Shown here: positions 1 through 64,000 of the stretch, in pieces
How positions within the stretch are numbered: position 1 is the stretch's first letter
How the letters are laid out: every line of letters begins with the position of its first letter
Assembly: GCA_964573615.1 (NCBI GenBank)
Contig: CAZNKD010000035.1
Coordinates: forward strand, 6,394 to 70,393
Origin: an uncultured Desulfobacterales bacterium
GTDB lineage: Bacteria; Desulfobacterota; Dissulfuribacteria; Dissulfuribacterales; QOAL01
Reading direction: 5' to 3'
Length of the DNA: 64,000 bases
Made by a program: the position numbers and the translations under genes
Notes under the pieces: generated by a model
Database searches by the model: none
Told to the model about the DNA's origin: nothing
The model's input: only the letters and a program-made list of their open reading frames with translations

Positions 1-32
1 GATCCTTTGCCCATGACGAGAGTGGCTGCACC

Positions 33-1418
33 ATGGCCACCTATTCACCGTATGGCCGGGGTGATGCGAAATCCGTTGTTTCGCGTCTTTGCAAGGTCGC
101 TCCAGAGCACTGGCTTTCTCTTTTGAAGGGTACATTTCAGTCGGCCAAGGCAGGGGCTTCCCAAAAGTCCAGGACCTCAAGGGGGGCTGCCAGTGATGCT
201 GCAGCCACCACCGGCAGCCAAGGGGCCTCTTCAACACTCTTGGATAATTTGGCCGCCCTGATGGCAGACATGAGGTATCCCTTTCATCCCGGCTACGCGG
301 CAATGGTGTGCAGGAGCGGGGCGGTATCCTTTGCGGAGATGGATAGGATCCCTGAAAGAAGGCTTGGGTCCGGTCCGCTGAAGGATGCCATGGAGATGGC
401 TGCACGGGGAGACCTTGCAGGGTGTACGCGGCTCCTTGGATATATGGATGAGGATGGTCAGGGCTCGGAATTCTTCATCTTGAAGGGCCTGTCCCTGCTC
501 TTTCAGAAAAGACCGGACAGTGCCTTGGTCGCCTGGCTCGATGCAGAGCGGAGTGCCAAGACACCCCTCAGAAAGAGCTATGCCATCCTCCTTCAAAGCA
601 GGCTCTTTTTTCTCAAAGGAGACCTGCCAAGTGCCGTCGATGCTGCATCGAGGGCCATAAGGGCCGACAAGACCTGCTCCTTTGCACCCTACTGGCGGAT
701 GGCCATGTCCGGACACAGGGGGCAGTGCTCCGAGGTCGCCGCCTTTTTGACCGGCAGAGACACCAGTGCCCATCTCTTGATGAGTGCCCTCTGCGATCCC
801 CTCTTGATCCCTTGCGAGGAAATCGTAGAAAAGCTCTTCAGGCAGAGCTGGCTCCAGATGGAGGAGCGGCTCAGGGGCAGGGTCGAGTCCCTCGAGGAGA
901 GTATCGATGAGGTCTCTCGTGCCTTCGGGCCGGATATGACAGCGGATGTTGCAAGAAGATTCATGAAGTGGCGTGGCAGGTGGGCCCAGATGGGGCTTTG
1001 TCAGCTAAAGGAGGGAGAGGGCTTCCTTGATGAGCTTTCAGAAACTCTCAGGCAGGCAGCGGCAAATGGCACCCTGTCCGGCCTGAAGGAGCTGTTTAGG
1101 GCATCTAAACGGGCAAGGAGATTGTTAGAGGCCCTGCCTGGCAGTCAGGACGGGCGCAGGCTCAGGTCGAGATGTGTCGATTTCATAAAGGAGTCCTCCA
1201 GGGTCATAAACCGCAAGCCCCCACCAGCCCTTTCAGAGCTCATAGCCCTGAAGGAGCAAGTGGACCGTCTGCTTTCAGAGTTCGAGGCGATAGATGAGGC
1301 CTGCGGGCAGCTCTTTCAGAGGGTCGTGAGGGCAAGACTCATAAAACGGTATGCGGTCCTTGGGGTGATGGCCATGATGATCATCTGGTTGGCCATCTAC
1401 CTGTACGTGATGTGGTAA
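33..1418 (+). CDS. hypothetical protein, helical/coiled-coil rich, C-terminal transmembrane tail anchor
   Basis: 461-aa ORF with an ATG start. I recognise no catalytic motif. The last ~25 aa (AVLGVMAMMIIWLAIYLYVMW) are hydrophobic. The TPR-like helical character of the middle region is only a guess. Confidence 0.5.
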   Translation: MATYSPYGRGDAKSVVSRLCKVAPEHWLSLLKGTFQSAKAGASQKSRTSRGAASDAAATTGSQGASSTLLDNLAALMADMRYPFHPGYAAMVCRSGAVSFAEMDRIPERRLGSGPLKDAMEMAARGDLAGCTRLLGYMDEDGQGSEFFILKGLSLLFQKRPDSALVAWLDAERSAKTPLRKSYAILLQSRLFFLKGDLPSAVDAASRAIRADKTCSFAPYWRMAMSGHRGQCSEVAAFLTGRDTSAHLLMSALCDPLLIPCEEIVEKLFRQSWLQMEERLRGRVESLEESIDEVSRAFGPDMTADVARRFMKWRGRWAQMGLCQLKEGEGFLDELSETLRQAAANGTLSGLKELFRASKRARRLLEALPGSQDGRRLRSRCVDFIKESSRVINRKPPPALSELIALKEQVDRLLSEFEAIDEACGQLFQRVVRARLIKRYAVLGVMAMMIIWLAIYLYVMW

Positions 1419-1453
1419 GATAAGGAGAAAAGGGGGCACAGGCCAAAAAAGAG

Positions 1454-1482
1454 TTGACGCAGATGCCGGTAGTGGCTATATG
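1454..1482 (+). promoter_or_regulatory. sigma70-like promoter candidate for the rho leader
   Basis: TTGACG (1454-1459), 17-nt spacer, TATATG (1477-1482). It lies ~385 nt upstream of the rho ATG. Confidence 0.4.
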
Positions 1483-1866
1483 AAGGGTGTCAACCAGAAA
1501 GCCTCAGGCGAAGAGCCTTATGGCGTGCCAGCCAGACCTGCTATATCTTCCACATCAAATTATCTTTTGTGGATTACAGTAAGGCTTTTAAAGTTCCCGA
1601 TCGCTTATAACAGTACCACCCACCTCTTGGGAGGCTGCATCTCGGGATCATGTCATGGGAGTTGATCCCTTTAAAGGGACAGGGTCAGGCACAAGGGTTG
1701 GTAAGGGTTAAGAAAGATTAGGGAGTTTAGATAGTAGAAAAGCAAGGATAGACTTCAATAGGAACCAGCAAGCATCAGAAGCACGCCTACTGAAAAGCAA
1801 CTTCTCATTTTCTATATATTTCCGCGCTATTGATTCAATCCTACACTCACCAGAGGTATCTTTATC

Positions 1867-3231
1867 ATGGTTAGACGAAAGTCGAATAACAATAACAGCA
1901 CCAATGGAAATGCCAGGAATTCGGCGCCAGACAAGTCGGGAAACGGCACAGTGAGCAGTGGCGTATCCCGCATGCCCGTCCTCTATCTGGAAGAGCTGAA
2001 GAAAAAATCCGTTGCCGAGCTCATGAAGATGGCATCAGATCTCGGTGTGGAGGTCTCGGCCACGGGAAAGCGCAAACAGGACATCATCTTTGCCATCCTG
2101 AAGGCCCAGGCCCAGAACAACGGGGTGGTCTATGGAGACGGGGTGCTGGAGATCCTGCAGGATGGATTCGGGTTCTTGAGAAGCCCGGACTACAACTATC
2201 TGCCAGGGCCGGACGACATCTATGTATCACCCTCACAGATAAGGCGTTTCAGCCTGAATACGGGCGATACAATATCTGGCCAGATTCGTCCTCCAAAGGA
2301 GGGGGAGCGCTATTTCGCCCTTCTCAAGGTGGAGCAGATCAATTTCGATCCGCCGGAAAAGGCCTTCGAGCGGGTACACTTCGACAATCTGACCCCCCTC
2401 TATCCGGACGAGCAGCTCAAGCTCGAGACCACGCCAGACAATCTCGGTGGCAGGATCATGGATCTCATGACCCCTATCGGCAAGGGGCAGCGCGGGCTCA
2501 TCGTGGCCCCGCCAAGGACCGGCAAGACCATGCTGCTTCAGAGCATTGCAAACTCCATATCCCAGAATCATCCGGAGGTCTACCTCATCGTGCTGCTCAT
2601 AGACGAACGGCCTGAAGAGGTGACCGACATGCAGCGCTCCGTCAAGGCCGAGGTGATAAGCTCCACCTTTGACGAGCCTGCCCAGAGGCATGTTCAGGTC
2701 TCTGAGATGGTGATCGAGAAGGCAAAGCGCCTGGTAGAGCACAAGAAGGATGTGATGATACTGCTCGACAGCATCACCCGCCTTGCCAGGGCCTACAATA
2801 CCGTGGTCCCCCACAGCGGGAAGATCCTGTCCGGTGGCGTGGATTCAAACGCCCTTCACAGGCCCAAACGGTTCTTTGGCGCAGCCCGGAATATCGAAGA
2901 GGGCGGAAGCCTCACCATCATAGCAACTGCCCTGATAGATACCGGAAGCCGCATGGACGAGGTGATATTCGAGGAGTTCAAGGGTACAGGCAACATGGAG
3001 ATACACCTTGACAGGAAGTTGACAGAGAAGAGGATCTTCCCTTCCATAGACATAAACCGTTCCGGCACCCGAAAGGAGGAGCTGCTCCTGGCCCCCGATG
3101 TACTGAACCGGGTATGGATCCTGAGAAAACTCCTCTCCCCTCTGAATCCCATAGATACCATGGAGTTTCTGCTGGACAAGATGAAGGATACCGAGAGCAA
3201 CGAGGAGTTCCTGGCCTCCATGAACAGATGA
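1867..3231 (+). CDS. rho: transcription termination factor Rho (with Asn/Ser-rich N-terminal extension)
   Basis: 454 aa. Motifs seen: GFGFLR RNA-binding, Walker [39 protein letters not shown]. Confidence 0.97.
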
Positions 3232-3317
3232 GGCAGGCAGCCCTTGACGAAACAGGCGCTTTTACTTAAAAAGAGTGATTCACGACTTAAAATTACCAAA
3301 AGGGAGACCATATAGAG

Positions 3318-3536
3318 ATGAAGGAAGGCATACATCCCGAATACCATAAGGCAAAGGTCCGCTGCGCTTGCGGCAACGAGTTCGAGGTGGGTTCCACCCT
3401 GAAGGAGATCAAGGTGGAGATCTGCTCCCAGTGCCATCCCTTCTTCACCGGCAAGCAGAAACTCGTTGATACCGCGGGCCGTGTGGAGAAATTCATGAAG
3501 AAGTACGGCAAGTCCATGGAGGCCAACTCCAAGTAA
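3318..3536 (+). CDS. rpmE: 50S ribosomal protein L31 (Zn-ribbon type)
   Basis: 72 aa starting MKEGIHPEY, with CxC...CxxCH cysteines and HPFFTGKQK. Confidence 0.95.
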
Positions 3537-3582
3537 GCCTTCGGCTCACCCTTTCCGGTGCCGCAAGACCTTACCCATTTTC

Positions 3583-4656
3583 ATGTTTGAACGTCTGGAC
3601 GAGATAAAGGAGCGTTTCAAGGAGATAGAGCAGGAGCTCTCAAATCCCGATGTGGTCAAGGACCAGAACCGCTACCGGGAGCTTACCAAGGAGCACTCCG
3701 AGCTCGGCCAGATCGTCAGGGTCTACGACGAGTTCCTGGATGTCAGGAAACAGATAGAGGAGAACAAGGAGCTCCTCAAGGACCCCGATCCCGAGATGCG
3801 CGAGCTTGCAAAGGTAGAGCTCGCAGAGCTCGAAGAGAGGGAGGCAGAGCTGGAGGAGCGGCTTAAGGTGCTCCTGCTGCCCAAGGACCCCAACGATGAG
3901 AAGAATGTTCTCCTCGAGATCCGTGCTGGTACCGGGGGAGACGAGGCGGCCCTCTTTGCCGCGGATCTGTTTCGCATGTATAGCCGGTATGCAGAGCGCC
4001 AGGGCTGGAAGGTCGAGGTGCTCTCATCCCATGAGACCGGCATAGGCGGTTTCAAGGAGATCATTGCACTCATATCCGGAGATCGGGTCTTCAGCCGCCT
4101 GAAATATGAAAGCGGCACCCACCGAGTCCAGCGTGTGCCCGAGACAGAGACTCAGGGGCGTATCCATACCTCTGCGGTGACCGTGGCGGTGCTGCCCGAG
4201 GCAGACGAGGTGGATGTGGACATAAATCCTCAGGATCTCAGGATCGACGTTTACAGGGCCTCGGGTGCCGGTGGCCAGCATGTGAACAAGACCGAGTCCG
4301 CCGTACGCATAACCCATATACCCACGGGCCTTGTAGTGCAGTGCCAGGATGAGCGCTCCCAGCACAAGAACAAGGCCAAGGCCATGAAGGTGCTGGCAGC
4401 AAGGCTGCTGGACCTGAAACGTCAGGAGCAGCAGTCCCAGATGACGGAGCAGCGCCGCAGCCAGGTGGGCTCTGGCGACAGGAGCGAGCGCATCCGTACC
4501 TACAACTTTCCCCAGGGCCGGGTGACCGATCACCGTATCGGGCTCACCCTTTATAAACTGGAAGACATCATGCAGGGCGATATCGATGAGCTCATCGAGG
4601 CCCTTGGAACCCACTTTCAGGCAGAAGCCCTTGCCTCGGCAGGAAATCAGGCCTGA
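3583..4656 (+). CDS. prfA: peptide chain release factor 1
   Basis: 357 aa. GGQ motif [23 protein letters not shown] and RF1-type PxT tripeptide in [14 protein letters not shown]. Confidence 0.97.
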
Positions 4657-5587
4657 CAGGCCGCATCCCCCTAAACACAGATCCAAGGCCGATATCTCCG
4701 CTGACACGATAGGCAATACGGTCTCAGAGCTACTCGCATGGGCTGCCGAGCAGATAGCCGGCACCTGTCCGGACACCCCCCGCCTTGATGCCGAGGTCAT
4801 CCTGGCCTCAATACTTGAGAAAGACAGGCTCTGGCTCCATCTAAATCCAGGTTTCCACCCCGAACAGGACAGGATCCTGCGGTTTGCCGCGGCTGTTGAA
4901 AGAAGGTGCAACCATGAGCCTGTGGCCTATATCACCGGATGGTGCGAGTTCTTCTCAAGGCCCTTCAGGTGTGACAAGAGGGCCTTGATCCCGCGCCCTG
5001 AGACCGAGTTGATAGTGGAGCAGGCCATCTCCTGGGCAGATCGCATAGGGGCGGCCCCAGCCAATCATAGGATACTGGATCTTGGCACAGGCTCCGGGAT
5101 CCTTGCCATCACCCTGTGTCTGGAGCTTGGAGCCGGATCCGTGCTCGCAGTCGACCATTCATTCGGTGCATTGACCCTGGCAAGGGAGAATGCGATCCTC
5201 CATGGCTCTGATGACCGGGTGCATCTGCTCTGTTCAAGCTGGTTCTCGGCTCTCAGGGCAACAGGAACGGAAGGGCGCTTCAGTATAATCGTCTCCAACC
5301 CCCCATATGTTGGTGAAAAGGATCGTGACAGCCTCCCTGATAGCGTGGCCGCCTATGAGCCTGAAACCGCCCTCTTTGACGGGAGCAGGCAGGGGCTTTC
5401 CGCCCTTGAAGAGATCTTCCGGACAGCCCCTGCCTATCTGGATCGTCCAGGCATCCTGCTGTGTGAGACCGGCTGGGATCAGGCAGAAAGGGTCAAGGCC
5501 TTTGCCGATGCCCTCGGCATCTACAGGGCCATTTCGATCTTCAAGGATCTGTCGGGTATAAAACGGGTGGTGGCTGCAGAGCTTTGA
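4586..5587 (+). CDS. prmC: release factor glutamine N5-methyltransferase PrmC/HemK (start uncertain)
   Basis: SAM motif [12 protein letters not shown] and NPPY motif VSNPPYV. There is no ATG/GTG/TTG in frame downstream of the prfA stop before conserved sequence begins. Candidate starts are ATG 4586, TTG 4604 and TTG 4631, and all overlap the prfA 3' end. Confidence 0.85.
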
Positions 5588-5627
5588 TGGCGGATCTGGA
5601 TCCCCCGTCTGTTTTTCTTCTTTTCAT

Positions 5628-5656
5628 TTGACCTGGATCAATGAAATGTGTATTTT
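5628..5656 (+). promoter_or_regulatory. sigma70-like promoter candidate
   Basis: TTGACC (5628-5633), 17-nt spacer, TATTTT (5651-5656), in the AT-rich gap upstream of the ferredoxin-domain gene. Confidence 0.3.
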
Positions 5657-5704
5657 TCTGGGCCAGAATCTCTTATAGTATAAAAATAATCCAATTAGGG
5701 AGAT

Positions 5705-6463
5705 TTGGTCTTGAAGATCCTGCGTAAAATCATAGAGATAGATGAAGAGCTATGTAATGGCTGTGGTCAGTGTGTGCCTGCCTGTGAAGAAGGGGCCATA
5801 GAGATAGTGGATGGAAAGGCAAGGCTCGTTGCCGAGAAGTATTGCGATGGCCTTGGGGCCTGCCTTGGTGAATGTCCGACAGGCGCACTCAAGATAGTAG
5901 AGCGTGAGGCAGAGGACTTCGACGAAGAGGCAGTCGAGGAGTATCTGAAGGAGAGGTCCATGGATGGCAAAGGCGCTGGGCCAGCACCGGATCAGCCTGA
6001 TTCTTCCGAAAAGATGGCCTGTGGCTGTCCTTCCAGCATGATTCGGGATCTTGGCCCTGCTGGACCGGCAGTTCAGGCGGTTTCCGCGCCTCGGGCCTCT
6101 CAGCTGGGTCACTGGCCGGTTCAGATCAATCTCATCCCACCCCATGCGCCCTTTTTGAAGGGGGCAGAGCTTCTGATCACAGCGGATTGTGTACCTGTTG
6201 CCCTTCCCGACTACCATGCCAGGTTCGTGCCCGGAAAAGTGGTGATGCTGGGATGTCCAAAATTCGACGATCAGTCTGCATATATCGAGAAATTTGCCCA
6301 GATATTTCGGCAGGCTGCCCCTAAATCCCTTACAGTTCTCATAATGGAGGTTCCTTGTTGTTCACAGATGATATATATTATGAAGCAGGCCATGGAGAGG
6401 GCAGGGGTGGAGATCCCGACACAGATCAAGGTGATCGGGCTCAAGGGGGATATCAAGTCTTGA
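5705..6463 (+). CDS. 2x[4Fe-4S] ferredoxin-domain protein with Cys-rich C-terminal domain of unknown function
   Basis: 252 aa with a TTG start. N-terminal motifs CNGCGQCVPAC...CDGLGACLGECP. The C-terminal half carries CGCP, ADCVP, LGCPKFDD and VPCC cysteines. No signal peptide. Confidence 0.75.
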   Translation: MVLKILRKIIEIDEELCNGCGQCVPACEEGAIEIVDGKARLVAEKYCDGLGACLGECPTGALKIVEREAEDFDEEAVEEYLKERSMDGKGAGPAPDQPDSSEKMACGCPSSMIRDLGPAGPAVQAVSAPRASQLGHWPVQINLIPPHAPFLKGAELLITADCVPVALPDYHARFVPGKVVMLGCPKFDDQSAYIEKFAQIFRQAAPKSLTVLIMEVPCCSQMIYIMKQAMERAGVEIPTQIKVIGLKGDIKS

Positions 6464-6496
6464 AGCCGGGTAGGGCTTGGCTCTTGATTTTCAGCC

Positions 6497-6509
6497 AATA
6501 ATAATTATT
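6497..6509. promoter_or_regulatory. Fur-box-like perfect palindrome AATAAT-A-ATTATT
   Basis: 6-1-6 perfect inverted repeat ~60 nt upstream of the cytochrome start. It resembles the GATAAT-N-ATTATC Fur core. Confidence 0.3.
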
Positions 6510-6569
6510 CACATAGATGGCCACTGTGTTACCATAATTAAAACAAACTTTACAAAAGGAGGAAGGTTT

Positions 6570-7880
6570 ATGATGAAGCGTGCCATGTTCGCAGGAGTGT
6601 TGTCTGCGGCCCTCATCGCCTTTGGAGGCATGATGGGTCAGGCCCAGGCAGCAGAGAATTGTATCGAGTGTCACAAGAAGGTGAGTCCCGGCCAGGTGAC
6701 GGACTGGAGTGTCAGCAAGCATGCCGAGAATGACATTACCTGTTCCGTCTGCCACGGCGAGGACCATCAGAGCGCCAAGGATGTCGACAAGGCTATCCTC
6801 CCTGACGAGCACAAGTGTGCCGAGTGTCATGAGGAGCAGTTCGAGTCCTTCAAGAAGGGTAAGCATCAGTTCGGTTGGACCTCACTCAATGCCCTGCCCA
6901 TCACCCATGTGGAGCCCGACACCCTCATGGAGGGCGGCAAGGGCTGCGGTGGATGTCACAACATGGGCATCAAGACCGAGGAGCAGAAGCAGGCCCAGAC
7001 CAAGTGGGGCCAGCGTTATCAGAACAACTCCTGTGACGAGTGCCACACCAGGCACAGCTTCTCAAAGAAGGAGGCGCAGGATCCCCAGGCCTGTCAGCAG
7101 TGCCACATGGGCTATGACCATCCCCAGTGGGAGATGTGGTCCAGCTCCAAGCACGGTTCCCGCTGGTTCGCCAAGCAGAGGGGCGCCCTGCCTGCAGATG
7201 CACAGGCCCCAACCTGCCAGACCTGTCACCTGCCCGATGGCACCCACAACAACAGGACTGCATGGGGCTTCTTGGGTGTAAGACTTCCTCTCCCCGAGGA
7301 TAAGCAGTGGGCAGCCGATCAGGTTACCATCCTGAAGGCCCTTGGCGTGCTCAATCCCGAGACCGGAAAGCCCACCGCAAGGCTGGATGCCGTAAAGGCC
7401 GTCCGTCTCGCCAGGCTCACCAAGGAGGAGTTCGACGAGGAGCGCAACAAGATGAAGGATCGCTGTGCCAAGTGCCACTCCAGGAACTATGTGGATAAGC
7501 AGTTCGAGATGGCAGACGAGGCCTTCAAGCAGGTCGATCATCTCCTGGCCGAGGGGATCAGGATAGTTGCAGGCCTCTACAAGGACGGCATCCTCAAGAA
7601 GAGGAACAGCCAGCCCTTTGCCTATCCAGACTTCCTCTACTTCATGAGGACCGATTACAGCGCAGCCAGTGGAGACAGCTACAAGAACCTGCCAGATGGC
7701 ATGAGCTATATCGAGCAGGTACTCTTCCAGATGTACATGAAGCACCGTATGCGTGCCTATCAGGGCTACTTCCACATGAACCCAGACTATGCCTACTGGT
7801 ACGGCTGGGCCATGATGACCAAGGATCTTGGACACATCAAGGAACTTGCCGCCGAGATGAGGGCCAGCCACAAGAAGTAA
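6570..7880 (+). CDS. periplasmic octaheme cytochrome c, hydroxylamine oxidoreductase (HAO)-like family
   Basis: RBS AAAGGAGGAAGG precedes ATG 6570. Signal peptide ends ...GQAQA/AE. Eight CxxCH motifs (CIECH, CSVCH, CAECH, CGGCH, CDECH, CQQCH, CQTCH, CAKCH). HAO-like stretch CHTRHSFS...CHMGYDHPQWEMWSSSKHG. The ORF track's upstream extension (6477) is not supported. Confidence 0.85.
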   Translation: MMKRAMFAGVLSAALIAFGGMMGQAQAAENCIECHKKVSPGQVTDWSVSKHAENDITCSVCHGEDHQSAKDVDKAILPDEHKCAECHEEQFESFKKGKHQFGWTSLNALPITHVEPDTLMEGGKGCGGCHNMGIKTEEQKQAQTKWGQRYQNNSCDECHTRHSFSKKEAQDPQACQQCHMGYDHPQWEMWSSSKHGSRWFAKQRGALPADAQAPTCQTCHLPDGTHNNRTAWGFLGVRLPLPEDKQWAADQVTILKALGVLNPETGKPTARLDAVKAVRLARLTKEEFDEERNKMKDRCAKCHSRNYVDKQFEMADEAFKQVDHLLAEGIRIVAGLYKDGILKKRNSQPFAYPDFLYFMRTDYSAASGDSYKNLPDGMSYIEQVLFQMYMKHRMRAYQGYFHMNPDYAYWYGWAMMTKDLGHIKELAAEMRASHKK

Positions 7881-7912
7881 TGATGGCCTGAATCGGCAAA
7901 ACGGCTCTTGAA

Positions 7913-7952
7913 GGGGCGGCTGGGGGCAGATTCCAGCCGCCCCTTTCTTTTT
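7913..7952 (+). terminator. rho-independent terminator
   Basis: Perfect 11-bp stem GGGGCGGCTGG/CCAGCCGCCCC followed by TTTCTTTTT. Confidence 0.8.
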
Positions 7953-7980
7953 GGCAGAAACTTTTCTGAAAAAGCCCTCC

Positions 7981-8706
7981 CTATGCCCCCTCGAGCATCG
8001 CCTTCAGGGTGAGGGCATCCCTTGCGGCAGAGCCATCGTCCGTGTTGTCGAAGTACCAGAAGACCTCCTCCACCGGCAGCTTGCCTACGCTCTTTAGCCA
8101 TCTTTCAAGCCTGTCCCGTCCATACAGCCCCCGGTAGAGCTGCTCGTGGCCGTGGAGGCGTACATAGGCGAAGGCAGCGGTGGCAGAAACGGTCATGGGA
8201 TATCTGCCTGCGGTGTCGCTTATGACCCAGGCGATATCCTCTGCCCTCAGGAGTGAGAGCACCTCCTGGCTGTGCCAGGATGGGTGTCTTGCCTCGATGG
8301 CATGTTTGATCCCATCTCTTGGCAGCATGGCGATGAAGGCCTTGGCCCTCTGAGTGTCAAAGGAGAGGGATGGTGGCAGCTGCCACAGGACCACCCCGAG
8401 CTTTTCCTCGAGTATCATCGCCCTGTCCATGAATTTCGAGACCGATTCCTCCTCCACCTCGAGCCTCCTGATATGGGTGATGAATCTCGGGCCCTTTACG
8501 GACCAGATGAAATTGGCAGGTGTCCTGTCGTACCAACCCTGCCACGTCCTTTCAGGAAAGGATCTATAGAATGAGGCATTCAGTTCCACGGTATCGAGGC
8601 GTTCCGCGTATTTTTCGAGAAATCGCCTCTTGGCTGTCCCCTCTGGGTAGAGGGTGCCTATAAATGTCTCATAGTTCCAGCCGCTGGTGCCCACATGGAT
8701 CTTCAT
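7981..8706 (-). CDS. DUF72 (YecE-like) family protein
   Basis: 241 aa starting MKIHVGTSGWNY, with ...LDTVELNASFYR... typical of DUF72. Confidence 0.8.
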   Translation of the reverse strand: MKIHVGTSGWNYETFIGTLYPEGTAKRRFLEKYAERLDTVELNASFYRSFPERTWQGWYDRTPANFIWSVKGPRFITHIRRLEVEEESVSKFMDRAMILEEKLGVVLWQLPPSLSFDTQRAKAFIAMLPRDGIKHAIEARHPSWHSQEVLSLLRAEDIAWVISDTAGRYPMTVSATAAFAYVRLHGHEQLYRGLYGRDRLERWLKSVGKLPVEEVFWYFDNTDDGSAARDALTLKAMLEGA

Positions 8707-8794
8707 GGCCTGTACCCAATATTGCTGCTGTCCTTTTTATCTTGATGGTGCCTTGCCAGGCACTCTACAGGTGAAGTGTATCGCCTGTTTCTCC

Positions 8795-8823
8795 TTGACG
8801 AAAGCATGAAAAGGTGTTATTCG
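8795..8823 (+). promoter_or_regulatory. promoter candidate for tRNA-Pro(GGG)
   Basis: TTGACG, 17-nt spacer, TATTCG with an extended -10 TG. It lies ~28 nt upstream of the tRNA 5' end. Confidence 0.3.
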
Positions 8824-8850
8824 ATTTGTCCCTGGAATAATTGAAATTAT

Positions 8851-8927
8851 CGGGACGTGGCGCAGTCTGGAAGCGCACCTGAATGGGGTTCAGGGGGTCG
8901 GAGGTTCAAATCCTCTCGTCCCGACCA
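8851..8927 (+). tRNA. tRNA-Pro (anticodon GGG)
   Basis: Cloverleaf folded by eye. Acceptor CGGGACG/CGTCCCG, anticodon stem CCTGA/TCAGG with loop ATGGGGT, T-loop GGTTCAAATCC, encoded CCA. Confidence 0.9.
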
Positions 8928-8940
8928 GATTCAAGAAGAT

Positions 8941-8975
8941 GGGGCTGGCGGCTTTAGTGGCGTTCAGCCCCTTTT
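8941..8975 (+). terminator. hairpin plus T4 after tRNA-Pro
   Basis: Stem GGGGCTG/CAGCCCC (7 bp) followed by TTTT. Confidence 0.5.
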
Positions 8976-9019
8976 AATTGCAAAAATATACGAAATAATC
9001 CCAGGTTTTCAGGCAATTC

Positions 9020-9047
9020 TTGACAATTCTGCGGTTGTCTCTATATT
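9020..9047 (+). promoter_or_regulatory. sigma70-like promoter candidate for tRNA-Gly and the rimP operon
   Basis: Consensus TTGACA (9020-9025), 16-nt spacer, TATATT (9042-9047). Confidence 0.45.
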
Positions 9048-9137
9048 TATGGCACTGGATATTCGGCTTTACCAGCCGGCCCTAATTCTGTTGGGCCGGT
9101 ATCAGTCAGGCCCTTGGCCAGTAGAGTCGAAATAGAA

Positions 9138-9213
9138 GCGGGCGTAGCTCAGTTGGTAGAGTACAAGCTTCCCAAGCTTGGGGTCGCGGGTTCGAGGCCC
9201 GTCGCCCGCTCCA
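9138..9213 (+). tRNA. tRNA-Gly (anticodon CCC)
   Basis: Acceptor GCGGGCG/CGCCCGC, D-arm GCTCAGTTGGTAGAGT, anticodon stem CAAGC/GCTTG with loop TTCCCAA, T-loop TTCGAGG, encoded CCA. Confidence 0.9.
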
Positions 9214-9315
9214 TCCCTTTTTGAGGTTTGACTGCCTCTTCCCCCAGCGGGGACGGCAGGCAGTGCTTACTTCGATGAGTGGAGGTATAAAAAGTTTATA
9301 TCTTTATCTCTGTTG

Positions 9316-9343
9316 AAGTGGGCTCTGCCCACTTTATTTTTTT
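9316..9343 (+). terminator. rho-independent terminator/attenuator 7 nt upstream of the rimP start
   Basis: 8-bp stem AAGTGGGC/GCCCACTT, loop TCT, then TATTTTTTT. Confidence 0.7.
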
Positions 9344-9349
9344 GTAGAT

Positions 9350-9826
9350 ATGGCGATCAGGAGCAAGGAAAGAGCAAGGGCAGTGATAGATGCCGTAAGG
9401 GATCTGGTGGAGGATCTAATCGTGCATGAGGGCATGGAGTTGGTGAATGTGGAGTTCACCACAGGCCCTGGCGGCAATATCCTCCGGCTCACCATAGACA
9501 AGCCCGGTGGAGTCACCCTGGATGACTGCGTGGATATCAGCAGGACTGTGAGCGACATACTGGATGTGCATGACCCCATACCGGCATCGTACAACCTGGA
9601 GGTCTCATCGCCTGGCATAAACAGGCCTCTGGTCCGGCCTGCAGACTTTGAGCGTTTCAGCGGTGAAAAGGTATTCGTGAAGACCGAGGTGCCCTTTCGA
9701 TCCAGGAGACGCTTCAAGGGCATCCTGAGGGGGCGTCAGGACGATGCCGCTATCGTGGAGACCAGTGAAGAGACCTATGCCATACCCTTTGAGATCATTA
9801 CCAAGGCACGGCTTGATATCCTATAA
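9350..9826 (+). CDS. rimP: ribosome maturation factor RimP
   Basis: 158 aa in the conserved position directly upstream of nusA. RimP-like N-terminal and SH3-like layout (EVSSPGINRPL). Confidence 0.85.
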   Translation: MAIRSKERARAVIDAVRDLVEDLIVHEGMELVNVEFTTGPGGNILRLTIDKPGGVTLDDCVDISRTVSDILDVHDPIPASYNLEVSSPGINRPLVRPADFERFSGEKVFVKTEVPFRSRRRFKGILRGRQDDAAIVETSEETYAIPFEIITKARLDIL

Positions 9827-9847
9827 GCGAGCAGACAAGGAAAAGAG

Positions 9848-11347
9848 ATGGAAGTTGGACTCAAGAGAATCATCGATCAGGTAAGCAGGGAGAAGGGCCT
9901 TGAAAGAGAGGTCCTGATCCAGGCGCTGGAAGAGGCCATAGAATCTGCTGTAAAGAAGCGCTTCGGGCCCAAGATGGATGTCGAGGTGCGCTATGATGAC
10001 GTCACCGGCCAGCTCGAGGTCTTCCAGTTCAGGAATGTTGTGGAAGAGGTCAAGGACCCGCAGACCGAGATCTCCCTGGAGGAGGCCAGGAAACTGGATC
10101 CTGAATCCCAGCTTGGCGACAGTATAGGCACCAAGATGGACATGGAGACCCTTGGAAGGATCGCCGCCCAGTCCGCACGCCAGGTCATCATTCAGAAGAT
10201 GAAGACCGCTGAGCGGGATGTGATATATGACGAGTTCAAGGATCGTGAGGGCGAGATCGTAAACGGCATCGTTCAGCGTTTCGAGCGCGGAAACGTCATA
10301 GTGAATCTCGGCCGTACAGAGGCCATCCTGCCCTCGTCCGAGCAGATCCCAACAGAAAGCTACCGCAGGGGAGACCGGATCAGGGCCATGATCATAGAGG
10401 TCAGGAAGACCCAGAGAGACACCCAGATCATACTCTCCAGGACCCATCCCGACTTCCTCATCAAGCTCTTTGAGATCGAGGTGCCGGAGATCGCAGAGGG
10501 CATCGTCCAGATCATGGGTGTGGCGCGGGAGCCTGGAAGCCGTTCCAAGATCGCCGTCAGCTCCAGTGACATAGATGTGGACCCGGTTGGCGCCTGTGTC
10601 GGCATGAGGGGCTCGCGGGTCCAGGCCATAGTCCAGGAGCTGAGGGGCGAAAAGATAGATATCGTGCCCTGGAGTCCGGATCCGGCCAAATATGTCTACA
10701 ATGCCCTGTCTCCTGCCGAATGTACCCAGGTGACCGTGGATGAGGCCAATGAGGCCCTCGAGGTGATCGTACCGGATGATCAGCTCTCTCTGGCCATTGG
10801 CAGACAGGGACAAAACGTGCGCCTGGCTGCAAAGCTCATGGGCTGGAAGATCGACGTAAAGAGTGAGACCAGGCACAGAAACAGCCAGGATCCCAACTAC
10901 CAGGCCATGCTCAAGTATCTGGAGATGAGCGAGAACATAGCCGATCACCTCTTCAAGAAGGGTATCCGGACCATTGGACAGCTTGCCGAGGCGGATCCCG
11001 AGGAGTTGAGGAAGGATGCCATCCCATTCATCGAGGCGGCCAAGGAGCTCCTGGCAGAGCACCCAGAGCTTGCAAGCCTGAGTGAAGAGGAAGGTGAAGA
11101 GGGTTCGGACCTCGAAGAGCTTGGAGAGGCCGTACCTGAGGCCGATGAGAGCTCAGAGGAGCCCCTGGCCGAGGCAGCCGTAGAGGATGAAGGTGAAGAG
11201 GCTGCTTCCGAAGCCTCTTCGGAACAGGGGCTGCAGGAGGAGGGCCTTGAGGCAGAATCGGATACCTCTGGTGGTGATGAAGGACCTGAAGGTGAAGGCG
11301 AGGCCCTGCCAGCCCAAGAGCCGGAAAAGGAGCCTGTTTCCTCATAA
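9848..11347 (+). CDS. nusA: transcription termination/antitermination factor NusA with long acidic C-terminal tail
   Basis: 499 aa with NusA N-terminal, S1 and KH regions ([23 protein letters not shown]). The last ~90 aa are E/D/S/G-rich. Confidence 0.95.
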
Positions 11348-11373
11348 GTGAGGAGATATTCCAGGCGATCGGG

Positions 11374-11679
11374 GTGTCAAGGCGGTCGAAGCACATTCCT
11401 GAAAGGACCTGCATACTTTGCGGTAGGAAGGCTCCAAAGACAGAGCTCGAAAGGCTGGTCGTCAGGAGAGAGGGTGAGGGCTGGATCGTGGTTGCAGACC
11501 GCAGGCAGACCTTGGCCGGACGAGGCGCCTATGTCTGTAGGCAGGGCGACTGTCTCGATAGGGCCCTGCAGGATACGGATAGATTTAAGGCCCATATTGA
11601 GAGGGCATTTAGAAAGAGACTCAAGAACTTGGATTTTCGGGGGTTAAGAGAAGGTAATGGCAAAGATAAGAGTGCATGA
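11374..11679 (+). CDS. ylxR: YlxR/RnpM (DUF448) family RNA-binding protein
   Basis: 101 aa with a GTG start. Motif [10 protein letters not shown]...GRGAYVC, in the conserved nusA-infB position. Confidence 0.85.
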
Positions 11680-14650
11680 GCTTGCCAAAGAATTTGGAAT
11701 CTCCAGCAAGGAGATGGCCAGCCGCATCAAGGACATGGGCTATCCCATCAAGAACTATATGAGCACGCTGGAGGATTATGAGGCTGACGAGATCAGAAAG
11801 CGCATGAAGGAGGAGGGGGCAGGCTCCAAGGAGGGTGCAGAGGCAGAGCAGCCAAAGACCCAGACCATCATCAGGCGCAGGCGCAATGTGGTCAAGATAA
11901 AGAAGATCGTCATCAAGAAGACGGGAAAGCCCGAAGAAGAGGCCGAAAAGCCGGAACAGCCCGCTGAAGAGCAGGCAGAAGCAGCCGAAGCAAAGACCCC
12001 CGAAAGCCCCCTGAAACCTGCAGAGACCAAGGCTGAAGAGGCTCCGGAAAAATCCATCGAGCCCGAAGAGACGACAGGGCCGGAGGGCAAGGAGCAGCCT
12101 GAGACCGCCAAAAAGAGGGCGGCCGAGTCCAAGGTCAGGATAGTAAGGCCGGCAGAGAGGGAGCCGGGGCAGGAGACGGCGATCTCTGAAGAGGCGGCCG
12201 AAGAGGCAAGGGAGTCCCTTGCCGAGAAGAAGGCCGTCCTCGAGGTGGTAGAGCCGGAGGAGGCACCAGAAGAGGCCCCACCTGAAGATGTCCGTGAGAA
12301 AGAGGCCCTGGAAAAGGCCCCGGAAGAAAAGCCCCTTAAAGAAGAGGGCCTCAAGAAGGAGGCTGAGGTTGAAACGGCTACGGCCAAGAAGGGTCCGGAG
12401 ACAGCGGCAAAGGGAGCTGAGACAGCTGCCCCAGCCGAGCAGAAGGCAGCGGCCCCCAAGGCCAAGAAGCCAAAACAGCTTGTAAAGATCGTCGACCGAA
12501 AGATCGATATCTCGAAACACCTGGAAGCCAAGGCCAAGGCCCCTGCAAGATCAAAGGCTGCACCAAGGCCTGCCGCCAGGCCGGGGCGCAAACCCATGCC
12601 GGCAGAGCCTGCTGCGCCAGTGTCAGAGGCGGTTCCCCTCAAGGGCAAGAAGAAGGGCAAGCGCGTCGTCAAGGCGGCAGATCTTTCCATGGGCAAGCGC
12701 AGAAAGCCCGTGAAGAAGAAGGGCCGCAAGGAGACCATCCAGCAGATACTTGCCGAGGAGGCGGGTATATCGAGGGTGGGCAAGAAGTCGGCCAAGGCCA
12801 AGGCCAAGGAGGCGAGGGAACAGCAGCCCGCCGGTACCGCTCCCATCAAGGCCGAGAAGAGAAAGATCGTAATGACCGACACCATTCAGGTGAGCGAGTT
12901 TGCCAAGAAGATGGGAGTCAAGCTGAGCGACATCATCATGAAGCTCATGGGGCTTGGCGTCATGGTGACGGCAAATCAGACCATCGATTACGATACGGCT
13001 GTGATCGTGGCCTCCGAGTTTGGCTACGAGGTGGAGAGAAAGAGTGTGGCCGAGGACATAGTCCAGGAGGTCGAGGAGAAGGCCCCGGCAGGTGAGCCTG
13101 TTCCCAGGCCGCCTGTGGTCACTGTCATGGGCCATGTGGACCACGGAAAGACCACCCTGCTCGATGCCATACGCGACTCCGATGTGGCTGCTCGCGAGGC
13201 CGGTGGCATCACCCAGCACATCGGTGCCTATCAGGTGGAGCTGCCATCAGGTGACAAGGTCACCTTCATAGATACCCCGGGCCATGAGGCCTTTACCTCC
13301 ATGCGTGCCCGAGGCGCCCAGGTGACTGACATCATAATCCTGGTGGTTGCGGCAGATGACGGGGTCATGGCCCAGACCCGTGAGGCCATCGATCATGCCA
13401 GGGCTGCAAAGGTGCCCTTGATAGTGGCTGTGAACAAGATCGACAAGCCCGGCGCCAACCCCGATCGGGTAAAGACCGAGCTGTCCGAGCTGGGTCTCGT
13501 CCCCGAAGACTGGGGTGGAGATACCATATTCGTGAACATATCGGCCAAGAAGAAGATCGGCATCGACGAGCTCCTGGAACTCATGATCCTGCAGGCCGAG
13601 GTGCTGGAGCTCCAGGCCGATCCAAAGCGTCCGGCAAGGGGCCATGTCATCGAGTCCCGCCTGGACAAGGGCCGTGGCCCTGTGGCAACCGTCATCGTCC
13701 AGGAGGGAACCCTGAAGGTGGGAGATGCCCTGGTCTGTGGCCTCCATTACGGCAAGGTGCGGGCGATGATCAACGACAAGGGCGAAAAGGTCTCCGAGGC
13801 AGGTCCATCGACACCGGTGGAGATCCAGGGCCTTTCAGGTGTGCCGGAGGCCGGAAACGAGTTCATCGTGCTGCCAAACGAGAAAAAGGCGCGCGAGGTG
13901 GCCGAGTATCGCCAGAGAAAGGCGCGCGAGGCCGAACTCGCCAAGACCACCAGGGCGAGCCTGGAGAATCTCTTCGAGAAGATCCAGCAGGAGAAGCTCA
14001 AGACCCTGCATCTCATCATCAAGGCAGATGTGCAGGGCTCGCTGGAGGCCCTGTCGGATGCCCTTCGCAAGCTGTCCACGGACAAGATCAAGATCGACAT
14101 CGTCCGCGGCGGCATAGGCGCCATCACAGAGTCCGATGTGCTGCTCGCCTCGGCCTCAGATGCCATTATCATCGGCTTCAACGTAAAGCCCACGCCCAAG
14201 GCCAAGCAGCTGGCAGAACAGGAGCATGTGGAGATCCGTTTCTATGATGTCATCTACCACGCCCTGGAAGAGATAAAGAGCGCCATGGTGGGCATGCTTG
14301 AGCCGGTCTACAAGGAGGTTGCCCTTGGAAAGGCCGAGGTCAGGGAGACCTTCCGGATATCCAAGGTGGGTACCATTGCAGGCTGTTATGTGATTGAGGG
14401 TGTCATCAGGAGGAATGCCCAGTGCAGGCTCCTCAGGGACAACGTGGTGGTCTATACCGGCAAGATCGCATCCCTGCGCCGCTTCAAGGATGATGTGAAA
14501 GAGGTGCAGAGCGGCTATGAGTGCGGTATCGGCCTCGAGAACTTCAACGACATCAAGGTGGGCGATGTGATAGAGGCCTACGAGATGGAAGAGGTCGCCC
14601 CGGATCTTGGCCTTACCGAAGAGGAACAGGAGAACCAGAAGCAGGAGTAA
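11657..14650 (+). CDS. infB: translation initiation factor IF-2
   Basis: 997 aa starting [20 protein letters not shown]. Low-complexity K/E/A/P N-terminal region. GTPase motifs [24 protein letters not shown]. Confidence 0.97.
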
Positions 14651-14940
14651 TGGTGGTGGCCGTAGCCAGGGTGCGGTTCCAGCTGGAGGCACGCTCCCTG
14701 AAGGGTAAGAGAAAGGTGGTAAAGAGCGTGGTGGAACGGGTTCGCAGCAGATACAATGTGGCCATCTCCGAGGTGGGGCTCCACGACGTGTGGCAGTCGG
14801 CGGAGATAGGCATCTGTGCTGTGGGAAACAGCGAGCCTGTGGTCTCCGGTGTCATGGAGAGGATAGTCACCTTTATGGAGAACAATTCCGAATGCGCCAT
14901 CATAGACTCCAGCCTTGAGATAATACACATGGGAAGATGA
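14650..14940 (+). CDS. DUF503 (YlxP-like) protein
   Basis: 96 aa. ATG 14650 overlaps the infB TAA by 1 nt (TAATG). Motif SLKGKRKVVKSVVERVRSRYNVAISEV. The upstream part of ORF 14521 lies inside infB and is rejected. Confidence 0.8.
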   Translation: MVVAVARVRFQLEARSLKGKRKVVKSVVERVRSRYNVAISEVGLHDVWQSAEIGICAVGNSEPVVSGVMERIVTFMENNSECAIIDSSLEIIHMGR

Positions 14941-15329
14941 TGGATTTTGAACTCTTTGAGGGCCTCAAGGGGCCAGGACGCTCATACTCCCGCTCGGAAC
15001 GGGTGGCAGATCTCCTGAAAGAGGAGGTGGCCGGGATGTTGCTGGCCGAGATCAAGGACCCGCGCGTCCAGGGCATGGTCACCATCATGAGCGTGCGGGT
15101 TACCAAGGACCTCAGACATGCCACCTTTGGTGTATCGGTCATGGGGGATGAAAAAAGCCAGAAACAAGCCATGGCCGGGCTGAGGAAGGCCTCTGGTTTC
15201 ATCCGCTTCACCCTTGGAAAGAGGCTCAAGATCAAACGCATCCCTGAGCTCCACTTCGAGATGGACAGATCCCTTGATGCCCAGGAGCATATCGAACTCC
15301 TGCTCAGAAAGATCCATGAAGAAGAATAG
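14937..15329 (+). CDS. rbfA: ribosome-binding factor A
   Basis: 130 aa with an ATGA overlap onto the previous stop. RbfA-like sequence RVADLLKEEVAGML...DPRV in the conserved position. Confidence 0.9.
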   Translation: MMDFELFEGLKGPGRSYSRSERVADLLKEEVAGMLLAEIKDPRVQGMVTIMSVRVTKDLRHATFGVSVMGDEKSQKQAMAGLRKASGFIRFTLGKRLKIKRIPELHFEMDRSLDAQEHIELLLRKIHEEE

Positions 15330-15332
15330 GTC

Positions 15333-16406
15333 ATGATGGGCGGGAAGGATCTCCAGAAGCGGCTTTCAAAGGCTGCGGCCATGATCTCGTCGGCAGATTC
15401 ACTGCTGGTGACTGCCCATCAGAGGCCAGACGGGGATGCCGTGGGTTCACTCCTGGGGCTGGCGTCCGCGCTGAAGGCCCAGGGCAGACGGGTGCTCTGT
15501 TACACCAATGATCCCATAAAGGCCAACTTTCGCTTTCTTCCCGGCTCGGATCAGATCTGTCATGAACTGCCAGACGATCTCTCTTCCATCGATACCCTGG
15601 TCATCCTCGACTGCCACGATCCCGAGAGGATCGGCCCTGAGGGCAGAAGGCTGGTCGAGGCCATCGGCAGGATATGTGTCTTGGATCATCACTTGGGGCA
15701 GGGGCTCTGCGGATCCGTAAGATCGGAGTGTGTCCAGGTGATAGAGACCTCTGCATGTGCCACAGGGGCCATCTGTCTGGGGCTGCTCGAGCTCCTTGGG
15801 TGGCCGGTCACCAGGGATGTGGCCACCTGCCTTTATACGGCCATAATGACCGATACCGGTGGATTCGCCTACAGCAACACCTCCTCCTTCACCTTTGAGG
15901 TGGCCAGGAAACTGGTGGAGAAGGGTGCTGATCCGTACAGGATCTCTGCCAATGTCTTCGAGACCAGGGCCCTTTCCCAGCTCAAGATGCTTGGAGAGGC
16001 GCTGTCCGGCCTGGAGACCTACTTTGGTGGCAGGTTCTCCCTGATGCAGGTTGGCCCTGAGATGTTCAAGAAGTGGGGATGCACCGAGTCCGATACCGAT
16101 GAATTCGTGGCCTATGCCAGATCCATAGACGGGGTGGAGATAGCGGCCCTCGTGAAGGAGTTCATCCCGGGGCGTGTATCAGTGAGCCTCAGATCGAAAT
16201 TTTTTGCCAATGTGGCTGCCCTTGCCGCTGAATTTGGTGGCGGAGGCCACTTCCATGCTGCAGGTTTCAAGACCAAGGGGAGCAGGCAGGATGTGATAGA
16301 GCAGCTCCTCAAGCGGGTAGAGGCATACCTCGATGGCGCACAGGCAGGAGCAGGAGGCAGCGTGCAGAGTGGTCATATAAGGGCAGCTGGCCAGGCCATC
16401 TGCTAA
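15333..16406 (+). CDS. DHH/DHHA1 phosphoesterase (NrnA-like oligoribonuclease/pAp phosphatase)
   Basis: 357 aa with HQRPDGDAVGS, LDHH and the DHHA1 motif GGGGHFHAAGF. Confidence 0.85.
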   Translation: MMGGKDLQKRLSKAAAMISSADSLLVTAHQRPDGDAVGSLLGLASALKAQGRRVLCYTNDPIKANFRFLPGSDQICHELPDDLSSIDTLVILDCHDPERIGPEGRRLVEAIGRICVLDHHLGQGLCGSVRSECVQVIETSACATGAICLGLLELLGWPVTRDVATCLYTAIMTDTGGFAYSNTSSFTFEVARKLVEKGADPYRISANVFETRALSQLKMLGEALSGLETYFGGRFSLMQVGPEMFKKWGCTESDTDEFVAYARSIDGVEIAALVKEFIPGRVSVSLRSKFFANVAALAAEFGGGGHFHAAGFKTKGSRQDVIEQLLKRVEAYLDGAQAGAGGSVQSGHIRAAGQAIC

Positions 16407-16428
16407 AGGGGGCCTATTAGGAACAACC

Positions 16429-17472
16429 ATGGGAATTGATGCAGCTGTCATAGCAATAGACAAGCCGGCCGGGCTCACCTCCTTCCAGGTGGTGAACCGG
16501 GTGAGGCGTATATTCGGGGTCAAGAAGGCAGGCCATACCGGCACGCTCGATCCTGCTGCCACGGGCCTTCTGGTGGTGTGCCTGGGCAGGGCCACAAGGC
16601 TTGCCCAGTTCATCACCCAGGGGGACAAGGTGTACGAGGGCACCCTCACCCTTGGGATCATGACCGACAGCTATGATGCAGAAGGTCAGATAGTGGAGAC
16701 CAGGCCCCTGCCGGATGGACTCAGCCGCGAGTCCATCGCCGAAATGGCGAGCCGGTTCATAGGCACCATAGAGCAGGCCCCGCCCCCCTTTTCTGCAGCA
16801 AAGCACAAGGGGGTGCCTCTTTACAAGCTTGCAAGAAAGGGGATCGAGATAAAAAAGGAGCCGAGGAAGGTGGAGGTGTTCAGCTTTGAGATCACCAGTG
16901 TCGATCTTCCCCATGTTGGTTTCAGGATCAACTGCTCCAAGGGTACATATATCCGCTCCATTGCCCATGATCTGGGCCAGCTCATTGGTTGCGGGGCAAT
17001 ACTTTCAGGCCTGCGCCGTACCAGGAGCGGCCATATAACCATCGAAGAGGCGGTCGGGCTCGAAGAGCTCAGGCAGCGAGTCGAAGAGGCTGGGCCTGCA
17101 GGGCTTGTCAGGCCGGTTGACTGGGCCCTTAGCCATGTACCGGGCATTCTGGTAAACAACCGCGACGCCCTCAAACTGGTGCAGGGTCAGGGTATGACCA
17201 GTGCCAGATTGCAGCACTATCTTGAAGAGCAGGCCCCAGCGCTCTTGCAGGCAAGGCCGGAGGTGCTCAGGATCATGGCCCTGAACAGGGAGAAGAAACC
17301 TATCCTTGCCGGGCTCGTGGCTTGGCCCGAGGATGATTTCAGGACCCCGAGTCTCGTGAAGGTGATGAGGGTCTGGGCCTCGCCTGCCGATATACCCACC
17401 CCAACAGACAGATCTGCCCGGGCCGCGATTCCGGGCTCAGAGATAGACAGGAAAAAGAGATTAATTTCATAA
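16429..17472 (+). CDS. truB: tRNA pseudouridine(55) synthase
   Basis: 347 aa with the catalytic motif GHTGTLDPAATGLL and a PUA-like C-terminus. Confidence 0.95.
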   Translation: MGIDAAVIAIDKPAGLTSFQVVNRVRRIFGVKKAGHTGTLDPAATGLLVVCLGRATRLAQFITQGDKVYEGTLTLGIMTDSYDAEGQIVETRPLPDGLSRESIAEMASRFIGTIEQAPPPFSAAKHKGVPLYKLARKGIEIKKEPRKVEVFSFEITSVDLPHVGFRINCSKGTYIRSIAHDLGQLIGCGAILSGLRRTRSGHITIEEAVGLEELRQRVEEAGPAGLVRPVDWALSHVPGILVNNRDALKLVQGQGMTSARLQHYLEEQAPALLQARPEVLRIMALNREKKPILAGLVAWPEDDFRTPSLVKVMRVWASPADIPTPTDRSARAAIPGSEIDRKKRLIS

Positions 17473-17487
17473 AGGAGGAATTTAGTT

Positions 17488-17757
17488 GTGGCTTTAGATC
17501 CAGAACGTAAAAAGGAGATCATCGAGCGTTTCAAGACCCACAGCACCGATACGGGTTCACCTGAGGTGCAGATAGCGCTTTTGACCACCAGGATTCAGGA
17601 GCTCACCGAGCACTTCAAGGTGCACAAGAAGGATCACTCATCGAGGCGCGGGCTTCTCAAGCTGGTAGGCCAGAGAAGGCGCCTTCTGGAATACCTGAAG
17701 AGCAGGGATATCGAGCGTTACCGCAAGATCATCGGAGAGCTTGGCCTAAGAAAGTAA
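17488..17757 (+). CDS. rpsO: 30S ribosomal protein S15
   Basis: 89 aa with a GTG start. Sequence [33 protein letters not shown]. Confidence 0.95.
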
Positions 17758-17844
17758 AAAGCTACATAATAGATGATCACGGGGCGGTCTTGTGCCGCCT
17801 GACCAAAAAGAACTACAGGAGCAAACAGGGCAAAGAGAGCAATA

Positions 17845-19923
17845 ATGTATAGAGTAGAGACAGAAATAAACGGATTTCCATTCGTAATGGAGACCGGCAG
17901 GCTTGCCAAGCAGGCCAACGGTGCGGTCAAGGCAAGCTTTGGGGAGACGGTAGTGATGGCTACCGCAGTGACCTCGGGCCAGCCCAGGGAGGGGATAGAC
18001 TTCTTGCCCCTCATGGTGGATTATCAGGAGATGTACTACAGCTCGGGGCGTATCCCTGGCAACTACTTCAGGCGTGAGATCGGAAGGCCCAGCGAGAAGG
18101 AGGTGCTCTCCTCCCGCTTCATAGACAGGCCGCTCAGGCCCCGATTCCCCAAGGGATACAACTATGACACACAGATCATCGCCTCTGCCCTGTCGGTGGA
18201 TCCGGAGATAGATGCCGACGTAATCGCCATCACAGCGGCATCTGCAGCGCTCTGTGTATCGGACATCCCCTTTGATGGCCCCATTGCGGGTGTCCGTGTC
18301 GGCAGGGTCGATGGCAAATTCATCGTGAATCCCACCAGGAGCCAGCTCCTGGAATCCGACATGAACCTCATCATAGCAGGTTCCAGGGATGCCGTGGTCA
18401 TGGTGGAGGGGCATGCCTCGATACTGCCGGAAGAGGATATCCTGGAGGCTATCATGTTTGCCCAAGAGGCCCTGCAGCCCCTCATAGATCTCCAGCTGGA
18501 GCTCATGGAGAAGGCTGGAAAGCCCAAATTCCAGGTCCCTGAGCCTGAAAAGGACGAGGAGTTGGAGGCCAAGGTGCGGCAGCTCGCGACCGAACGCATG
18601 GATCAGGCCATCAGGATCCCTGACAAGATGGAGCGCAATCATGCCAAGAAGCTCCTGAAGGAAGAGGTGATCCAGAAGCTCAGCGAGATCATGCCCGACA
18701 GGGAGAAGGAGATCTCCTCCGTTCTGAAGGAGCTCGAAAAGGAGCTCATGAGGAAGATCATCCTCAAGGAGAGAAAACGGATAGATGGAAGGGCCTTTGA
18801 CGAGATAAGGCCGATAGAGTGCTCTGTGGGAGAGCTCCCCCGCACCCACGGCTCTTCAGTGTTCACCCGTGGGGAGACACAGGTGCTGGCGGTGGCCACC
18901 CTGGGCAGCCAGGAGGATGAACAGCGGATCGAATCCCCTGCTGGACAGGAGTTCAAGCACTTCATCCTACACTACAACTTCACCCCCTTCAGTGTGGGTG
19001 AGGTGCGGCCCCTGCGCGGCCCCGCCCGCAGAGACATAGGACATGGTGCCCTGGCTGAGAGGGCGCTTGCAGCAGTGATGCCGCTTCCTGAGGACTTTCT
19101 CTATACGGTCCGTGTGGTCTCCGAGGTGCTGGAGTCCAATGGTTCCTCCTCCATGGCCACGGTCTGCGGCGGCTGCCTTGCCATGATGGATGCAGGGATT
19201 CCCATAAGGGACATCGTGGCAGGTATTGCCATGGGACTGATCCTGGATGAGGAGTCGGCAGAGGCGATCATCCTGTCCGACATCCTTGGTGATGAGGATC
19301 ACCTGGGGGACATGGACTTCAAGGTGGCTGGCACGCCTGAGGGGATCACCGCCCTCCAGATGGATATAAAGGTCTCTGGTATCTCACGCCAGATCATAAG
19401 CGATGCCCTGAAGCAGGCGAAGAAGGGGCGCGATTTCATCATCTCCAAGATGCAGGAAGTGCTTCCTGGCCCCAGGAAAGAGCTGTCCAAGTATGCGCCA
19501 CGCCTTACCGATCTCCAGATAAAGCCGGAGAAGATCAAGGACCTCATCGGCCCCGGAGGCAAGACCATCAAGGGGATCATCTCGGATACCGGGGTAAAGA
19601 TCGATATCGACGATACCGGAACAGTCCATGTATTTTCAGCCTCTCCCGAGGCGGCTGACAAGGCCATTGCCAAGATACAGGAGATAACCCGGGAGCCCGA
19701 GATCGGCGAGGTCTTCGAGGGTGTGGTCAAGCGCATCGAAAACTACGGGGCGTTCATAGAGATCCTGCCCGGCAGGGATGGTCTGCTCCACATCTCCCAG
19801 ATCGACAAGAAGAGGGTGGAGAACGTACGCGACTACTTCAAGGAGGGCGACCGGGTCAAGGTGAAGGTGATCGACATCGACAATCAGAACCGCATAAAAC
19901 TCTCGAGAAAGGTATTGCTCTAG
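17845..19923 (+). CDS. pnp: polyribonucleotide nucleotidyltransferase (PNPase)
   Basis: 692 aa with two RNase PH domains followed by KH (GPGGKTIKGI) and S1 (GEVFEGVVKRIENYGAFIE). Confidence 0.97.
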   Translation: MYRVETEINGFPFVMETGRLAKQANGAVKASFGETVVMATAVTSGQPREGIDFLPLMVDYQEMYYSSGRIPGNYFRREIGRPSEKEVLSSRFIDRPLRPRFPKGYNYDTQIIASALSVDPEIDADVIAITAASAALCVSDIPFDGPIAGVRVGRVDGKFIVNPTRSQLLESDMNLIIAGSRDAVVMVEGHASILPEEDILEAIMFAQEALQPLIDLQLELMEKAGKPKFQVPEPEKDEELEAKVRQLATERMDQAIRIPDKMERNHAKKLLKEEVIQKLSEIMPDREKEISSVLKELEKELMRKIILKERKRIDGRAFDEIRPIECSVGELPRTHGSSVFTRGETQVLAVATLGSQEDEQRIESPAGQEFKHFILHYNFTPFSVGEVRPLRGPARRDIGHGALAERALAAVMPLPEDFLYTVRVVSEVLESNGSSSMATVCGGCLAMMDAGIPIRDIVAGIAMGLILDEESAEAIILSDILGDEDHLGDMDFKVAGTPEGITALQMDIKVSGISRQIISDALKQAKKGRDFIISKMQEVLPGPRKELSKYAPRLTDLQIKPEKIKDLIGPGGKTIKGIISDTGVKIDIDDTGTVHVFSASPEAADKAIAKIQEITREPEIGEVFEGVVKRIENYGAFIEILPGRDGLLHISQIDKKRVENVRDYFKEGDRVKVKVIDIDNQNRIKLSRKVLL

Positions 19924-19939
19924 GCCAGGAGGGTCTCGT

Positions 19940-21235
19940 ATGGCACAGAGCCTGTATAAAAAGAGCAGGCTTCCAAACGGTATCAGGGTGGTCACGGAGA
20001 GGGTCCCGGCAAGCAGTGCGGTCTCTGTGGGTATATGGGTCAATGCAGGCTCCCGGGACGAGCCGGAAGAGCTTTCGGGCATAAGCCATTTCATCGAGCA
20101 CATGATCTTCAAGGGCACGGAGAATCGGACTGCCCTGGAGATCGCCAAGACCTTCGACAGGCTTGGGGGCTTCTCCAATGCCTTTACCTCCAAGGAGACC
20201 ACCTGCTTTCATGCCAAGGTCATGGAGAGCCACCTGGACACGGTGATGGATCTGCTGGCCGACATCTTCTTGAACTCCGTCTTCCATCCAGTGGAGGTGG
20301 AGCGGGAGCGCCAGGTGATCCTACAGGAGATCAGCATGGTGGAGGACTCGCCCGATGACCTCATCCATGAGCTGTTCAGCCGCCATTTCTGGCGCGGCAA
20401 TCAGGTGGAACGCTCCATACTGGGCACCCCTGAGACCGTCTCCACCATCAGGCCCGATACCCTCAAGCAGCACATGCGGGATTTCTATGTGGGAGACAGG
20501 GTCGTGGTCTCTGCAGCAGGTTGTGTGGACCATGACGAGTTCGTCAAAAGGGTGGAGGCGCTATTTTCAGAGGTCCCGGGCAGGATGAGTCCCAATGGCC
20601 GCCAGAGACCGAGGCCCCATTACGGGCTTAAAACCCACAGGAAGGAGCTCGAGCAGACCCATATGCTCCTTGGGATGCCTGGTCCAGAGGCAGGAAATCC
20701 GGAGCGATACAAATACCTGCTCATGAACGTGATACTGGGCGGCTCCATGAGTTCGAGGCTCTTTCAGGAGATCCGCGAGAAGTATGGCCTCGCCTATGCG
20801 GTCTACTCCTTCATATCGAGTTTCGAGGATGCCGGCATGCTGGGGATATATGCCGGTGTCGCCCCTGAGAACAGCGCCAAGGTCATGGAGCTTGCCATCA
20901 GGGAGATGGAGAAGCTGGCGGACAACTCCCTGGACGAGCAGGAGCTTGATCACGCCAAGGATCATGTGAAGGGGGGCTTGCTGCTCTCTTCGGAAAACAG
21001 CGACTCCCGCATGAGCAAGATCGCAAGGGATGAGCTCTATCTGGGCAGATTCGTCTCCTATGATGAGCTCGTTGAGAAGATCGATGCCGTAAGTCGGGAA
21101 GACATCAGGCAGTGTGCCCAGGAGTGTATCTCAAATGGCCTTGCAGCCGTGCTTCTCGGACAGGTAAGCCAGGAGCAGGAGCAGGCCTGCCGGCAGATAA
21201 TAGAGTCCAGAAAGGAAAAGGAAGACAAGGTTTGA
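19940..21235 (+). CDS. M16 family zinc peptidase (pitrilysin-like)
   Basis: 431 aa with the inverted zinc motif [11 protein letters not shown] (HxxEH). Confidence 0.85.
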
Positions 21236-21690
21236 CCAGTAGAGACAGGGTCACTCTCCCAGTTGTCCGCCTGCCGCATTTTAGCGGTCTTTCACTTCCG
21301 GCCTATGCTACCTCCGGCTCTGCCGGAATGGATCTCCAGGCGGCCATAGAGGAGGGCCTCGAGCTTGCTCCGGGCCAGATCGCACTGATCCCAACCGGTC
21401 TGGCAGTGGCCATCCCGCCAGGCTATGAGATCCAGATACGGCCAAGGAGCGGCCTGGCCATCAAACATGGCATCACCGTGGTCAACGCGCCAGGGACCAT
21501 AGATTCAGACTATAGGGGTGAGATCAAGATAGGGCTCATAAATTTGGGCAGGGAGCCGTTCAGGATCGAGCGGGGCATGAGGATCGCCCAGATGATACTT
21601 GCCCCTGTGGCCCAGGCCATATTCCAGGAGTGTAAAGAGCTTCCAGATACCGAGAGAGGGGCGGGAGGTTTTGGCCACACGGGCACCTGA
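21232..21690 (+). CDS. dut: dUTP diphosphatase
   Basis: In-frame TTG 21232 overlaps the M16 stop (TTTGA) and gives 152 aa. Motifs [39 protein letters not shown]. The longer ORF from 21112 lies inside the M16 gene. Confidence 0.9.
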
Positions 21691-21740
21691 GGCGTCTGGC
21701 AGATGGCCTGGCTCTCCTTTCCAGGCGTCGGTTTGAGGCT

Positions 21741-22706
21741 TCAGTGGCCCAGGAGCCTGCCCAATACAAATCCGCCTACATATTTGATTGCCGTAAAGAG
21801 TACGCAGGCACAGAGGATCAGCTTTATTGCCTTGGCAGGCATGAACTTTTGCATCCTCGCCCCCAGATATGTCCCTGCTGTTCCTCCGATGCCGAACAAA
21901 AGGCCCAGCGTCCAGTCCGGGGCCACGGCCATTTCTGGATAGAACGGGGCCATGAGCTGGTAGAAGACGACTGCGGCAAGGGATGTTACAAATGTGCCCA
22001 TGAGGGCTGCTGCTGCAACGGAATAGACAGGCAGCCTGAAGAAGCTGACGAAGAAGGGCGCGATGATTGCGCCTCCGCCGATTCCGTACACCCCGCCTAT
22101 CAGCCCAACCACCAGACTCAGGGCGAATATGGCAGGGGCGCTGACAGAGAAGCCCTGTCCATAGAACTCATAGCTGATGCGATGGATCGAAAGGCTTTTT
22201 GTCCGTATGGGAGGCGTTTTTGCTTGCCCTCCGCCCCTGCGTCGCTCTTCCATGAGCCTTTTGAACCCCTCTTCGGCTTCCGTCTGCCTCTTCTTGCCCC
22301 TGTCCGTCCCGGCCCTTGTGAGATCCCTTGCAAGCCTCAGCCCGATATAGAGGAGCACCAGCCCCGCAAAGAACTTGAAGCTTGCCGGATCGGGCAGGAA
22401 TTCCACCCGGATCACAGCTCCTGCCAGGACCCCGGGCAGGGTGCCTGCCACAACCATCCAGGCAAGGGGCCAGACCATTCTGCCCTCCCTGATATACCTG
22501 AAAAGCCCTCCCGGAATGGCCACGATGTTGAATACGTGATTGGTGGCGCTCACCGATGGGCTTGTAAAGCCGAGCAGGCTCACCTGGAACGGAAGCAGCA
22601 GGAATGCACCTGAAACCCCTCCCATGGATGTAAAAAAGGATATGGTAAAGGCCACTGCCGGCGGGATCAGCGGATGGACCTCTATCCCTGCGGTTGGGAA
22701 ATACAC
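21741..22706 (-). CDS. TauE/SafE (DUF81) family anion exporter membrane protein
   Basis: 321 aa with a 4+4 TM layout and a basic central loop. Gly-rich helices (GLIGGVYGIGGGAII). Confidence 0.75.
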   Translation of the reverse strand: MYFPTAGIEVHPLIPPAVAFTISFFTSMGGVSGAFLLLPFQVSLLGFTSPSVSATNHVFNIVAIPGGLFRYIREGRMVWPLAWMVVAGTLPGVLAGAVIRVEFLPDPASFKFFAGLVLLYIGLRLARDLTRAGTDRGKKRQTEAEEGFKRLMEERRRGGGQAKTPPIRTKSLSIHRISYEFYGQGFSVSAPAIFALSLVVGLIGGVYGIGGGAIIAPFFVSFFRLPVYSVAAAALMGTFVTSLAAVVFYQLMAPFYPEMAVAPDWTLGLLFGIGGTAGTYLGARMQKFMPAKAIKLILCACVLFTAIKYVGGFVLGRLLGH

Positions 22707-22732
22707 TTCTACCTCCTTGCCCTGTTACCCTG

Positions 22733-23425
22733 TTACCTGGATCTTATCACATATGGGCAAGGATTTGGCTGGTCATCAGGATCTGTCCTGACCGGGCTGT
22801 AATCTGGCAGGGGCCCTCTTATCCTTGTGATGGCCTCCATCACCTTTTCCGGCTCTGCAGACGGAAAGAATATGGTCTTCTCCTCCTTCTGGGGTTGGGG
22901 CCTGTTGTCTTTCAGAAACCGTATCAGGTTCTGGACGCTCCCTTGGGGCTCTATGTAAGTGATCTCTATGCCTTTTCCCCTGAAGAAGGGGAGCCTGACC
23001 ACCTGTCTCCCGGATCCCTTTCGTGTGCCGGATTCATGAGGGGCGAGGCCGCCTTCATACTCCCTGATCCTGGCCGACCTGACATGGAACAGATCAATGA
23101 CGATGGGCTTGTCGCGGCCGTTTCCCCCTGGTACCACCAGTTTTCCCTTTTCGATCAGTATCGTGCATCTGAGCAGACAGAAGATGGCAATGGCCGGTAT
23201 GAGTGAGGCTGCTACTATAAAAGGGCCGGGAATGCCGAGCAGCAGGGCCTTGTAGAGGGCAGGAAGCATCGAGAGGGAAAAGGGCCTGTCTCCCCCTGAA
23301 AAGATCATGAAGACAGCTGCCGGACAGAGGGCTATCAGCCCCAGAAAGAGCGCAGTGCTCAGGCCTAGCCGGGCCAGCAAGGGGGCAAAAACCGTCTCTT
23401 TATAGCCATCTGTCTGTCTGGACAT
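22733..23425 (-). CDS. hypothetical membrane protein (N-terminal TM helices, soluble C-terminal domain)
   Basis: 230 aa with about three hydrophobic segments in the first 100 aa. I recognise no motif. Confidence 0.5.
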   Translation of the reverse strand: MSRQTDGYKETVFAPLLARLGLSTALFLGLIALCPAAVFMIFSGGDRPFSLSMLPALYKALLLGIPGPFIVAASLIPAIAIFCLLRCTILIEKGKLVVPGGNGRDKPIVIDLFHVRSARIREYEGGLAPHESGTRKGSGRQVVRLPFFRGKGIEITYIEPQGSVQNLIRFLKDNRPQPQKEEKTIFFPSAEPEKVMEAITRIRGPLPDYSPVRTDPDDQPNPCPYVIRSR

Positions 23426-23567
23426 GGTGTGAGACCACTGTCAAAAGTTCTCTTTTCTAAATATTTCGGCAGATTTTGTGCTTATGTTCAAAAAAGGGGG
23501 GGCGATTTCACCATTTTTGAGCAGAGGATTAAAAGTTTTCATCCATTGTGCTAAAGTTATATACGAT

Positions 23568-23595
23568 CTGGTGTTTCTGGCCTGGTGTTTCTGGC
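23568..23595 (+). repeat. perfect tandem duplication of a 14-mer (CTGGTGTTTCTGGC x2)
   Basis: Copies at 23568-23581 and 23582-23595 are identical. They sit immediately upstream of the RBS AGGGAGG of the PAS-STAS gene. Confidence 0.9.
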
Positions 23596-23618
23596 AGGAA
23601 AGACAGGGAGGTGCGGCA

Positions 23619-24506
23619 ATGGGCAGCAAGAAGAAAAAGAACAACATCAAGGAGTACCAGGGTGATGAGGGTTTCCTCTTCGAGATCATCAATGCCGTCC
23701 CTTCAGGCATATTCGTCACCGATCTCGACCATAACATCCTGATCATCAACAGGGCCGGGGCCGAGATGGTGGGCCGGACCCCGGGTGACTGCTTCGACCG
23801 GAAGTGCTACGAGATCTTCAACACCCCTATGTGCCGCACTGAGCAGTGTACCTGTAACATCGCGGTGAGCCAGGAGACGGTGAATCAGGGGCAGACCACC
23901 CTGAAGGTGGGTGACCAGGAGGTCCCCATCGAGTATGCAAGCCGCCCCTTGAGAAACCACGAGGGGAAGATAATAGGCTGCGTCGAGCACTTCATCGACA
24001 TCTCGGAGCGTTTGGAACAGGAGCGGCTCATCGTCAAGCAGCAGGAAGAGCTTCTCAGGAAGCAGGATGAGAACATCCGTCATCTTCAGGAGGAGATACT
24101 GGAGCTGTCCACCCCGGTCATCGAGATCTGGGATGGGGTCCTGGCACTTCCATTGGTGGGCACCCTGGATAGCCACAGGGCGCGAAGTGCCATGGAACGC
24201 CTGCTCGAGGCCATAGAGACCACACGTTCCCCCTTTGTGATAATCGACATCACAGGTGTGCCAAATGTGGATACGGCAGTGGCCAACCACCTGCTCCAGA
24301 CAGTGGATGCCGTGCGTCTGATGGGGTGCGAGGCGATACTCACAGGCATCTCTACCCGCATCGCCCTCACTATGGCCCACCTGGGTGTTGATCTCGGCTC
24401 CATCAACGTGCGAAGCCGGATGTCCGATGCCCTCCACTATGCCATTGGCAAGATCATAAAGAAGAATCGAGAGCTTGAGGCAAACAACAAGGATATACTG
24501 GAATAG
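23619..24506 (+). CDS. PAS domain (Cys-rich) plus coiled coil plus STAS domain protein (RsbR-like architecture)
   Basis: ATG 23619 is preceded by AGGGAGG. PAS region: IINAVPSGIFVTDLDHNILIINRAGAEMVGRT...IGCVEHFIDISE. STAS region: STPVIEIWDGVLALPLVGTLDSHRA...FVIIDITGVPNVDTAVANHLL. Confidence 0.8.
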   Translation: MGSKKKKNNIKEYQGDEGFLFEIINAVPSGIFVTDLDHNILIINRAGAEMVGRTPGDCFDRKCYEIFNTPMCRTEQCTCNIAVSQETVNQGQTTLKVGDQEVPIEYASRPLRNHEGKIIGCVEHFIDISERLEQERLIVKQQEELLRKQDENIRHLQEEILELSTPVIEIWDGVLALPLVGTLDSHRARSAMERLLEAIETTRSPFVIIDITGVPNVDTAVANHLLQTVDAVRLMGCEAILTGISTRIALTMAHLGVDLGSINVRSRMSDALHYAIGKIIKKNRELEANNKDILE

Positions 24507-24538
24507 GATTGGTTCTCGTCAGGAGTCTGGCCAGTTTC

Positions 24539-24580
24539 AAAAGGCGCCCCATTGTCACAAAAAAGGGCGCTTTTTCTTTA
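24539..24580 (+). terminator. candidate rho-independent terminator
   Basis: Stem AAAAGGCGCC/GGCGCTTTTT-type pairing (GCGCCC/GGGCGC core) with a 15-nt loop, followed by TTTTTCTTT. Confidence 0.45.
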
Positions 24581-24714
24581 TTTAATCGCTGAGTTCCATT
24601 ATAAAATAGGGAGGATGAACCGGGTAGGTTTCCTGGTTGTCTTCCGTGTCTTCATCCCCTGTTGGGGACTGTTTGAGATCCAAATAGAGGTTTTGGAGTA
24701 GAAGGGGTTTTGGA

Positions 24715-25110
24715 ATGAAGGTTTTCGATATCTATCAGGGTCCTGATGGTGAATATGCTGTTGTAAAGAGGGGATTTTCCTGGCCCGCCTTCTTTTTCGG
24801 GGTCTTCTGGGCGCTCTACAAAAGGATGTGGCTCGTGGCCCTTGCCCTCTTTGGCGTGGCCATCTTGTTTTCCATAGTGGATCAGGCGGTTGCAGAATCC
24901 AATCTCCTCCTGATGGCCGTTTCGATCTTCAGCATAGGATTCAGCATCTGGGTAGGTTTCAATGCCAACGACTGGGTGAGAAACCACTTGATCAAGCAGG
25001 GCTACCGGCATGTCGGCAGTGTGGAGGCTGGAAGCCCAAAGGCAGCAATCGATGCCTTTCAGGCCCAGGCCTCCCAGACAGGACCACCTCCTATTCAGCC
25101 AGGAGGATAA
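24715..25110 (+). CDS. DUF2628 family small membrane protein
   Basis: 131 aa with GFSWPAFFFGVFWALYKRMW, typical of DUF2628. Two TM segments. Confidence 0.7.
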   Translation: MKVFDIYQGPDGEYAVVKRGFSWPAFFFGVFWALYKRMWLVALALFGVAILFSIVDQAVAESNLLLMAVSIFSIGFSIWVGFNANDWVRNHLIKQGYRHVGSVEAGSPKAAIDAFQAQASQTGPPPIQPGG

Positions 25111-25158
25111 CGGTGGTGAGCCCTTCGGGTATTCAGGTAAGACGGCAAGAGGCGGAAC

Positions 25159-25605
25159 ATGGCTGAAAAGGGCGGCAGGAAAAAGGGTGTAGTCAGGTTT
25201 GGGGTCTCCATCCCCGAGGAGCTGATAACCGCATTCGACGAGTATATCAGGGCCAGGGCCTATCAGAATCGTTCAGAGGCCATAAGAGACCTGATACGGG
25301 AGAAGCTCATCGAAAAAGAGTGGGAGCAGGAGAGCATGGATCAGGAGGTGGTGGGGACCATCACCTATGTCTTCGATCACCACAAGCGGGAACTGGTGGA
25401 CTCCATCCTTCATATCCAGCACGAGTTCGCCGACTGTGTCATAGCCTCTCAGCATGTCCATCTGGACCATGACAACTGCCTGGAAGTTGCCATAGTGCGC
25501 GGAAAACCAAGCATCCTTCGTGGGGTGGCCTACAAGCTGAAGGCCCTGAAGGGCGTCAAACACTGCCGATTCACCATGACCACCACGGGTTCGTCACTCA
25601 AGTGA
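25159..25605 (+). CDS. nikR: nickel-responsive regulator NikR
   Basis: 148 aa. RHH N-terminus (RFGVSIPEELI...NRSEAIRDLIRE). All four E. coli high-affinity Ni ligands align (IQH, HVH, DNC-LE). Confidence 0.9.
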   Translation: MAEKGGRKKGVVRFGVSIPEELITAFDEYIRARAYQNRSEAIRDLIREKLIEKEWEQESMDQEVVGTITYVFDHHKRELVDSILHIQHEFADCVIASQHVHLDHDNCLEVAIVRGKPSILRGVAYKLKALKGVKHCRFTMTTTGSSLK

Positions 25606-25666
25606 CCTGCTCGCCTGCAGCCAAAACCCTAAGAGATTAAGAGATACAGAAAGGAAATCCTGAAAT

Positions 25667-28135
25667 ATGCCTGAACAGCAGGATCTGTTTGGAGAACGTA
25701 TAGAGACAAGAGACATCTCAGAGGAGCTGAAGCGCTCCTATCTGGACTATGCCATGAGCGTCATAGTGGGCAGGGCCCTGCCCGATGTGCGCGACGGGCT
25801 GAAACCCGTGCACAGGCGGATTCTGTATGCCATGCACGAGCTGAGGAACGACTACAACAAGCCCTACAAGAAATCGGCCCGTATCGTGGGTGATGTCATC
25901 GGTAAATACCATCCACACGGAGACGCTGCGGTCTATGACACCATCGTCCGCATGGCGCAGGACTTCTCCATGGGCTATCCCCTCATAGACGGCCAGGGAA
26001 ATTTCGGATCCATCGATGGCGACTCCCCCGCCGCCATGCGCTATACCGAGATCCGGCTCACCAAGCTGGCCCATGAGCTCATGGCAGACCTGGACAAGGA
26101 GACCGTGGATTTCGTGCCCAACTACGACAACTCCCTGCTGGAGCCCACGGTATTGCCCTCCAAGATCCCCAATCTGCTCATAAATGGCTCTTCAGGCATT
26201 GCGGTAGGCATGGCCACCAACATCCCGCCCCATAACCTGGGAGAGGTCGTCGATGGCCTCATCGCGCTGATAAGGAATCCCAACATAACCGTTGCCGAAC
26301 TCATGGAGCACGTGCAGGGGCCGGACTTTCCGACTGCCGGATACATCTGTGGAAGAAGCGGCATCAAGGCCGCCTATGAGACAGGCCGAGGCATCGTCAA
26401 GATGAGGGCCAGGGCCACGGTTGAGCAGATAAAGCGGGGAAACAAGGAGCAGATCATCGTCACGGAGATCCCATATCAGGTCAACAAGGCCAAGCTGGTG
26501 GAGCGCATCGCCATGCTGGTCAAGGACAAGAAGATAGAGGGCATCCAGACCATCCGGGATGAATCGGACCGCCGTGGCATGAGGATCGTGATAGAGCTGA
26601 AACGCGATGCCGTGGCCAAGGTGGTGCTGAACCACCTCTATAAGCATACGGCCATGGAGAGCTCCTTTGGCGTGATACTCCTTGCAATAGTCAATGGCAA
26701 ACCGGAGCTGCTGAATCTTAAGGAGCTTCTGGGCCACTTTCTCCAGCACAGAAAGAGCGTGGTCATAAGGCGCACCACCTATCTCCTCAGGAAGGCCGAG
26801 GAGCGGGCCCATATCCTGGAGGGGCTCAAGATCGCCATCGACAATCTGGACGAGGTGGTGGCCTTGATCCGTGGCTCCCGCACCCCCCAGGAGGCCAGGG
26901 CCGGGCTGGTTTCCAGGTTTGAACTGTCCGAGATACAGGCCCAGGCCATACTGGACATGAGGCTCCAGCGCCTGACAGGGCTCGAGCTCGAAAAGATCAT
27001 CGAGGAGTACAACAAGATCCTCAAGGATATCGCAGAATACAAGGACATCCTCGGCAGTGAGGAGAGGGTGCTCGGGATCATCGAAGAGGAGCTGGTCCAG
27101 ATCAAGGAGGAGTATGCCATCCCGAGACGCACCGAGATCATCGGCGAGCCCAAGGAGATCCGCATAGAGGACCTCATAAAGGAAGAGGACATGGTGGTCA
27201 CCCTCTCACACAGGGGCTATATCAAGAGGAATCCCCTGAGCCTTTATCGCAGCCAGCGCCGTGGCGGCAAGGGTGTCACCGGACTCTCATCCAAGCAGGA
27301 GGATTTCGTGGAGAGCCTGTTCGTGGCCTCCACCCATGACTATTTCCTCTGCCTGAGCAATCTGGGCCGCCTCTACTGGCTGAAGGTCCACGAGATACCA
27401 CAGGCCGGCAGGACCTCCAGGGGCAAGGCCCTGGTCAATCTGCTTCCCATAGACAAGGCCGCAAACGAGCACATAGCAGCGGTCATTCCGGTGCGCACCT
27501 TTGACGCAGACAAGTTCGTGGTCATGGCCTCGAGACACGGCGTGGTGAAGAAGACCTCCCTGGAGAACTTCTCGCGGCCAAAGGCCAAGGGGATCATTGC
27601 CGCCACTGTGAAGGAGGGGGACGAGCTGGTTACCGCTGCCCTCACGGATGGCAGTGCCACGATCTTCCTCGCCACCAGAAACGGCCACTGCATCAGGTTC
27701 CGGGAGGACGATGTGCGTCCGATGGGCCGTGTGGCGGCAGGGGTCAAGGGTATCACCCTGGCAGAGGGAGACGAGCTCGTTGCCATGGTGGTGATACATC
27801 CGAGGGATGAGGACAAGACCCTCCTTACCGTCACAGAAAACGGCTACGGAAAGCGGAGCGCCGTCAAGGACTACCGGGTCCAGTCCCGGGGCGGCAAGGG
27901 GATCATCAACATCAAGACCACCGCCAAGGTGGGCAAGGTGGTGGGTGTTGTGCTGGTGGACGACTATGACGAGATCATGCTGGTGGGGGCCGGAGGAAAC
28001 ATCATCAGGATGCGTGTGGGTGACATACGCATCACCGGCCGGGCCACCCAGGGGGTGAAGCTGATCCGGATCGAAGAGGGTGATCATGTGGCAGCGGTTG
28101 CGCGCCTCGACCTCAAGGAGGACAAGGAGGAGTGA
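25667..28135 (+). CDS. gyrA: DNA gyrase subunit A
   Basis: 822 aa with [12 protein letters not shown], the active-site AAMRYTE and C-terminal beta-pinwheel repeats. Confidence 0.97.
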
Positions 28136-28171
28136 CGAGGCCCTCTTCGATGAGACGTGTCGGGAGTGTGA

Positions 28172-29209
28172 ATGGCAGAAGCTAGCGGGAAAAAGGCGTG
28201 CGTACTTGGTGCCGGAAGCTGGGGTACCGCCCTTGCAAGCCTGCTTGCGGCCAATGGCTTCAGGACCCTGCTCTGGGCCAGGCGGGAAGGACTTGCCTCT
28301 GCCATAAACCAGGGACATGAAAATCCGGACTATCTTCCGGGTTTTCGTCTCTCCGAGGAGATCCGTGCCACAACCAGCCTGGATGAAGCCCTCCTTGGGG
28401 CCGAGATAGTTGTGTTTGCCGTGCCTTCCCACGTCATGAGGGATACGGCGGCCCAGGTGAGACAACTGCTGGAGGGAAAGGCGGAACCCAAGGCCCTGGT
28501 ATCTGCGGCCAAGGGCATCGAAAACCGTACCCAGCTCACCATGACGGAGGTCCTGGCCCAGGAGATACCCGGTGCAGCAGGACGGGTATCGGTCCTTTCA
28601 GGGCCGAGCTTTGCAAAAGAGGTCATGGAGAGGCTGCCCACGGCCGTGACGGTGGCTGCCAGGGACCGGCAGGTCTGCAAGATCCTCCAGGATGCCTTCA
28701 GTACCGAATTTTTCCGGGTCTACAGCACCCTGGACGTGGTGGGGGTACAGCTTGGAGGGGCCACCAAGAATGTCATGGCCATTGCTGCGGGCATCTCCGA
28801 CGGGATGGGCTTTGGGACAAACACCAGGGCCGCCCTTATCACCAGGGGGCTTGCGGAGATGTCCAGACTTGGCACCCGCTTGGGGGCAAACCCCCTCACC
28901 TTTGCCGGCCTTGCCGGCCTTGGAGACCTGGTCCTCACCTGTACCGGAGACCTCAGCAGGAACAGGCAGGTGGGCCTGAGGCTTGGAAGGGGAGAGTCCA
29001 TCCAGGAGATCCTTGCCAGCATGACCCAGGTGGCCGAGGGGGTGAAGACATCCAAGTCCCTCTACAACTTGAGCCTCAAGGCTGGTGTTGAGATGCCTAT
29101 CACCGAACACGTCTTCCGGGTGATTCATCAGGGTATGTCTCCCAGGGATGCCGTCAGCTCCCTTCTCACCAGGCCCCAAAAGGAGGAGCTCTACGGGGTT
29201 GAGCTCTAA
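28172..29209 (+). CDS. gpsA: NAD(P)H-dependent glycerol-3-phosphate dehydrogenase
   Basis: 345 aa with VLGAGSWGTALA Rossmann motif, GGATKNVMAIAAG and LAGLGDLVLTCT. Confidence 0.93.
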   Translation: MAEASGKKACVLGAGSWGTALASLLAANGFRTLLWARREGLASAINQGHENPDYLPGFRLSEEIRATTSLDEALLGAEIVVFAVPSHVMRDTAAQVRQLLEGKAEPKALVSAAKGIENRTQLTMTEVLAQEIPGAAGRVSVLSGPSFAKEVMERLPTAVTVAARDRQVCKILQDAFSTEFFRVYSTLDVVGVQLGGATKNVMAIAAGISDGMGFGTNTRAALITRGLAEMSRLGTRLGANPLTFAGLAGLGDLVLTCTGDLSRNRQVGLRLGRGESIQEILASMTQVAEGVKTSKSLYNLSLKAGVEMPITEHVFRVIHQGMSPRDAVSSLLTRPQKEELYGVEL

Positions 29210-29310
29210 GGGGCACGTGCCCTGAGGCTGTTTTTTAAGCCAGGATCCATCTTCAAAAGGGCCATGCGGACCGGATCCTTGAACATGCATGGTTGTGTTG
29301 GCGACCGACA

Positions 29311-30057
29311 ATGGCGGACATCCAGGACAGATCCATCTACCGCTCTTTGATGAGAAGGAGCGGGCTCGTTGCCTTTCAGGTGAGACATCTGGAGACGGAT
29401 CTCTATGTCCAGGCCCCCAGAGATTTGAGCAGGCAGGTCTCATCTTGGGTGGTGGAGGCAAGAAGGGCCATAGAGGCCTATGGTGCGGCCCATCCCGGTT
29501 TTTTTGCTGCCAAGCACCCCTTGCCGGAAGATCCGCTGACGCACCAGGTGGTAAGATCCATGCTCCATGCAGCCGCCCTTTCAGGCGTTGGCCCCATGGC
29601 GGCAGTGGCAGGTGCCATCGCCCAGCTGGTGTGCGAGCGGATAGTAGAGCTCACCGGTGGCGAGAGTGTTGTGGAAAATGGCGGGGATGTCTCCATGTAT
29701 CTGAAATCGGAGATGGTCGCAGGTATCTGGGCAGGAAAGGCATCCCCATTTTCAGGACGGGTCGGGATCAGGCTAAGGCCCGCATCCGGGGCTGGAAGTT
29801 TCATGGCCATCTGCACCTCCTCGGGTACGATCGGGCACTCTTTGAGCCTTGGAAGGGCAGATGCAGCAGTAGCAGTAGCGGACGATGCCGCCTTGGCAGA
29901 TGCCGCCGCCACAGGGGCCGGCAATCTGGTGCGCTCAAGGAGCGACATCGCCCGGGGCCTTGATTACATGTCGGCCATCTCTGGCATAACAGGGGGCGTG
30001 ATCATCAAGGCAGACCAGATCGGGGCTATCGGGGAGATAGAGCTGGTGCCGCTCTGA
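29311..30057 (+). CDS. UPF0280 family (ApbE-like) protein
   Basis: ATG 29311 gives 248 aa. Sequence YR...FQVRHLETDLYVQA...VGPMAAVAGAIAQ is typical of UPF0280. Confidence 0.7.
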   Translation: MADIQDRSIYRSLMRRSGLVAFQVRHLETDLYVQAPRDLSRQVSSWVVEARRAIEAYGAAHPGFFAAKHPLPEDPLTHQVVRSMLHAAALSGVGPMAAVAGAIAQLVCERIVELTGGESVVENGGDVSMYLKSEMVAGIWAGKASPFSGRVGIRLRPASGAGSFMAICTSSGTIGHSLSLGRADAAVAVADDAALADAAATGAGNLVRSRSDIARGLDYMSAISGITGGVIIKADQIGAIGEIELVPL

Positions 30058-30110
30058 GCTCTTTTGCGCACCTTTTCACCAAAACCGCTCTGGCAAAAAG
30101 AGTTCGTTAA

Positions 30111-33100
30111 GTGCATAATCTCTTCATGTCTTGGGGTAAGGGGAGCGTTAAGTTGTTGGGTGTAGCACTGTTCGGTGCTGCCGTTGTGCTCTGGCTCACA
30201 TCGGGGCCTATGGAGGACAGGGGCTGTTGTCCTGCCTGGGCGGATGCCTCCCCTCCACATGAACGGGCTCCAGTGGTCATTGCCGACAGCGAACAGATCT
30301 TTCTTGGCCCCTATCTCGAGTACCTGGAAGATCCAGATGGCAGTTATGGTGTTTCAGACGTCACATCCTCTCCCCTAAAGGAAAAATTTAGAAGGAGCAG
30401 GCAGGTCTCCCCAGGCTTTGGTTTCACGTCTTCTGTCTACTGGTTCCGTTTTTCCATCAGAAATCCCCAGGATGGGGAGCGCTTGAGATTCCTGGAGATA
30501 GAGTACCCCCTGCTTGATCACATCGAGCTCTATATCCCTGATGGCCAAGGCGGGTTCAGGGTCTACAGCGAGGGGGACAGAAGGCCCTTCTGCGACAGGC
30601 CCATCCCCTACAGAAACTTCGTCTTCATCCTCGACATACCGCCTGGAGGCAGCATGAACTGCCTGCTAAGGGTAAAGACATCGAGTTCCCTGAATCTTCC
30701 TGCCAGGCTCTATTCGGAGGCAGGCTTCATCGACAAGGTGGAGAGCGAGGAGACGGCCCTTGGCATCTATTTCGGCATCCTATTCGCCATGCTCGCCTAC
30801 AACCTGATCCTCTTTTTCACCATAAGGGAGTCTGTATATCTCTACTATGTCCTCTTTGTCATCTTCTACTTTCTCTTTCAGCTCGATCTCACCGGGGTCG
30901 CCTTCAAGTATCTATGGCCGGAGGCCATAGCCTGGGCCAACAACAGCCTGCCCTTCTTCATATTCGTGGCCTTCCTGTTCGGGACCATGTTTACGCGCAA
31001 GATCCTGAACTCCAAGGAATACGCCCCTCTTCTGGACAAGATCCTCCAGTTCTACCTGATTGTGACCGCCCTTAGTGCGGCATCATGCCTGTTTCTGCCC
31101 TATGAGGTGAGCATCAAGGCCGCCACCCTGGTGACAACAACGGTCTTCGTGCACATCTTTACCGGTTTTCTCTGCCTCTATAGGGGTTGGAGGCCGGCCA
31201 GATACTATGCGCTTGCCTGGACCATCTCAATGGCAGGAGCGGCCATATACGCCTTGAAATCCTTTGGGGTGCTCCCAAACAACTTTGTCACTGTCTGGGG
31301 CATCCAGATAGGATCGGCCTGGGAGGTGATTTTCCTGTCCATGGCCCTCAGCGATCGGCTAAGCCTGCTGCAGAAGGAGAAGGACCGCATCCAGGCCGAG
31401 TACACGAGGAAACTCGAGGCGGCAAACATCAGGCTGGAGGAGTTCACCAGGACCCTTGAGGAAAAGGTGCGGCAGCGCACCAGAGAGCTGGAGGAGTCGA
31501 ATGCCCTCCTTCAGAAGCAGGCAAGGGAGATGCGCCTTGCCGAAGAGCGTGCAGAGCGGGCGAGCAAGGCCAAGAGCGACTTTCTGGCCAATATGAGTCA
31601 CGAGATCCGTACCCCCTTGAACGCCATTACCGGTATAACCGCCCTGGCCCTCGATATGGAGCTGCCCCACAAGCTCCGGGACTACCTGAAGGTGATCAGG
31701 GTCTCGGCCAACTCCCTTCTGAACCTGGTGAACGATATCCTGGACTTTTCAAAGATAGAGGCGGGTAAGATGGAGCTGGAGGATACGGATTTCAGCCTCC
31801 AGGAGGTGATCGAAAACGTGGCCGAGATGTTTACGGAGCTGAGTGCCGACAAGGGAATCGATTTTATCATCCATATAGACAGCGATCTCCCCCTGGGGCT
31901 CAGGGGAGATCCGGTGCGTCTTGGCCAGCTTCTGACCAATTTTGTCTCCAATGCCGTGAAATTCACGGAGAAGGGGCGGGTCCTCCTTAGGTGCTCACTG
32001 CTTGAAAGGGAAGGGAAATCGGCTCGTATCTCTTTTGCTGTAAGCGATACAGGTATTGGGATAGAAAGGGAGAGGCTGGATGACCTGTTCCACATGTTTA
32101 CCCAGGCGGATTCATCAACCACCAGGAGGTTCGGGGGGACCGGACTTGGCCTTACCATCTGCAAGAGGATAGCACAACTCATGGGCGGTGAGATAGAAGT
32201 GGCCAGCGAGCCTGGCCAGGGCACCACCTTTACCTTCACCGTCTGCCTCGATACAGCCCCCTCCAAAGGCGCAGAAGAGGGCTTGACTTCAGATCGGGAA
32301 CTGAAGGCGGTGCTCCTGAGCGACAGCCCGGAGTCGGCTGCTGCCATAGAAGAGATAGCCAGGAGGCTCGGCATCGAGGAGCCTGTTCGCCTTCCAATAG
32401 GACAGGCGCTTTCCGCCATTGAGCATCTGGATACGCCCTCCTCGCTCTGTCTGGTGGATCTGCCAGGGCAGGACCTCGACAAGGTTGAAGCCCTTGCCCC
32501 TCTGCTGGAGCAGTGCGATGGGGCCAGGTTCGTCCTTATAGCACCCTTTGGTGCCGAGCAGGAGATCAAGGGTGCGCTTCGGGGCTTTGGAGTCCGAAAA
32601 GGGGCCCTTGGCCTGGTCCCAAGGCCCTGTACCATCTCCAGGCTCAAAAGGGCCCTTGAAAGGACCACGGATTCCAGCACCTTGACAGGTGGAGCAGAGA
32701 GTGATGCAGCGCCGTCTGGATTTGGGCCGAGGTTTTCCGACCTCAGGGTCCTGGTGGTGGAGGACAACGAGATCAACCAGCTGGTCGCCAGAGAGATCTT
32801 GGAAAGGTGCGGGGTCCAGGTGGAATTCGCCTCAAATGGATTGGAGGCCCTGGAGAGGGTCCATGAGGGAATAGATCTCGTGTTCATGGACATACAGATG
32901 CCGGAGATGGACGGATACGAGGCCACAAGGCAGTTGAGAAGGCGTCACGGCCTAAAGGACCTGCCCATCATAGCCATGACCGCCGGTGTCTTCAAAGAGG
33001 ACCGCCAGCGCTGTTTCGAGGCGGGCATGAACGACTTCTTGATGAAGCCCGTAACCCCTGACTCCGTACATGCAGTGCTCATCAAGTGGGTGGATCCGGC

Positions 33101-33770
33101 AAAGGTCAGCTATGGACCGCCTGGAGGGCAGGAGGAAGTGGATGCGGTTCAGGCTGGGGCGATCGATATCCCCGGTGCCGATATGAAGGAGGTGGCCAAG
33201 CGCTTCGGCCATGACAACTCCCTATATCTGGAGCTCCTTTCCAAATTCGTTGACGAGTGCCAGGGCCTTCCTGCCAGGGTGGAGGAGATGAGTGCCGGAG
33301 ATCAGGCCGGAGAAGAGGGGAGAGAGGAGCTCAGGAGGCTCTTTCATACCATGAAGGGGGTGGCGGCAAATCTTGCACTCGGAAGACTTAGAGACCTGTT
33401 TCTGCAGGCCGAGAAAGAGGTTGCTGCCGGAGGAGAGGATCTTTCCGGCCATCTCGATGCCATTTCCCGACAGGTCCTCCAGATCAGGTCATCTCTTGAG
33501 GAGGTGCTAGGGCCTGTTTCCGGGATGGATGGGGAGAAAATTGAAGATAAATCTAATTATTCAGAGTTAAAAAATATCATATCCAAACTTGACGAACTGC
33601 TCGAATTGAATGATATTGAGTGTGAGGCCCTGTGGGCAGATCTCAGGAAACGGCTGACAGATATTGTCCCTGAAGATGACCTTTCGGAGATAGATTCCCT
33701 TATTTCCGAGCTAGAGTTTGAATACGCAAGAGACAGGCTTGCGGATATCACTACTCGTCTCCAGAACTGA
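30111..33770 (+). CDS. hybrid sensor histidine kinase: 7TMR-DISMED2 + 7TM + HisKA/HATPase + intervening receiver-like region + REC + HPt
   Basis: 1219 aa; the start is GTG 30111 or ATG 30126. Periplasmic VYWFRFSIRN...LLDHIELY, about seven TM helices, H-box MSHEIRTPLN, N-box NAVKFT, G-boxes DTGIGI and GGTGLGLTICK, REC VLVVEDNEINQ...FMDIQMPEMDG, HPt HTMKGVAANLAL. Confidence 0.9.
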   Translation: MHNLFMSWGKGSVKLLGVALFGAAVVLWLTSGPMEDRGCCPAWADASPPHERAPVVIADSEQIFLGPYLEYLEDPDGSYGVSDVTSSPLKEKFRRSRQVSPGFGFTSSVYWFRFSIRNPQDGERLRFLEIEYPLLDHIELYIPDGQGGFRVYSEGDRRPFCDRPIPYRNFVFILDIPPGGSMNCLLRVKTSSSLNLPARLYSEAGFIDKVESEETALGIYFGILFAMLAYNLILFFTIRESVYLYYVLFVIFYFLFQLDLTGVAFKYLWPEAIAWANNSLPFFIFVAFLFGTMFTRKILNSKEYAPLLDKILQFYLIVTALSAASCLFLPYEVSIKAATLVTTTVFVHIFTGFLCLYRGWRPARYYALAWTISMAGAAIYALKSFGVLPNNFVTVWGIQIGSAWEVIFLSMALSDRLSLLQKEKDRIQAEYTRKLEAANIRLEEFTRTLEEKVRQRTRELEESNALLQKQAREMRLAEERAERASKAKSDFLANMSHEIRTPLNAITGITALALDMELPHKLRDYLKVIRVSANSLLNLVNDILDFSKIEAGKMELEDTDFSLQEVIENVAEMFTELSADKGIDFIIHIDSDLPLGLRGDPVRLGQLLTNFVSNAVKFTEKGRVLLRCSLLEREGKSARISFAVSDTGIGIERERLDDLFHMFTQADSSTTRRFGGTGLGLTICKRIAQLMGGEIEVASEPGQGTTFTFTVCLDTAPSKGAEEGLTSDRELKAVLLSDSPESAAAIEEIARRLGIEEPVRLPIGQALSAIEHLDTPSSLCLVDLPGQDLDKVEALAPLLEQCDGARFVLIAPFGAEQEIKGALRGFGVRKGALGLVPRPCTISRLKRALERTTDSSTLTGGAESDAAPSGFGPRFSDLRVLVVEDNEINQLVAREILERCGVQVEFASNGLEALERVHEGIDLVFMDIQMPEMDGYEATRQLRRRHGLKDLPIIAMTAGVFKEDRQRCFEAGMNDFLMKPVTPDSVHAVLIKWVDPAKVSYGPPGGQEEVDAVQAGAIDIPGADMKEVAKRFGHDNSLYLELLSKFVDECQGLPARVEEMSAGDQAGEEGREELRRLFHTMKGVAANLALGRLRDLFLQAEKEVAAGGEDLSGHLDAISRQVLQIRSSLEEVLGPVSGMDGEKIEDKSNYSELKNIISKLDELLELNDIECEALWADLRKRLTDIVPEDDLSEIDSLISELEFEYARDRLADITTRLQN

Positions 33771-33814
33771 TTCTCGGGTGGGCTGTACGATTTTGATGCA
33801 TCAGGATTGAACAG

Positions 33815-35350
33815 GTGGAAAGAGGGGATAGAGGCAGACCAAAAAGGCCGGATGCATCCATCATGGCATTCATGGCAGATCTCCACCATGAGATCCGCTC
33901 GCCAGTCAATACCATTCTCAACATGACGGAACTGGCCGCCAGGGAGGACTTGCCCCCTCTGGTCAAGGGCTATATCAGCTCCATAGAGAAATCTGCCAAC
34001 ACCCTGCTCACCATACTGGACGACATAATAGAGCTGTCCCAGGTGGACCTGGACTCTGGCGCAGGAAATCAGCATTTTGGCCTTACCGATCTGCTGGAAG
34101 ACGTGAAGGAGGCCTCTGAGGGCCCAAGGCTTGCTAAGGGGGTCTTCCTGGGCCTTCAGATGGATGAGGAGTTGCCCGAGTGGTTCAGCGGACCAAGGGG
34201 AAGGATGCGCCAGATACTCACCCAGCTGCTCAACTTCTCCATGAGGCAGTTCGGGGCGGCAGCCATCACCCTGGCTATCGGCTACCGTGACGATGCCAAA
34301 GGGGGCGTTCTCGATTTCGTGCTCCAGGCCCAAGAGGGCAGCCGAGCCATTGAGCCAGGAGATGCACTCAAGAATCCCCGGCTCCTGGTCTGCAGACGCC
34401 TGCTGGCAGATATGGGCCAGGATCTTGAAGTGACCGGGGATGGAGAGACCCTCTCCTTTTCGTTCTCCGTTGAGGTGGTGAGGCTGGAGCTGCCCTGGGC
34501 CGAGCCTCTTCTGCCTACCCCTGTCGCCTGTATCGTCGGCCGAGACGATTTTTCCAGCGCAGTTGTGATCAGAAGGCTCCGGGGCTGTGGCTTCAAGTCC
34601 CTGTACGCTGCCAGGGTGCCCGAGGGCTCGAAGGTGCTGATGCAGGAGACCTCACAGGGGCAGAAGGGGGTCATGCTGGTGGACTGGAACCACCTGGAGC
34701 AGGAGGCGGCCACAGACTGCTTCCCTGGCCTGGAGGGGAGCGGAGTTTCTGCTCATCCTGTGGTCTATTTCGATGTCCCTGCCATCAAGATGATGGATCT
34801 GGGCACAAGGCTTGAGCAGTGTGCAGAAGGAGCCAAGGATGCCATTGGTCTCGTGATGTCGCCTGCAAGGGGCAGGCAGCTTTTGGCTGAGATCTTGAGG
34901 CTCCTCAATATCGAGGCTGAACAGCTTCCGTGCCCTGCCGGCGGCATCGAGGAAGAGGAGCAGGCCCCCGATCCAGAGATCCTCGAAGGCATGAAGGTGC
35001 TGGTGGTGGAGGATGACAGGATCAACCAGAGGATCGTGGTGGATATACTCAAGCGGTGTGGTGTAAAACCCGTGGTCGCATCGTCCGGCAAGGCCGCGCT
35101 CACCGCCATCGAAAAGTTCCGGTTCGATGCCATATTCATGGACATCAATCTGCCAGATACCGATGGATACCGGCTTACAGGCCAGATCAGGCAGAGACCC
35201 GAATATGGCCAGGTGCCCATCATCGCCCTGACCGCCAGCACCAAGAACAGGAAGATGTGCATGGAGGCCGGTATGGACGACTTCCTGTCAAAGCCCTACA
35301 GTGAGGCAAAGCTGCTGGCCAGCCTGTTGAGGACGAGAAAGGAGCCATGA
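33815..35350 (+). CDS. sensor-less histidine-kinase-like protein with degenerate ATPase region and C-terminal receiver domain
   Basis: 511 aa; GTG 33815 start is uncertain. The H-box LHHEIRSPVN lies within ~25 aa of the N-terminus. I could not find N/G1/G2 ATP-lid motifs. C-terminal REC: VLVVEDDRINQ...FMDINLPDTDG...LSKP. Confidence 0.75.
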   Translation: MERGDRGRPKRPDASIMAFMADLHHEIRSPVNTILNMTELAAREDLPPLVKGYISSIEKSANTLLTILDDIIELSQVDLDSGAGNQHFGLTDLLEDVKEASEGPRLAKGVFLGLQMDEELPEWFSGPRGRMRQILTQLLNFSMRQFGAAAITLAIGYRDDAKGGVLDFVLQAQEGSRAIEPGDALKNPRLLVCRRLLADMGQDLEVTGDGETLSFSFSVEVVRLELPWAEPLLPTPVACIVGRDDFSSAVVIRRLRGCGFKSLYAARVPEGSKVLMQETSQGQKGVMLVDWNHLEQEAATDCFPGLEGSGVSAHPVVYFDVPAIKMMDLGTRLEQCAEGAKDAIGLVMSPARGRQLLAEILRLLNIEAEQLPCPAGGIEEEEQAPDPEILEGMKVLVVEDDRINQRIVVDILKRCGVKPVVASSGKAALTAIEKFRFDAIFMDINLPDTDGYRLTGQIRQRPEYGQVPIIALTASTKNRKMCMEAGMDDFLSKPYSEAKLLASLLRTRKEP

Positions 35351-36153
35351 CAGCCCAGAGGACGAGGACCGGTGGCAGCAAGGGCTTCATGGAGGTGGTG
35401 ATCCTGGGGTCAGGCACCTGTGTGCCAAGGATCAGGAGGGCAGGGCCTGCCAACCTGCTGTCTGCCTGGGGGATCAACATCCTCATCGATAGCGCAGCAG
35501 GCACGCTGCGGCAGCTCCGGCGTGCAGGGCTCCGTCAGGACGCGATAGACATCATCCTCTATACCCATTTCCATCCCGATCACATAGGGGAGCTGGTGCC
35601 TTTCATCTTTGCATCGAAGTATGGCCCGGGCTTCAACAGGTCTGCACCTGTACAGATTATGGGACCTGAGGGGCTCATGGATCTCCATGCCGCCTTGAGG
35701 CAGGCATTCGGCCAGTGGGTGGAGCCTGAGCCCGGGGCAATCGAGTTCCTGGAGATCCCGATAGAGATGAAGGCCCTTCAGCAGATCCCTCCCCTGACCA
35801 TCTCCTCCATCCATACCAGGCATACGCCCAAGAGCCTGGCCTACCGTATTGATGCCCCGGATGGCAGGTCCGTGGTCTTTTCCGGAGATACCGATTTCTG
35901 CCATGAGATCGTGGAGCTTGCCTCAGGGGCCGATCTTCTGGTCCTCGAGTGTGCAGCCCCCGAGGGGATGAAGGTAGAGGGTCACATGACCCCATCAGAG
36001 GCGGGTGAGGTCGCAAGGCAGGCAGGGGTGAGGCGTCTGCTCCTCACCCATTTCTATCCGGAATGTGACAGGGCAGACCTAGTGTCTCCCTGTGCAAAGA
36101 GGTTCGATGGCCCCATCCTGCTGGCAGAGGATCTGATGCGGGTGATCGTTTAG
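35347..36153 (+). CDS. MBL-fold metallo-hydrolase (RNase Z/BN-like)
   Basis: 268 aa with an ATGA overlap onto the upstream stop. Contains the HxHxDH motif THFHPDHIGE. Confidence 0.8.
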   Translation: MTAQRTRTGGSKGFMEVVILGSGTCVPRIRRAGPANLLSAWGINILIDSAAGTLRQLRRAGLRQDAIDIILYTHFHPDHIGELVPFIFASKYGPGFNRSAPVQIMGPEGLMDLHAALRQAFGQWVEPEPGAIEFLEIPIEMKALQQIPPLTISSIHTRHTPKSLAYRIDAPDGRSVVFSGDTDFCHEIVELASGADLLVLECAAPEGMKVEGHMTPSEAGEVARQAGVRRLLLTHFYPECDRADLVSPCAKRFDGPILLAEDLMRVIV

Positions 36154-36179
36154 GACAGTGCCCGCTCTTTCCCCATTCT

Positions 36180-37580
36180 TCATGGAAGGGCGTGTTCAGC
36201 CACGTAGTTCTTGACGCTGCTGACAGAAGGCTCCATCACCTTGAAGCGCTGAGGCAGGTTCTCAAGGGCCTTTATGGCCTCCGGGGCCTCGGGCTCCCGG
36301 CCTATGGCCTTTCTTACCGCCTCGGGAAACTTACATGGATGGGCGGTGGCAAGACAGACCACAGGGCCGTCCTCGAAGTCGTGCTTCAATCTTCTGGCCG
36401 CAGCCACACCTACGGCACTGTGTGGGTCCAGTATATAGCCTGTCTCCCTGTGGACGGACCTTATGGTCTCCAAGGTGGCCTCCTGATCCACCGAGACCGA
36501 GGCAAAGTCCCGGCGGGCCTGTTCTATCTCCTCCTTGGAGAAGGTGATGGTGCCCTCCTTTTCGAACTTCTCCATGGCCTCGCACACCCTCTCGGGGTCC
36601 TTTCCGTAGAGGAAATAGAGATAGCGTTCGAAGTTGCTGGCTATCATGATGTCCATGGAGGGGCTTATGGTTGATACGACACTGCCTTTCTGGTAGCGCC
36701 CCTCCACTATGAACCGGGTGAGGATGTTGTTTTCATTCGTTGCGAGTATGAGCCTGCCTATAAGGGGGCGAATAAGCTCCTTGGCCACATATCCTGCGAA
36801 TATGTCCCCGAAGTTTCCGGTGGGTACCGAGAAATAGACGGTATCCGCCCCTTGCTCCCTCTTGAGCTTGAGGGCTGCATAGACGTAATAGACCACCTGG
36901 GCCAGCACCCTGGCCCAGTTTATCGAGTTTATGGAGCCCAGATGGTAGCGCTCCTTGAACTCCAGGTCGTTGAAGATGGCCTTGACGATTGCCTGGCAGT
37001 CGTCGAAGGTGCCCTTTATGGCCAGATTGAATACGTTCCTGTCCGGCACCGTGGTCATCTGAAGGGCCTGGACACGGCTGACCCTTCCGTGTGGGTGGAG
37101 GATGAAGATGTTTATGTTCTCCTTGCCCTTTACCCCGTAGATGGCCGCACTTCCGGTATCCCCAGAGGTGGCGCCCAGTATGTTCATGTTCTGGCCCAAT
37201 TCACCCAGGAGATACGAGAACAGATTGCCGAGAAACTGGAGGGCCACATCCTTGAAGGCCAGGGTCGGGCCGTGAAACAGCTCCAGTATCCAGTCCTTTC
37301 CGTTGAAGATCAACGGGGTGACCTCCGGGGTGTCGAAGGTGGAATAGGACTGGCTGATCAGCCGGTTCAGTACCGGCCCCGGGATGTCTGTGGCAAAAAG
37401 CGACATCACCTCGAGGGCAAGGGCCTGGTAGTCGAGCCCCTGCCATGCCTCAATTGTGTTGCGATCCACAGAGGGAAGCGGTCTCGGAAGTAGAAGGCCG
37501 CCATCCTCGGCAAGCCCCATCATAACGGCCCTGCTGAAGCTTATGGGCTCAATCTTTCCTCTCGTGCTTATATATTCCAT
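36180..37580 (-). CDS. thrC: threonine synthase (long form)
   Basis: 466 aa with the PLP-lysine motif HGPTLAFKDVALQ and GATSGDTGSAA. Confidence 0.93.
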   Translation of the reverse strand: MEYISTRGKIEPISFSRAVMMGLAEDGGLLLPRPLPSVDRNTIEAWQGLDYQALALEVMSLFATDIPGPVLNRLISQSYSTFDTPEVTPLIFNGKDWILELFHGPTLAFKDVALQFLGNLFSYLLGELGQNMNILGATSGDTGSAAIYGVKGKENINIFILHPHGRVSRVQALQMTTVPDRNVFNLAIKGTFDDCQAIVKAIFNDLEFKERYHLGSINSINWARVLAQVVYYVYAALKLKREQGADTVYFSVPTGNFGDIFAGYVAKELIRPLIGRLILATNENNILTRFIVEGRYQKGSVVSTISPSMDIMIASNFERYLYFLYGKDPERVCEAMEKFEKEGTITFSKEEIEQARRDFASVSVDQEATLETIRSVHRETGYILDPHSAVGVAAARRLKHDFEDGPVVCLATAHPCKFPEAVRKAIGREPEAPEAIKALENLPQRFKVMEPSVSSVKNYVAEHALP

Positions 37581-37654
37581 TTCACTGTTTCCTTGGGGTT
37601 ATATTTGGATCAATATGGCGCCCTTTGGAGCCATCCGGGTTCCAGCAATTATTG

Positions 37655-37858
37655 CTATCCGGTCTTCTCGTCCAGGGGCTCCAGGATGATCCTGTGTTTG
37701 AGGAGGTCGATGGAGGCGATGCGGGCGGGAATCACCTGGGGGGATTCGAAGAAGCCCTGGATCTTTACCCCGCCCTCCACGGGCTCTACCAGGATCACGT
37801 CCCGTTTGATCTCTTCTTCACGGTCTGCCGACCTCAATATCACCGATGACTGGCACAT
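37655..37858 (-). CDS. CooT-like small nickel-binding protein
   Basis: Internal ATG 37858 gives 67 aa starting MCQSSVIL. This matches the Cys2-containing ~65-aa beta-rich pattern of the CooT family. The ORF track's 16-aa upstream extension is not needed. Confidence 0.6.
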   Translation of the reverse strand: MCQSSVILRSADREEEIKRDVILVEPVEGGVKIQGFFESPQVIPARIASIDLLKHRIILEPLDEKTG

Positions 37859-37943
37859 GGCTTTCCCTTTGCTCTCCGTTTCTGCAGATGCTTGACTATT
37901 ATACACAGCAAATTATAACAAGGCTATATCAGCAGGTTGTTGA

Positions 37944-39341
<1,398 letters not shown>

Positions 39342-39437
39342 CAGGCCTCATCCATCGGGCGAATCGGCTGGTTGTTGACAATCAACCGAGTGATTAATAT
39401 AGAGATACTCGCCTGAGCATCAGGCATATTCACCGGT

Positions 39438-39514
39438 CGGGACGTGGCTCAGTCTGGTAGAGCACAGCGTTCGGGACGCTGGGGTCGGAGGTTCAAATCC
39501 TCTCGTCCCGACCA
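39438..39514 (+). tRNA. tRNA-Pro (anticodon CGG)
   Basis: Acceptor CGGGACG/CGTCCCG, anticodon stem CAGCG/CGCTG with loop TTCGGGA, and the same T-arm as the tRNA at 8851. Encoded CCA followed by T6. Confidence 0.9.
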
Positions 39515-39587
39515 TTTTTTCTATCGATCGATTTGGGCAAAGGCCATCTTCACTGGGCAGCAAATCACATCCACAAGGGGATAGGAA

Positions 39588-40205
39588 ATGGGAAAGATCA
39601 AGAGAGCAATCCTGAGCGTTACGGACAAGAGCGGCATACAGGAGTTTGCAAAGAGGCTTCACGAGATGGGCGTTGAGCTGGTCTCTACCGGTGGTACCGC
39701 GCGCACCATCAGGGATGCTGGCGTGCCGGTGAAGGACGTGTCCGAGATCACCGGTTTCCCAGAGATGATGGATGGCAGGGTAAAGACGCTCCATCCCAAG
39801 GTGCATGGCGGCATACTGGCCATCAGGGACAACGAGGAGCATGTAAAACAGATGGAGGAGCACGGCATCCCCTCCATAGACATGGTGGTGGTGAACCTCT
39901 ATGCCTTTGAAAAGACCGTGGCCAAGGAGGGTGTCACCCTGGCCGAGGCCATCGAGAATATCGATATCGGCGGTCCCACCATGCTCAGATCCTCCGCCAA
40001 GAACTTCCGCTATGTAACAGTGGTGGTAGATCCGGCAGACTATGACAGGATCCTGAAGGAGATGGAGGAGAACGACGGGGCCACGACTCTGAAGACCAGG
40101 TTCGAGCTGGCAAGGAAGGTATTTGCCACCACGGCCGCCTACGATACGGCCATAACGAACTATCTGAAGAAGATCGATCCCGACAAGGACCCCTACTTCA
40201 GCTGA
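39588..40205 (+). CDS. stand-alone IMP cyclohydrolase domain (PurH N-terminal MGS-like domain only)
   Basis: 205 aa with [37 protein letters not shown] and [10 protein letters not shown]. It ends where the AICAR transformylase domain of full-length PurH would begin, and a strong terminator follows. Confidence 0.85.
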
Positions 40206-40238
40206 TATCTGCCAGCCGGCACAAGATGGGCGGAAACG

Positions 40239-40265
40239 AAAAGGGGGGATTACCCCCCTTTTTTT
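40239..40265. terminator. bidirectional rho-independent terminator
   Basis: AAAA-GGGGGG-ATTA-CCCCCC-TTTTTTT between convergent genes. It overlaps the stop codon of the minus-strand gene. Confidence 0.85.
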
Positions 40266-41178
40266 ATGCCCCTACAAGGGCCAGAATCTTTCGAAAGGGT
40301 ATTTTTAGCCGTGCCACCACGTTATGGGTATGGATGCTCTCTATGCTGGTCGACTCGATCCTGACCGTGGCATCGGGATCTATCCTGTCTGAAAGGCGCC
40401 TTCCTGCAGAAGCTGCAAGCTCCCTTACAACATCCTCCACAAACTGGGGCCTTCTGTGCGCCTTTAGCACCAGTTCTGCCTCGTCTGGCCGTTTCAGAAG
40501 GCCCTGTATGATATGGAGACTCTCCTCTGCTGGCGTGAGGAGCTGTTCGAAATCGAGCCTGTCCAGCCGGTCGTTCACGAAAAATCTGGTGATGGTCCGC
40601 TGTGAATGGGTGGGCAGGGGCAGGGGGCTTCCTGCCCCTTCCAAAAGTGTGTCGTGATAGGCCTGGGTGCATGGGCAGGCGGTCATGTGCTCGATCTCGA
40701 TCCCGAGCTCCATCTGTTCATCTCCCTCCCCGCGGATCAGGTGCAGGAAGACCTTCAGTGACTCCACGGACTCCTTTTGGCTCACAGGTGCCCGTCTGGC
40801 AATGGGGATGAGGCCTGAAAGGCTGATCTCGATCTTCCCGCCCCGCTGGCGGCTCAATATGCGAGAGGCCAGGGTGCGGGCAAAGGCCTTGAGATCGGGA
40901 TAGGACTCGTGATAGGAGCGGCTTACGGCCTCCTCGATCCTGGACATATGAATGCCCCTGAACTCGGCAGGAAGACAGAGATATATGGATGCATCGAAGG
41001 CGAGCCTTCCCTGGGGCAGGTCCACCCAGAGCATGTTAGACTCGATCCCCACCGTTTGGATGGGAAGAGAAAGGGCCGGTGGCTGCTCAGGCACATCGAT
41101 GCCCTCTTTCAGGACCCTTTGATGCTCCTCTATCCCTATCTCCGTGCCTGCTCCTGGAGGGCCGTTTCTCTTCTTCAT
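40264..41178 (-). CDS. GTP cyclohydrolase, FolE2/MptA (type IB) family
   Basis: ATG 41178 gives 304 aa and forms an ATGA overlap with the upstream stop. Family motifs RGIHMSRI, HMTACPCT, PTHSQRT, LLKRPDEAELV, RPQFVEDVVRE, ESIHTHNVVA. Confidence 0.85.
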   Translation of the reverse strand: MKKRNGPPGAGTEIGIEEHQRVLKEGIDVPEQPPALSLPIQTVGIESNMLWVDLPQGRLAFDASIYLCLPAEFRGIHMSRIEEAVSRSYHESYPDLKAFARTLASRILSRQRGGKIEISLSGLIPIARRAPVSQKESVESLKVFLHLIRGEGDEQMELGIEIEHMTACPCTQAYHDTLLEGAGSPLPLPTHSQRTITRFFVNDRLDRLDFEQLLTPAEESLHIIQGLLKRPDEAELVLKAHRRPQFVEDVVRELAASAGRRLSDRIDPDATVRIESTSIESIHTHNVVARLKIPFRKILALVGA

Positions 41179-42017
41179 AGCAGTCTTTTCTCCTTGAGGG
41201 CACAGAACCAGTCCTGCACGCCCTGCCACTTGCCGGCCTCTTTCGTGATGAGTGCCATGTGGTCATCCAGCCAGGAAAGGAGCCCCTGTCTCAGGGCCGC
41301 CTCCTCCTCAGAAAGCCCTCTGGCCAGCTCCACAATCCTGCCCACGAGCCCCTTCAGGGCATCGGGGCTGCACCTGGTACTACAGAGGCTGCCTGCATGG
41401 AGCCTTCTTGTGGTGGCGATCTTTGGCACAAGCTCTATCGGGGACCTGGATGCCAGGGCGATGAAAAAGAGCCAGTCCTCTCCCAACGAAAGCCCTCTGC
41501 CATGATCCGGAAAGCCACCCGCCTCCAGAAATGTCTCTTTTCGGATGGCAAATGAAGAGGGCATGATATAGCACCACTTGAAGAGCAGCTCCAGGGCCCT
41601 TCCCTCCTCGATCTGCCGGCACAGCTCGTGGTCCGGCACCTCGAAGAGCGTGCCCGTGGCCATGTCTATGTTCTGGGTGATGCAAAAGGCGGCTTCCGCC
41701 CTGTCCAGGGCCTTTGAGAGGATGTCTGCATGGTCCTGGTGCCAGAGGTCGTCGGAGTCAAGGAACATGACGACCTCTCCACCGGCGGCCTCGACTCCCG
41801 CATTCCTGGCCGGGCCAGGGCCAAGGCCGCCGGTAGTTACGAGTGTGACCTCAGGAAAGAGGGCCCGGATCTCCTGGTCCGTGCCATCCCTCGAGCCATC
41901 ATCGACCACGATGATCTCCAGGGGGTCTGCCATCTCCTGGGCAAGCACGCTTCTTACCGCCTGGACGGTCATCTCCTTCCGGTCCCTGGTGGGTATGATG
42001 CAGGATATGGTAGGCAT
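41175..42017 (-). CDS. family 2 glycosyltransferase
   Basis: ATG 42017 gives 280 aa. GT-A motifs SCIIPTRDR, IIVVDDGSRDGT, MFLDSDDLW. Confidence 0.85.
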   Translation of the reverse strand: MPTISCIIPTRDRKEMTVQAVRSVLAQEMADPLEIIVVDDGSRDGTDQEIRALFPEVTLVTTGGLGPGPARNAGVEAAGGEVVMFLDSDDLWHQDHADILSKALDRAEAAFCITQNIDMATGTLFEVPDHELCRQIEEGRALELLFKWCYIMPSSFAIRKETFLEAGGFPDHGRGLSLGEDWLFFIALASRSPIELVPKIATTRRLHAGSLCSTRCSPDALKGLVGRIVELARGLSEEEAALRQGLLSWLDDHMALITKEAGKWQGVQDWFCALKEKRLL

Positions 42018-42034
42018 GGCGGTCACTTCGGTCC

Positions 42035-42793
42035 CTATGCGTTCGACTCTTGTCTGCCAGGCGGAAAGACCTCGGCGGCATCCCTGTGCCGTCCTTCCAG
42101 GATATGCTCTATGTAGGCCCTGACCCTGGGGATCATGTGATCGAGATAAGCCCCTATCTCCTTTTCCGTGGCACTGGTCTTGGTCTGGCAGAAGAGGCAT
42201 TTTCTCTCTCCTCCGCCTGTGGAGGGCAGGCCAAAGTCCTCCAGCAGGTGCCTTACCACATCCTCTGATGAGAATTCATCATAGACCGGAAACGCCGTGG
42301 TGACACCGAAGCCCTCTGAAAGGGCGGCCACCTTCTCCATGAAGACCCGGGTCTGTTCTGGATAGAATGACTGGCGCCTGGCATAGCCGGCAAGGATAAG
42401 GGGGACATAGTTCTGAACAGAGTATATGATGGCCTTGGTATGCATGGCCAGCTTGCAAGCCACACAGACCAGGTTCTTGCCACCGAACATTGGCATCAGC
42501 TCCTCGTACATGTCTAGCCACAGGCCCTGAAACAGCCGGCCGCAATCGAGCTCCACCAGATGGCTCTCCGGAAACTCCTCTGGCCTGGTGCTCTGGCCTC
42601 GGAGGATCCTTTCAGCCACCTGAAGCCTGGTGGCAGGGAAGTCCGGGAAGCGGCCCATGCCGTTCAGCATATGGAGGAGATGGACCCGTTTGGGCCTCGG
42701 GATCGCCGGGAAGTTTCCAAGGGCGGAAAGGGCATAGAGGGCCAGAGAGTCGCGTCCGCCTGAGTAGAGTATCGCCAAGTCCTGTCTGTCCAT
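42035..42793 (-). CDS. PP-loop (adenine nucleotide alpha-hydrolase superfamily) ATPase, specific function unknown
   Basis: 252 aa. N-terminal PP-loop AILYSGGRDSLAL plus two CxxC pairs (CVAC, CLFC). RBS AGGAG lies within the end of the upstream gene. Confidence 0.7.
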   Translation of the reverse strand: MDRQDLAILYSGGRDSLALYALSALGNFPAIPRPKRVHLLHMLNGMGRFPDFPATRLQVAERILRGQSTRPEEFPESHLVELDCGRLFQGLWLDMYEELMPMFGGKNLVCVACKLAMHTKAIIYSVQNYVPLILAGYARRQSFYPEQTRVFMEKVAALSEGFGVTTAFPVYDEFSSEDVVRHLLEDFGLPSTGGGERKCLFCQTKTSATEKEIGAYLDHMIPRVRAYIEHILEGRHRDAAEVFPPGRQESNA

Positions 42794-42802
42794 TTTTTCT
42801 GT

Positions 42803-43462
42803 TCACTCCTGCTCCTGCATGCCGTAGTCCACGGCATAACGGATAAATATCTCGCCAGACTCCAGGCTGACCTTGCACTCAAGTGGCCTGAGTCCTATGG
42901 AGGGCCTGCCAAGGGGTTCAGGCCCTTCGACCAGGCTGGAGACAGAAGAGGCACCGATTATCTCAGGGCATATAGTGACGAGGAGCTCATGGACCACCGC
43001 CTGGCTAAGGGCCTCGTAGTTCAGGGCGGATCCCCCCTCGATCAGCAGGCTCTCAACACCCCGTTCCGAAAGATGCTCCATGACCTCTCTGAGGTCGAGC
43101 CGTCCCGGCCCCATGTAACCTATCGGTATGATCTCTGCCCGTTGGCCCAGGGCCTGTTCAAGTGCCGGGCCTGCCTGCCTGGATGTGAATATCAAGGGCC
43201 TTGGCCCGCGGCTGAAAAGGGGCTGGTCCTCTGTCGGAATCCGGCCCGAGGCGGTTATTACCGCCCTTGTCCGCCCATCCAGTGTCCTGCCGCCTGGCCC
43301 AAGCATCTGGACCGGCCCCTGGCGCAGGGTGCCTGCCCCGATGAGGCTTGCATCAGTGTCTTCCCTCATCCGCTCCAGAAAGGCCCTGTCAACGGCACTT
43401 CCTTTGAAACCTTGGCCAATGCGGCCGCACACGGATGCGGCAGCAATTATGGATACCTTCAT
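42803..43462 (-). CDS. stand-alone RibD C-terminal-type (DHFR-fold) NAD(P)H reductase
   Basis: ATG 43462 gives 219 aa. Motifs SVCGRIG, DASLIGAGTLR, RAVITASGRIP, SLLIEGGSALN, VHELLVTICPEIIG. No deaminase domain. Confidence 0.8.
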   Translation of the reverse strand: MKVSIIAAASVCGRIGQGFKGSAVDRAFLERMREDTDASLIGAGTLRQGPVQMLGPGGRTLDGRTRAVITASGRIPTEDQPLFSRGPRPLIFTSRQAGPALEQALGQRAEIIPIGYMGPGRLDLREVMEHLSERGVESLLIEGGSALNYEALSQAVVHELLVTICPEIIGASSVSSLVEGPEPLGRPSIGLRPLECKVSLESGEIFIRYAVDYGMQEQE

Positions 43463-43713
43463 TACTATTACAGATACCACCTTGGCCTGAAAAAATACAG
43501 CGGCCCGATGATGTCGGGCCCCATTTGGCAAAGCGCACTTGTCAACTTCTGCCTTTGATGTTACAAAGACGGCCACTTGAAGCAGTGAAATATACACGTC
43601 CCACAGGCCTTGTGGTGCTGTCGCAATACGGGCGGCAGTAAATGGGGTCTATTTGCGCAGAGTCTCTGTGCTGAGGGACGGAAGAAAAACCACAAAAGAC
43701 GGAGGTAGCAGAA

Positions 43714-44565
43714 GTGGCTTATGTAACGATGAAGCAGTTGCTGGAGGCCGGTGTCCACTTCGGTCATCAGACCAGGCGCTGGAATCCCAAGATGAAACCC
43801 TACATCTTCGGGGCCAGGAATGGGATCTACATCATAGATCTCCAGAAGACCGTGAAGATGTTCAAGGTGGCCTATGAGTTCGTCATGGAGACTGCGGCCA
43901 ATGGAGGCGAGGTCCTTTTCGTAGGTACCAAGAAGCAGGCCCAGGAGTCCATCTACGAAGAGGCCACGAGGGCCGGCATGCCCTATGTCAACCACCGCTG
44001 GCTCGGCGGAATGCTCACCAATTACAAGACCATCAAGAAGAGTATCGACAAGCTCAAGAAGCTTGAGGCCATGTTCGAGGATGGCACCATCGAGCGTTTT
44101 CCAAAAAAGGAGATACTCAAGATGGAGAGGCTGCGCCAGAAACTGGAGCGCAACCTCGGCGGCATCAAGGACATGAATGGCCTGCCGGCAGCCCTCTATG
44201 TGGTGGATGCCAAGTATGAGCAGATCGCGGTCAAGGAGGCCAACAAGCTCGGTATCCCCGTTGTGGCCATAGTGGATACCAACTGCGATCCCGATGGAAT
44301 AGACTACATCATCCCAGGAAACGATGACGCCATCAGGGCCATCAGGCTGCTGACCTCTCTGCTGGCAAACGCCTGCATAAAGGGCAGGGAGCTTTACGAG
44401 GAGGCCAAGCAGGCCGAGAGCGACAAGGAGCTGGAGGAGGCCAGCGCCGAGCAGGCAGAGAAGGAGGCCACGGAAGAGGCAGCAGAAGAGGCTGCCGAGG
44501 CCCCGCCTGTCCAGGCTGAGGCTGTATCAGAGCCGGCCAAGGAGGGCGCTGAAAGCGCTGTATAA
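43714..44565 (+). CDS. rpsB: 30S ribosomal protein S2
   Basis: 283 aa with a GTG start after GGAGG. Contains [15 protein letters not shown] and an acidic C-terminal tail. Confidence 0.96.
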
Positions 44566-44793
44566 AGCGGCTATCTTTTTCGAGCCCTGTCGAGTTCAAT
44601 GATGGGGCCAGGGCCCGCGTATCGGAATCGGGCCCGGCCCTTCCTGTTCCGGCTGATCCACTCCTCTGCCAACATGCAGCAGTGACGGGTCGGCCGGATC
44701 ACATGTTTTTATCGAATCTCATAACCATCGACTATCCAGAGCAGTATCTAGTCTGATCTAAGGATATCCATTCAATCAGGAGGTAACAGGAAA

Positions 44794-45393
44794 ATGGCAA
44801 ATATAACCGCTGCAATGGTCAAGGAGCTGAGAGAGAGGACCAATGCAGGAATGATGGATTGCAAAAAGGCCCTGCAGGAGTGTGACGGCGACATGGAAAA
44901 GGCCGTGGAGTTCTTGAGGAAAAAGGGCCTTGCCGTGGCTGCAAAGCGTGCAGGCAGAGCCACTTCGGAGGGCACCATCCAGTGCTATATCCATGCCGGC
45001 AACAAGCTGGGCGTCATGGTGGAGGTCAACTGTGAGACGGACTTCGTGGCCAAGACGGATCAGTTCATCCAGTTTGCAAAGGATGTGGCCATGCATATCG
45101 CAGCCACCAACCCCCTCTGTATCACAAGGGAGCAGGCGCCCCAGGACGTGATAGAAAAGGAGCGCGAGATCTATCGCCAGCAGGCTCTGGAGCAGGGCAA
45201 ACCCGAGAACATCGTGGACAAGATCGTGGACGGCAGGATAGAGAAGTTCCTCAAGGAGGTCTGCCTGATGGAGCAGCCCTTTGTGAAGAACCCGGATCTC
45301 ACCATCCAGGACCTCTTGAACGAGCTGATAGGAAAGATGGGTGAGAACATCACCATCAGGCGTTTTGCCAGGTTCCAGGTGGGCGAGGAGTAA
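44794..45393 (+). CDS. tsf: elongation factor Ts (short form)
   Basis: 199 aa. N-terminal UBA-like [19 protein letters not shown], plus [12 protein letters not shown]. Confidence 0.95.
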
Positions 45394-45431
45394 GATCGGG
45401 TCGGCGGCCTTGAAGAGTCGGGGAGATAGCC

Positions 45432-46160
45432 ATGTCCGGCAGTGAAACACTGGCCTACAGACGGGTGCTGTTGAAGCTCAGCGGCGAGGCCCTCATGGGC
45501 AAGCAGGCCTACGGGATATCGCCGGAGATGATGGCCGAGATAGCGGGCGAGCTTGCCCAGTGTCAGAAGATGGGTGCTGAGCTCGCCTTGGTGGTGGGCG
45601 GGGGCAATATCTTCAGGGGTGTTTCGGGTGCAGCCCACGGTATGGACCGGGCGGCAGCGGACCAGATGGGAATGCTGGCGACGGTGATAAACGCCCTGGC
45701 CCTTCAGGATGCCCTCGAGCGCCAGAAGGCCCCCACCAGGGTCATGTCTGCGGTTGAGGTGGGCAAGATGGCAGAGCCCTTCATCAGGAGGCGCGCCCTT
45801 TCGCATCTGGCCAAAAAGAGGATCGTCATCTTTGCCGCAGGCACCGGCAATCCCTTCTTCACCACCGATACGGCCTCGGCCCTCCGTGCCCTGGAGGTCA
45901 AGGCCGAGATCCTGTTCAAGGCCACCAAGGTGGATGGCATCTACGACAAGGACCCGGTCAAGTATCCGGATGCCCGCAGGTTCGACAGGCTGACCTATCA
46001 GCAGGTGCTGGACATGGGCCTTCAGGTCATGGATGCCGCTGCCGTCTCCCTGGCCCAGGAATCGGGCCTGCCGGTAATGGTCTTCGATATGCTGAAGCCC
46101 GGAAACATCATAAGGGCACTGAAGGGTGAACAGATAGGTACTGTGGTGACCGCCTCCTGA
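45432..46160 (+). CDS. pyrH: UMP kinase
   Basis: 242 aa with [21 protein letters not shown] and [14 protein letters not shown]. Confidence 0.95.
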
Positions 46161-46296
46161 AAAGGGGCAGTCTCAGATCCACTCTCAGGGTGCCTTGCAA
46201 AAAGGGCCTGGATCGACCCTGGCCCTGGCATCACAGTTAGAAAGCGGTAGTGTCCTGAGTCGTCAAGTCCGATCCAAATATGAAAGAGGTGGAGTC

Positions 46297-46854
46297 ATGA
46301 AGAGTCCGGTAGTTACAGAAGCAGGCAAGAAGATGGACAAGGCCATCGCCGCCTTTGAGCGCGATCTCAAGCATGTGCGCACCGGCAGGGCAAGCGCCGC
46401 CCTGCTCGACGGCATAACGGTGGATTACTACGGCACCCAGATGCCACTGAACCAGGTTGCCTCCATCTCGGTGCCGGAAAGCAGCACCATAACCGTACAG
46501 CCCTGGGACAACAATATCCTCGGAGACATTGAGAAGGCGATCCTGGCCTCGGATCTCGGCCTTACCCCGTCAAACGATGGAAAGCTCATCAGGGTGTCTG
46601 TGCCGCCGCTTACAGAGGAGCGCCGCAAGGAGCTGGTGAAGCTTGTAAAGAAGATGGCAGAGGAGTGCAGGGTGGCCATTCGCAACTGCCGCAGGGATGC
46701 CATGGACAAGCTCAAGAAACAGAAAAAAGGCAAGGAGATCTCCGAAGACGACATGCACCGGCTCCAGGACGAGGTGCAGAAGATCACCGATGAGCATATC
46801 AAGAAGGTGGATGAGATCCTGAAGTCCAAGGAAAAGGAAATAATGGAGTTTTAA
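46297..46854 (+). CDS. frr: ribosome recycling factor
   Basis: ATG 46297 follows GAAAGAGGTGGAG and gives 185 aa. Motifs RTGRASAALLD, PPLTEERRKELVK. Confidence 0.95.
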   Translation: MKSPVVTEAGKKMDKAIAAFERDLKHVRTGRASAALLDGITVDYYGTQMPLNQVASISVPESSTITVQPWDNNILGDIEKAILASDLGLTPSNDGKLIRVSVPPLTEERRKELVKLVKKMAEECRVAIRNCRRDAMDKLKKQKKGKEISEDDMHRLQDEVQKITDEHIKKVDEILKSKEKEIMEF

Positions 46855-46863
46855 GGAAGCGCC

Positions 46864-47622
46864 GTGGCCTCTGATTCCGCAAATCAACTGGACAAGTCGC
46901 GTCTGCCAAGGCATGTTGCCATAATCATGGATGGCAACGGCCGCTGGGCCAGAAAGCGTTTTCTGCCCAGGATAATGGGCCATAGACAGGGCGCCAAGAC
47001 CGTTAAGGAGATAGTTACCGCAGCCCGCGAGCTTGGTATCGGCTACCTCACCCTATACGCCTTTTCCACCGAGAACTGGAACCGGCCGAAAGAGGAGGTC
47101 AATGCCCTGATGGACCTGCTCTACGAATATCTGCTCAAGGAGGCGGCGGAACTGCTGGGCAACAGGATCAGGCTCAATGCCGTGGGCGAGCTCCATCGGC
47201 TGCCTGACAAGGTGCTTCGCTGCCTTGAACAGACCATGAGGGACACGGCCGACAACAGCGAGATGGTGCTCACGCTTGCCCTCAGCTATGGAGGCAGGCA
47301 GGAGATCGTGGATGCGGCAAGGCGTTTTGCCAAGGAGTGTGTGGAGGGCAGGGCCAAACCGGAGGAGCTGGACATCGACACCTTCTCGTCCCTCCTCTGG
47401 ACCAAGCAGATGCCCGATCCAGACCTGGTAATAAGGACCAGTGGGGAGATGAGGATAAGCAACTTTCTCCTGTTTCAGGCGGCCTATTCCGAACTCTATA
47501 TCACACAGACCCTGTGGCCAGACTTCAACAGGGAGGAATTCATAAAGGCGCTCCTTGACTATCAGGCACGAGAGCGCCGTTTCGGCATGACCAGCGAACA
47601 GCTCCTTTGTGAAAATGCATAG
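46864..47622 (+). CDS. uppS: undecaprenyl-diphosphate synthase (cis-isoprenyl transferase)
   Basis: 252 aa with a GTG start. Motifs HVAIIMDGNGRWA, FSTENWNRP, IRTSGEMRISNFLL. Confidence 0.93.
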   Translation: MASDSANQLDKSRLPRHVAIIMDGNGRWARKRFLPRIMGHRQGAKTVKEIVTAARELGIGYLTLYAFSTENWNRPKEEVNALMDLLYEYLLKEAAELLGNRIRLNAVGELHRLPDKVLRCLEQTMRDTADNSEMVLTLALSYGGRQEIVDAARRFAKECVEGRAKPEELDIDTFSSLLWTKQMPDPDLVIRTSGEMRISNFLLFQAAYSELYITQTLWPDFNREEFIKALLDYQARERRFGMTSEQLLCENA

Positions 47623-48439
47623 AGACAGGCTCATCACTGCCGCCATAGCAGGGCCTCTGGTCCTGGCGGCGGTCATCTGGGGAGACCGCCTGGTCTATCA
47701 CGCCCTTATCTTCCTGGCCTGCCTCCTAACCCTGTTCGAATACTACTCCATGACCTTCAAGACCCAGGCCTTTCTCAAGTTTACCGGCATATCCGCAGGG
47801 CTTCTGGTACTGGCCTCCATAGTCTATCTGGCCGATCCTGCCGGGCTGGCCCTGGGTTTCACCCTTGCCCTCATGGTCATACTGGCAGGGGTGATCTCTG
47901 CCTATCAGGGGATAGAAAGCCCGTTTCATGCAGTGCTGGCCCTCTTTTTTGGCGCCCTCTACATTGGCGGAACCCTCGGCCTCATCGGCCTTCTTCGTCA
48001 GGAGCCCTTCGGTATCCAGTGGGTGCTGTTTCTCTTCCTGACCGTGGCGGCGGCTGACAGCGGCGCATACTATGTGGGAAAGAGCGTGGGAAGACGCAAG
48101 CTCTGCCCGGCCATCAGCAAGGGAAAGACCGTGGAGGGGGCAGTTGGGGGGCTTGCCTTCTGTGCCTTAACGGCAGTGGTCTTCTGGATAGGATTTTTCA
48201 GGCAGGCAGATCCGCGGGCCCTGATCCCCCTGGCCATACTCCTTGGCCTTGTGAGCCAGATGGGGGATCTGGCCGAGTCCATAGTCAAGCGCAGCTGCGG
48301 GGTAAAGGACTCGGGCAAGCTGCTTCCGGGCCACGGAGGGATCTTTGACAGGATAGACGGGCTCATTCTGAGTGGAGCGCTCCTCTACTGGGTGGTCCAT
48401 CTCTTTTCAGCCTTTCTCATAAATGGGACGATAACTTAA
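47609..48439 (+). CDS. cdsA: phosphatidate cytidylyltransferase
   Basis: 276 aa, polytopic. Signature SIVKRSCGVKDSGKLLPGHGGIFDRIDG. Confidence 0.92.
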   Translation: MKMHRDRLITAAIAGPLVLAAVIWGDRLVYHALIFLACLLTLFEYYSMTFKTQAFLKFTGISAGLLVLASIVYLADPAGLALGFTLALMVILAGVISAYQGIESPFHAVLALFFGALYIGGTLGLIGLLRQEPFGIQWVLFLFLTVAAADSGAYYVGKSVGRRKLCPAISKGKTVEGAVGGLAFCALTAVVFWIGFFRQADPRALIPLAILLGLVSQMGDLAESIVKRSCGVKDSGKLLPGHGGIFDRIDGLILSGALLYWVVHLFSAFLINGTIT

Positions 48440-48443
48440 GATC

Positions 48444-49619
48444 ATGACCAGAAAAATTTCAGTACTCGGCTCCACAGGCTCCATCGGAAAGAGCGTCGCG
48501 GACATCGTGCGCCGTAGTGGCGGCAGGCTCCAGGTGGTAGGCCTTGCGGCAGGCCGCAATGTGGAACTCCTGGCAGAGCAGATCCAGGAGTTCAGGCCAA
48601 TCAAGGTGGCGGTGTTTGCCCAGGATCTGGCCCAGCAGCTGACAGGGCTGATCGCAGATGTGCCGGATCCGCCCGAGATCCTCTTTGGCAAGGAGGGCTA
48701 CAAGGCCCTGGCCTCCATGGAGGAGGCGGATCTTGTGGTCTCCTCCATGGTGGGGGCGGCCGGTCTCATCCCCACCATTGCCGCCATAGAGGCCGGAAAG
48801 GATGTGGCCCTTGCCAACAAGGAGACCCTGGTTGCCGCAGGCCCCCTGGTCATGCGTATGGTCGGGGAAAAGGGCGTGAGGCTCCTTCCCATCGACAGTG
48901 AACATTCGGCCATATTCCAGTGCCTTCAGGGATATCGCCCTGAGCAGGTGAGAAAGATCATTCTCACTGCCTCTGGAGGCCCATTCAGGCAGAGGGCCGG
49001 TCAGGACCTTTCTGCCATAACACCCGAAGAGGCGGTGGCCCACCCCAACTGGTCGATGGGGGCCAAGATCTCGGTGGATTCATCCACCCTCATGAACAAG
49101 GGGCTCGAGGTCATAGAGGCCAGGTGGCTCTTCGATGTGCCGCCAGAGCGCATCCAGGTGGCGGTCCATCCCCAGAGCATAATCCACTCCATGGTGGAGT
49201 TCGTGGATGGCTCCATACTGGCCCAGATGGGCATTCCCGACATGAGGGTGCCCATCTCCTATGCGCTCATGTGGCCAGAACGCCTGGAGCTGGATCTGCC
49301 CCCTCTCGATCTGTTTTCAATGGGCGGGCTCACCTTCGAGCCGCCGGATCTCGACGCGTTCCCCTGTCTCAGGCTGGCCTTCATGGCCCTTGAGATGGGC
49401 GGCACAGCCACCACAGTGCTGAATGCCGCAAACGAGGTGGCCGTGGAGGCCTTTCTCCAGAGACGCATCCCCTATCTGGCCATCCCGGAGATAATAGAAA
49501 GGGTCCTTTCCGACGTCTCTCCGCAGGAGATGGAGGGCCTGGATCAGGTGCTCCAGGATGATGCCCTGGCCAGGCTCAAGGCTGAGCAGTACGTGCAGGA
49601 ACTGGAGGTGGCCAAATGA
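48444..49619 (+). CDS. dxr: 1-deoxy-D-xylulose 5-phosphate reductoisomerase
   Basis: 391 aa with VLGSTGSIG, LANKETLV, DSEHSAIFQC and NKGLEVIEA. Confidence 0.96.
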   Translation: MTRKISVLGSTGSIGKSVADIVRRSGGRLQVVGLAAGRNVELLAEQIQEFRPIKVAVFAQDLAQQLTGLIADVPDPPEILFGKEGYKALASMEEADLVVSSMVGAAGLIPTIAAIEAGKDVALANKETLVAAGPLVMRMVGEKGVRLLPIDSEHSAIFQCLQGYRPEQVRKIILTASGGPFRQRAGQDLSAITPEEAVAHPNWSMGAKISVDSSTLMNKGLEVIEARWLFDVPPERIQVAVHPQSIIHSMVEFVDGSILAQMGIPDMRVPISYALMWPERLELDLPPLDLFSMGGLTFEPPDLDAFPCLRLAFMALEMGGTATTVLNAANEVAVEAFLQRRIPYLAIPEIIERVLSDVSPQEMEGLDQVLQDDALARLKAEQYVQELEVAK

Positions 49620-50692
49620 CCACTGTCTGGTCGTTCCTACTGGTGTTGAGCGGTCTCATATTCTTCCATGAGCTCGGCCATTTTGCTGTGGCAAGGGCCT
49701 TTGGCATCAGGGTCTTGAAGTTCTCCATAGGCTTTGGCCCAAGGGTATGGGGCATTGTCAGAAACGGTACCGACTACTGCATCTCTGCCTTTCCTCTCGG
49801 GGGGTTCGTGAAGATGTTGGGAGAGGTGCCTGGTGAGGAGGTGCCGGCAGAGGACAGGCCTTACTCCTTTTCCCACAGGCCTGTATGGCAGCGGGCCTGT
49901 GTGGTGGTGGCCGGGCCCCTTGCGAACTTCCTCTTTGCAATGGTGGTCTTCTTCGGCATCCTGCTCTCCTATGGGGATCCCATACTGCTGCCAGAGATCG
50001 GGGAGGTGGCCCCCGATTCCCCTGCAATGGAGGCCGGTATCCAGCCAGGGGACGTGATCGTGGCCATAAATGGTCAGAAGGTTGCGAGCTGGGAGGAGGC
50101 GGCAGGCATCATCAGAAAGAGCGGTGGAAAGACCATAGAGATGGAGATAAGGCGTGGGGATGAACTGTTGCGGCTCAGTGTGACCCCGCGGATGAACAAG
50201 GTTAAGAACATATTCGGAGAGGAGGTGGAGACTCCTCTCATAGGCATCACTGCAGCCGGCAAACTGGAGGTGAAACGGGTAGGCCCCTTGGATGCGGCAG
50301 TCATGGCTGTGGCCAAGACCTGGGATCTCACCGTGCTCACAGCAAAGGGGTTTGTCAAGATCATTGAGCGTGTGGTACCCCTATCCAGCCTGGGGGGGCC
50401 CATAATGATCGCCCAGATGGCTGGCCAGCAGGCAGAGCAGGGCTGGCTCAACCTCTTTTTCTTCATGGCCCTTTTGAGCATCAACCTGGGGCTGTTGAAT
50501 CTGCTTCCGATCCCGATGCTGGATGGAGGCCATCTGTTCTTCTATCTGGTGGAGGCGGTCACAGGCAGGCCCCTTTCCCAGAAACAGATGCAGGTGGTCC
50601 AGCAGATCGGAATGCTCATCCTCGGGGCCCTGATGCTCCTGGTCTTCTACAACGACATAGCAAGGCTTCTGGGGCTCATCCCGCCACCATAG
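49616..50692 (+). CDS. rseP: RIP zinc metalloprotease RseP (single PDZ)
   Basis: 358 aa with an ATGA overlap. Motifs HELGHF and NLLPIPMLDGGH, with a PDZ between the TM segments. Confidence 0.92.
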   Translation: MTTVWSFLLVLSGLIFFHELGHFAVARAFGIRVLKFSIGFGPRVWGIVRNGTDYCISAFPLGGFVKMLGEVPGEEVPAEDRPYSFSHRPVWQRACVVVAGPLANFLFAMVVFFGILLSYGDPILLPEIGEVAPDSPAMEAGIQPGDVIVAINGQKVASWEEAAGIIRKSGGKTIEMEIRRGDELLRLSVTPRMNKVKNIFGEEVETPLIGITAAGKLEVKRVGPLDAAVMAVAKTWDLTVLTAKGFVKIIERVVPLSSLGGPIMIAQMAGQQAEQGWLNLFFFMALLSINLGLLNLLPIPMLDGGHLFFYLVEAVTGRPLSQKQMQVVQQIGMLILGALMLLVFYNDIARLLGLIPPP

Positions 50693-50717
50693 ACGGCGCC
50701 ATAGGGAGCAAAACGCA

Positions 50718-51461
50718 TTGATCGTCCTGTCCCTTACAACATCCCAGATGTCCGGAGGCGCAGCCCTGATCAGGGACGACCAGATCGTCGGGGAGTTCAT
50801 CCTGGCATCCAGAAAGACCCATTCCCGCAGGCTCATGGCCCAGATCTTGAGATTGCTGGAGGAGGCGGACCTGTCCTGGGACAGGATCGATCTGGTGGCC
50901 GTGGACCAGGGGCCGGGCAGCTTTACCGGCCTCAGGATAGGCATCTCCACGGCCAAGGGGATAGCCATGGCCAAAGGGATCGGGACAGCGGCTGTGCCGA
51001 GCCTGGATGTGATGGCTGAGAACTGCCGCTACTTCAGGGGGTTCGTCTCTCCTGTGATAGATGCCAGAAGGGGCCAGGTCTATACGGCCTTTTTCTGGTC
51101 TGACGGATCCGGCTCCATGCACAGGATCGGAGGCTATCGGGCTGTAGATCCTGATGGGCTATTGGCAGGGTTGAAGGAGGGCGTACATGGCGTGCCTAAG
51201 ATGGAAGAGGAGCCGGTCCTCGTACTGGGAGATGGGCTCCTGGCCCACAGGGAGGCCCTGGTGAAGGCCCTCGGGACAGCGTTCAGGGATGTCGTCTTGG
51301 CAGATGTCGGCTTCTGGGCCATAAGGCCCTCATTTGTGGGGCTTGTTGCAGCAAGACGGATCGCCCTGGGGGAGATTGCCCCAGAGGGGCCAGAGGCCCT
51401 GCTTCCACTCTACTGCCGTCTGTCAGAGGCGGAAGAGAAGCTGAGAAAGGCCAATCCATGA
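50718..51461 (+). CDS. tsaB: tRNA threonylcarbamoyladenosine biosynthesis protein TsaB
   Basis: 247 aa with a TTG start. Motif GPGSFTGLRIG. Confidence 0.85.
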   Translation: MIVLSLTTSQMSGGAALIRDDQIVGEFILASRKTHSRRLMAQILRLLEEADLSWDRIDLVAVDQGPGSFTGLRIGISTAKGIAMAKGIGTAAVPSLDVMAENCRYFRGFVSPVIDARRGQVYTAFFWSDGSGSMHRIGGYRAVDPDGLLAGLKEGVHGVPKMEEEPVLVLGDGLLAHREALVKALGTAFRDVVLADVGFWAIRPSFVGLVAARRIALGEIAPEGPEALLPLYCRLSEAEEKLRKANP

Positions 51462-52273
51462 GCAAGGGGCGCCATTTTGAAGGCGCACGGCAAGGCAGCG
51501 GGCCAAGGGGAGTCGTGCTCGCCGACATACCATACTCAGGGGAGGCGGAATGGGTGGAGCGTCCCAACAGGTTTATGGGCCTTGTAAGACTCGATTCCGG
51601 GGATGTGGCCAAGGTACATGTCAGGGACCCGGGCAGACTGACCGAGCTGCTCTATCCTGGAAACAGGGTGCTCATAAGGAGGGCGCCATCCGGCACCAAA
51701 CGAAAGACTGGATGGGACCTTGTTGCAGCGAGGTTTGAGGATCAGTGGGTGCTTGTGAACTCGGGCCACCATCCGGAAATAGCAAGGTCCATCCTCTCTG
51801 ATCCCCGCCTCTGTCCCTTTGGCAGGCCGGTGTCCCTGAAGGGCGAGGTCAAGTTTGGCCAGAGCAGGCTGGATTTTCTGCTTGAGGCCGCCCCTTCGGA
51901 AAGGGGGCAGCCTTTGGCTCAGGTGGCAGACAGGGCCGACAAAAAGTGTGGTAAGATATTTATCGAGGTCAAGGGATGTACCCTTGCCAGAGACGGGATA
52001 GCACTCTTTCCGGATGCGCCGACATCAAGGGGGGCAAGGCACCTTGAGGAGCTCATGGAGGCCAAGCGCCAGGGGTTCGGGGCGGCCATCCTCGTTTTGG
52101 TGTTCAGGCAGGATGCCGAGATCTTCAGTCCAAACGGACAGACCGATCCCCGGTTTGCCGAGCTGTTCCACAGGGCTGTCTGCCGTGGTGTGGAGTGCTA
52201 TCCTGTCAAGATCGCCTATAGTGTAGAGACAGAGCAGGCCCTCTACGTTGAGTCGATTCCATTCAAGGCGTGA
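51458..52273 (+). CDS. sfsA: SfsA family DNA-binding/nuclease-fold protein
   Basis: 271 aa with an ATGA overlap. Motifs RPNRFMGLV and IEVKGCTL. About 35 aa of N-terminal extension. Confidence 0.85.
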   Translation: MSKGRHFEGARQGSGPRGVVLADIPYSGEAEWVERPNRFMGLVRLDSGDVAKVHVRDPGRLTELLYPGNRVLIRRAPSGTKRKTGWDLVAARFEDQWVLVNSGHHPEIARSILSDPRLCPFGRPVSLKGEVKFGQSRLDFLLEAAPSERGQPLAQVADRADKKCGKIFIEVKGCTLARDGIALFPDAPTSRGARHLEELMEAKRQGFGAAILVLVFRQDAEIFSPNGQTDPRFAELFHRAVCRGVECYPVKIAYSVETEQALYVESIPFKA

Positions 52274-52325
52274 AGGCCTTTGAATCTATCAGTCTATCAG
52301 AAAACCGCATCAGGAGGGATCAGTC

Positions 52326-52574
52326 ATGGCAGTCCTTACAAAGATTTGCCCCTACTGCAAGGAAAGGATTAAGAAGAACGCCCTGGTATGTCGATACTGT
52401 CATAGAGAGCTTGAGCCCGTCGAGCAGGAATCGTGCAACTCCCTCTGGGTCTTTGCAGGCTTTCTGGGTCTGGCCCTTGGGGCAGCGCTCGCCTTGGGGC
52501 TCGGCTATGTGAATGAAAGGCGCCGCTGGGAGGAAGACAGCGGGGAGTTCGATTTCGATCAGGACCTGACCTGA
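52326..52574 (+). CDS. small zinc-ribbon membrane protein
   Basis: 82 aa. RBS AGGAGG lies 7 nt upstream. CPYC...CRYC ribbon, then one TM (LWVFAGFLGLALGAALALGLGYV). Confidence 0.6.
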   Translation: MAVLTKICPYCKERIKKNALVCRYCHRELEPVEQESCNSLWVFAGFLGLALGAALALGLGYVNERRRWEEDSGEFDFDQDLT

Positions 52575-52731
52575 CGGACCAAGGGGCCATAAGTCAAAGG
52601 CGCATTGCGGATTCGACTCTCCCTGCATCTGCCATCCCTGCGGCTGCCGAGGCAAGGGCCATGTTCATGACCTTCGTTGCCGGACAGGGTCATTGAAGCG
52701 GCCCGCTAAAAAGGCAAAAGGATGGAGACAG

Positions 52732-53427
52732 ATGAAGGGAAGAAGAACCAGTACCATAAACATAGTGGCAAAGATATTTTGTGATGCGGTCAAGGAGGTC
52801 ATAGAAGGGGCCACCGGATCTGCCATAACATATGCGCCTACCATTCAGAAGGTGCCATCCATCAGCCTCAAACCGGATATAGGCTGTTTCGTCCAGTTTA
52901 CGGGGGACTATTCAGGACTCTTTATCATGAATCTTTCAGGCCCCGCCGCCCTTGAGATCTACAGGCGCTCCATGAGCTTCATGGGGCTTCCGGAAGAGGA
53001 GCTGACCACCGACTGGTTCTCAGACGATGTGGTGAACTGCATCGGAGAGTTCATCAACCAGATCATCGGCAAGGCCAGGCAGAAGGTGGAGCACGAGTAC
53101 GGCCTTACCGCCACGAACAACCAGCCTAAGGCCATAAGCATATCCTCTGCCATCAATATGTCCGTGGCAACCATGCTGGAGCGCCCCCAGTGCCGCAGGC
53201 TCTCCTTCCGCACCGAAGACAACAACCCCTTCTATGTGGAGATGAATCTGGAGCAGACGGAGTTCATCCAGCTCGAGCCGGTGGCCAGGGGAGAGGCCAA
53301 GGATATCCAGGAGCATATCGACTCTGTAATCGAAGGGGGCCAGATCCCTGGTTCAGAGGATGATCCCGATTCCGGTGCGGAAGAGGATATCGATGTGGAT
53401 GCACTCCTCAGCCAGTATGGGAAGTGA
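52732..53427 (+). CDS. CheX-like fold protein (DUF3334-like) with acidic C-terminal tail
   Basis: The pattern ...AVKEVIEGATGSAI...DIGCFVQFTGDYSGLFIMNLSGPAALEIY... resembles CheX/CheC phosphatase-fold proteins. The start is ATG 52732 or TTG 52693. Confidence 0.5.
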   Translation: MKGRRTSTINIVAKIFCDAVKEVIEGATGSAITYAPTIQKVPSISLKPDIGCFVQFTGDYSGLFIMNLSGPAALEIYRRSMSFMGLPEEELTTDWFSDDVVNCIGEFINQIIGKARQKVEHEYGLTATNNQPKAISISSAINMSVATMLERPQCRRLSFRTEDNNPFYVEMNLEQTEFIQLEPVARGEAKDIQEHIDSVIEGGQIPGSEDDPDSGAEEDIDVDALLSQYGK

Positions 53428-53508
53428 TCCCCCAGTTTGTGCTTGCTTTTTTCCTCCATAAGTGTCATTTCATAATTAATAATTCTGAAAGGAAAGGAGG
53501 AGAGCAAC

Positions 53509-53850
53509 ATGAACATTCTGGTAATCGGCTGTGGTTCCTACATGGATGCAGGCTATGGCTGTCCTGGTGAATACAAGTGCATATCTGCCGTCAAGGAGAA
53601 GAACGGCGAGTTTGCCAAGTATGATGATCCGGTACTGGTCGGCTTCTTGAGGTGCCAGTGTCCCGGCCGGGCCACCATCAACAACATCGGTATGGTGATA
53701 AAGAACGTCAAGGTGGATGCCGTCCATCTGAGCAACTGCATGGTAAAGGCGCAGCCCATGTGCAAGAATCACGATTTCGAGCAGTTCAAGAAGATGGTGG
53801 AGGAGAAGTACGGGATCCCCTGTGTGCTCGGCACACACGCCTACGGTTAG
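53509..53850 (+). CDS. CGGC-domain protein (variant CQCPG motif)
   Basis: 113 aa with a strong RBS AAAGGAGGAG. Motifs ILVIGCGSY...GYGCPGE...LRCQCPGRA...HLSNCM. Confidence 0.65.
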   Translation: MNILVIGCGSYMDAGYGCPGEYKCISAVKEKNGEFAKYDDPVLVGFLRCQCPGRATINNIGMVIKNVKVDAVHLSNCMVKAQPMCKNHDFEQFKKMVEEKYGIPCVLGTHAYG

Positions 53851-53885
53851 GCCATCGGGGTATCCTGGCAAATTCGAATGAATGA

Positions 53886-53930
53886 GGGCCGTAGCCTGCC
53901 CCTCTTGCACAGGGGTGGGACGGCCTTTTT
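53886..53930 (+). terminator. rho-independent terminator
   Basis: Long interrupted hairpin (GGCCGT...ACGGCC outer, CCTGCCCCT/AGGGGTGGG inner) followed by TTTTT. Confidence 0.75.
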
Positions 53931-54160
53931 AGTTGCCGCACTTCATAATAGTTCGCTTCCTAAAAAAAATCCCTTAGATCTCAAAAAATCGCCTGAATTC
54001 TCTGTCAAACTGCCCTTGGTTGAATTCATGTTCATTTGACAAAAAGGGGCCATGCCTCTACGGTGATAGTCTGATAGGACAGAGAGATAGGTTCATCTTG
54101 TGACAGGGGTGCTTTCAGGCCCCCTGGAGACCTGCCGCAAAGGGGCTCAGAGACAGGGAG

Positions 54161-55414
54161 ATGCTCGAACTGAAGAGGCTTAGACGCCGGGTGAAAGAGG
54201 CTGTTGAGAGGGCGGTCCCGGATGCCCGCATAGACTTTTGTCTCACCTGTGGTCTCTGCGTCAGCGGCTGTCCCGCCTCTGGTCTTGAAGGCCTCGATCC
54301 CAGGAAATTCCTGCGTCTTCTGGTGCTCGGCCAGGATCAGGAGATACTGGAGACCAACTGGATATACTCCTGTACCATGTGTCAGCGCTGCCGCTATGCA
54401 TGCCCCATGGGCATAGACATAGGCAGGATCGTCTATGAGCTGAGGGGTATGCGCCCCAGGGAGCAGCGCCCACCCAATCTCCAGCGCTCTTGTGATCTTC
54501 AGAAGGCCTCAAACAGCACCGGTATCCCCAACGAGGATTTCGTATGGGTGGTCGGTGACGTGCTGGAGGAGGTGCGCCAGAACGAGCCAGAGTGGAAGGA
54601 TCTCCAGGCGCCCATAGACAAAAAGGGGGCAAGATACTATCTGAACCAGAATGCCAAGGAGCCCACGGTAGAGCCGGAGGAGATGGTGCCGCTCTGGAAG
54701 ATCCTCCATGCGGCCGGTATAGACTGGACCTATTCTTCCAAGTGGTGGGACGGGGCCAACTACTGCCTGTTTACGGGGGACCCCGAAGACTGGGAATACA
54801 CGGTCAGGAAGCAGGCCGAGACAGTGGATGCCCTTGGATGCCGATATTACATAAACACGGAGTGAGGCCACATGTTCTACGCGACCCTGGAGGGGTTGCG
54901 AAGGTTCAAGATCCCGCACAACTTCGAATTCGTTAGCATAATCACCCTCTATGCCGAGTGGATCAGACAGGGGAGACTCAAGGTCTCATCGAGCTGGAAC
55001 AGCCAGGGACTCAAGTTCACGGTCCAAGACCCTTGCAAGCTGGTCCGCCAGGGCCTGGGAGACTCTGTGGCCGAGGACCTAAGATTCGTGATCAAGAAGG
55101 TGGTAGGAGAGGAGAACTTCATAGACGTCTGGCCAAGACTCAGCAACAACTACTGTTGCGGAGGCGGTGGAGGGGCCCTCCAGGCAGGATTCGTGGAGAA
55201 CAGGAGGCGCTATGGCAGACGCAAGTTCGACCAGCTTGCGGCCACCGGCGCCGATGTGGTGATCACCCCGTGCCACAACTGCCATACCCAGGTGGCTGAC
55301 ATCTGTGAGTACTATGGCGGTGGCTGGAAGACCACCCACCTTTGGAACTGGCTGGAAAAGGCCCTGGTCCTCGATGGTGGCGGGCCGGAAGGGGAGGGGC
55401 ACAGAGATGGCTGA
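54161..55414 (+). CDS. HdrD/DsrK/GlpC-like Fe-S protein (2x[4Fe-4S] + two CCG domains), probable selenoprotein with in-frame UGA at 54863-54865
   Basis: ORFs 54161-54865 and 54872-55414 are in the same frame, separated only by TGA-GGC-CAC. The UGA falls where the first CCG domain should have its terminal Cys (YINTE-U-GHMFYATL, compared with VITPCHNCHTQV in the second domain). Also present: CLTCGLCVSGCP, CTMCQRCRYACP and NYCCGGGGG. A hairpin lies 15 nt downstream. Confidence 0.65.
54880..54900 (+). promoter_or_regulatory. candidate bacterial SECIS hairpin
   Basis: 8-bp stem CGCGACCC/GGGTTGCG (one G-U pair) with loop UGGAG. The stem starts 15 nt after the UGA. Confidence 0.45.
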
Positions 55415-58400
55415 TCTGTCCGGCTCTGTCCTGGTTGTAGGCGGCGGGATTTCCGGCGTCCAGGCAGCTCTCGATCTCGCAGACAGCGGATTCTATGTCC
55501 ACCTGGTGGAGCGCGGCCCTGCCATCGGAGGGGCCATGAGCCAGCTGGACAAGACCTTTCCCACCAATGACTGCTCTGCATGCATCTTGTCACCGAAGCT
55601 GGTGGAATGCGGCCGGCATCTCAACATAAATCTTCTGACCCTCTCCCAGGTGGAGGCACTGGAGGGAGGGCCTGGCCGGTTCAAGGTGCGTGTGCGCCAG
55701 ATGCCCCGCTATGTGGACACAGACAAGTGCATAGCCTGCGGGGCCTGTGCGGAAAAATGCCCCAAGAAGGTGCCAAGCCAGTTCGATCTCGGCCTTGGAA
55801 CCAGAAAGGCCATCTATCTCCAGTATCCCCAGGCGGTTCCCCTTAAATATGCCATCGACCCGGAACAGTGCATCTGGCTCAGAAAGCCGGGTCGATGCGG
55901 TGCCTGTGTAAAGGCGTGTCCTTCCGGGGCCATAAACTTCGATGACAAGCAAAGGGTACACGATCTCACGGTGGGCAGCGTGATACTTGCCCCGGGATTC
56001 AGGCCCTTTGATCCGTCAGGGCTGGATTTTCTGGGCTACAAGAGCCTTGACAATGTCATCACATCCATGGAGTTCGAGCGTATCCTGAGCCCTTCGGGCC
56101 CCTTCAAGGGGCACATGGTGCGGCCCTCTGATGGCAAAGAGCCAAGGAGGATCGCCTGGCTCCAGTGTGTCGGATCCCGGGACATAAACAGGGCCTGCCA
56201 CGGATACTGCTCCTCCGTATGCTGCATGTATGCAGTAAAGCAGGCCTTCATTGCAAGGGAGCATGCCAAGGGCCAGGGGCTCGACACAGAGATCTTCTTC
56301 ATGGATATGCGTACCCACGGCAAGGGGTTCGAGTCCTATTACCAGCGGGCCAGACAGGAGGGCATACTCTTTCGGCGTGCCAGGGTGCACACCATCCTGC
56401 CGGACAGGGAGTCCGAGGGAGGTCTTGTGCTCACCTGGGGCGATGAAGAGGGCAAGATACATGAATCCCGCTTCGATATGGTGGTCCTGTCCGTGGGCCT
56501 GGAGCCGGATCCTGAGGTCATGGCGCTCTCTGAGCGGCTGGGTGTGGAGCTCGATCCGGACATGTTCGTCCTTACAGAAGGCTTCAGCCCTGTGGCCACC
56601 TCAAGGCCGGGAATTTTCGTATGCGGGGCGGCCTCTGAGCCAAAGGATATCCCCCAGTCCGTCATGGAGGCCAGCGCTGCAGCCCTTGAGGCAGAGAGGC
56701 TTCTGTCTCCGGCGAGATGGAGTGAGACCAAAACACCGGAATATCCCCCTGAGAGGGACGTGTTTTCCGAACCGCCCAGGATCGGGGTCTTTGTCTGTTC
56801 CTGCGGCATCAATATCGGCTCTGTGGTGGATGTAGAGCGGGTGTGTGACTATGCAAAGGGGCTGCCCGGTGTGGTCTTTGCCCAGACAAATCTCTTCACA
56901 TGCTCCCAGGACACCATAAACCAGATGGCCGAAACCGTGAGAAGGCAGAGACTGAACAGGGTCGTGGTGGCTTCCTGCACACCGAGGACCCACGAGCCCC
57001 TGTTCCAGGAGACGCTGCGCGAGGCGGGGATAAACAAGTATCTCTTCGAGATGGCCAATATCAGGGATCAGGACTCATGGGTGCATCAGTCAGATCCCGA
57101 GGCTGCCACCAGGAAGGCCATGGATCTCGTGCGCATGGCTGTTGCCAAGGTTCGGGGAGACCAGCCCCTGGCCTACAACACCATCCAGGTGATAAAGGAG
57201 GCCCTTGTGGTGGGGGGCGGGGTGGCTGGCATGACTGCCGCACTCAGTCTGGCAGATCAGGGCTTTCCCGTGACCCTCGTAGAGAGGGAGGCCCGCCTCG
57301 GGGGCTGGGCCAGGAGCCTTTTTCATACAAGCAGCAGGGAGCCGGTGCAGAAAGAGCTGGCAAATCTCATCTCAAAGGTGGAAGCGCATAGCCGGATCTC
57401 AGTAAAGACGGGCGTTACGGTCAAGGATGTGTCTGGCTCCGTGGGCCGTTTTTCAACCTCACTTTCAGACGGCAGCTCGGTGGAGCACGGGGTGGCCATA
57501 GTTGCGGTCGGTGCCGAGCCCTGGCTGCCCGAGCCAGGCTCACCCCACAGCTATCTCTATGGAGTCCACCCAGGTGTACGAACCCTGCTGGAGGTGGATC
57601 AGGCCCTGATATCGGGCGAAGGCCTGCCGGAGGAGCTCAAACAGGCGGTCTTCATACACTGTGTGGGCTCTCGCATCCCGGAGCGGCCCTACTGCTCAAG
57701 GGTGTGCTGTAGCCACGCCATAGAGCAGGCCCTTGCCCTCAAGGATCGGAATCCGGATCTTGAGATATTCATGCTCTATCGGGATATCCGTACCTATGGA
57801 AGACGCGAATATCTCTATCAGGAGGCCAGAAGGCGCGGCATCATCTTCATCAGATATGACCTTGAGGAGCCTCCCCAGGCGGCCATGGCCCAGGGAGAAG
57901 CCGGCCAGGAACTGGTTGTACGTGTGAAGGACCACGTCCTTGGCAGGCCTGTGGAGCTAAGGCCGGAGCTGCTGGTGCTCGCCACTGCAATCACGCCCCG
58001 CAGGGATTCCGGGGCCCTTGCCCAGTTCTTCAAGTGTGCCACCGGATCAGACGGTTTCCTGCTCGAGGCCCATATGAAGCTCAGGCCAGTGGATTTTGCC
58101 ACAGACGGGGTCTTTCTTGCCGGACTGTGCCACTATCCAAAGCCCATAGAGGAGACCATCGCCCAGGCCAAGGCCGCGGCCTCCAGGGCAGGGCTCATCC
58201 TCTCCAAGGACCATGTCCCGGCAGAGAGCATAACCGCAGAGGTGAACCGGGCCAAATGTACAGGGTGCGGGGTGTGTGAAAGGGTGTGCGCCTATCATGC
58301 GGTTGCCGTAGATCCGGCATCGGGCAGTGCAGTGGTGGACAGTGCCATGTGCAAGGGATGCGGGGCCTGTGTGGCAGGGTGCAGGTCTGATGCGATCACC

Positions 58401-58469
58401 CTCAAGAACATGGGCAACGAGCAGATAATGGCCGAGGTGGAGGCTGTTGTGGACGAATGGATCCTGTAG
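55407..58469 (+). CDS. large HdrA-like flavoprotein/Fe-S protein with two FAD-binding modules
   Basis: ATG 55407 overlaps the upstream stop (ATGGCTGA) and gives 1020 aa. Two Rossmann motifs (VLVVGGGISGVQAALDLADSG and ALVVGGGVAGMTAALSLADQG). Also HdrA NDCSACILSPK, CVGSRD twice, and four ferredoxin CxxCxxCxxxCP motifs. Confidence 0.88.
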   Translation: MADLSGSVLVVGGGISGVQAALDLADSGFYVHLVERGPAIGGAMSQLDKTFPTNDCSACILSPKLVECGRHLNINLLTLSQVEALEGGPGRFKVRVRQMPRYVDTDKCIACGACAEKCPKKVPSQFDLGLGTRKAIYLQYPQAVPLKYAIDPEQCIWLRKPGRCGACVKACPSGAINFDDKQRVHDLTVGSVILAPGFRPFDPSGLDFLGYKSLDNVITSMEFERILSPSGPFKGHMVRPSDGKEPRRIAWLQCVGSRDINRACHGYCSSVCCMYAVKQAFIAREHAKGQGLDTEIFFMDMRTHGKGFESYYQRARQEGILFRRARVHTILPDRESEGGLVLTWGDEEGKIHESRFDMVVLSVGLEPDPEVMALSERLGVELDPDMFVLTEGFSPVATSRPGIFVCGAASEPKDIPQSVMEASAAALEAERLLSPARWSETKTPEYPPERDVFSEPPRIGVFVCSCGINIGSVVDVERVCDYAKGLPGVVFAQTNLFTCSQDTINQMAETVRRQRLNRVVVASCTPRTHEPLFQETLREAGINKYLFEMANIRDQDSWVHQSDPEAATRKAMDLVRMAVAKVRGDQPLAYNTIQVIKEALVVGGGVAGMTAALSLADQGFPVTLVEREARLGGWARSLFHTSSREPVQKELANLISKVEAHSRISVKTGVTVKDVSGSVGRFSTSLSDGSSVEHGVAIVAVGAEPWLPEPGSPHSYLYGVHPGVRTLLEVDQALISGEGLPEELKQAVFIHCVGSRIPERPYCSRVCCSHAIEQALALKDRNPDLEIFMLYRDIRTYGRREYLYQEARRRGIIFIRYDLEEPPQAAMAQGEAGQELVVRVKDHVLGRPVELRPELLVLATAITPRRDSGALAQFFKCATGSDGFLLEAHMKLRPVDFATDGVFLAGLCHYPKPIEETIAQAKAAASRAGLILSKDHVPAESITAEVNRAKCTGCGVCERVCAYHAVAVDPASGSAVVDSAMCKGCGACVAGCRSDAITLKNMGNEQIMAEVEAVVDEWIL

Positions 58470-58495
58470 ACTCTTTTCAAACGGACTGATAAGAA

Positions 58496-58987
58496 ATGGG
58501 AGCTGAAAGGGAAAATTCCGGGACAGGCGGACAGTGGGAGCCCAGGATAGTGGCCTTCCTGTGCAACTGGTGCAGTTATGCCGGTGCAGATCTGGCAGGT
58601 GTGAGCAGGCTCCAATATCCGCCCTATATCAGGATTGTCCGGGTCCCCTGTTCCGGCAGGGTGAGCGCCCAGCTCATCCTGGATGCCTTCAGGGCCGGTG
58701 CAGATGGTGTATGGGTCTCTGGTTGTCATCCGGGTGATTGTCACTATATCAGTGGCAACCTGTATGCCAGGCGCCGGTTCGTGCTTCTGAGGCGGTTTCT
58801 GGAGTTCGTGGGGATTGAGCCTGGAAGACTCCATTTTTCTTGGATTTCTGCATCCGAAGGAGAGAAGTTTGCCCAGACGGCGGCCAGGGTTGCCGAAGAG
58901 GTAAAGGCCCTTGGCCCCTCCAGGCGACTTGTCAAGAGATTCGATCCGCAGGGGAGGGTGATCCCGGCGGAACAGGTCACAGGATAG
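58496..58987 (+). CDS. MvhD/FlxD-like [2Fe-2S] electron-transfer subunit
   Basis: 163 aa with IVAFLCNWCSYAGADLAG...VPCSGRV...GADGVWVSGCHPGDCHY. Confidence 0.88.
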   Translation: MGAERENSGTGGQWEPRIVAFLCNWCSYAGADLAGVSRLQYPPYIRIVRVPCSGRVSAQLILDAFRAGADGVWVSGCHPGDCHYISGNLYARRRFVLLRRFLEFVGIEPGRLHFSWISASEGEKFAQTAARVAEEVKALGPSRRLVKRFDPQGRVIPAEQVTG

Positions 58988-58995
58988 GGGAGCTG

Positions 58996-60117
58996 ATGGC
59001 AGGTGCTGAGAGGAAAAAGGGCCGGGACGTGAACCGGGAGATCACCCAGGAGCTCAGAAAGAGGGCGGCGGCTCTCCTGGCCTCTGGCGATATAGCGGCC
59101 TTTGTGGGCTTCAGGATCGGCAGCCATCCCATGATCATGCGTCCCTTTGTGGCAAGGAGCCCGGAGGAGGCGGAGAGGCTCGTCTGGAACAGCTTCTGTG
59201 TCATAAATCTGGCCAACTATCTGCCTGGACTCCTCAGGTCCCTGGAGCCGCCGAGGCGGCCGGGAGATCCGCCGCCGGAAGGCCCTCTGCCAAAGGTTGG
59301 GGTCGTGGCAACAGGGTGCTGGTCCAGGAACATGGTTGTCCAGATCCAGGAGAACCAGATTCAGAGGCAGCGGGTGGTGATAATCGGGATCCCCAGCCGC
59401 GGCATGATCGACCGCAGGAAGGTGGAGCTTGCGGCAGAAGGGGCCGAGATAACCGGGGTTCAGGAAGGTCAGCACAAGCTCAAGGTCTCCACCAGCCGGG
59501 GAGAGATCGAGCTGAATCGCTGGGATCTCGTCAGGGACAACTGCCTTACGTGTCAGCGGCCGGATCCAGTGATCTATGACGAGATGATCGGTCAACCCCA
59601 GTGGGAGAGAAAGGTTTCAGAGCCCTTCAGACAGGTGGAGGAGATAGAGGCCCTTGATCCGGATGAGCGATGGGCGTGGTTCACACAGGAGATCTCATCC
59701 TGCATCCGCTGCTATGCCTGCAGGAATGCCTGCCCCCTCTGCTACTGCCCTACCTGTTTCGTGGACGACTCCCGCCCGCAATGGGTGGGAAAGAGCAGAG
59801 AGCCTGTGGATACCGCCCTCTTTCATATCCTGAGGGCCTATCACTGTGCCGGCCGTTGCACGGACTGCGGTACCTGTGAAAGTGTCTGCCCCATGGGGAT
59901 CAAGATGAGGCTCCTTACGAGGAAACTCCAGAAAGACGTGAAGGAGCTCTATGGATTCGAGCCTGGCCTGAGCCTGGAAGAGCCCCTTCCCTTGTCTACA
60001 TACAGGCCGGATGATCCGGAGCCCTATTTCGACATAAGGCCCGTTGACGAATCCCCGAAGCCGGTCTCTGGCGGCGGAGGGGCCGGAGAAGGAGATATGG
60101 GGAGGCAAAAAGGATGA
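58996..60117 (+). CDS. Fe-S subunit, AsrA/HydB/FlxC-like
   Basis: ATG 58996 gives 373 aa. Motifs CIRCYACRNACPLCYCPTCF and CTDCGTCESVCPMGI. Confidence 0.7.
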   Translation: MAGAERKKGRDVNREITQELRKRAAALLASGDIAAFVGFRIGSHPMIMRPFVARSPEEAERLVWNSFCVINLANYLPGLLRSLEPPRRPGDPPPEGPLPKVGVVATGCWSRNMVVQIQENQIQRQRVVIIGIPSRGMIDRRKVELAAEGAEITGVQEGQHKLKVSTSRGEIELNRWDLVRDNCLTCQRPDPVIYDEMIGQPQWERKVSEPFRQVEEIEALDPDERWAWFTQEISSCIRCYACRNACPLCYCPTCFVDDSRPQWVGKSREPVDTALFHILRAYHCAGRCTDCGTCESVCPMGIKMRLLTRKLQKDVKELYGFEPGLSLEEPLPLSTYRPDDPEPYFDIRPVDESPKPVSGGGGAGEGDMGRQKG

Positions 60118-61163
60118 ACAGCCAGTCCTCCCGGTACACCAAGGTGGATGAAGGGGCCTTGCGCACTTGGCTGTCGCGTCTTGGAGGGCAGACCAGGGTC
60201 TTTGCTCCAAAGAGCGGGCCCAAAGGGATCGTTGACTGGGCGGAACTGGATGATGGGGGGCTTCCCGATCTGGACCTTGGCCTTCCCTTGAACTCCATCA
60301 AGGTCTTCTATTTTCCCCAGCCGGAGATACTCTTTACCTTCAACGCAAGGCCGGGCCAGCCCGACTCTTTCAGGCTCAGAGAGCCGGAAGAAGCGGGTGG
60401 GGAGATTGTGCTGGCAGGGGTGAGGCCGTGCGATGCAAGGAGCATCACCCTAAACAGCCTGCCATATGCCGAGGACCCCTACTTTCAGGCCCGGACAGAC
60501 AGGCTTTATGTCATAGGTTTTCCCTGTATGGAGGGCTGTTCCACCTGTTTCTGCTCATGGGTCGGAGGGGGGCCGGGCAGTACGGATGGGATGGATGTGG
60601 CGGTCTGGCAGATGCCGGGAGGCCACTTCGTTATAGAGGCCGTTACCGAAAAGGGCGGCAAGCTGATGGAAGGGCTCCATGGGGCTGGCCCTGTGGCCGA
60701 GCCCTCGGAAGAGGAGCTTCTGCACATAGAACAGTGGCGCAAGAAGGGCCTAGGCCAGGCGGGGGAAGATCCATCCCTTTCCATGCGGCACAAGGATCTC
60801 ATGGCCTGTTACCAGGCGCCCTTCTGGCAGCAGGTGGCCGATTGCTGCATCAACTGTGGCACCTGTACATTCCTGTGCCCCACCTGCTACTGTTTCGACA
60901 TACAGGATGAAAAGGCCCGTGGCATCGGCCGCAGGATACGTTACTGGGACTCCTGCATGTTCCCGCTGTTCACTCAGCACGCCTCTGGCCACAATCCCAG
61001 GGGAGAGAAGATAAAGAGGGTGAGAAACCGCTTCATGCACAAATTCAAATACTTTGTCGACCGGTTCGGGCCATTGTCCTGTGTAGGCTGTGGCCGCTGC
61101 ATCAGGCAGTGCCCGGTGAACATAGATGTCAGAGAGGTCCTGCGCGACCTGCTTGCCCTGTGA
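60114..61163 (+). CDS. Fe-S subunit, AsrA/HydB/FlxB-like
   Basis: 349 aa with an ATGA overlap. Motifs CINCGTCTFLCPTCYCFD and CVGCGRCIRQCPVNID. Confidence 0.7.
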   Translation: MNSQSSRYTKVDEGALRTWLSRLGGQTRVFAPKSGPKGIVDWAELDDGGLPDLDLGLPLNSIKVFYFPQPEILFTFNARPGQPDSFRLREPEEAGGEIVLAGVRPCDARSITLNSLPYAEDPYFQARTDRLYVIGFPCMEGCSTCFCSWVGGGPGSTDGMDVAVWQMPGGHFVIEAVTEKGGKLMEGLHGAGPVAEPSEEELLHIEQWRKKGLGQAGEDPSLSMRHKDLMACYQAPFWQQVADCCINCGTCTFLCPTCYCFDIQDEKARGIGRRIRYWDSCMFPLFTQHASGHNPRGEKIKRVRNRFMHKFKYFVDRFGPLSCVGCGRCIRQCPVNIDVREVLRDLLAL

Positions 61164-61164
61164 G

Positions 61165-62013
61165 ATGACGGACAGATCCATGAACCCATACAGACCCTAT
61201 CCTGCCCGCATAGAAGAGGTCATCGTCGAGACCGAAGACGGTAACCTGAAGAGCTTCAGGATCGTGCTGGAAGACGAGGCGGATATGGCCGCATGGAGTC
61301 ATGTGCCGGGCCAGTTCGCCATGTTGAGTCTGGCGGGAAAGGGAGAGATACCCATAGGCATTGCCTCCTCCCCAACGGAACGGGACCATCTGCTCTTTAC
61401 GGTGAACAGGGCCGGTGTGGTGACCACGGCCCTGCACCAGATGGAGGCGGGTGATCCCATAGGGGTCCGGGGCCCTCTTGGCAATGGTTTTCCCGTGGCG
61501 AGTGAGCTCAAGGGAAAGAACATAGTCATAATCGCAGGCGGATTTGCCTTCACCACCCTCAGGGCCACATTGATCTATATGCTGGAGCACCGTTCGGACT
61601 ACGGGGAGATAACGGTGATATACGGGGCCAGGACCCCCGGCATGCTCCTCTACAAGGACGAGCTTGCCAAGTGGCAAGAGCGGGATGACCTGAATCTCCA
61701 TATCACCGTAGACAGGGAGGCCCCGGGCTGGAACGGGCTGGTAGGGTTCGTTCCAACCATAGCCGGCCAGGTGAAGCCGTCGCCTGAAAATGCTGCGGCC
61801 CTCATCTGTGGTCCTCCAATAATGATAAAGTTCACCATGCCTCCGCTGGAGGAGATCGGCTGGAGGGATGAGCAGGTCTATCTCTCCCTGGAGAACCGGA
61901 TGAAGTGCGGCATAGGTATCTGTGGGCACTGCAATGTGGGGCCGGTGTATGTCTGCAAGGATGGTCCGGTATTCACCAGGGCCCAGGTGCAGAGGCTGCC
62001 TGTTGAGTTTTGA
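61165..62013 (+). CDS. FAD/NAD(P)-binding oxidoreductase with C-terminal [2Fe-2S] (AsrB/PyrK/HydG/FlxA-like)
   Basis: Start is ATG 61165 (2 nt after the upstream stop) or ATG 61180. Motifs PGQFAMLS, IVIIAGGFAFTTL, and the C-terminal CGIGICGHCNVGPVYVCKDGPVF. Confidence 0.8.
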   Translation: MTDRSMNPYRPYPARIEEVIVETEDGNLKSFRIVLEDEADMAAWSHVPGQFAMLSLAGKGEIPIGIASSPTERDHLLFTVNRAGVVTTALHQMEAGDPIGVRGPLGNGFPVASELKGKNIVIIAGGFAFTTLRATLIYMLEHRSDYGEITVIYGARTPGMLLYKDELAKWQERDDLNLHITVDREAPGWNGLVGFVPTIAGQVKPSPENAAALICGPPIMIKFTMPPLEEIGWRDEQVYLSLENRMKCGIGICGHCNVGPVYVCKDGPVFTRAQVQRLPVEF

Positions 62014-62083
62014 TGCACCGCATCTGCCGCTGTCAGGCTCGATTCCTCTTGACGCACCGTGATTAAAGGGATAAAAGGCCAGC

Positions 62084-63199
62084 ATGACAAAAGTTTCGGA
62101 AAATAGTCCCATCCCTGGCTTGAAAATCGGCCATATCGAGTCCAAATACCCCATTATCCAGGGCGGTATGGGCGTGGGGATATCCATGTCCGGACTGGCA
62201 GGTGCTGTCGCCAAGGCAGGCGGCATCGGGATCATTGCCGCGGTGCTGGTGGGGATAAACGAGAAGGATTTCCACAAGGATCCCCAGGGAGCCACCTACA
62301 GGGCCCTGGCCAAGGAGATCAAGAAGGCCAAGGAGATAGCGGCAGGAGGGCCGGTGGGGGTAAATATCATGGTGGCCCTCCAGGACTACGACAAGATCGT
62401 AGAGGTGGCGGCCCAGGCAGGAGCCGATCTGATAATCAGCGGTGCCGGCCTTCCTCTCAAGCTTCCCGGCATGATGCCAGAGGGCTCTAAGACCGCACTC
62501 GTGCCCATAGTCTCTTCCGGTCGGGCTGCGGCCCTGCTCTGCAAGAGGTGGCGTGACCATTATGACAGGGTCCCTGACGCCCTGGTCGTCGAGGGCCCAA
62601 AGGCTGGAGGACATCTGGGCTTCAAGGCAGAAGACCTGGAAAAGCCGGAATTCCAGGTGGAGAACCTGGTGGTCGATGTCATTGAGGCGGTCAGGCCCTT
62701 TGAGGAGGAGATGGGTGTCAAGATCCCTGTGATCGCAGCCGGCGGCATCTATACAGGAGAGGATATCTTCCGATTCATGCAGCTCGGCTGTGCCGGTGTC
62801 CAGATGGGTACCCGTTTTGTGGCCACACACGAGTGTGATGCCTCCGATGAGTTCAAACAGGCCTATCTCAAGGCCACAAAGGACGATGTGACCATAATCA
62901 AGAGCCCAGTTGGGATGCCCGGCAGGGCCCTTAAAGGGACCTTCATAGAGAAGGTCTCCAAGGGGGAGAAGCATCCCAAGAAGTGTTTCTACAAGTGCAT
63001 ACGCACCTGCCGCTATCCCGACACCCCATACTGTATCAGCATGGCCCTGGTCAATGCCCAGAGAGGTAACCTGGACGCAGGTTTCGTGTTCTGTGGGGCT
63101 AATGTGTGGAGGGTAGACCGTATCGTGTCGGTCAAGGAGCTCATGGATGAACTCGTGACCGGCTATCAGGAGGCGGCCGCCAAGGCAGAACGGGGTTGA
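62084..63199 (+). CDS. NPD/nitronate monooxygenase family FMN oxidoreductase (FabK-like)
   Basis: 371 aa with IIQGGMGVGIS...GGIGIIA and VIAAGGIYTGEDI, indicating a TIM-barrel FMN enzyme. Confidence 0.75.
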   Translation: MTKVSENSPIPGLKIGHIESKYPIIQGGMGVGISMSGLAGAVAKAGGIGIIAAVLVGINEKDFHKDPQGATYRALAKEIKKAKEIAAGGPVGVNIMVALQDYDKIVEVAAQAGADLIISGAGLPLKLPGMMPEGSKTALVPIVSSGRAAALLCKRWRDHYDRVPDALVVEGPKAGGHLGFKAEDLEKPEFQVENLVVDVIEAVRPFEEEMGVKIPVIAAGGIYTGEDIFRFMQLGCAGVQMGTRFVATHECDASDEFKQAYLKATKDDVTIIKSPVGMPGRALKGTFIEKVSKGEKHPKKCFYKCIRTCRYPDTPYCISMALVNAQRGNLDAGFVFCGANVWRVDRIVSVKELMDELVTGYQEAAAKAERG

Positions 63200-63202
63200 G
63201 GC

Positions 63203-64000
63203 TCAAAGCACCTCTATCCAGCCGAACCTGTCCTCCTTCTCCCCGTACTGAATAGCAGTGAGTTCATCGAAGAGCCTCTGGGCCAAGGGGCCGGTCTTGC
63301 CGCCGTTTATCTCATAGCTCTCTCCCTTATAATACAGAGAGGCAACAGGCGAGATGACCGCGGCCGTACCTGAGCCGAAGCACTCCTTTAGTTCCCCGCT
63401 CTGGGCCTTTTCTATCACCTCGTCTATGGTTATGGGCCGCTCCTCCACCCTGATGCCCCATGATGCGGCAAGTTTCATGACTGAGTCCCGGGTGATGCCT
63501 GGCAGGATGCTTCCGGAAAGGGCGGGCGTGACAAGCGCATCCTCCATAAGGAAGAATATGTTCATGGTGCCCACCTCCTCTATGTAGCGCCTTTCAGCGC
63601 AGTCCAGCCAGAGCACCTGGGTGAAGCCAAGCTCCTTTGCCTCTTCAGAGGCCATGAGGCTTGCTGCATAGTTTCCTGCCGTCTTTGCCTCGCCAACCCC
63701 TCCCTTGGCAGCCCGGACGAATTTGTCCGTGACAAATATCTTCACAGGGTTGAAGCCTTCCGAATAGTAGGCGCCTACCGGGCTCAGGATCACAGACAGG
63801 ATGTATTCCTTGGCAGGGCGAACCCCAAGGAACGCCTCTGTTGCGATCATGAATGGGCGTATATATAGGGACGTGCCCTTTGCCTCAGGGACCCATCTCG
63901 ACTCGATTCTGACCAGCTCCTTGATGGCAGACAGCAGAAATTCCTCGTCTATCTGAGGCATGCACATGCGCCATGCAGAGCGGTTCATGCGCTTCATGTT
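63203..64000 (-). CDS. ilvE: branched-chain amino acid aminotransferase (partial; N-terminus beyond window edge)
   Basis: C-terminal ~265 aa with LYIRPF, KAAKGGVGEAKTAGNYAAS, GTMNIFF, GITRDS and ECFGSGTAAVISPV. The reading frame stays open to the window end. Confidence 0.88.
   Translation of the reverse strand, partial: NMKRMNRSAWRMCMPQIDEEFLLSAIKELVRIESRWVPEAKGTSLYIRPFMIATEAFLGVRPAKEYILSVILSPVGAYYSEGFNPVKIFVTDKFVRAAKGGVGEAKTAGNYAASLMASEEAKELGFTQVLWLDCAERRYIEEVGTMNIFFLMEDALVTPALSGSILPGITRDSVMKLAASWGIRVEERPITIDEVIEKAQSGELKECFGSGTAAVISPVASLYYKGESYEINGGKTGPLAQRLFDELTAIQYGEKEDRFGWIEVL

Follow-up and report, generated by a model that had tools for sequence, protein, structure and literature searches.

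Four closely packed genes on the minus strand of an uncultured Desulfobacterales bacterium, spanning positions 43462 to 40264 of the analysed window (the whole stretch of 64,000 nucleotides), raise the question of whether a reductase, a PP-loop ATP pyrophosphatase, a glycosyltransferase and a GTP cyclohydrolase together form one pathway, and which product it would make. The relevant features are:

42803 to 43462, minus strand: first gene, NADPH reductase with RibD_C fold, 219 aa
42035 to 42793, minus strand: YcfA-like PP-loop ATP pyrophosphatase, 252 aa
41175 to 42017, minus strand: soluble GT2 glycosyltransferase with GT-A fold, 280 aa
40264 to 41178, minus strand: last gene, GTP cyclohydrolase of the FolE2/MptA family, 304 aa
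42794 to 42810, minus strand: junction of the RibD_C and PP-loop genes, with AGGAG, stop codon, 9-nt gap and the PP-loop ATG, as read from the sequence
40243 to 40258, both strands: predicted bidirectional intrinsic terminator
43463 to 43713, minus strand: 5' leader and promoter region, divergent from rpsB

The public gene calls are identical for the products of 219, 252 and 304 aa, while the GT2 is called from a GTG start at 42026, yielding 283 instead of 280 aa. The AGGAG motif (42810-42806) lies within the end of the RibD_C gene, which is separated from the PP-loop gene by 9 nt (42802-42794). A gap of 17 nt follows between the PP-loop and GT2 genes (42034-42018), and the GT2 stop codon and the start codon of the FolE2-like gene overlap in an ATGA (41178-41175). 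The terminator at 40243-40258 consists of GGGGGGTAATCCCCCC between an A-run and a T-run, has a predicted RNA fold of -24.6 kcal/mol (z = -3.55), and is shared with a convergent gene that encodes an IMP-cyclohydrolase domain (39588-40205, plus strand). The four-gene operon with these gaps, overlap and terminator, which the first-pass annotation had proposed, is thus real, and the four domains had also been assigned correctly, as evident from the Pfam E-values given below and, for the PP-loop protein, from SGGRDS and the cysteine pairs.

Conservation of the arrangement was analyzed in 83 non-redundant loci from Desulfobulbales, Dissulfuribacterales/SEEP-SRB2, Thermodesulfobacteria, and one Desulfobacterales genome. 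The four genes are syntenic across related genomes, being contiguous in 43 of the 83 loci. The RibD_C gene adjoins the PP-loop gene in 78 loci, and GT2 and FolE2 are neighbors wherever both are present. The two pairs lie apart in 12 loci, in which the GT2-FolE2 adjacency is retained. GT2 is missing from the cluster in four loci, and GT2 and FolE2 were not found within 3-10 kb in 14 loci. Because the arrangement recurs across dozens of genomes, with flanking genes that vary by lineage, it is more than a chance association. Relatives were found in only 153 of 185,579 species genomes, the carriers being about 150 species of sulfur-cycling bacteria, and PP-loop proteins from several orders share 55-72% identity. 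QueD/QueE, folB/K/P, and ribA/H/E do not accompany the four genes, in agreement with the non-canonical context claimed earlier, and PADLOC gave no match for the operon. The reading that we favor, tentatively and with its chances somewhat short of even, is that the operon encodes a dedicated, lineage-restricted pathway that converts GTP into a pterin that is reduced, glycosylated and probably thiolated at C4. A GTP-derived glycoconjugate, the product originally suggested, is still the best reading of the locus, and the pathway looks to be undescribed. We infer the following substrates and order of steps.

The first step would be catalyzed by the product of the last gene. It contains a full-length GCHY-1 domain (Pfam, E = 1.7e-48), and alignment to 2r5r and 3d2o revealed that the catalytic motifs of FolE2 are all retained (HMSR, CPC, HxQR, RPDE, FVED, ESIHxH). 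Domain and motifs are common to FolE2 (GTP cyclohydrolase IB), archaeal MptA and the operon protein; however, the latter has a longer insert between CPC and HxQR, and its gene adjoins GT2 and is limited to about 150 species. The protein is below the equivalog cut-offs of both MptA (141 versus 220 bits) and FolE2 (131 versus 215 bits). All 26 of 26 orthologues match all three models, the lowest E-value (9.8e-48) being obtained with MptA. Because the catalytic motifs are intact, the enzyme would be expected to open and re-close the ring of GTP, leading to 7,8-dihydroneopterin triphosphate or the 2',3'-cyclic phosphate.

In the second step the GT2 may transfer a sugar from a nucleotide-sugar onto a side-chain hydroxyl that derives from the ribose. 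The protein (Pfam Glycos_transf_2, E = 2.4e-26) contains the motifs DDGSRDGT, DSDD, and GEDW, the invariant residues are present across its orthologues, and all NCBIfam matches are far below cut-off. The AF2 model (pLDDT 93.2) consists of a single GT-A domain with a helical C-terminal tail, and neither Pfam nor the model gave any indication of a membrane-associated domain. The best PDB sequence match is AvpGT (9jma; E = 7e-15, 24-25% identity), which adds glucose to the ribose of a nucleoside derived from GTP, and Foldseek returned generic GT2 matches, AvpGT included (TM 0.65-0.68). AvpGT, NucGT, and ScaGT are soluble GT2s that glycosylate a GTP-derived small molecule at a ribose hydroxyl, but they stem from the secondary metabolism of Streptomyces, and the operon protein is no closer to AvpGT than to the polysaccharide GT2s K4CP, TarS, and SpsA. 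The concept of a sugar on the side chain of a GTP-derived reduced pterin is realized in tepidopterin, limipterin, the cyanobacterial biopterin glucoside, and solfapterin, a neopterin 3'-glycoside from Sulfolobus as it is cited in PMC3546692. In contrast to the operon, however, the pathways to pterin glycosides require PTPS and sepiapterin reductase and include no PP-loop enzyme, and known pterin glycosyltransferases, e.g., CtPGT, are GT1/AviGT4-like, whereas the operon enzyme is a GT2 with a GT-A fold. As GT2 is missing from four loci, the glycosylation that had been postulated may be a tailoring step.

The RibD_C protein (Pfam RibD_C, E = 1.7e-20) is below every NCBIfam cut-off, the best match being TIGR01508 (E = 6.9e-19, 67.9 versus 186). 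Its relatives in the PDB are 6p8c, 2azn, Rv2671 (4xrb), and 5xux, and the archaeal DAROPP reductase has the top score (6p8c, 60.8 bits, 1.4e-15, versus 45.6 bits for Rv2671). Fold and NADPH motifs, of which G-x-G-T and E-G-G are present, are shared with Rv2671, the M. tuberculosis "RibD" and DHFR analogue, and with Rib7/RibG; in contrast to all of these, the gene is coupled in an operon with a PP-loop gene. The motifs were compared in 69 orthologues. The catalytic Asp of Rib7/RibD is not conserved: it is absent from the GTLRQGP loop of the window protein, the position is variable in the family, and about three quarters of the orthologues have an Asp one position later. A conserved Cys12 replaces the Asp of S-x-D-G. 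D-R (25-26), GTxR, and ITxSG, the latter in place of VVVDS, are common to the protein and Rv2671, and at these key motifs its sequence resembles an Rv2671-like variant. Of the reductase roles considered in the first-pass annotation, the ribosylamino-pyrimidine type is therefore weakened by the missing Asp, whereas the dihydropterin type gains from the Rv2671-like motifs. On the basis of these motifs the third step would be the NADPH-dependent reduction of the ring from dihydropterin to tetrahydropterin. Nevertheless, the higher score of 6p8c and the shifted Asp in most orthologues make a ribosylamino-pyrimidine reductase a possible role.

The PP-loop protein has no match in Pfam or NCBIfam. 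It contains SGGRDS (11-16), GYxxxQxxYPEQT (136-148), and the cysteine pairs C110-x2-C113 and C199-x2-C202. YcfA is the only close solved sequence relative (E = 4.4e-6; 1.2e-11 in a profile search), and it is also the top Foldseek match of the AF2 model (pLDDT 86.5; TM 0.74-0.90), followed by NcsA and TtuA. YcfA of the YcfA-YcfC system of Erwinia amylovora (PDB 9kq6 and related) deprotonates the guanine ring for adenylation of the amide carbonyl at C6 of GTP, resulting in 6-thioguanine (PMC12494993). The residues through which YcfA binds ATP, Mg, and the guanine ring (D19, Q129, F132, E134, Q135, K169, and E183; PMC12494993) correspond to D15, Q141, Y144, E146, Q147, R181, and E196 of the operon protein. 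All of the latter are invariant in the orthologue alignment with the exception of Y144, where Tyr and Phe alternate. PP-loop fold and SGGxDS are shared, but identity to YcfA is only about 20-22%, and the L-Cys-binding R18 and Y128 of YcfA are not retained. In addition, no YcfC-type PLP C-S lyase is near the operon, in which the partners are the RibD_C reductase, the GT2 and the FolE2-like cyclohydrolase, and the YcfA system is sporadic, whereas the operon is clade-wide.

A further difference is a CxxC...C triad at the positions of Leu, Glu, and Ser in YcfA. C110-x2-C113 and C199 are invariant in the aligned orthologues, and the triad is kept in 80 of 100 family representatives, whereas C202 is not conserved (Ser in P0122 and Desulforegula, Gly or Ala in the majority of family members). 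The triad spacing of 86 residues resembles that of NcsA Cys142/145/233, which bind a [4Fe-4S] cluster in which one iron is left free for hydrosulfide. The [4Fe-4S] thiolases TtuA, TtcA, and NcsA likewise combine a PP-loop with CxxC and a third Cys 86-88 residues on, and they are the next-best, albeit weak, fold matches after YcfA (TM about 0.45, E about 2e-5). Unlike them, the protein of 252 aa lacks zinc-finger and tRNA-binding extensions and keeps the guanine-type ring-binding residues; its substrate is probably a small molecule and not tRNA. LarE, a PP-loop enzyme of nickel-pincer nucleotide cofactor synthesis that is among the fold matches, also introduces sulfur at an adenylated carbonyl of a cofactor precursor, but it acts on nicotinate-derived carboxylates and is a weak structural match, and the likeness is one of logic only. 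More distant relatives of the PP-loop protein are neighbors of TudS-type thiouracil desulfidases or form fusions with them, and Desulforegula has a gene for such a desulfidase near the cluster.

The enzyme, previously taken to be QueC-like, is instead of the YcfA type, with thioamide formation via an activated amide carbonyl as its predicted reaction; YcfA-type activation together with an Fe-S-type triad points to an exchange of oxygen for sulfur and not to nitrile/amide chemistry. In the fourth step it would adenylate the C4 amide carbonyl of the 2-amino-4-oxopyrimidine ring, comparable to YcfA at C6 of GTP, and sulfur, with sulfide as the likely donor, would replace the oxygen via a [4Fe-4S] cluster on C110, C113, and C199, giving the thioamide. 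A literature search found no natural 4-thiopterin. A match of the PP-loop protein or the GT2 to a well-characterized unrelated family would have spoken against the common pathway; the profile searches gave none for either of them.

The cysteine triad could instead bind zinc, and the nucleophile might then be ammonia. Amination of adenylated carbonyls is common for PP-loop enzymes, e.g., GMP synthase, NAD synthetase, and QueC. Were the zinc to have a structural or catalytic role as in QueC, which is among the fold matches (E = 1.1e-4), and the nitrogen to come from ammonia or an amine, the same GTP-to-pterin pathway would yield a 2,4-diaminopteridine-type product. The four Cys of the window protein in two CxxC pairs would fit, but we regard this variant as unlikely: the fourth Cys is unconserved, a CxxC...C with 86-residue spacing is the signature of Fe-S thiolases, the closest relative makes a thioamide, TudS-type desulfidases are linked with relatives, and a glutaminase partner is absent. 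Similarly improbable is a pyrimidine branch, in which the cyclohydrolase would free the ring-opened 2,5-diamino-6-ribosylamino-4(3H)-pyrimidinone phosphate, conversion of ribosyl to ribityl would fall to the RibD_C protein, as it does to archaeal Rib7, and the PP-loop protein and the GT2 would act on the pyrimidinone C4 carbonyl and the ribityl chain, respectively, resulting in a riboflavin- or deazaflavin-like precursor analogue. The archaeal-type top matches of the reductase, its NADPH and E-G-G motifs and the loop Asp of most orthologues are in line with this branch, and the pyrimidinone ring offers a YcfA-like enzyme the same target. However, the loop of the window protein has no Asp, while D83 is essential for ScRIB7 activity, VVVDS is changed to ITxSG as in Rv2671, and the equivalog cut-offs are missed by a wide margin. 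Furthermore, the FolE2-like protein lacks none of the motifs found in complete type I cyclohydrolases, and ribH, ribE, ribB, and cofG/H are not near the operon loci.

Two more explanations were considered. The genes might be housekeeping neighbors, i.e., the GTP cyclohydrolase I of the genome for folate and queuosine and its substitute for dihydrofolate reductase, next to an unrelated GT2 and PP-loop protein for cell envelope and tRNA thiolation. The operon is indeed surrounded by the core genes eno, thrC, rpsB, tsf, pyrH, and frr, Rv2671-type proteins are able to serve as DHFR (PDB 4xrb and related), and the JGI annotation of the GT2 reads "involved in cell wall biosynthesis". Nevertheless, this explanation is very unlikely in view of the four-gene synteny across orders with unrelated flanks, the translational coupling, and a FolE2-like clade that is below both equivalog cut-offs and tracks the PP-loop gene on the same contigs. 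In addition, domains of the tRNA-binding or zinc-finger type are absent from the PP-loop protein, which has the guanine-binding residues of YcfA, and none of the cell-wall equivalogs fits the GT2. Least probable of all is a secondary-metabolite cluster for a thiolated guanine- or pterin-type toxin that is glycosylated for self-protection or export, comparable to 6-thioguanine and glucosylated tubercidin. Although 6-thioguanine, which YcfA forms from GTP, is an antimetabolite and AvpGT-type GT2 enzymes glucosylate toxic nucleosides, genes for a transporter, a regulator, a Nudix protein or a PLP lyase (YcfC) do not recur among the neighbors, the operon resides in core-gene neighborhoods, and the identity of the PP-loop proteins across several orders indicates vertical, clade-wide conservation.

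As for the 5' leader, an Rfam search for a riboswitch gave no match. A hairpin followed by a T-run is predicted at 43520-43502, which is not a conserved feature in locus L096 and other loci, and a TTGACA is present at 43546-43541.

The four genes of the operon very probably form a dedicated, undescribed GTP-based pathway apart from the synthesis of folate, riboflavin, and queuosine. The first-pass annotation had proposed a GTP-derived pathway outside these three contexts, and the proposal is sustained by the synteny of the genes, by the NCBIfam matches of the RibD_C, GT2, and FolE2-like proteins, which all lie far below the curated cut-offs, and by the finding that neither a QueD nor a QueE gene is present in the window or in the scored loci of related genomes. 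The ORF listing and the reverse-strand sequence also bore out the four co-directional minus-strand genes and their junctions, which are as follows:

43462-42803 (-), RibD_C gene, 219 amino acids
42810-42806 (-), AGGAG within the 3' end of the RibD_C gene, then a 9-nt gap to the PP-loop gene
42793-42035 (-), PP-loop gene, 252 amino acids
Junction of the PP-loop and GT2 genes (-), 17-nt gap
42017-41175 (-), GT2 gene, 280 amino acids (public gene call: GTG start at 42026, 283 amino acids)
41178-41175 (-), ATGA start/stop overlap of the GT2 and FolE2-like genes
41178-40264 (-), FolE2-like gene, 304 amino acids
40243-40258, terminator, called on both strands

The products of 219, 252, and 304 amino acids are exact entries in the public gene calls of an 85,460-bp public contig, and thus the start choices agree with independent gene calls. 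The terminator, GGGGGGTAATCCCCCC, has an A-run on its 5' side and a T-run on its 3' side and folds with -24.6 kcal/mol (z = -3.55); together with the calls on both strands, this substantiates the bidirectional terminator seen at first inspection. It is common to the operon and a convergent gene for 205 amino acids at 39588-40205 (+). The product of the latter combines an MGS domain with no more than the first ~60 residues of AICARFT_IMPCHas, i.e., it is an IMP-cyclohydrolase-only fragment of PurH, and the same convergent arrangement is found in a close relative of the window (L096). Upstream of the operon no riboswitch was found, and relevant Rfam matches were obtained neither for the whole window at the gathering threshold nor for 43300-43800 at E <= 10. 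No conserved leader element emerged when 67 upstream regions were scanned for k-mers and hairpins. The 5' leader of the operon contains a GC-rich hairpin with a T-run at 43520-43502 (-), about 40 nt 5' of the RibD_C start codon. It has the look of an attenuator, but was rejected as such, being absent from other loci and the least conserved part of a leader that is otherwise 93% identical in L096.

One genome per species was scanned for 185,579 species, 153 genomes with a relative of the PP-loop protein were found, and 80 loci were fetched. With those from contig look-ups added, the non-redundant set came to 83 loci, and the four window proteins served as tblastn queries to score them. The RibD_C gene is located directly upstream of the PP-loop gene in 78 of the 83 loci, and all four genes are contiguous in 43. 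Two pairs a few kb apart, with the GT2-FolE2 adjacency kept, are present in 12 loci, while four loci contain the RibD_C, PP-loop, and FolE2-like genes without GT2. Neither GT2 nor FolE2 occurs within 3-10 kb downstream in 14 loci, mostly of Desulfurivibrio relatives, and the rest of the 83 loci are truncated. The pair of GT2 and FolE2 genes is found elsewhere on the contig of a Desulfurivibrio relative, ML8_D (L093:11070-16219), beside ferritin-like and suf genes: behind the separated pair come a ferritin-like gene that overlaps it, then sufC, sufBD, and a gene for a sulfur oxygenase reductase (SOR). The proposal had been made dependent beforehand on synteny of the four genes in related genomes, and among the 83 loci this synteny was found. 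The conserved pairs, cyclohydrolase with GT2 and reductase with PP-loop enzyme, suggest two modules.

Clustering of about 1,100 neighboring ORFs yielded no fifth universally conserved gene. All recurrent neighbors are lineage-specific, and a ParB-like gene (29 loci), a CCA-adding enzyme (17 loci), and sensor kinases were not counted as parts of the system. The ParB-like protein has about 320 amino acids and a weak ParB_N match, and its gene lies divergently upstream of RibD_C at L001:6174-7133 and in 28 other loci, all of Desulfurivibrionaceae and their relatives. The gene of the CCA-adding enzyme (PolyA_pol and HD domains) lies 3' of the FolE2-like gene, 5-60 nt away or overlapping, in a Desulfobulbales locus (L032:12456-13931) and in 16 other loci of this order. 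HD domains include cyclic phosphodiesterases, e.g., MptB; the gene is probably a housekeeping cca in a lineage-specific neighborhood. In a MAG labeled 'Firmicutes' a 246-amino-acid protein with the precomputed Pfam families MJ1433_N and MJ1433_C is encoded 3' of the cluster (L004:3408-4148).

The PP-loop protein carries the PP-loop motif SGGRDS at residues 11-16 and has several hundred homologs. Its orthologs, all annotated as 'hypothetical', share 62-72% identity across Desulfobulbales, Dissulfuribacterales, and Thermodesulfobacteria. Neither Pfam nor NCBIfam has a match for the window protein. A QueC-like reading was rejected because searches of 17 orthologs against Pfam at E <= 10 gave only scattered sub-threshold noise; the QueC family PF06508 was matched by one of the 17 orthologs at E = 0.18 and not by the window protein. 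Among solved structures, sequence similarity was found only to YcfA of Erwinia amylovora, the PP-loop enzyme of 6-thioguanine synthesis (phmmer E = 4.4e-6; E = 1.2e-11 with a profile of the 17 orthologs). The AlphaFold model (pLDDT 86.5, pTM 0.88) led to the same enzyme, as Foldseek retrieved the YcfA chains 9kq6, 9kq7, and 9kq9 with TM scores of 0.74-0.90 and E of ~1e-12. The next matches were seven orders of magnitude weaker, namely, the [4Fe-4S] thiolases NcsA and TtuA, followed by MnmA, LarE, and QueC.

YcfA activates GTP by adenylation at the C6 amide carbonyl and then attaches L-cysteine, and the adduct is cleaved by its partner YcfC to yield a thioamide; mutagenesis has identified the residues of YcfA that contact ATP/Mg and the guanine ring (PMC12494993). 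The counterparts of D19, Q129, F132, E134 (the general base), Q135, K169, and E183 of YcfA are D15, Q141, Y144, E146, Q147, R181, and E196 of the PP-loop protein. Six of these seven are invariant in the 17 orthologs; the seventh, position 144, is either Tyr or Phe and thus keeps only its aromatic character. In contrast, the residues of YcfA that bind L-cysteine are not conserved in the family, R18 corresponding to Thr, Arg, or Ser and Y128 to Arg or Lys. No PLP enzyme such as YcfC is encoded in the operon, and none recurs in the 83 loci. Leu, Glu, and Ser sites of YcfA are occupied by the invariant C110, C113, and C199 in the orthologs, and about 90% of them also have C202, with Ser instead in Desulforegula and in the ortholog P0122. 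In NcsA, Cys142, Cys145, and Cys233 hold a [4Fe-4S] cluster, the fourth iron of which binds a hydrosulfide that attacks the adenylated base. The thiolases TtuA, TtcA, and NcsA are recognized by a CxxC and a third Cys about 88 residues on, and the PP-loop protein has this pattern with a spacing of 86 residues (C110/C113/C199). Its structural match to them is weak (TM ~0.45, rmsd > 11 Å), and with 252 amino acids it has no tRNA-binding, zinc-finger, or other extra domains. Among 100 full-length representatives of the wider family at 50% identity, 80 have kept the Cys triad, in contrast to only about 7-10 with the YcfA pattern. On this distribution YcfA would be a derived branch, without the cysteines, of a family of the Fe-S type that is largely uncharacterized.

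Distant relatives of the PP-loop protein, archaeal and bacterial and 27-35% identical, adjoin TudS-type [4Fe-4S] thiouracil desulfidases or are fused to them. These PP-loop relatives and TudS may represent an undescribed two-protein system for thio-nucleobases. Near the four-gene cluster a TudS-like gene was found only in Desulforegula, two genes 3' of the cluster and 60% identical to the archaeal one. These arrangements were noted at L088:3183-4312, L091:824-2578, L092:1352-2520, and L095:10550-10966, and in the fusion P0146.

The FolE2-like protein matches GCHY-1 (PF02649) over its full length (E = 1.7e-48, residues 28-289 versus profile positions 3-260 of 260). It does not reach the cut-offs of the FolE2 equivalog NF010200 (131.2 versus 215 bits) and the MptA equivalog TIGR00294 (141.2 versus 220 bits). 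The MptA model matches all 26 FolE2-like orthologs below its cut-off, and of the three models it gives the lowest E-value (9.8e-48 at best); the FolE2 model reaches 5e-38 at best among the 26. The motifs HMSR, CPC, HxQR, RPDE, FVED, and ESIHxH have been kept in comparison to NGO0387 (3d2o) and NE1163 (2r5r), and they are invariant in the 26 orthologs. They include the metal ligands Cys147, His159, and Glu201 of the Neisseria enzyme and its guanine anchor Glu216, in agreement with the numbering derived from the alignment. Conserved motifs and model matches therefore make a complete type I reaction most likely, i.e., opening and closing of the ring with a triphosphate or an MptA-type cyclic phosphate as the predicted product.

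The RibD_C protein is a clear family member (Pfam E = 1.7e-20) with conserved NADPH motifs GAGT and IEGG. It remains below the cut-offs of the riboflavin reductase models TIGR01508 (67.9 versus 186.45) and TIGR00227 (65.9 versus 150.15) and of the Rv2671-type model NF010664 (66.6 versus 226 bits). By overall score, its nearest relatives are the archaeal-type DAROPP reductases (6p8c, E = 1.4e-15, and 2azn), followed by Rv2671. A study of yeast RIB7 has found Thr79, Asp83, Glu180, and Gly182 to be needed for activity. Counterparts of the Thr, Glu, and Gly are present in the window protein, while the loop GTLRQGPVQM is devoid of the catalytic Asp, the site of which is four residues after the Thr of G-x-G-T (D83 in ScRIB7, D200 in EcRibD). 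In 69 orthologs this site is mostly Gly, but also Glu, Ala, and others, and about three quarters of them have an Asp at the next position. The motifs were compared in an alignment of the 69 orthologs with partial sequences of Rv2671, 6p8c, 2azn, and 5xux. In this alignment three motifs are those of Rv2671 rather than of Rib7/RibG, with D-R at positions 25-26, GTxR in place of GTVL, and (I/V)TxSG in place of VVVDS, and these motifs would be diagnostic for the Rv2671 type. In place of the Asp of S-x-D-G there is a Cys (Cys12) that is nearly invariant. Rv2671 is a protein of the RibD_C fold that has been solved with antifolates and is regarded as an analog of DHFR. On this mixed evidence the RibD_C protein is predicted to be a dihydropterin-type reductase.

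The GT2 protein (Glycos_transf_2, E = 2.4e-26) has invariant DDGS-D, DSDD, and GEDW motifs, and its best NCBIfam equivalog scores 63 versus a cut-off of 370. It is a soluble single domain of the GT-A fold with a conserved helical C-terminal region, and an AF2 model built with database homologs matches GT2 structures. The best solved sequence relative is AvpGT (9jma/9jn3; E = 7e-15 over residues 4-202), a GT2 enzyme that acts on nucleosides, among them the GTP-derived tubercidin, by 3'-O-glucosylation. However, Foldseek ranks AvpGT amid generic and polysaccharide GT2 enzymes with similar scores (K4CP, SpsA, TarS, and TarP), and the likeness shows only that there is a precedent within GT2 for small-molecule, ribose-type acceptors. 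The characterized pteridine glycosyltransferase CtPGT has been classed as GT1- and AviGT4-like. If the operon enzyme, a GT2, glycosylates a pterin, it would thus use another scaffold than the GT1-like pteridine glycosyltransferases of the CtPGT/BGluT type. A tailoring role fits, because GT2 is missing from four clusters.

In the proposed pathway the first module, cyclohydrolase and GT2, would build a pterin skeleton from GTP and then decorate it, and the second, reductase and PP-loop enzyme, would reduce the ring and exchange the oxygen at C4. We tentatively propose a glycosylated, reduced, C4-thiolated pterin as the product, a structure that is plausible but has somewhat less than an even chance of being correct. 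The likeness to YcfA, the Cys triad, and the association of relatives with TudS suggest that sulfur chemistry takes place on a guanine-type ring. It is quite unlikely that, in an otherwise identical pathway, the PP-loop enzyme installs nitrogen rather than sulfur. A branch from ribitylamino-pyrimidines is retained as an alternative of similarly small probability, because the evidence for the RibD_C protein is mixed, with a closest overall score to DAROPP reductases and motifs of the Rv2671 type.

That housekeeping genes simply happen to be adjacent is improbable. In the window the operon is indeed flanked by core genes, with thrC, eno, and tRNA on one side and, divergently, rpsB, tsf, pyrH, frr, uppS, cdsA, and dxr on the other. 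However, the flanks are wholly different in Dissulfuribacter, Thermodesulfobacteria, the 'Firmicutes'-labeled MAG, and Desulforegula, and because they differ completely between lineages, the four-gene association is not an inherited neighborhood. An antimetabolite cluster, for which the homology to an enzyme of 6-thioguanine synthesis might be quoted, is very improbable; with respect to a defense system, PADLOC gave zero matches for all four proteins. Returning to the thiolated pterin, a more far-reaching version seems rather unlikely as a whole: an undescribed sulfur pterin of the C4-thio, glycosylated tetrahydroneopterin type, made by a sulfide-using new Fe-S branch of the YcfA PP-loop family, which would serve as a clade-wide cofactor in sulfur-cycling Thermodesulfobacteriota, e.g., as a soft S,N metal ligand or a redox carrier.

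All four proteins are members of known superfamilies, and the operon is not a categorically new system. Literature searches returned nothing on the four-gene cluster, on natural thiopterins, or on what the Cys-triad YcfA-like family does. The nearest relative of the PP-loop enzyme turns a guanine ring carbonyl into a thioamide; the pairing of such an enzyme with a type I GTP cyclohydrolase is undescribed, and the predicted chemistry would be unprecedented for pterins. GTP-derived cofactors, i.e., folate, methanopterin, flavins, molybdopterin, and deazapurines, are central to metabolism, and to our knowledge new ones are rare. A thiolated pterin as the product would represent a new class of natural pterins and would assign a function to a large unannotated family of Cys-triad PP-loop proteins, with YcfA as its putative derived, Cys-less branch. 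It would also point to a lineage-specific chemistry of cofactors in sulfate reducers and sulfur disproportionators, among them relatives of the SEEP-SRB2 syntrophs of methane oxidizers. The prediction is directly testable, as the four proteins are small and soluble. Elsewhere in the window, at 54161-61163 (+), genes rich in Cys motifs were noted, including a 1054-amino-acid ORF, and judged from their translations by eye the neighbors resemble genes for heterodisulfide reductases or flavin oxidoreductases.

Follow-up and report, generated by a model that had tools for sequence, protein, structure and literature searches.

A predicted selenocysteine in the degenerate CCG domain of an HdrD-like Fe-S protein encoded beside HdrA- and Flx-like genes in an uncultured Desulfobacterota bacterium

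The window analyzed here, a stretch of 64,000 nucleotides, carries a gene for an HdrD-like Fe-S oxidoreductase (a fusion of HdrC-like and HdrB-like parts) at 54161–55414 on the plus strand, the strand to which all feature coordinates below refer. The gene comprises 417 codons and a stop and contains an in-frame TGA at 54863–54865, predicted to encode selenocysteine at residue 235 in the motif N-T-E-U-G-H (context YYINTE-U-GHMFYATLEGLR). ORF 54161–54865 and ORF 54872–55414 share one frame and have TGA GGC CAC as the sole gap between them, exactly as the initial annotation had described; past these codons, the frame continues from ATG 54872 to the stop at 55412–55414. While public collections carry the region as two ORFs of 234 and 180 amino acids, reading through the UGA would give one product of 417 amino acids in which a di-cluster ferredoxin part resembling HdrC is joined to CCG domains. 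The full-length homologs are 405 to 434 amino acids long. Across the whole window, 114 candidate pairs of same-frame ORFs split by a single TGA were counted, a number inflated by the GC-rich DNA.

The ferredoxin part (54236–54418) contains two CxxCxxCxxxCP motifs, corresponding to two cubane [4Fe-4S] clusters, and matches Pfam Fer4_17 (43 bits) and Fer4_8 over residues 25–86 as well as HdrC in the PDB (E = 1e-17). The C-terminal CCG domain (55019–55294; Pfam CCG, 44.8 bits, residues 287–378) aligned with the C-terminal CCG domain of HdrB and holds a complete motif formed by C292, C332, C333, C371, and C374. The N-terminal CCG domain, in turn, is degenerate and keeps only C202 (NYC-L) and U235 (U-G-H-M). 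Cys202 (N-Y-C, 54764–54766) is invariant and is the only other cysteine left in this domain; comparison of the internal repeats places GANYC-LFTG opposite SNNYCCGGGG. His237 of the U-G-H motif (54869–54871) is likewise invariant and is the counterpart of His331 in DsrK. With the N-terminal motif cut down to C202 and U235, a second non-cubane cluster of the HdrB type therefore cannot bind, and the cluster set of the protein consists of two cubane clusters in the HdrC-like part and one non-cubane [4Fe-4S] cluster on the complete CCG motif. The initial annotation had considered a selenocysteine at the non-cubane cluster/disulfide-reducing site of an HdrB-type domain; Sec235 does not lie within an intact cluster-binding motif.

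HdrA-like and FlpD genes follow directly downstream. The HdrA-like flavoprotein of 1020 amino acids (55407–58469; HdrA2 model, 975 bits) has two FAD/Rossmann regions and several 4Fe-4S motifs, and the start of its gene and the selenoprotein gene's stop overlap (ATGGCTGA). Next to it lie an MvhD/FlpD-like adaptor in a Cys form with the motif CNWC (58496–58987; Pfam FlpD, 183 bits; VhuD model) and three FlxC/FlxB/FlxA-like genes of the sulfhydrogenase beta/gamma type (58996–62013), which encode a 373-amino-acid Fe-S protein, a 349-amino-acid HydB-like protein (Fer4_22), and a 277-amino-acid HydG-like FAD/NAD(P)-binding protein. The order of the Flx-like genes is shared with the closest loci (L003–L006, L009, and L019), and most related loci with enough flank also show HdrA-like and/or MvhD-like matches. 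The HdrA-like and MvhD genes contain no in-frame TGA; within the window, selenocysteine is predicted in the HdrD-like gene only.

The TGA falls on a conserved cysteine of a CCG domain, and the alignment of orthologs that had been proposed as a check bears this out. In every full-length protein homolog from the databases (120/120), the column is Cys within the motif NTE-C-GH, of which E-C-G-H is invariant, and the search of predicted proteins yielded Cys forms only. At the DNA level, the codon at this position is TGA in 63 and TGC or TGT in 17 of the 80 best-matching loci from species-representative genomes, so that the Sec form is in the majority. The agreement of the stop with this column goes far beyond chance. 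These 80 loci are nearly all from Desulfobacterota and show 52–84% protein identity, with both halves conserved. Because the proteins show Cys only whereas the DNA mostly has TGA, protein catalogues misrepresent the HdrD-like UGH family; public collections list the gene in the window and its orthologs in split form, as a pair of "Fe-S binding" ORFs. A neighbor-joining tree requires at least five switches between Sec and Cys at the column. One homolog, P0107, is titled "oxidoreductase, selenocysteine-containing" yet has Cys at the UGA column and thus is not direct evidence for Sec.

Two details of the initial reading of this motif changed. The conserved cysteine had been taken for the terminal one of the pattern, but within the ancestral CxxC it corresponds to the first Cys: in a weak alignment, Sec235 pairs with the first Cys of 'TEC-NG-C' in the N-terminal CCG domain of HdrB. 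Moreover, the Met at U+3 had been regarded as an unusual CxxC partner. This position varies throughout the family (E/V/I/S/M), which rules out an aberrant partner; what the family conserves is [U/C]-G-H.

A predicted bacterial SECIS hairpin lies downstream of the UGA at 54880–54900, with the stem formed by 54880–54888 and 54892–54900 and the apical loop GGA at 54889–54891. It can be drawn either with 9 bp and a 3-nt loop or with 8 bp and the 5-nt loop UGGAG. Published bSECIS criteria (PMC13188914) call for a loop of 3–9 nt, a stem of 4–16 bp, G at the first two positions of the loop, 16–37 nt between UGA and loop, and a minimum free energy of ≤ −7.5 kcal/mol. The hairpin agrees with all of them, having the loop GGA, a 9-bp stem, a distance of 23 nt from the UGA to the apical loop, and a folding energy of −14.6 kcal/mol when folded alone, in line with the SECIS-like geometry noted at the outset. 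This energy corresponds to z = −4.55, and 0 of 200 shuffled sequences were as stable, whereas the wider 63-nt stretch around the hairpin was not exceptional (z = −0.61). All 64 TGA forms retain the hairpin in the same register, and the Cys forms are without it; its 7-bp core is 99% paired in the former versus 51% in the latter, with slid controls at 16–43%. Compensatory changes were found at five pairs, including GC to AU or the reverse at 31–43, UA and CG at 32–42, and GC and UA at 35–39, and the covariation score of 0.296 (versus 0.154 in shuffles) was reached by 0 of 500 shuffles. Among 63 sequences, G36 of the hairpin is invariant and G37 is at least 90% conserved. In L006, a Cys form within the clade of the window itself, the hairpin has decayed to −5.5 kcal/mol. 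Rfam found three tRNAs only when the whole window was scanned at the gathering threshold, and the region 54700–55050 at E ≤ 10 gave a lone chance snoRNA match and none to a gene-internal bacterial SECIS.

These data also bear on the idea that the TGA arose as a nonsense change from TGC in a gene under decay, or is an error of assembly or sequencing. TGC and TGA are one base apart and the source is a metagenome, both of which would fit. However, the same TGA is present in two assemblies with different sample accessions (ENA ERZ27262694 and JGI 3300028908) and in 63 other species, both halves of the protein are conserved at 50–85% identity, and the hairpin is intact with clade-specific compensation. 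This explanation is effectively refuted by the recurrence of TGA in the other species and by the compensated hairpin, and its probability is negligible.

Judged from the comparative sequence data, 54161–55414 is very probably a single gene encoding a soluble HdrD-like Fe-S protein of 417 residues, with UGA 54863 decoded as selenocysteine. In the proposed mechanism, the SECIS hairpin inside the coding sequence would bring SelB and Sec-tRNA(Sec) to a ribosome that has paused at the UGA, and, after insertion of selenocysteine, translation would run on into the CCG domain. The genetic code itself is standard and the predicted recoding local, because TGA is a normal stop in the window, where it ends 22 of the 44 Pfam-supported genes and is the commonest stop codon.

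The UGA could also be read by other means, either under a reassigned code as Gly or Trp or through readthrough by a near-cognate tRNA(Cys/Trp). A search of the 64-kb window by ARAGORN and, for about 50 ORFs, with Pfam and NCBIfam models yielded neither selA, selB, selD, nor tRNA-Sec, and Cys is functional at the site in 17 relatives, both of which would fit decoding without selenocysteine. Reassignment is nonetheless excluded by the 22 genes that end in TGA, and a conserved hairpin of the SECIS type that is specific to TGA forms speaks against the remaining variants. So does the closest cultured relative, Desulfolithobacter dissulfuricans GF1, which PMC12013277 counts among the Sec-utilisers, giving it 22 selenoprotein genes. 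The ortholog of this strain appears as a half-protein, 85% identical, that stops at the same ...YINTE. We regard decoding as another amino acid as highly improbable.

A further explanation takes the TGA as the true stop of an HdrC-like protein and ATG 54872 as the start of a separate HdrB-like protein, reached by translational coupling or re-initiation via a GGAG 9 nt upstream. The GGAG pointed out in the initial annotation is indeed there (54859–54862), as is the ATG; TGA is the usual stop in this DNA, both gene callers and the NCBI annotation show two ORFs, and HdrC and HdrB of methanogens are separate subunits. Against this, the stop would sit within a domain on an invariant Cys column, catalytic in our reading, and the N-terminal product would be left without half of its CCG-like domain. 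An ATG at the third codon past the TGA occurs in only 5 of the 64 TGA-type genes, and one within 10 codons in 8 of 64, while the GGAG represents the codons of the invariant Thr-Glu and is found in Cys forms too. Furthermore, two separate genes would leave a covarying hairpin restricted to TGA forms without a reason. The split is accordingly disfavored and, in our estimate, very unlikely. Since the TGA is followed by an ATG with an upstream GGAG in the clade of the window, some termination and re-initiation may occur there alongside the synthesis of the predicted selenoprotein.

The gene belongs to a described family. A passage of PMC13188914, citing Kryukov & Gladyshev 2004, gives an Fe-S oxidoreductase (GlpC)-like selenoprotein with the motif UGH; Zhang et al. 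2006 (PMC1794560) reported a GlpC selenoprotein in glpC-hdrA-frhD operons, and a further member is hdrD4 of Desulfobacterium autotrophicum (PMC2702500). The window protein has the U-G-H motif of this family, with the UGA on the Cys column, and the same architecture of di-cluster ferredoxin (Fer4_17) and CCG domains. The taxa are also the same (Desulfobacterota), and so are the neighbors, hdrA and mvhD/frhD, with which the gene clusters here. However, the operons described for the GlpC-like UGH family go on with the hydrogenase genes frhG-frhA, whereas the window and its closest relatives have Flx-like genes instead. The proposal of a Sec codon and a bacterial SECIS in an HdrD/GlpC-like protein is thus in agreement with the comparative data and with a published family; as this UGH family has been known since the mid-2000s, the gene in the window is a correct but ordinary find. 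For the selenoprotein family, 'GlpC' is a historical label only. GlpC proper was rejected for the window protein (PRK11168, 44 versus 278; TIGR03379, 30 versus 280), and neither glpA nor glpB was found near the gene.

Methanogen HdrBC and HdrD (PDB 5ODC and others) have the HdrC-like and HdrB-like folds that are also present in the window protein. However, HdrB carries its two non-cubane clusters on a pair of full CX(n)CCGX(n)CXXC motifs, whereas the window protein has one complete motif and reaches a score of 20 with the HdrB model TIGR03288, whose cut-off is 345, and it was not assigned to HdrB/HdrD proper. Among curated models, those of HmcF, TmcB, and DsrK scored best, and their match is contiguous across the UGA. 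These proteins combine one complete CCG motif with a degenerate one that has the Cys and His of E-C-G-H, as the window protein does. Membership was again rejected, with NCBIfam equivalog scores far below the cut-offs (HmcF, 181/750; TmcB, 171/735; DsrK, 135/400). DsrK, HmcF, and TmcB have a membrane cytochrome b partner (DsrM/HmcE/TmcC-type), whereas the window protein and its neighbors are soluble and no such partner is encoded alongside. In addition, the window protein keeps the CCG motif's final Cys, a position taken by Asp in many DsrK, and differs from these proteins in the extra invariant Cys202 and in the Sec present in most members of its family.

Homology and gene context are the basis on which we infer a catalytic role, a substrate, and an electron path. 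As only C202 and U235 remain in the N-terminal CCG domain, Sec235 is probably a free catalytic residue beside the single non-cubane cluster and not a cluster ligand. It occupies the position of the cysteine in the T/GECGH motif (defined in PMC10861901) of DsrK, HmcF, and TmcB; the equivalence to Cys329 of DsrK is drawn from the shared motif, the contiguous HMM matches, and the weak alignment with HdrB. Cys329 is not an iron ligand; it bears a persulfide and passes sulfur on to the cluster, and His331 is the proposed proton relay (PMC10861901; bioRxiv 10.64898/2026.08.25.746951). Selenocysteine is mentioned in neither of the two DsrK papers. Given its DsrK-Cys329-type position, Sec235 most likely acts as the nucleophile on a substrate that is a disulfide, trisulfide, or persulfide. 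The attack would produce a Se-S intermediate, for which a selenenylsulfide or a perselenosulfide would be the candidate form; Cys202 may resolve it, and the adjacent non-cubane cluster would reduce it with His237 as the proton relay. That Sec235 represents, as a whole, a selenium version of the DsrK-Cys329-type sulfur relay rather than an iron ligand, with a Se-S intermediate perhaps resolved by Cys202, is a tentative reading that falls somewhat short of probable.

Pairs of Sec and Cys are normally a sign of redox-active catalytic residues. If the relay reading is true, the natural switches at this column, at least five in number, would be independent evolutionary evidence, and the T/GECGH residue would be a redox-active nucleophile across the whole DsrK/HmcF/TmcB/HdrD-like group. 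The presence of Sec on the T/GECGH cysteine would back the recent proposal that in Hdr relatives that have just one non-cubane cluster, it is this residue, rather than a second cluster, that carries out the sulfur chemistry, and the Sec form would offer a naturally "selenium-boosted" version for study.

The co-encoded HdrA-like flavoprotein and MvhD adaptor, together with the products of the Flx-like genes, presumably an NAD(P)H input module, would supply electrons to the HdrD-like protein. A known system of this kind is FlxABCD-HdrABC (Ramos et al. 2015, as presented in PMC5947623), and in the Hdr/Flox cluster of S. fumaroxidans, HdrD (Sfum_1969) replaces HdrBC (PMC5947623). By analogy, we infer that the locus encodes an Flx-Hdr type complex with HdrD in place of HdrBC. 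The content of HdrD-like, large HdrA-like, MvhD-like, and FlxCBA-like genes is common to the window, these two systems, and BamDEF of class II benzoyl-CoA reductase. In the latter, the distal non-cubane site of BamD is also degenerate, and BamE consists of two HdrA units fused together; however, BamD passes electrons to ETF with no disulfide reduction, and genes for BamBC (tungsten AOR) were not found near the locus. A structural comparison was made with P0001, a Cys homolog that is 74% identical to the window protein and has an AF2 model with a pLDDT of 89. Its best structural match was EtfD of Mycobacterium smegmatis (PDB 9ojn; TM 0.70 by query, E = 1e-10), a membrane protein of about 1040 amino acids with 19% identity, for which a sequence-profile match was also obtained (E = 8e-10).

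The first open reading frame (54161-54865, + strand) closes with the TGA at 54863-54865, and the second runs on the same strand and in the same frame from the ATG at 54872 to 55414. The initial annotation had seen in the sequence that only TGA GGC CAC parts the two frames, and this holds. Readthrough of 54161-55414 gives a product of 417 residues, with a di-cluster ferredoxin part at residues 25-86 (Pfam models Fer4_17 and Fer4_8) and a CCG domain at residues 287-378 (Pfam CCG model). In a profile search of solved structures, the N-terminal part matches HdrC (E ~1e-17) and the C-terminal part matches the C-terminal CCG domain of HdrB. The AlphaFold2 model of P0001, a Cys-containing homolog 74% identical to the window protein (pLDDT 89), is nearest to M. 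smegmatis EtfD (TM 0.70), with HdrB chains next. These domain, profile, and model matches therefore identify the product as HdrD-type, with an HdrC-like and an HdrB-like part fused.

A search of ~5.8 billion predicted proteins returned 2089 matches, and the best 120 of these were all full-length (391-532 aa) and all crossed the TGA junction. Because gene callers split Sec genes, predicted-protein collections are skewed to Cys forms, and DNA was therefore examined instead, using one genome per GTDB species. While the TGA column is Cys in all 120 of these best homologs, inside an invariant E-C-G-H, the exact codon is TGA in 63 of the 80 best-matching loci from the species-representative genomes and TGC or TGT in the other 17. 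The related loci encode proteins 52 to 84% identical to that of the window, with both halves conserved, and a neighbour-joining tree of 81 sequences requires at least five Sec/Cys switches. Moreover, the window gene is present with the identical TGA in two assemblies under different sample accessions. These conservation data exclude a pseudogene or a sequencing error. Reassignment of UGA in the genetic code is likewise excluded by stop-codon usage: 22 of the 44 Pfam-supported window genes end in TGA, so the code is standard and recoding at 54863 must be local.

Downstream of the TGA, 54880-54888 pairs with 54892-54900 (+ strand) around a GGA loop. The 25-nt hairpin element folds at -14.6 kcal/mol (z = -4.55; 0 of 200 shuffles equally stable); the fold stability of the broader 63-nt stretch around it is unremarkable. 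The bacterial SECIS model requires a loop of 3-9 nt, G in the first two loop bases, a UGA-loop distance of 16-37 nt, and an MFE <= -7.5 kcal/mol (PMC13188914). With a UGA-loop spacing of 23 nt, the hairpin falls within all four published constraints, and the SECIS-like geometry first proposed for it was thus borne out. It occurs in the same register in 64/64 TGA-type sequences, and the 16 Cys-type sequences that were folded all lack it. In an ungapped alignment of 63 distinct TGA-type sequences (A2), the nine pairs are formed in 88% and the seven core pairs in 99%, compared with 51% core pairing in the Cys forms. As a control on this alignment, shifting the 3' arm 1-3 columns lowered pairing to 16-43%. 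Five stem pairs show two-sided changes, such as GC->AU at 31-43, UA->CG at 32-42, and GC->UA at 35-39, and the covariation score of 0.296, against 0.154 in shuffles, was reached in 0 of 500 shuffles. Within A2 the loop always opens with G, and its next base is G in at least 90% of sequences.

The only serious alternative is termination at the TGA followed by re-initiation at ATG 54872. However, an ATG stands at the equivalent codon in just 5 of 64 TGA-type genes, and anywhere in the next ten codons in only 8 of 64. The GGAG ahead of this ATG is the invariant Thr-Glu codon pair, common to the Cys forms too, and re-initiation gives no account of the covarying hairpin. The Cys column, the TGA codons at related loci, and the TGA-specific covarying hairpin together support the initial interpretation of the UGA as selenocysteine.

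The stem also encodes protein. In TGA forms it specifies A/S-V/T/I-R/L-x-G-L (GCA GUC CGG GNC GGA CUG; window 54878-54900, A2 columns 25-47), whereas Cys forms mostly have Y-x-x-W at the equivalent position. By this comparison, the SECIS constrains the protein sequence, and Sec use accompanies loss of the Trp carried by most Cys forms. A Cys (TGC) form at locus L006 (8700-8745; 75% identity) falls inside the window's own clade and still has a SECIS stem in decayed form (GCGACCACCGAGGGGTTG, -5.5 kcal/mol). A remnant of this kind would be expected after a recent switch from Sec to Cys, of which it looks like a fossil.

The UGA had been placed on the terminal Cys of the C..CCG..CxxC pattern. The column is instead the first Cys of the ancestral CxxC; a weak alignment sets U235 against the leading Cys of the 'TEC-NG-C' motif of the N-terminal HdrB domain. 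The Met of U-G-H-M, previously regarded as an unusual CxxC partner, is not meaningful. The C-terminal CCG motif is intact (C292, C332, C333, C371, and C374). The N-terminal CCG-like domain keeps only C202 (N-Y-C, where the second domain has N-Y-C-C-G) and U235-G-H237, from which the selenoprotein is predicted to be unable to bind a second HdrB-type non-cubane cluster. The best curated models, HmcF, TmcB, and DsrK, match contiguously across the UGA, far under their cut-offs. In the DsrMKJOP cryo-EM structure, DsrK Cys329 does not ligate iron, bears a persulfide, and is positioned between the single non-cubane cluster and the substrate cysteine; His331, close to it, is probably a proton relay (bioRxiv 10.64898/2026.08.25.746951). 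The T-E-U-G-H of the window corresponds to the DsrK motif, Sec standing in for Cys, and from this homology we infer that Sec235 is the attacking or relay residue next to the single non-cubane cluster, with Cys202 as a possible resolving partner and His237 as a possible proton relay. Sec on a DsrK-type catalytic cysteine is the most useful point added here; neither DsrK paper mentions selenocysteine.

The gene is a mis-annotated further member of an already described selenoprotein family. An "Fe-S oxidoreductase-like protein" whose Sec motif is UGH appears in a 2026 review (PMC13188914), and hdrD4 is a listed selenoprotein gene in the Desulfobacterium autotrophicum genome paper (PMC2702500). 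GlpC is a historical name for the family; GlpC proper was rejected, as true GlpC models score far under their cut-offs and glpAB genes are not near. In public collections the gene appears as two proteins, comprising 54 N-terminal and 27 C-terminal halves (clusters at 90% identity), with names such as '4Fe-4S dicluster domain-containing protein' (WP_267928161.1) and, in Thermodesulfatator, 'hypothetical protein'. The former, from Desulfolithobacter dissulfuricans GF1, is an N-terminal half-protein 85% identical to ours with the same ...YINTE end, and this strain is listed as Sec-utilising with 22 known selenoprotein genes (PMC12013277), which indirectly favours Sec use in the source genome. tRNA-Sec, selA, selB, and selD are all absent from the 64-kb window. 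A homolog from Desulfotignum phosphitoxidans (P0107, EMS81429.1) is named 'oxidoreductase, selenocysteine-containing'; the deposited 427 aa lack any U and carry Cys in the Sec column, so the name was apparently taken over from a relative that contains Sec. A Desulfonatronospira MAG carries, upstream of its main ortholog, a second and more divergent paralog (L051:3433, +) whose copy of the motif (YPE*GHAYYATRF) also contains an in-frame TGA, with a CCG motif downstream of it.

The selenoprotein stop overlaps the start (ATGGCTGA) of a gene for a 1020-aa HdrA-like flavoprotein (55407-58469, +), which has several 4Fe-4S motifs and two separate FAD/Rossmann regions (residues ~6-46 and ~597-705) reminiscent of BamE, a fused double HdrA. 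It also weakly matches the NCBIfam model 'diclust_near_Sec'. Genes for MvhD/FlpD-like, 373-aa Fe-S, HydB-like, and HydG-like FAD/NAD(P)-binding proteins follow in that order, and the closest relatives (L003-L006, L009, and L019) have the same arrangement. The cluster is similar to Flx-Hdr clusters known from sulfate reducers, above all the Hdr/Flox cluster of S. fumaroxidans, with HdrD in place of HdrBC (PMC5947623), and to the BamDEF module; BamD, too, has a degenerate distal non-cubane site. The setting is likely a soluble NAD(P)H-linked complex, which may bifurcate electrons. Just upstream of the selenoprotein gene, 53509-53850 encodes a 113-aa CGGC-domain (PF08821) protein, and a 42%-identical one lies upstream of the ortholog at L076; the protein may serve as a partner or a substrate, or its position may be coincidental.

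Elsewhere in the window, a RibD_C-domain ORF (42803-43597, - strand) shares its frame with a 252-aa ORF (42035-42793, - strand) that has no Pfam match, with TGA and three codons between. This pair probably represents merely adjacent or spurious ORFs, because the 252-aa ORF overlaps a glycosyltransferase gene (41175-42200). The long ORFs 33-1418, 21744-22613, 22733-23425 (-), and 29289-29963 match no Pfam family at E <= 1e-5, and some may be spurious, in GC-rich DNA. Window 1-53500 is otherwise ordinary housekeeping, with rho, prfA-prmC, rimP-nusA-infB-truB-pnp, gyrA, gpsA, and enolase; it also holds the gene run rpsB-tsf-pyrH-frr-uppS-cdsA-dxr-rseP, a multihaem cytochrome c (6477-7880), a 7TMR-DISM hybrid histidine kinase, and three tRNAs (Pro, Gly, and Pro).
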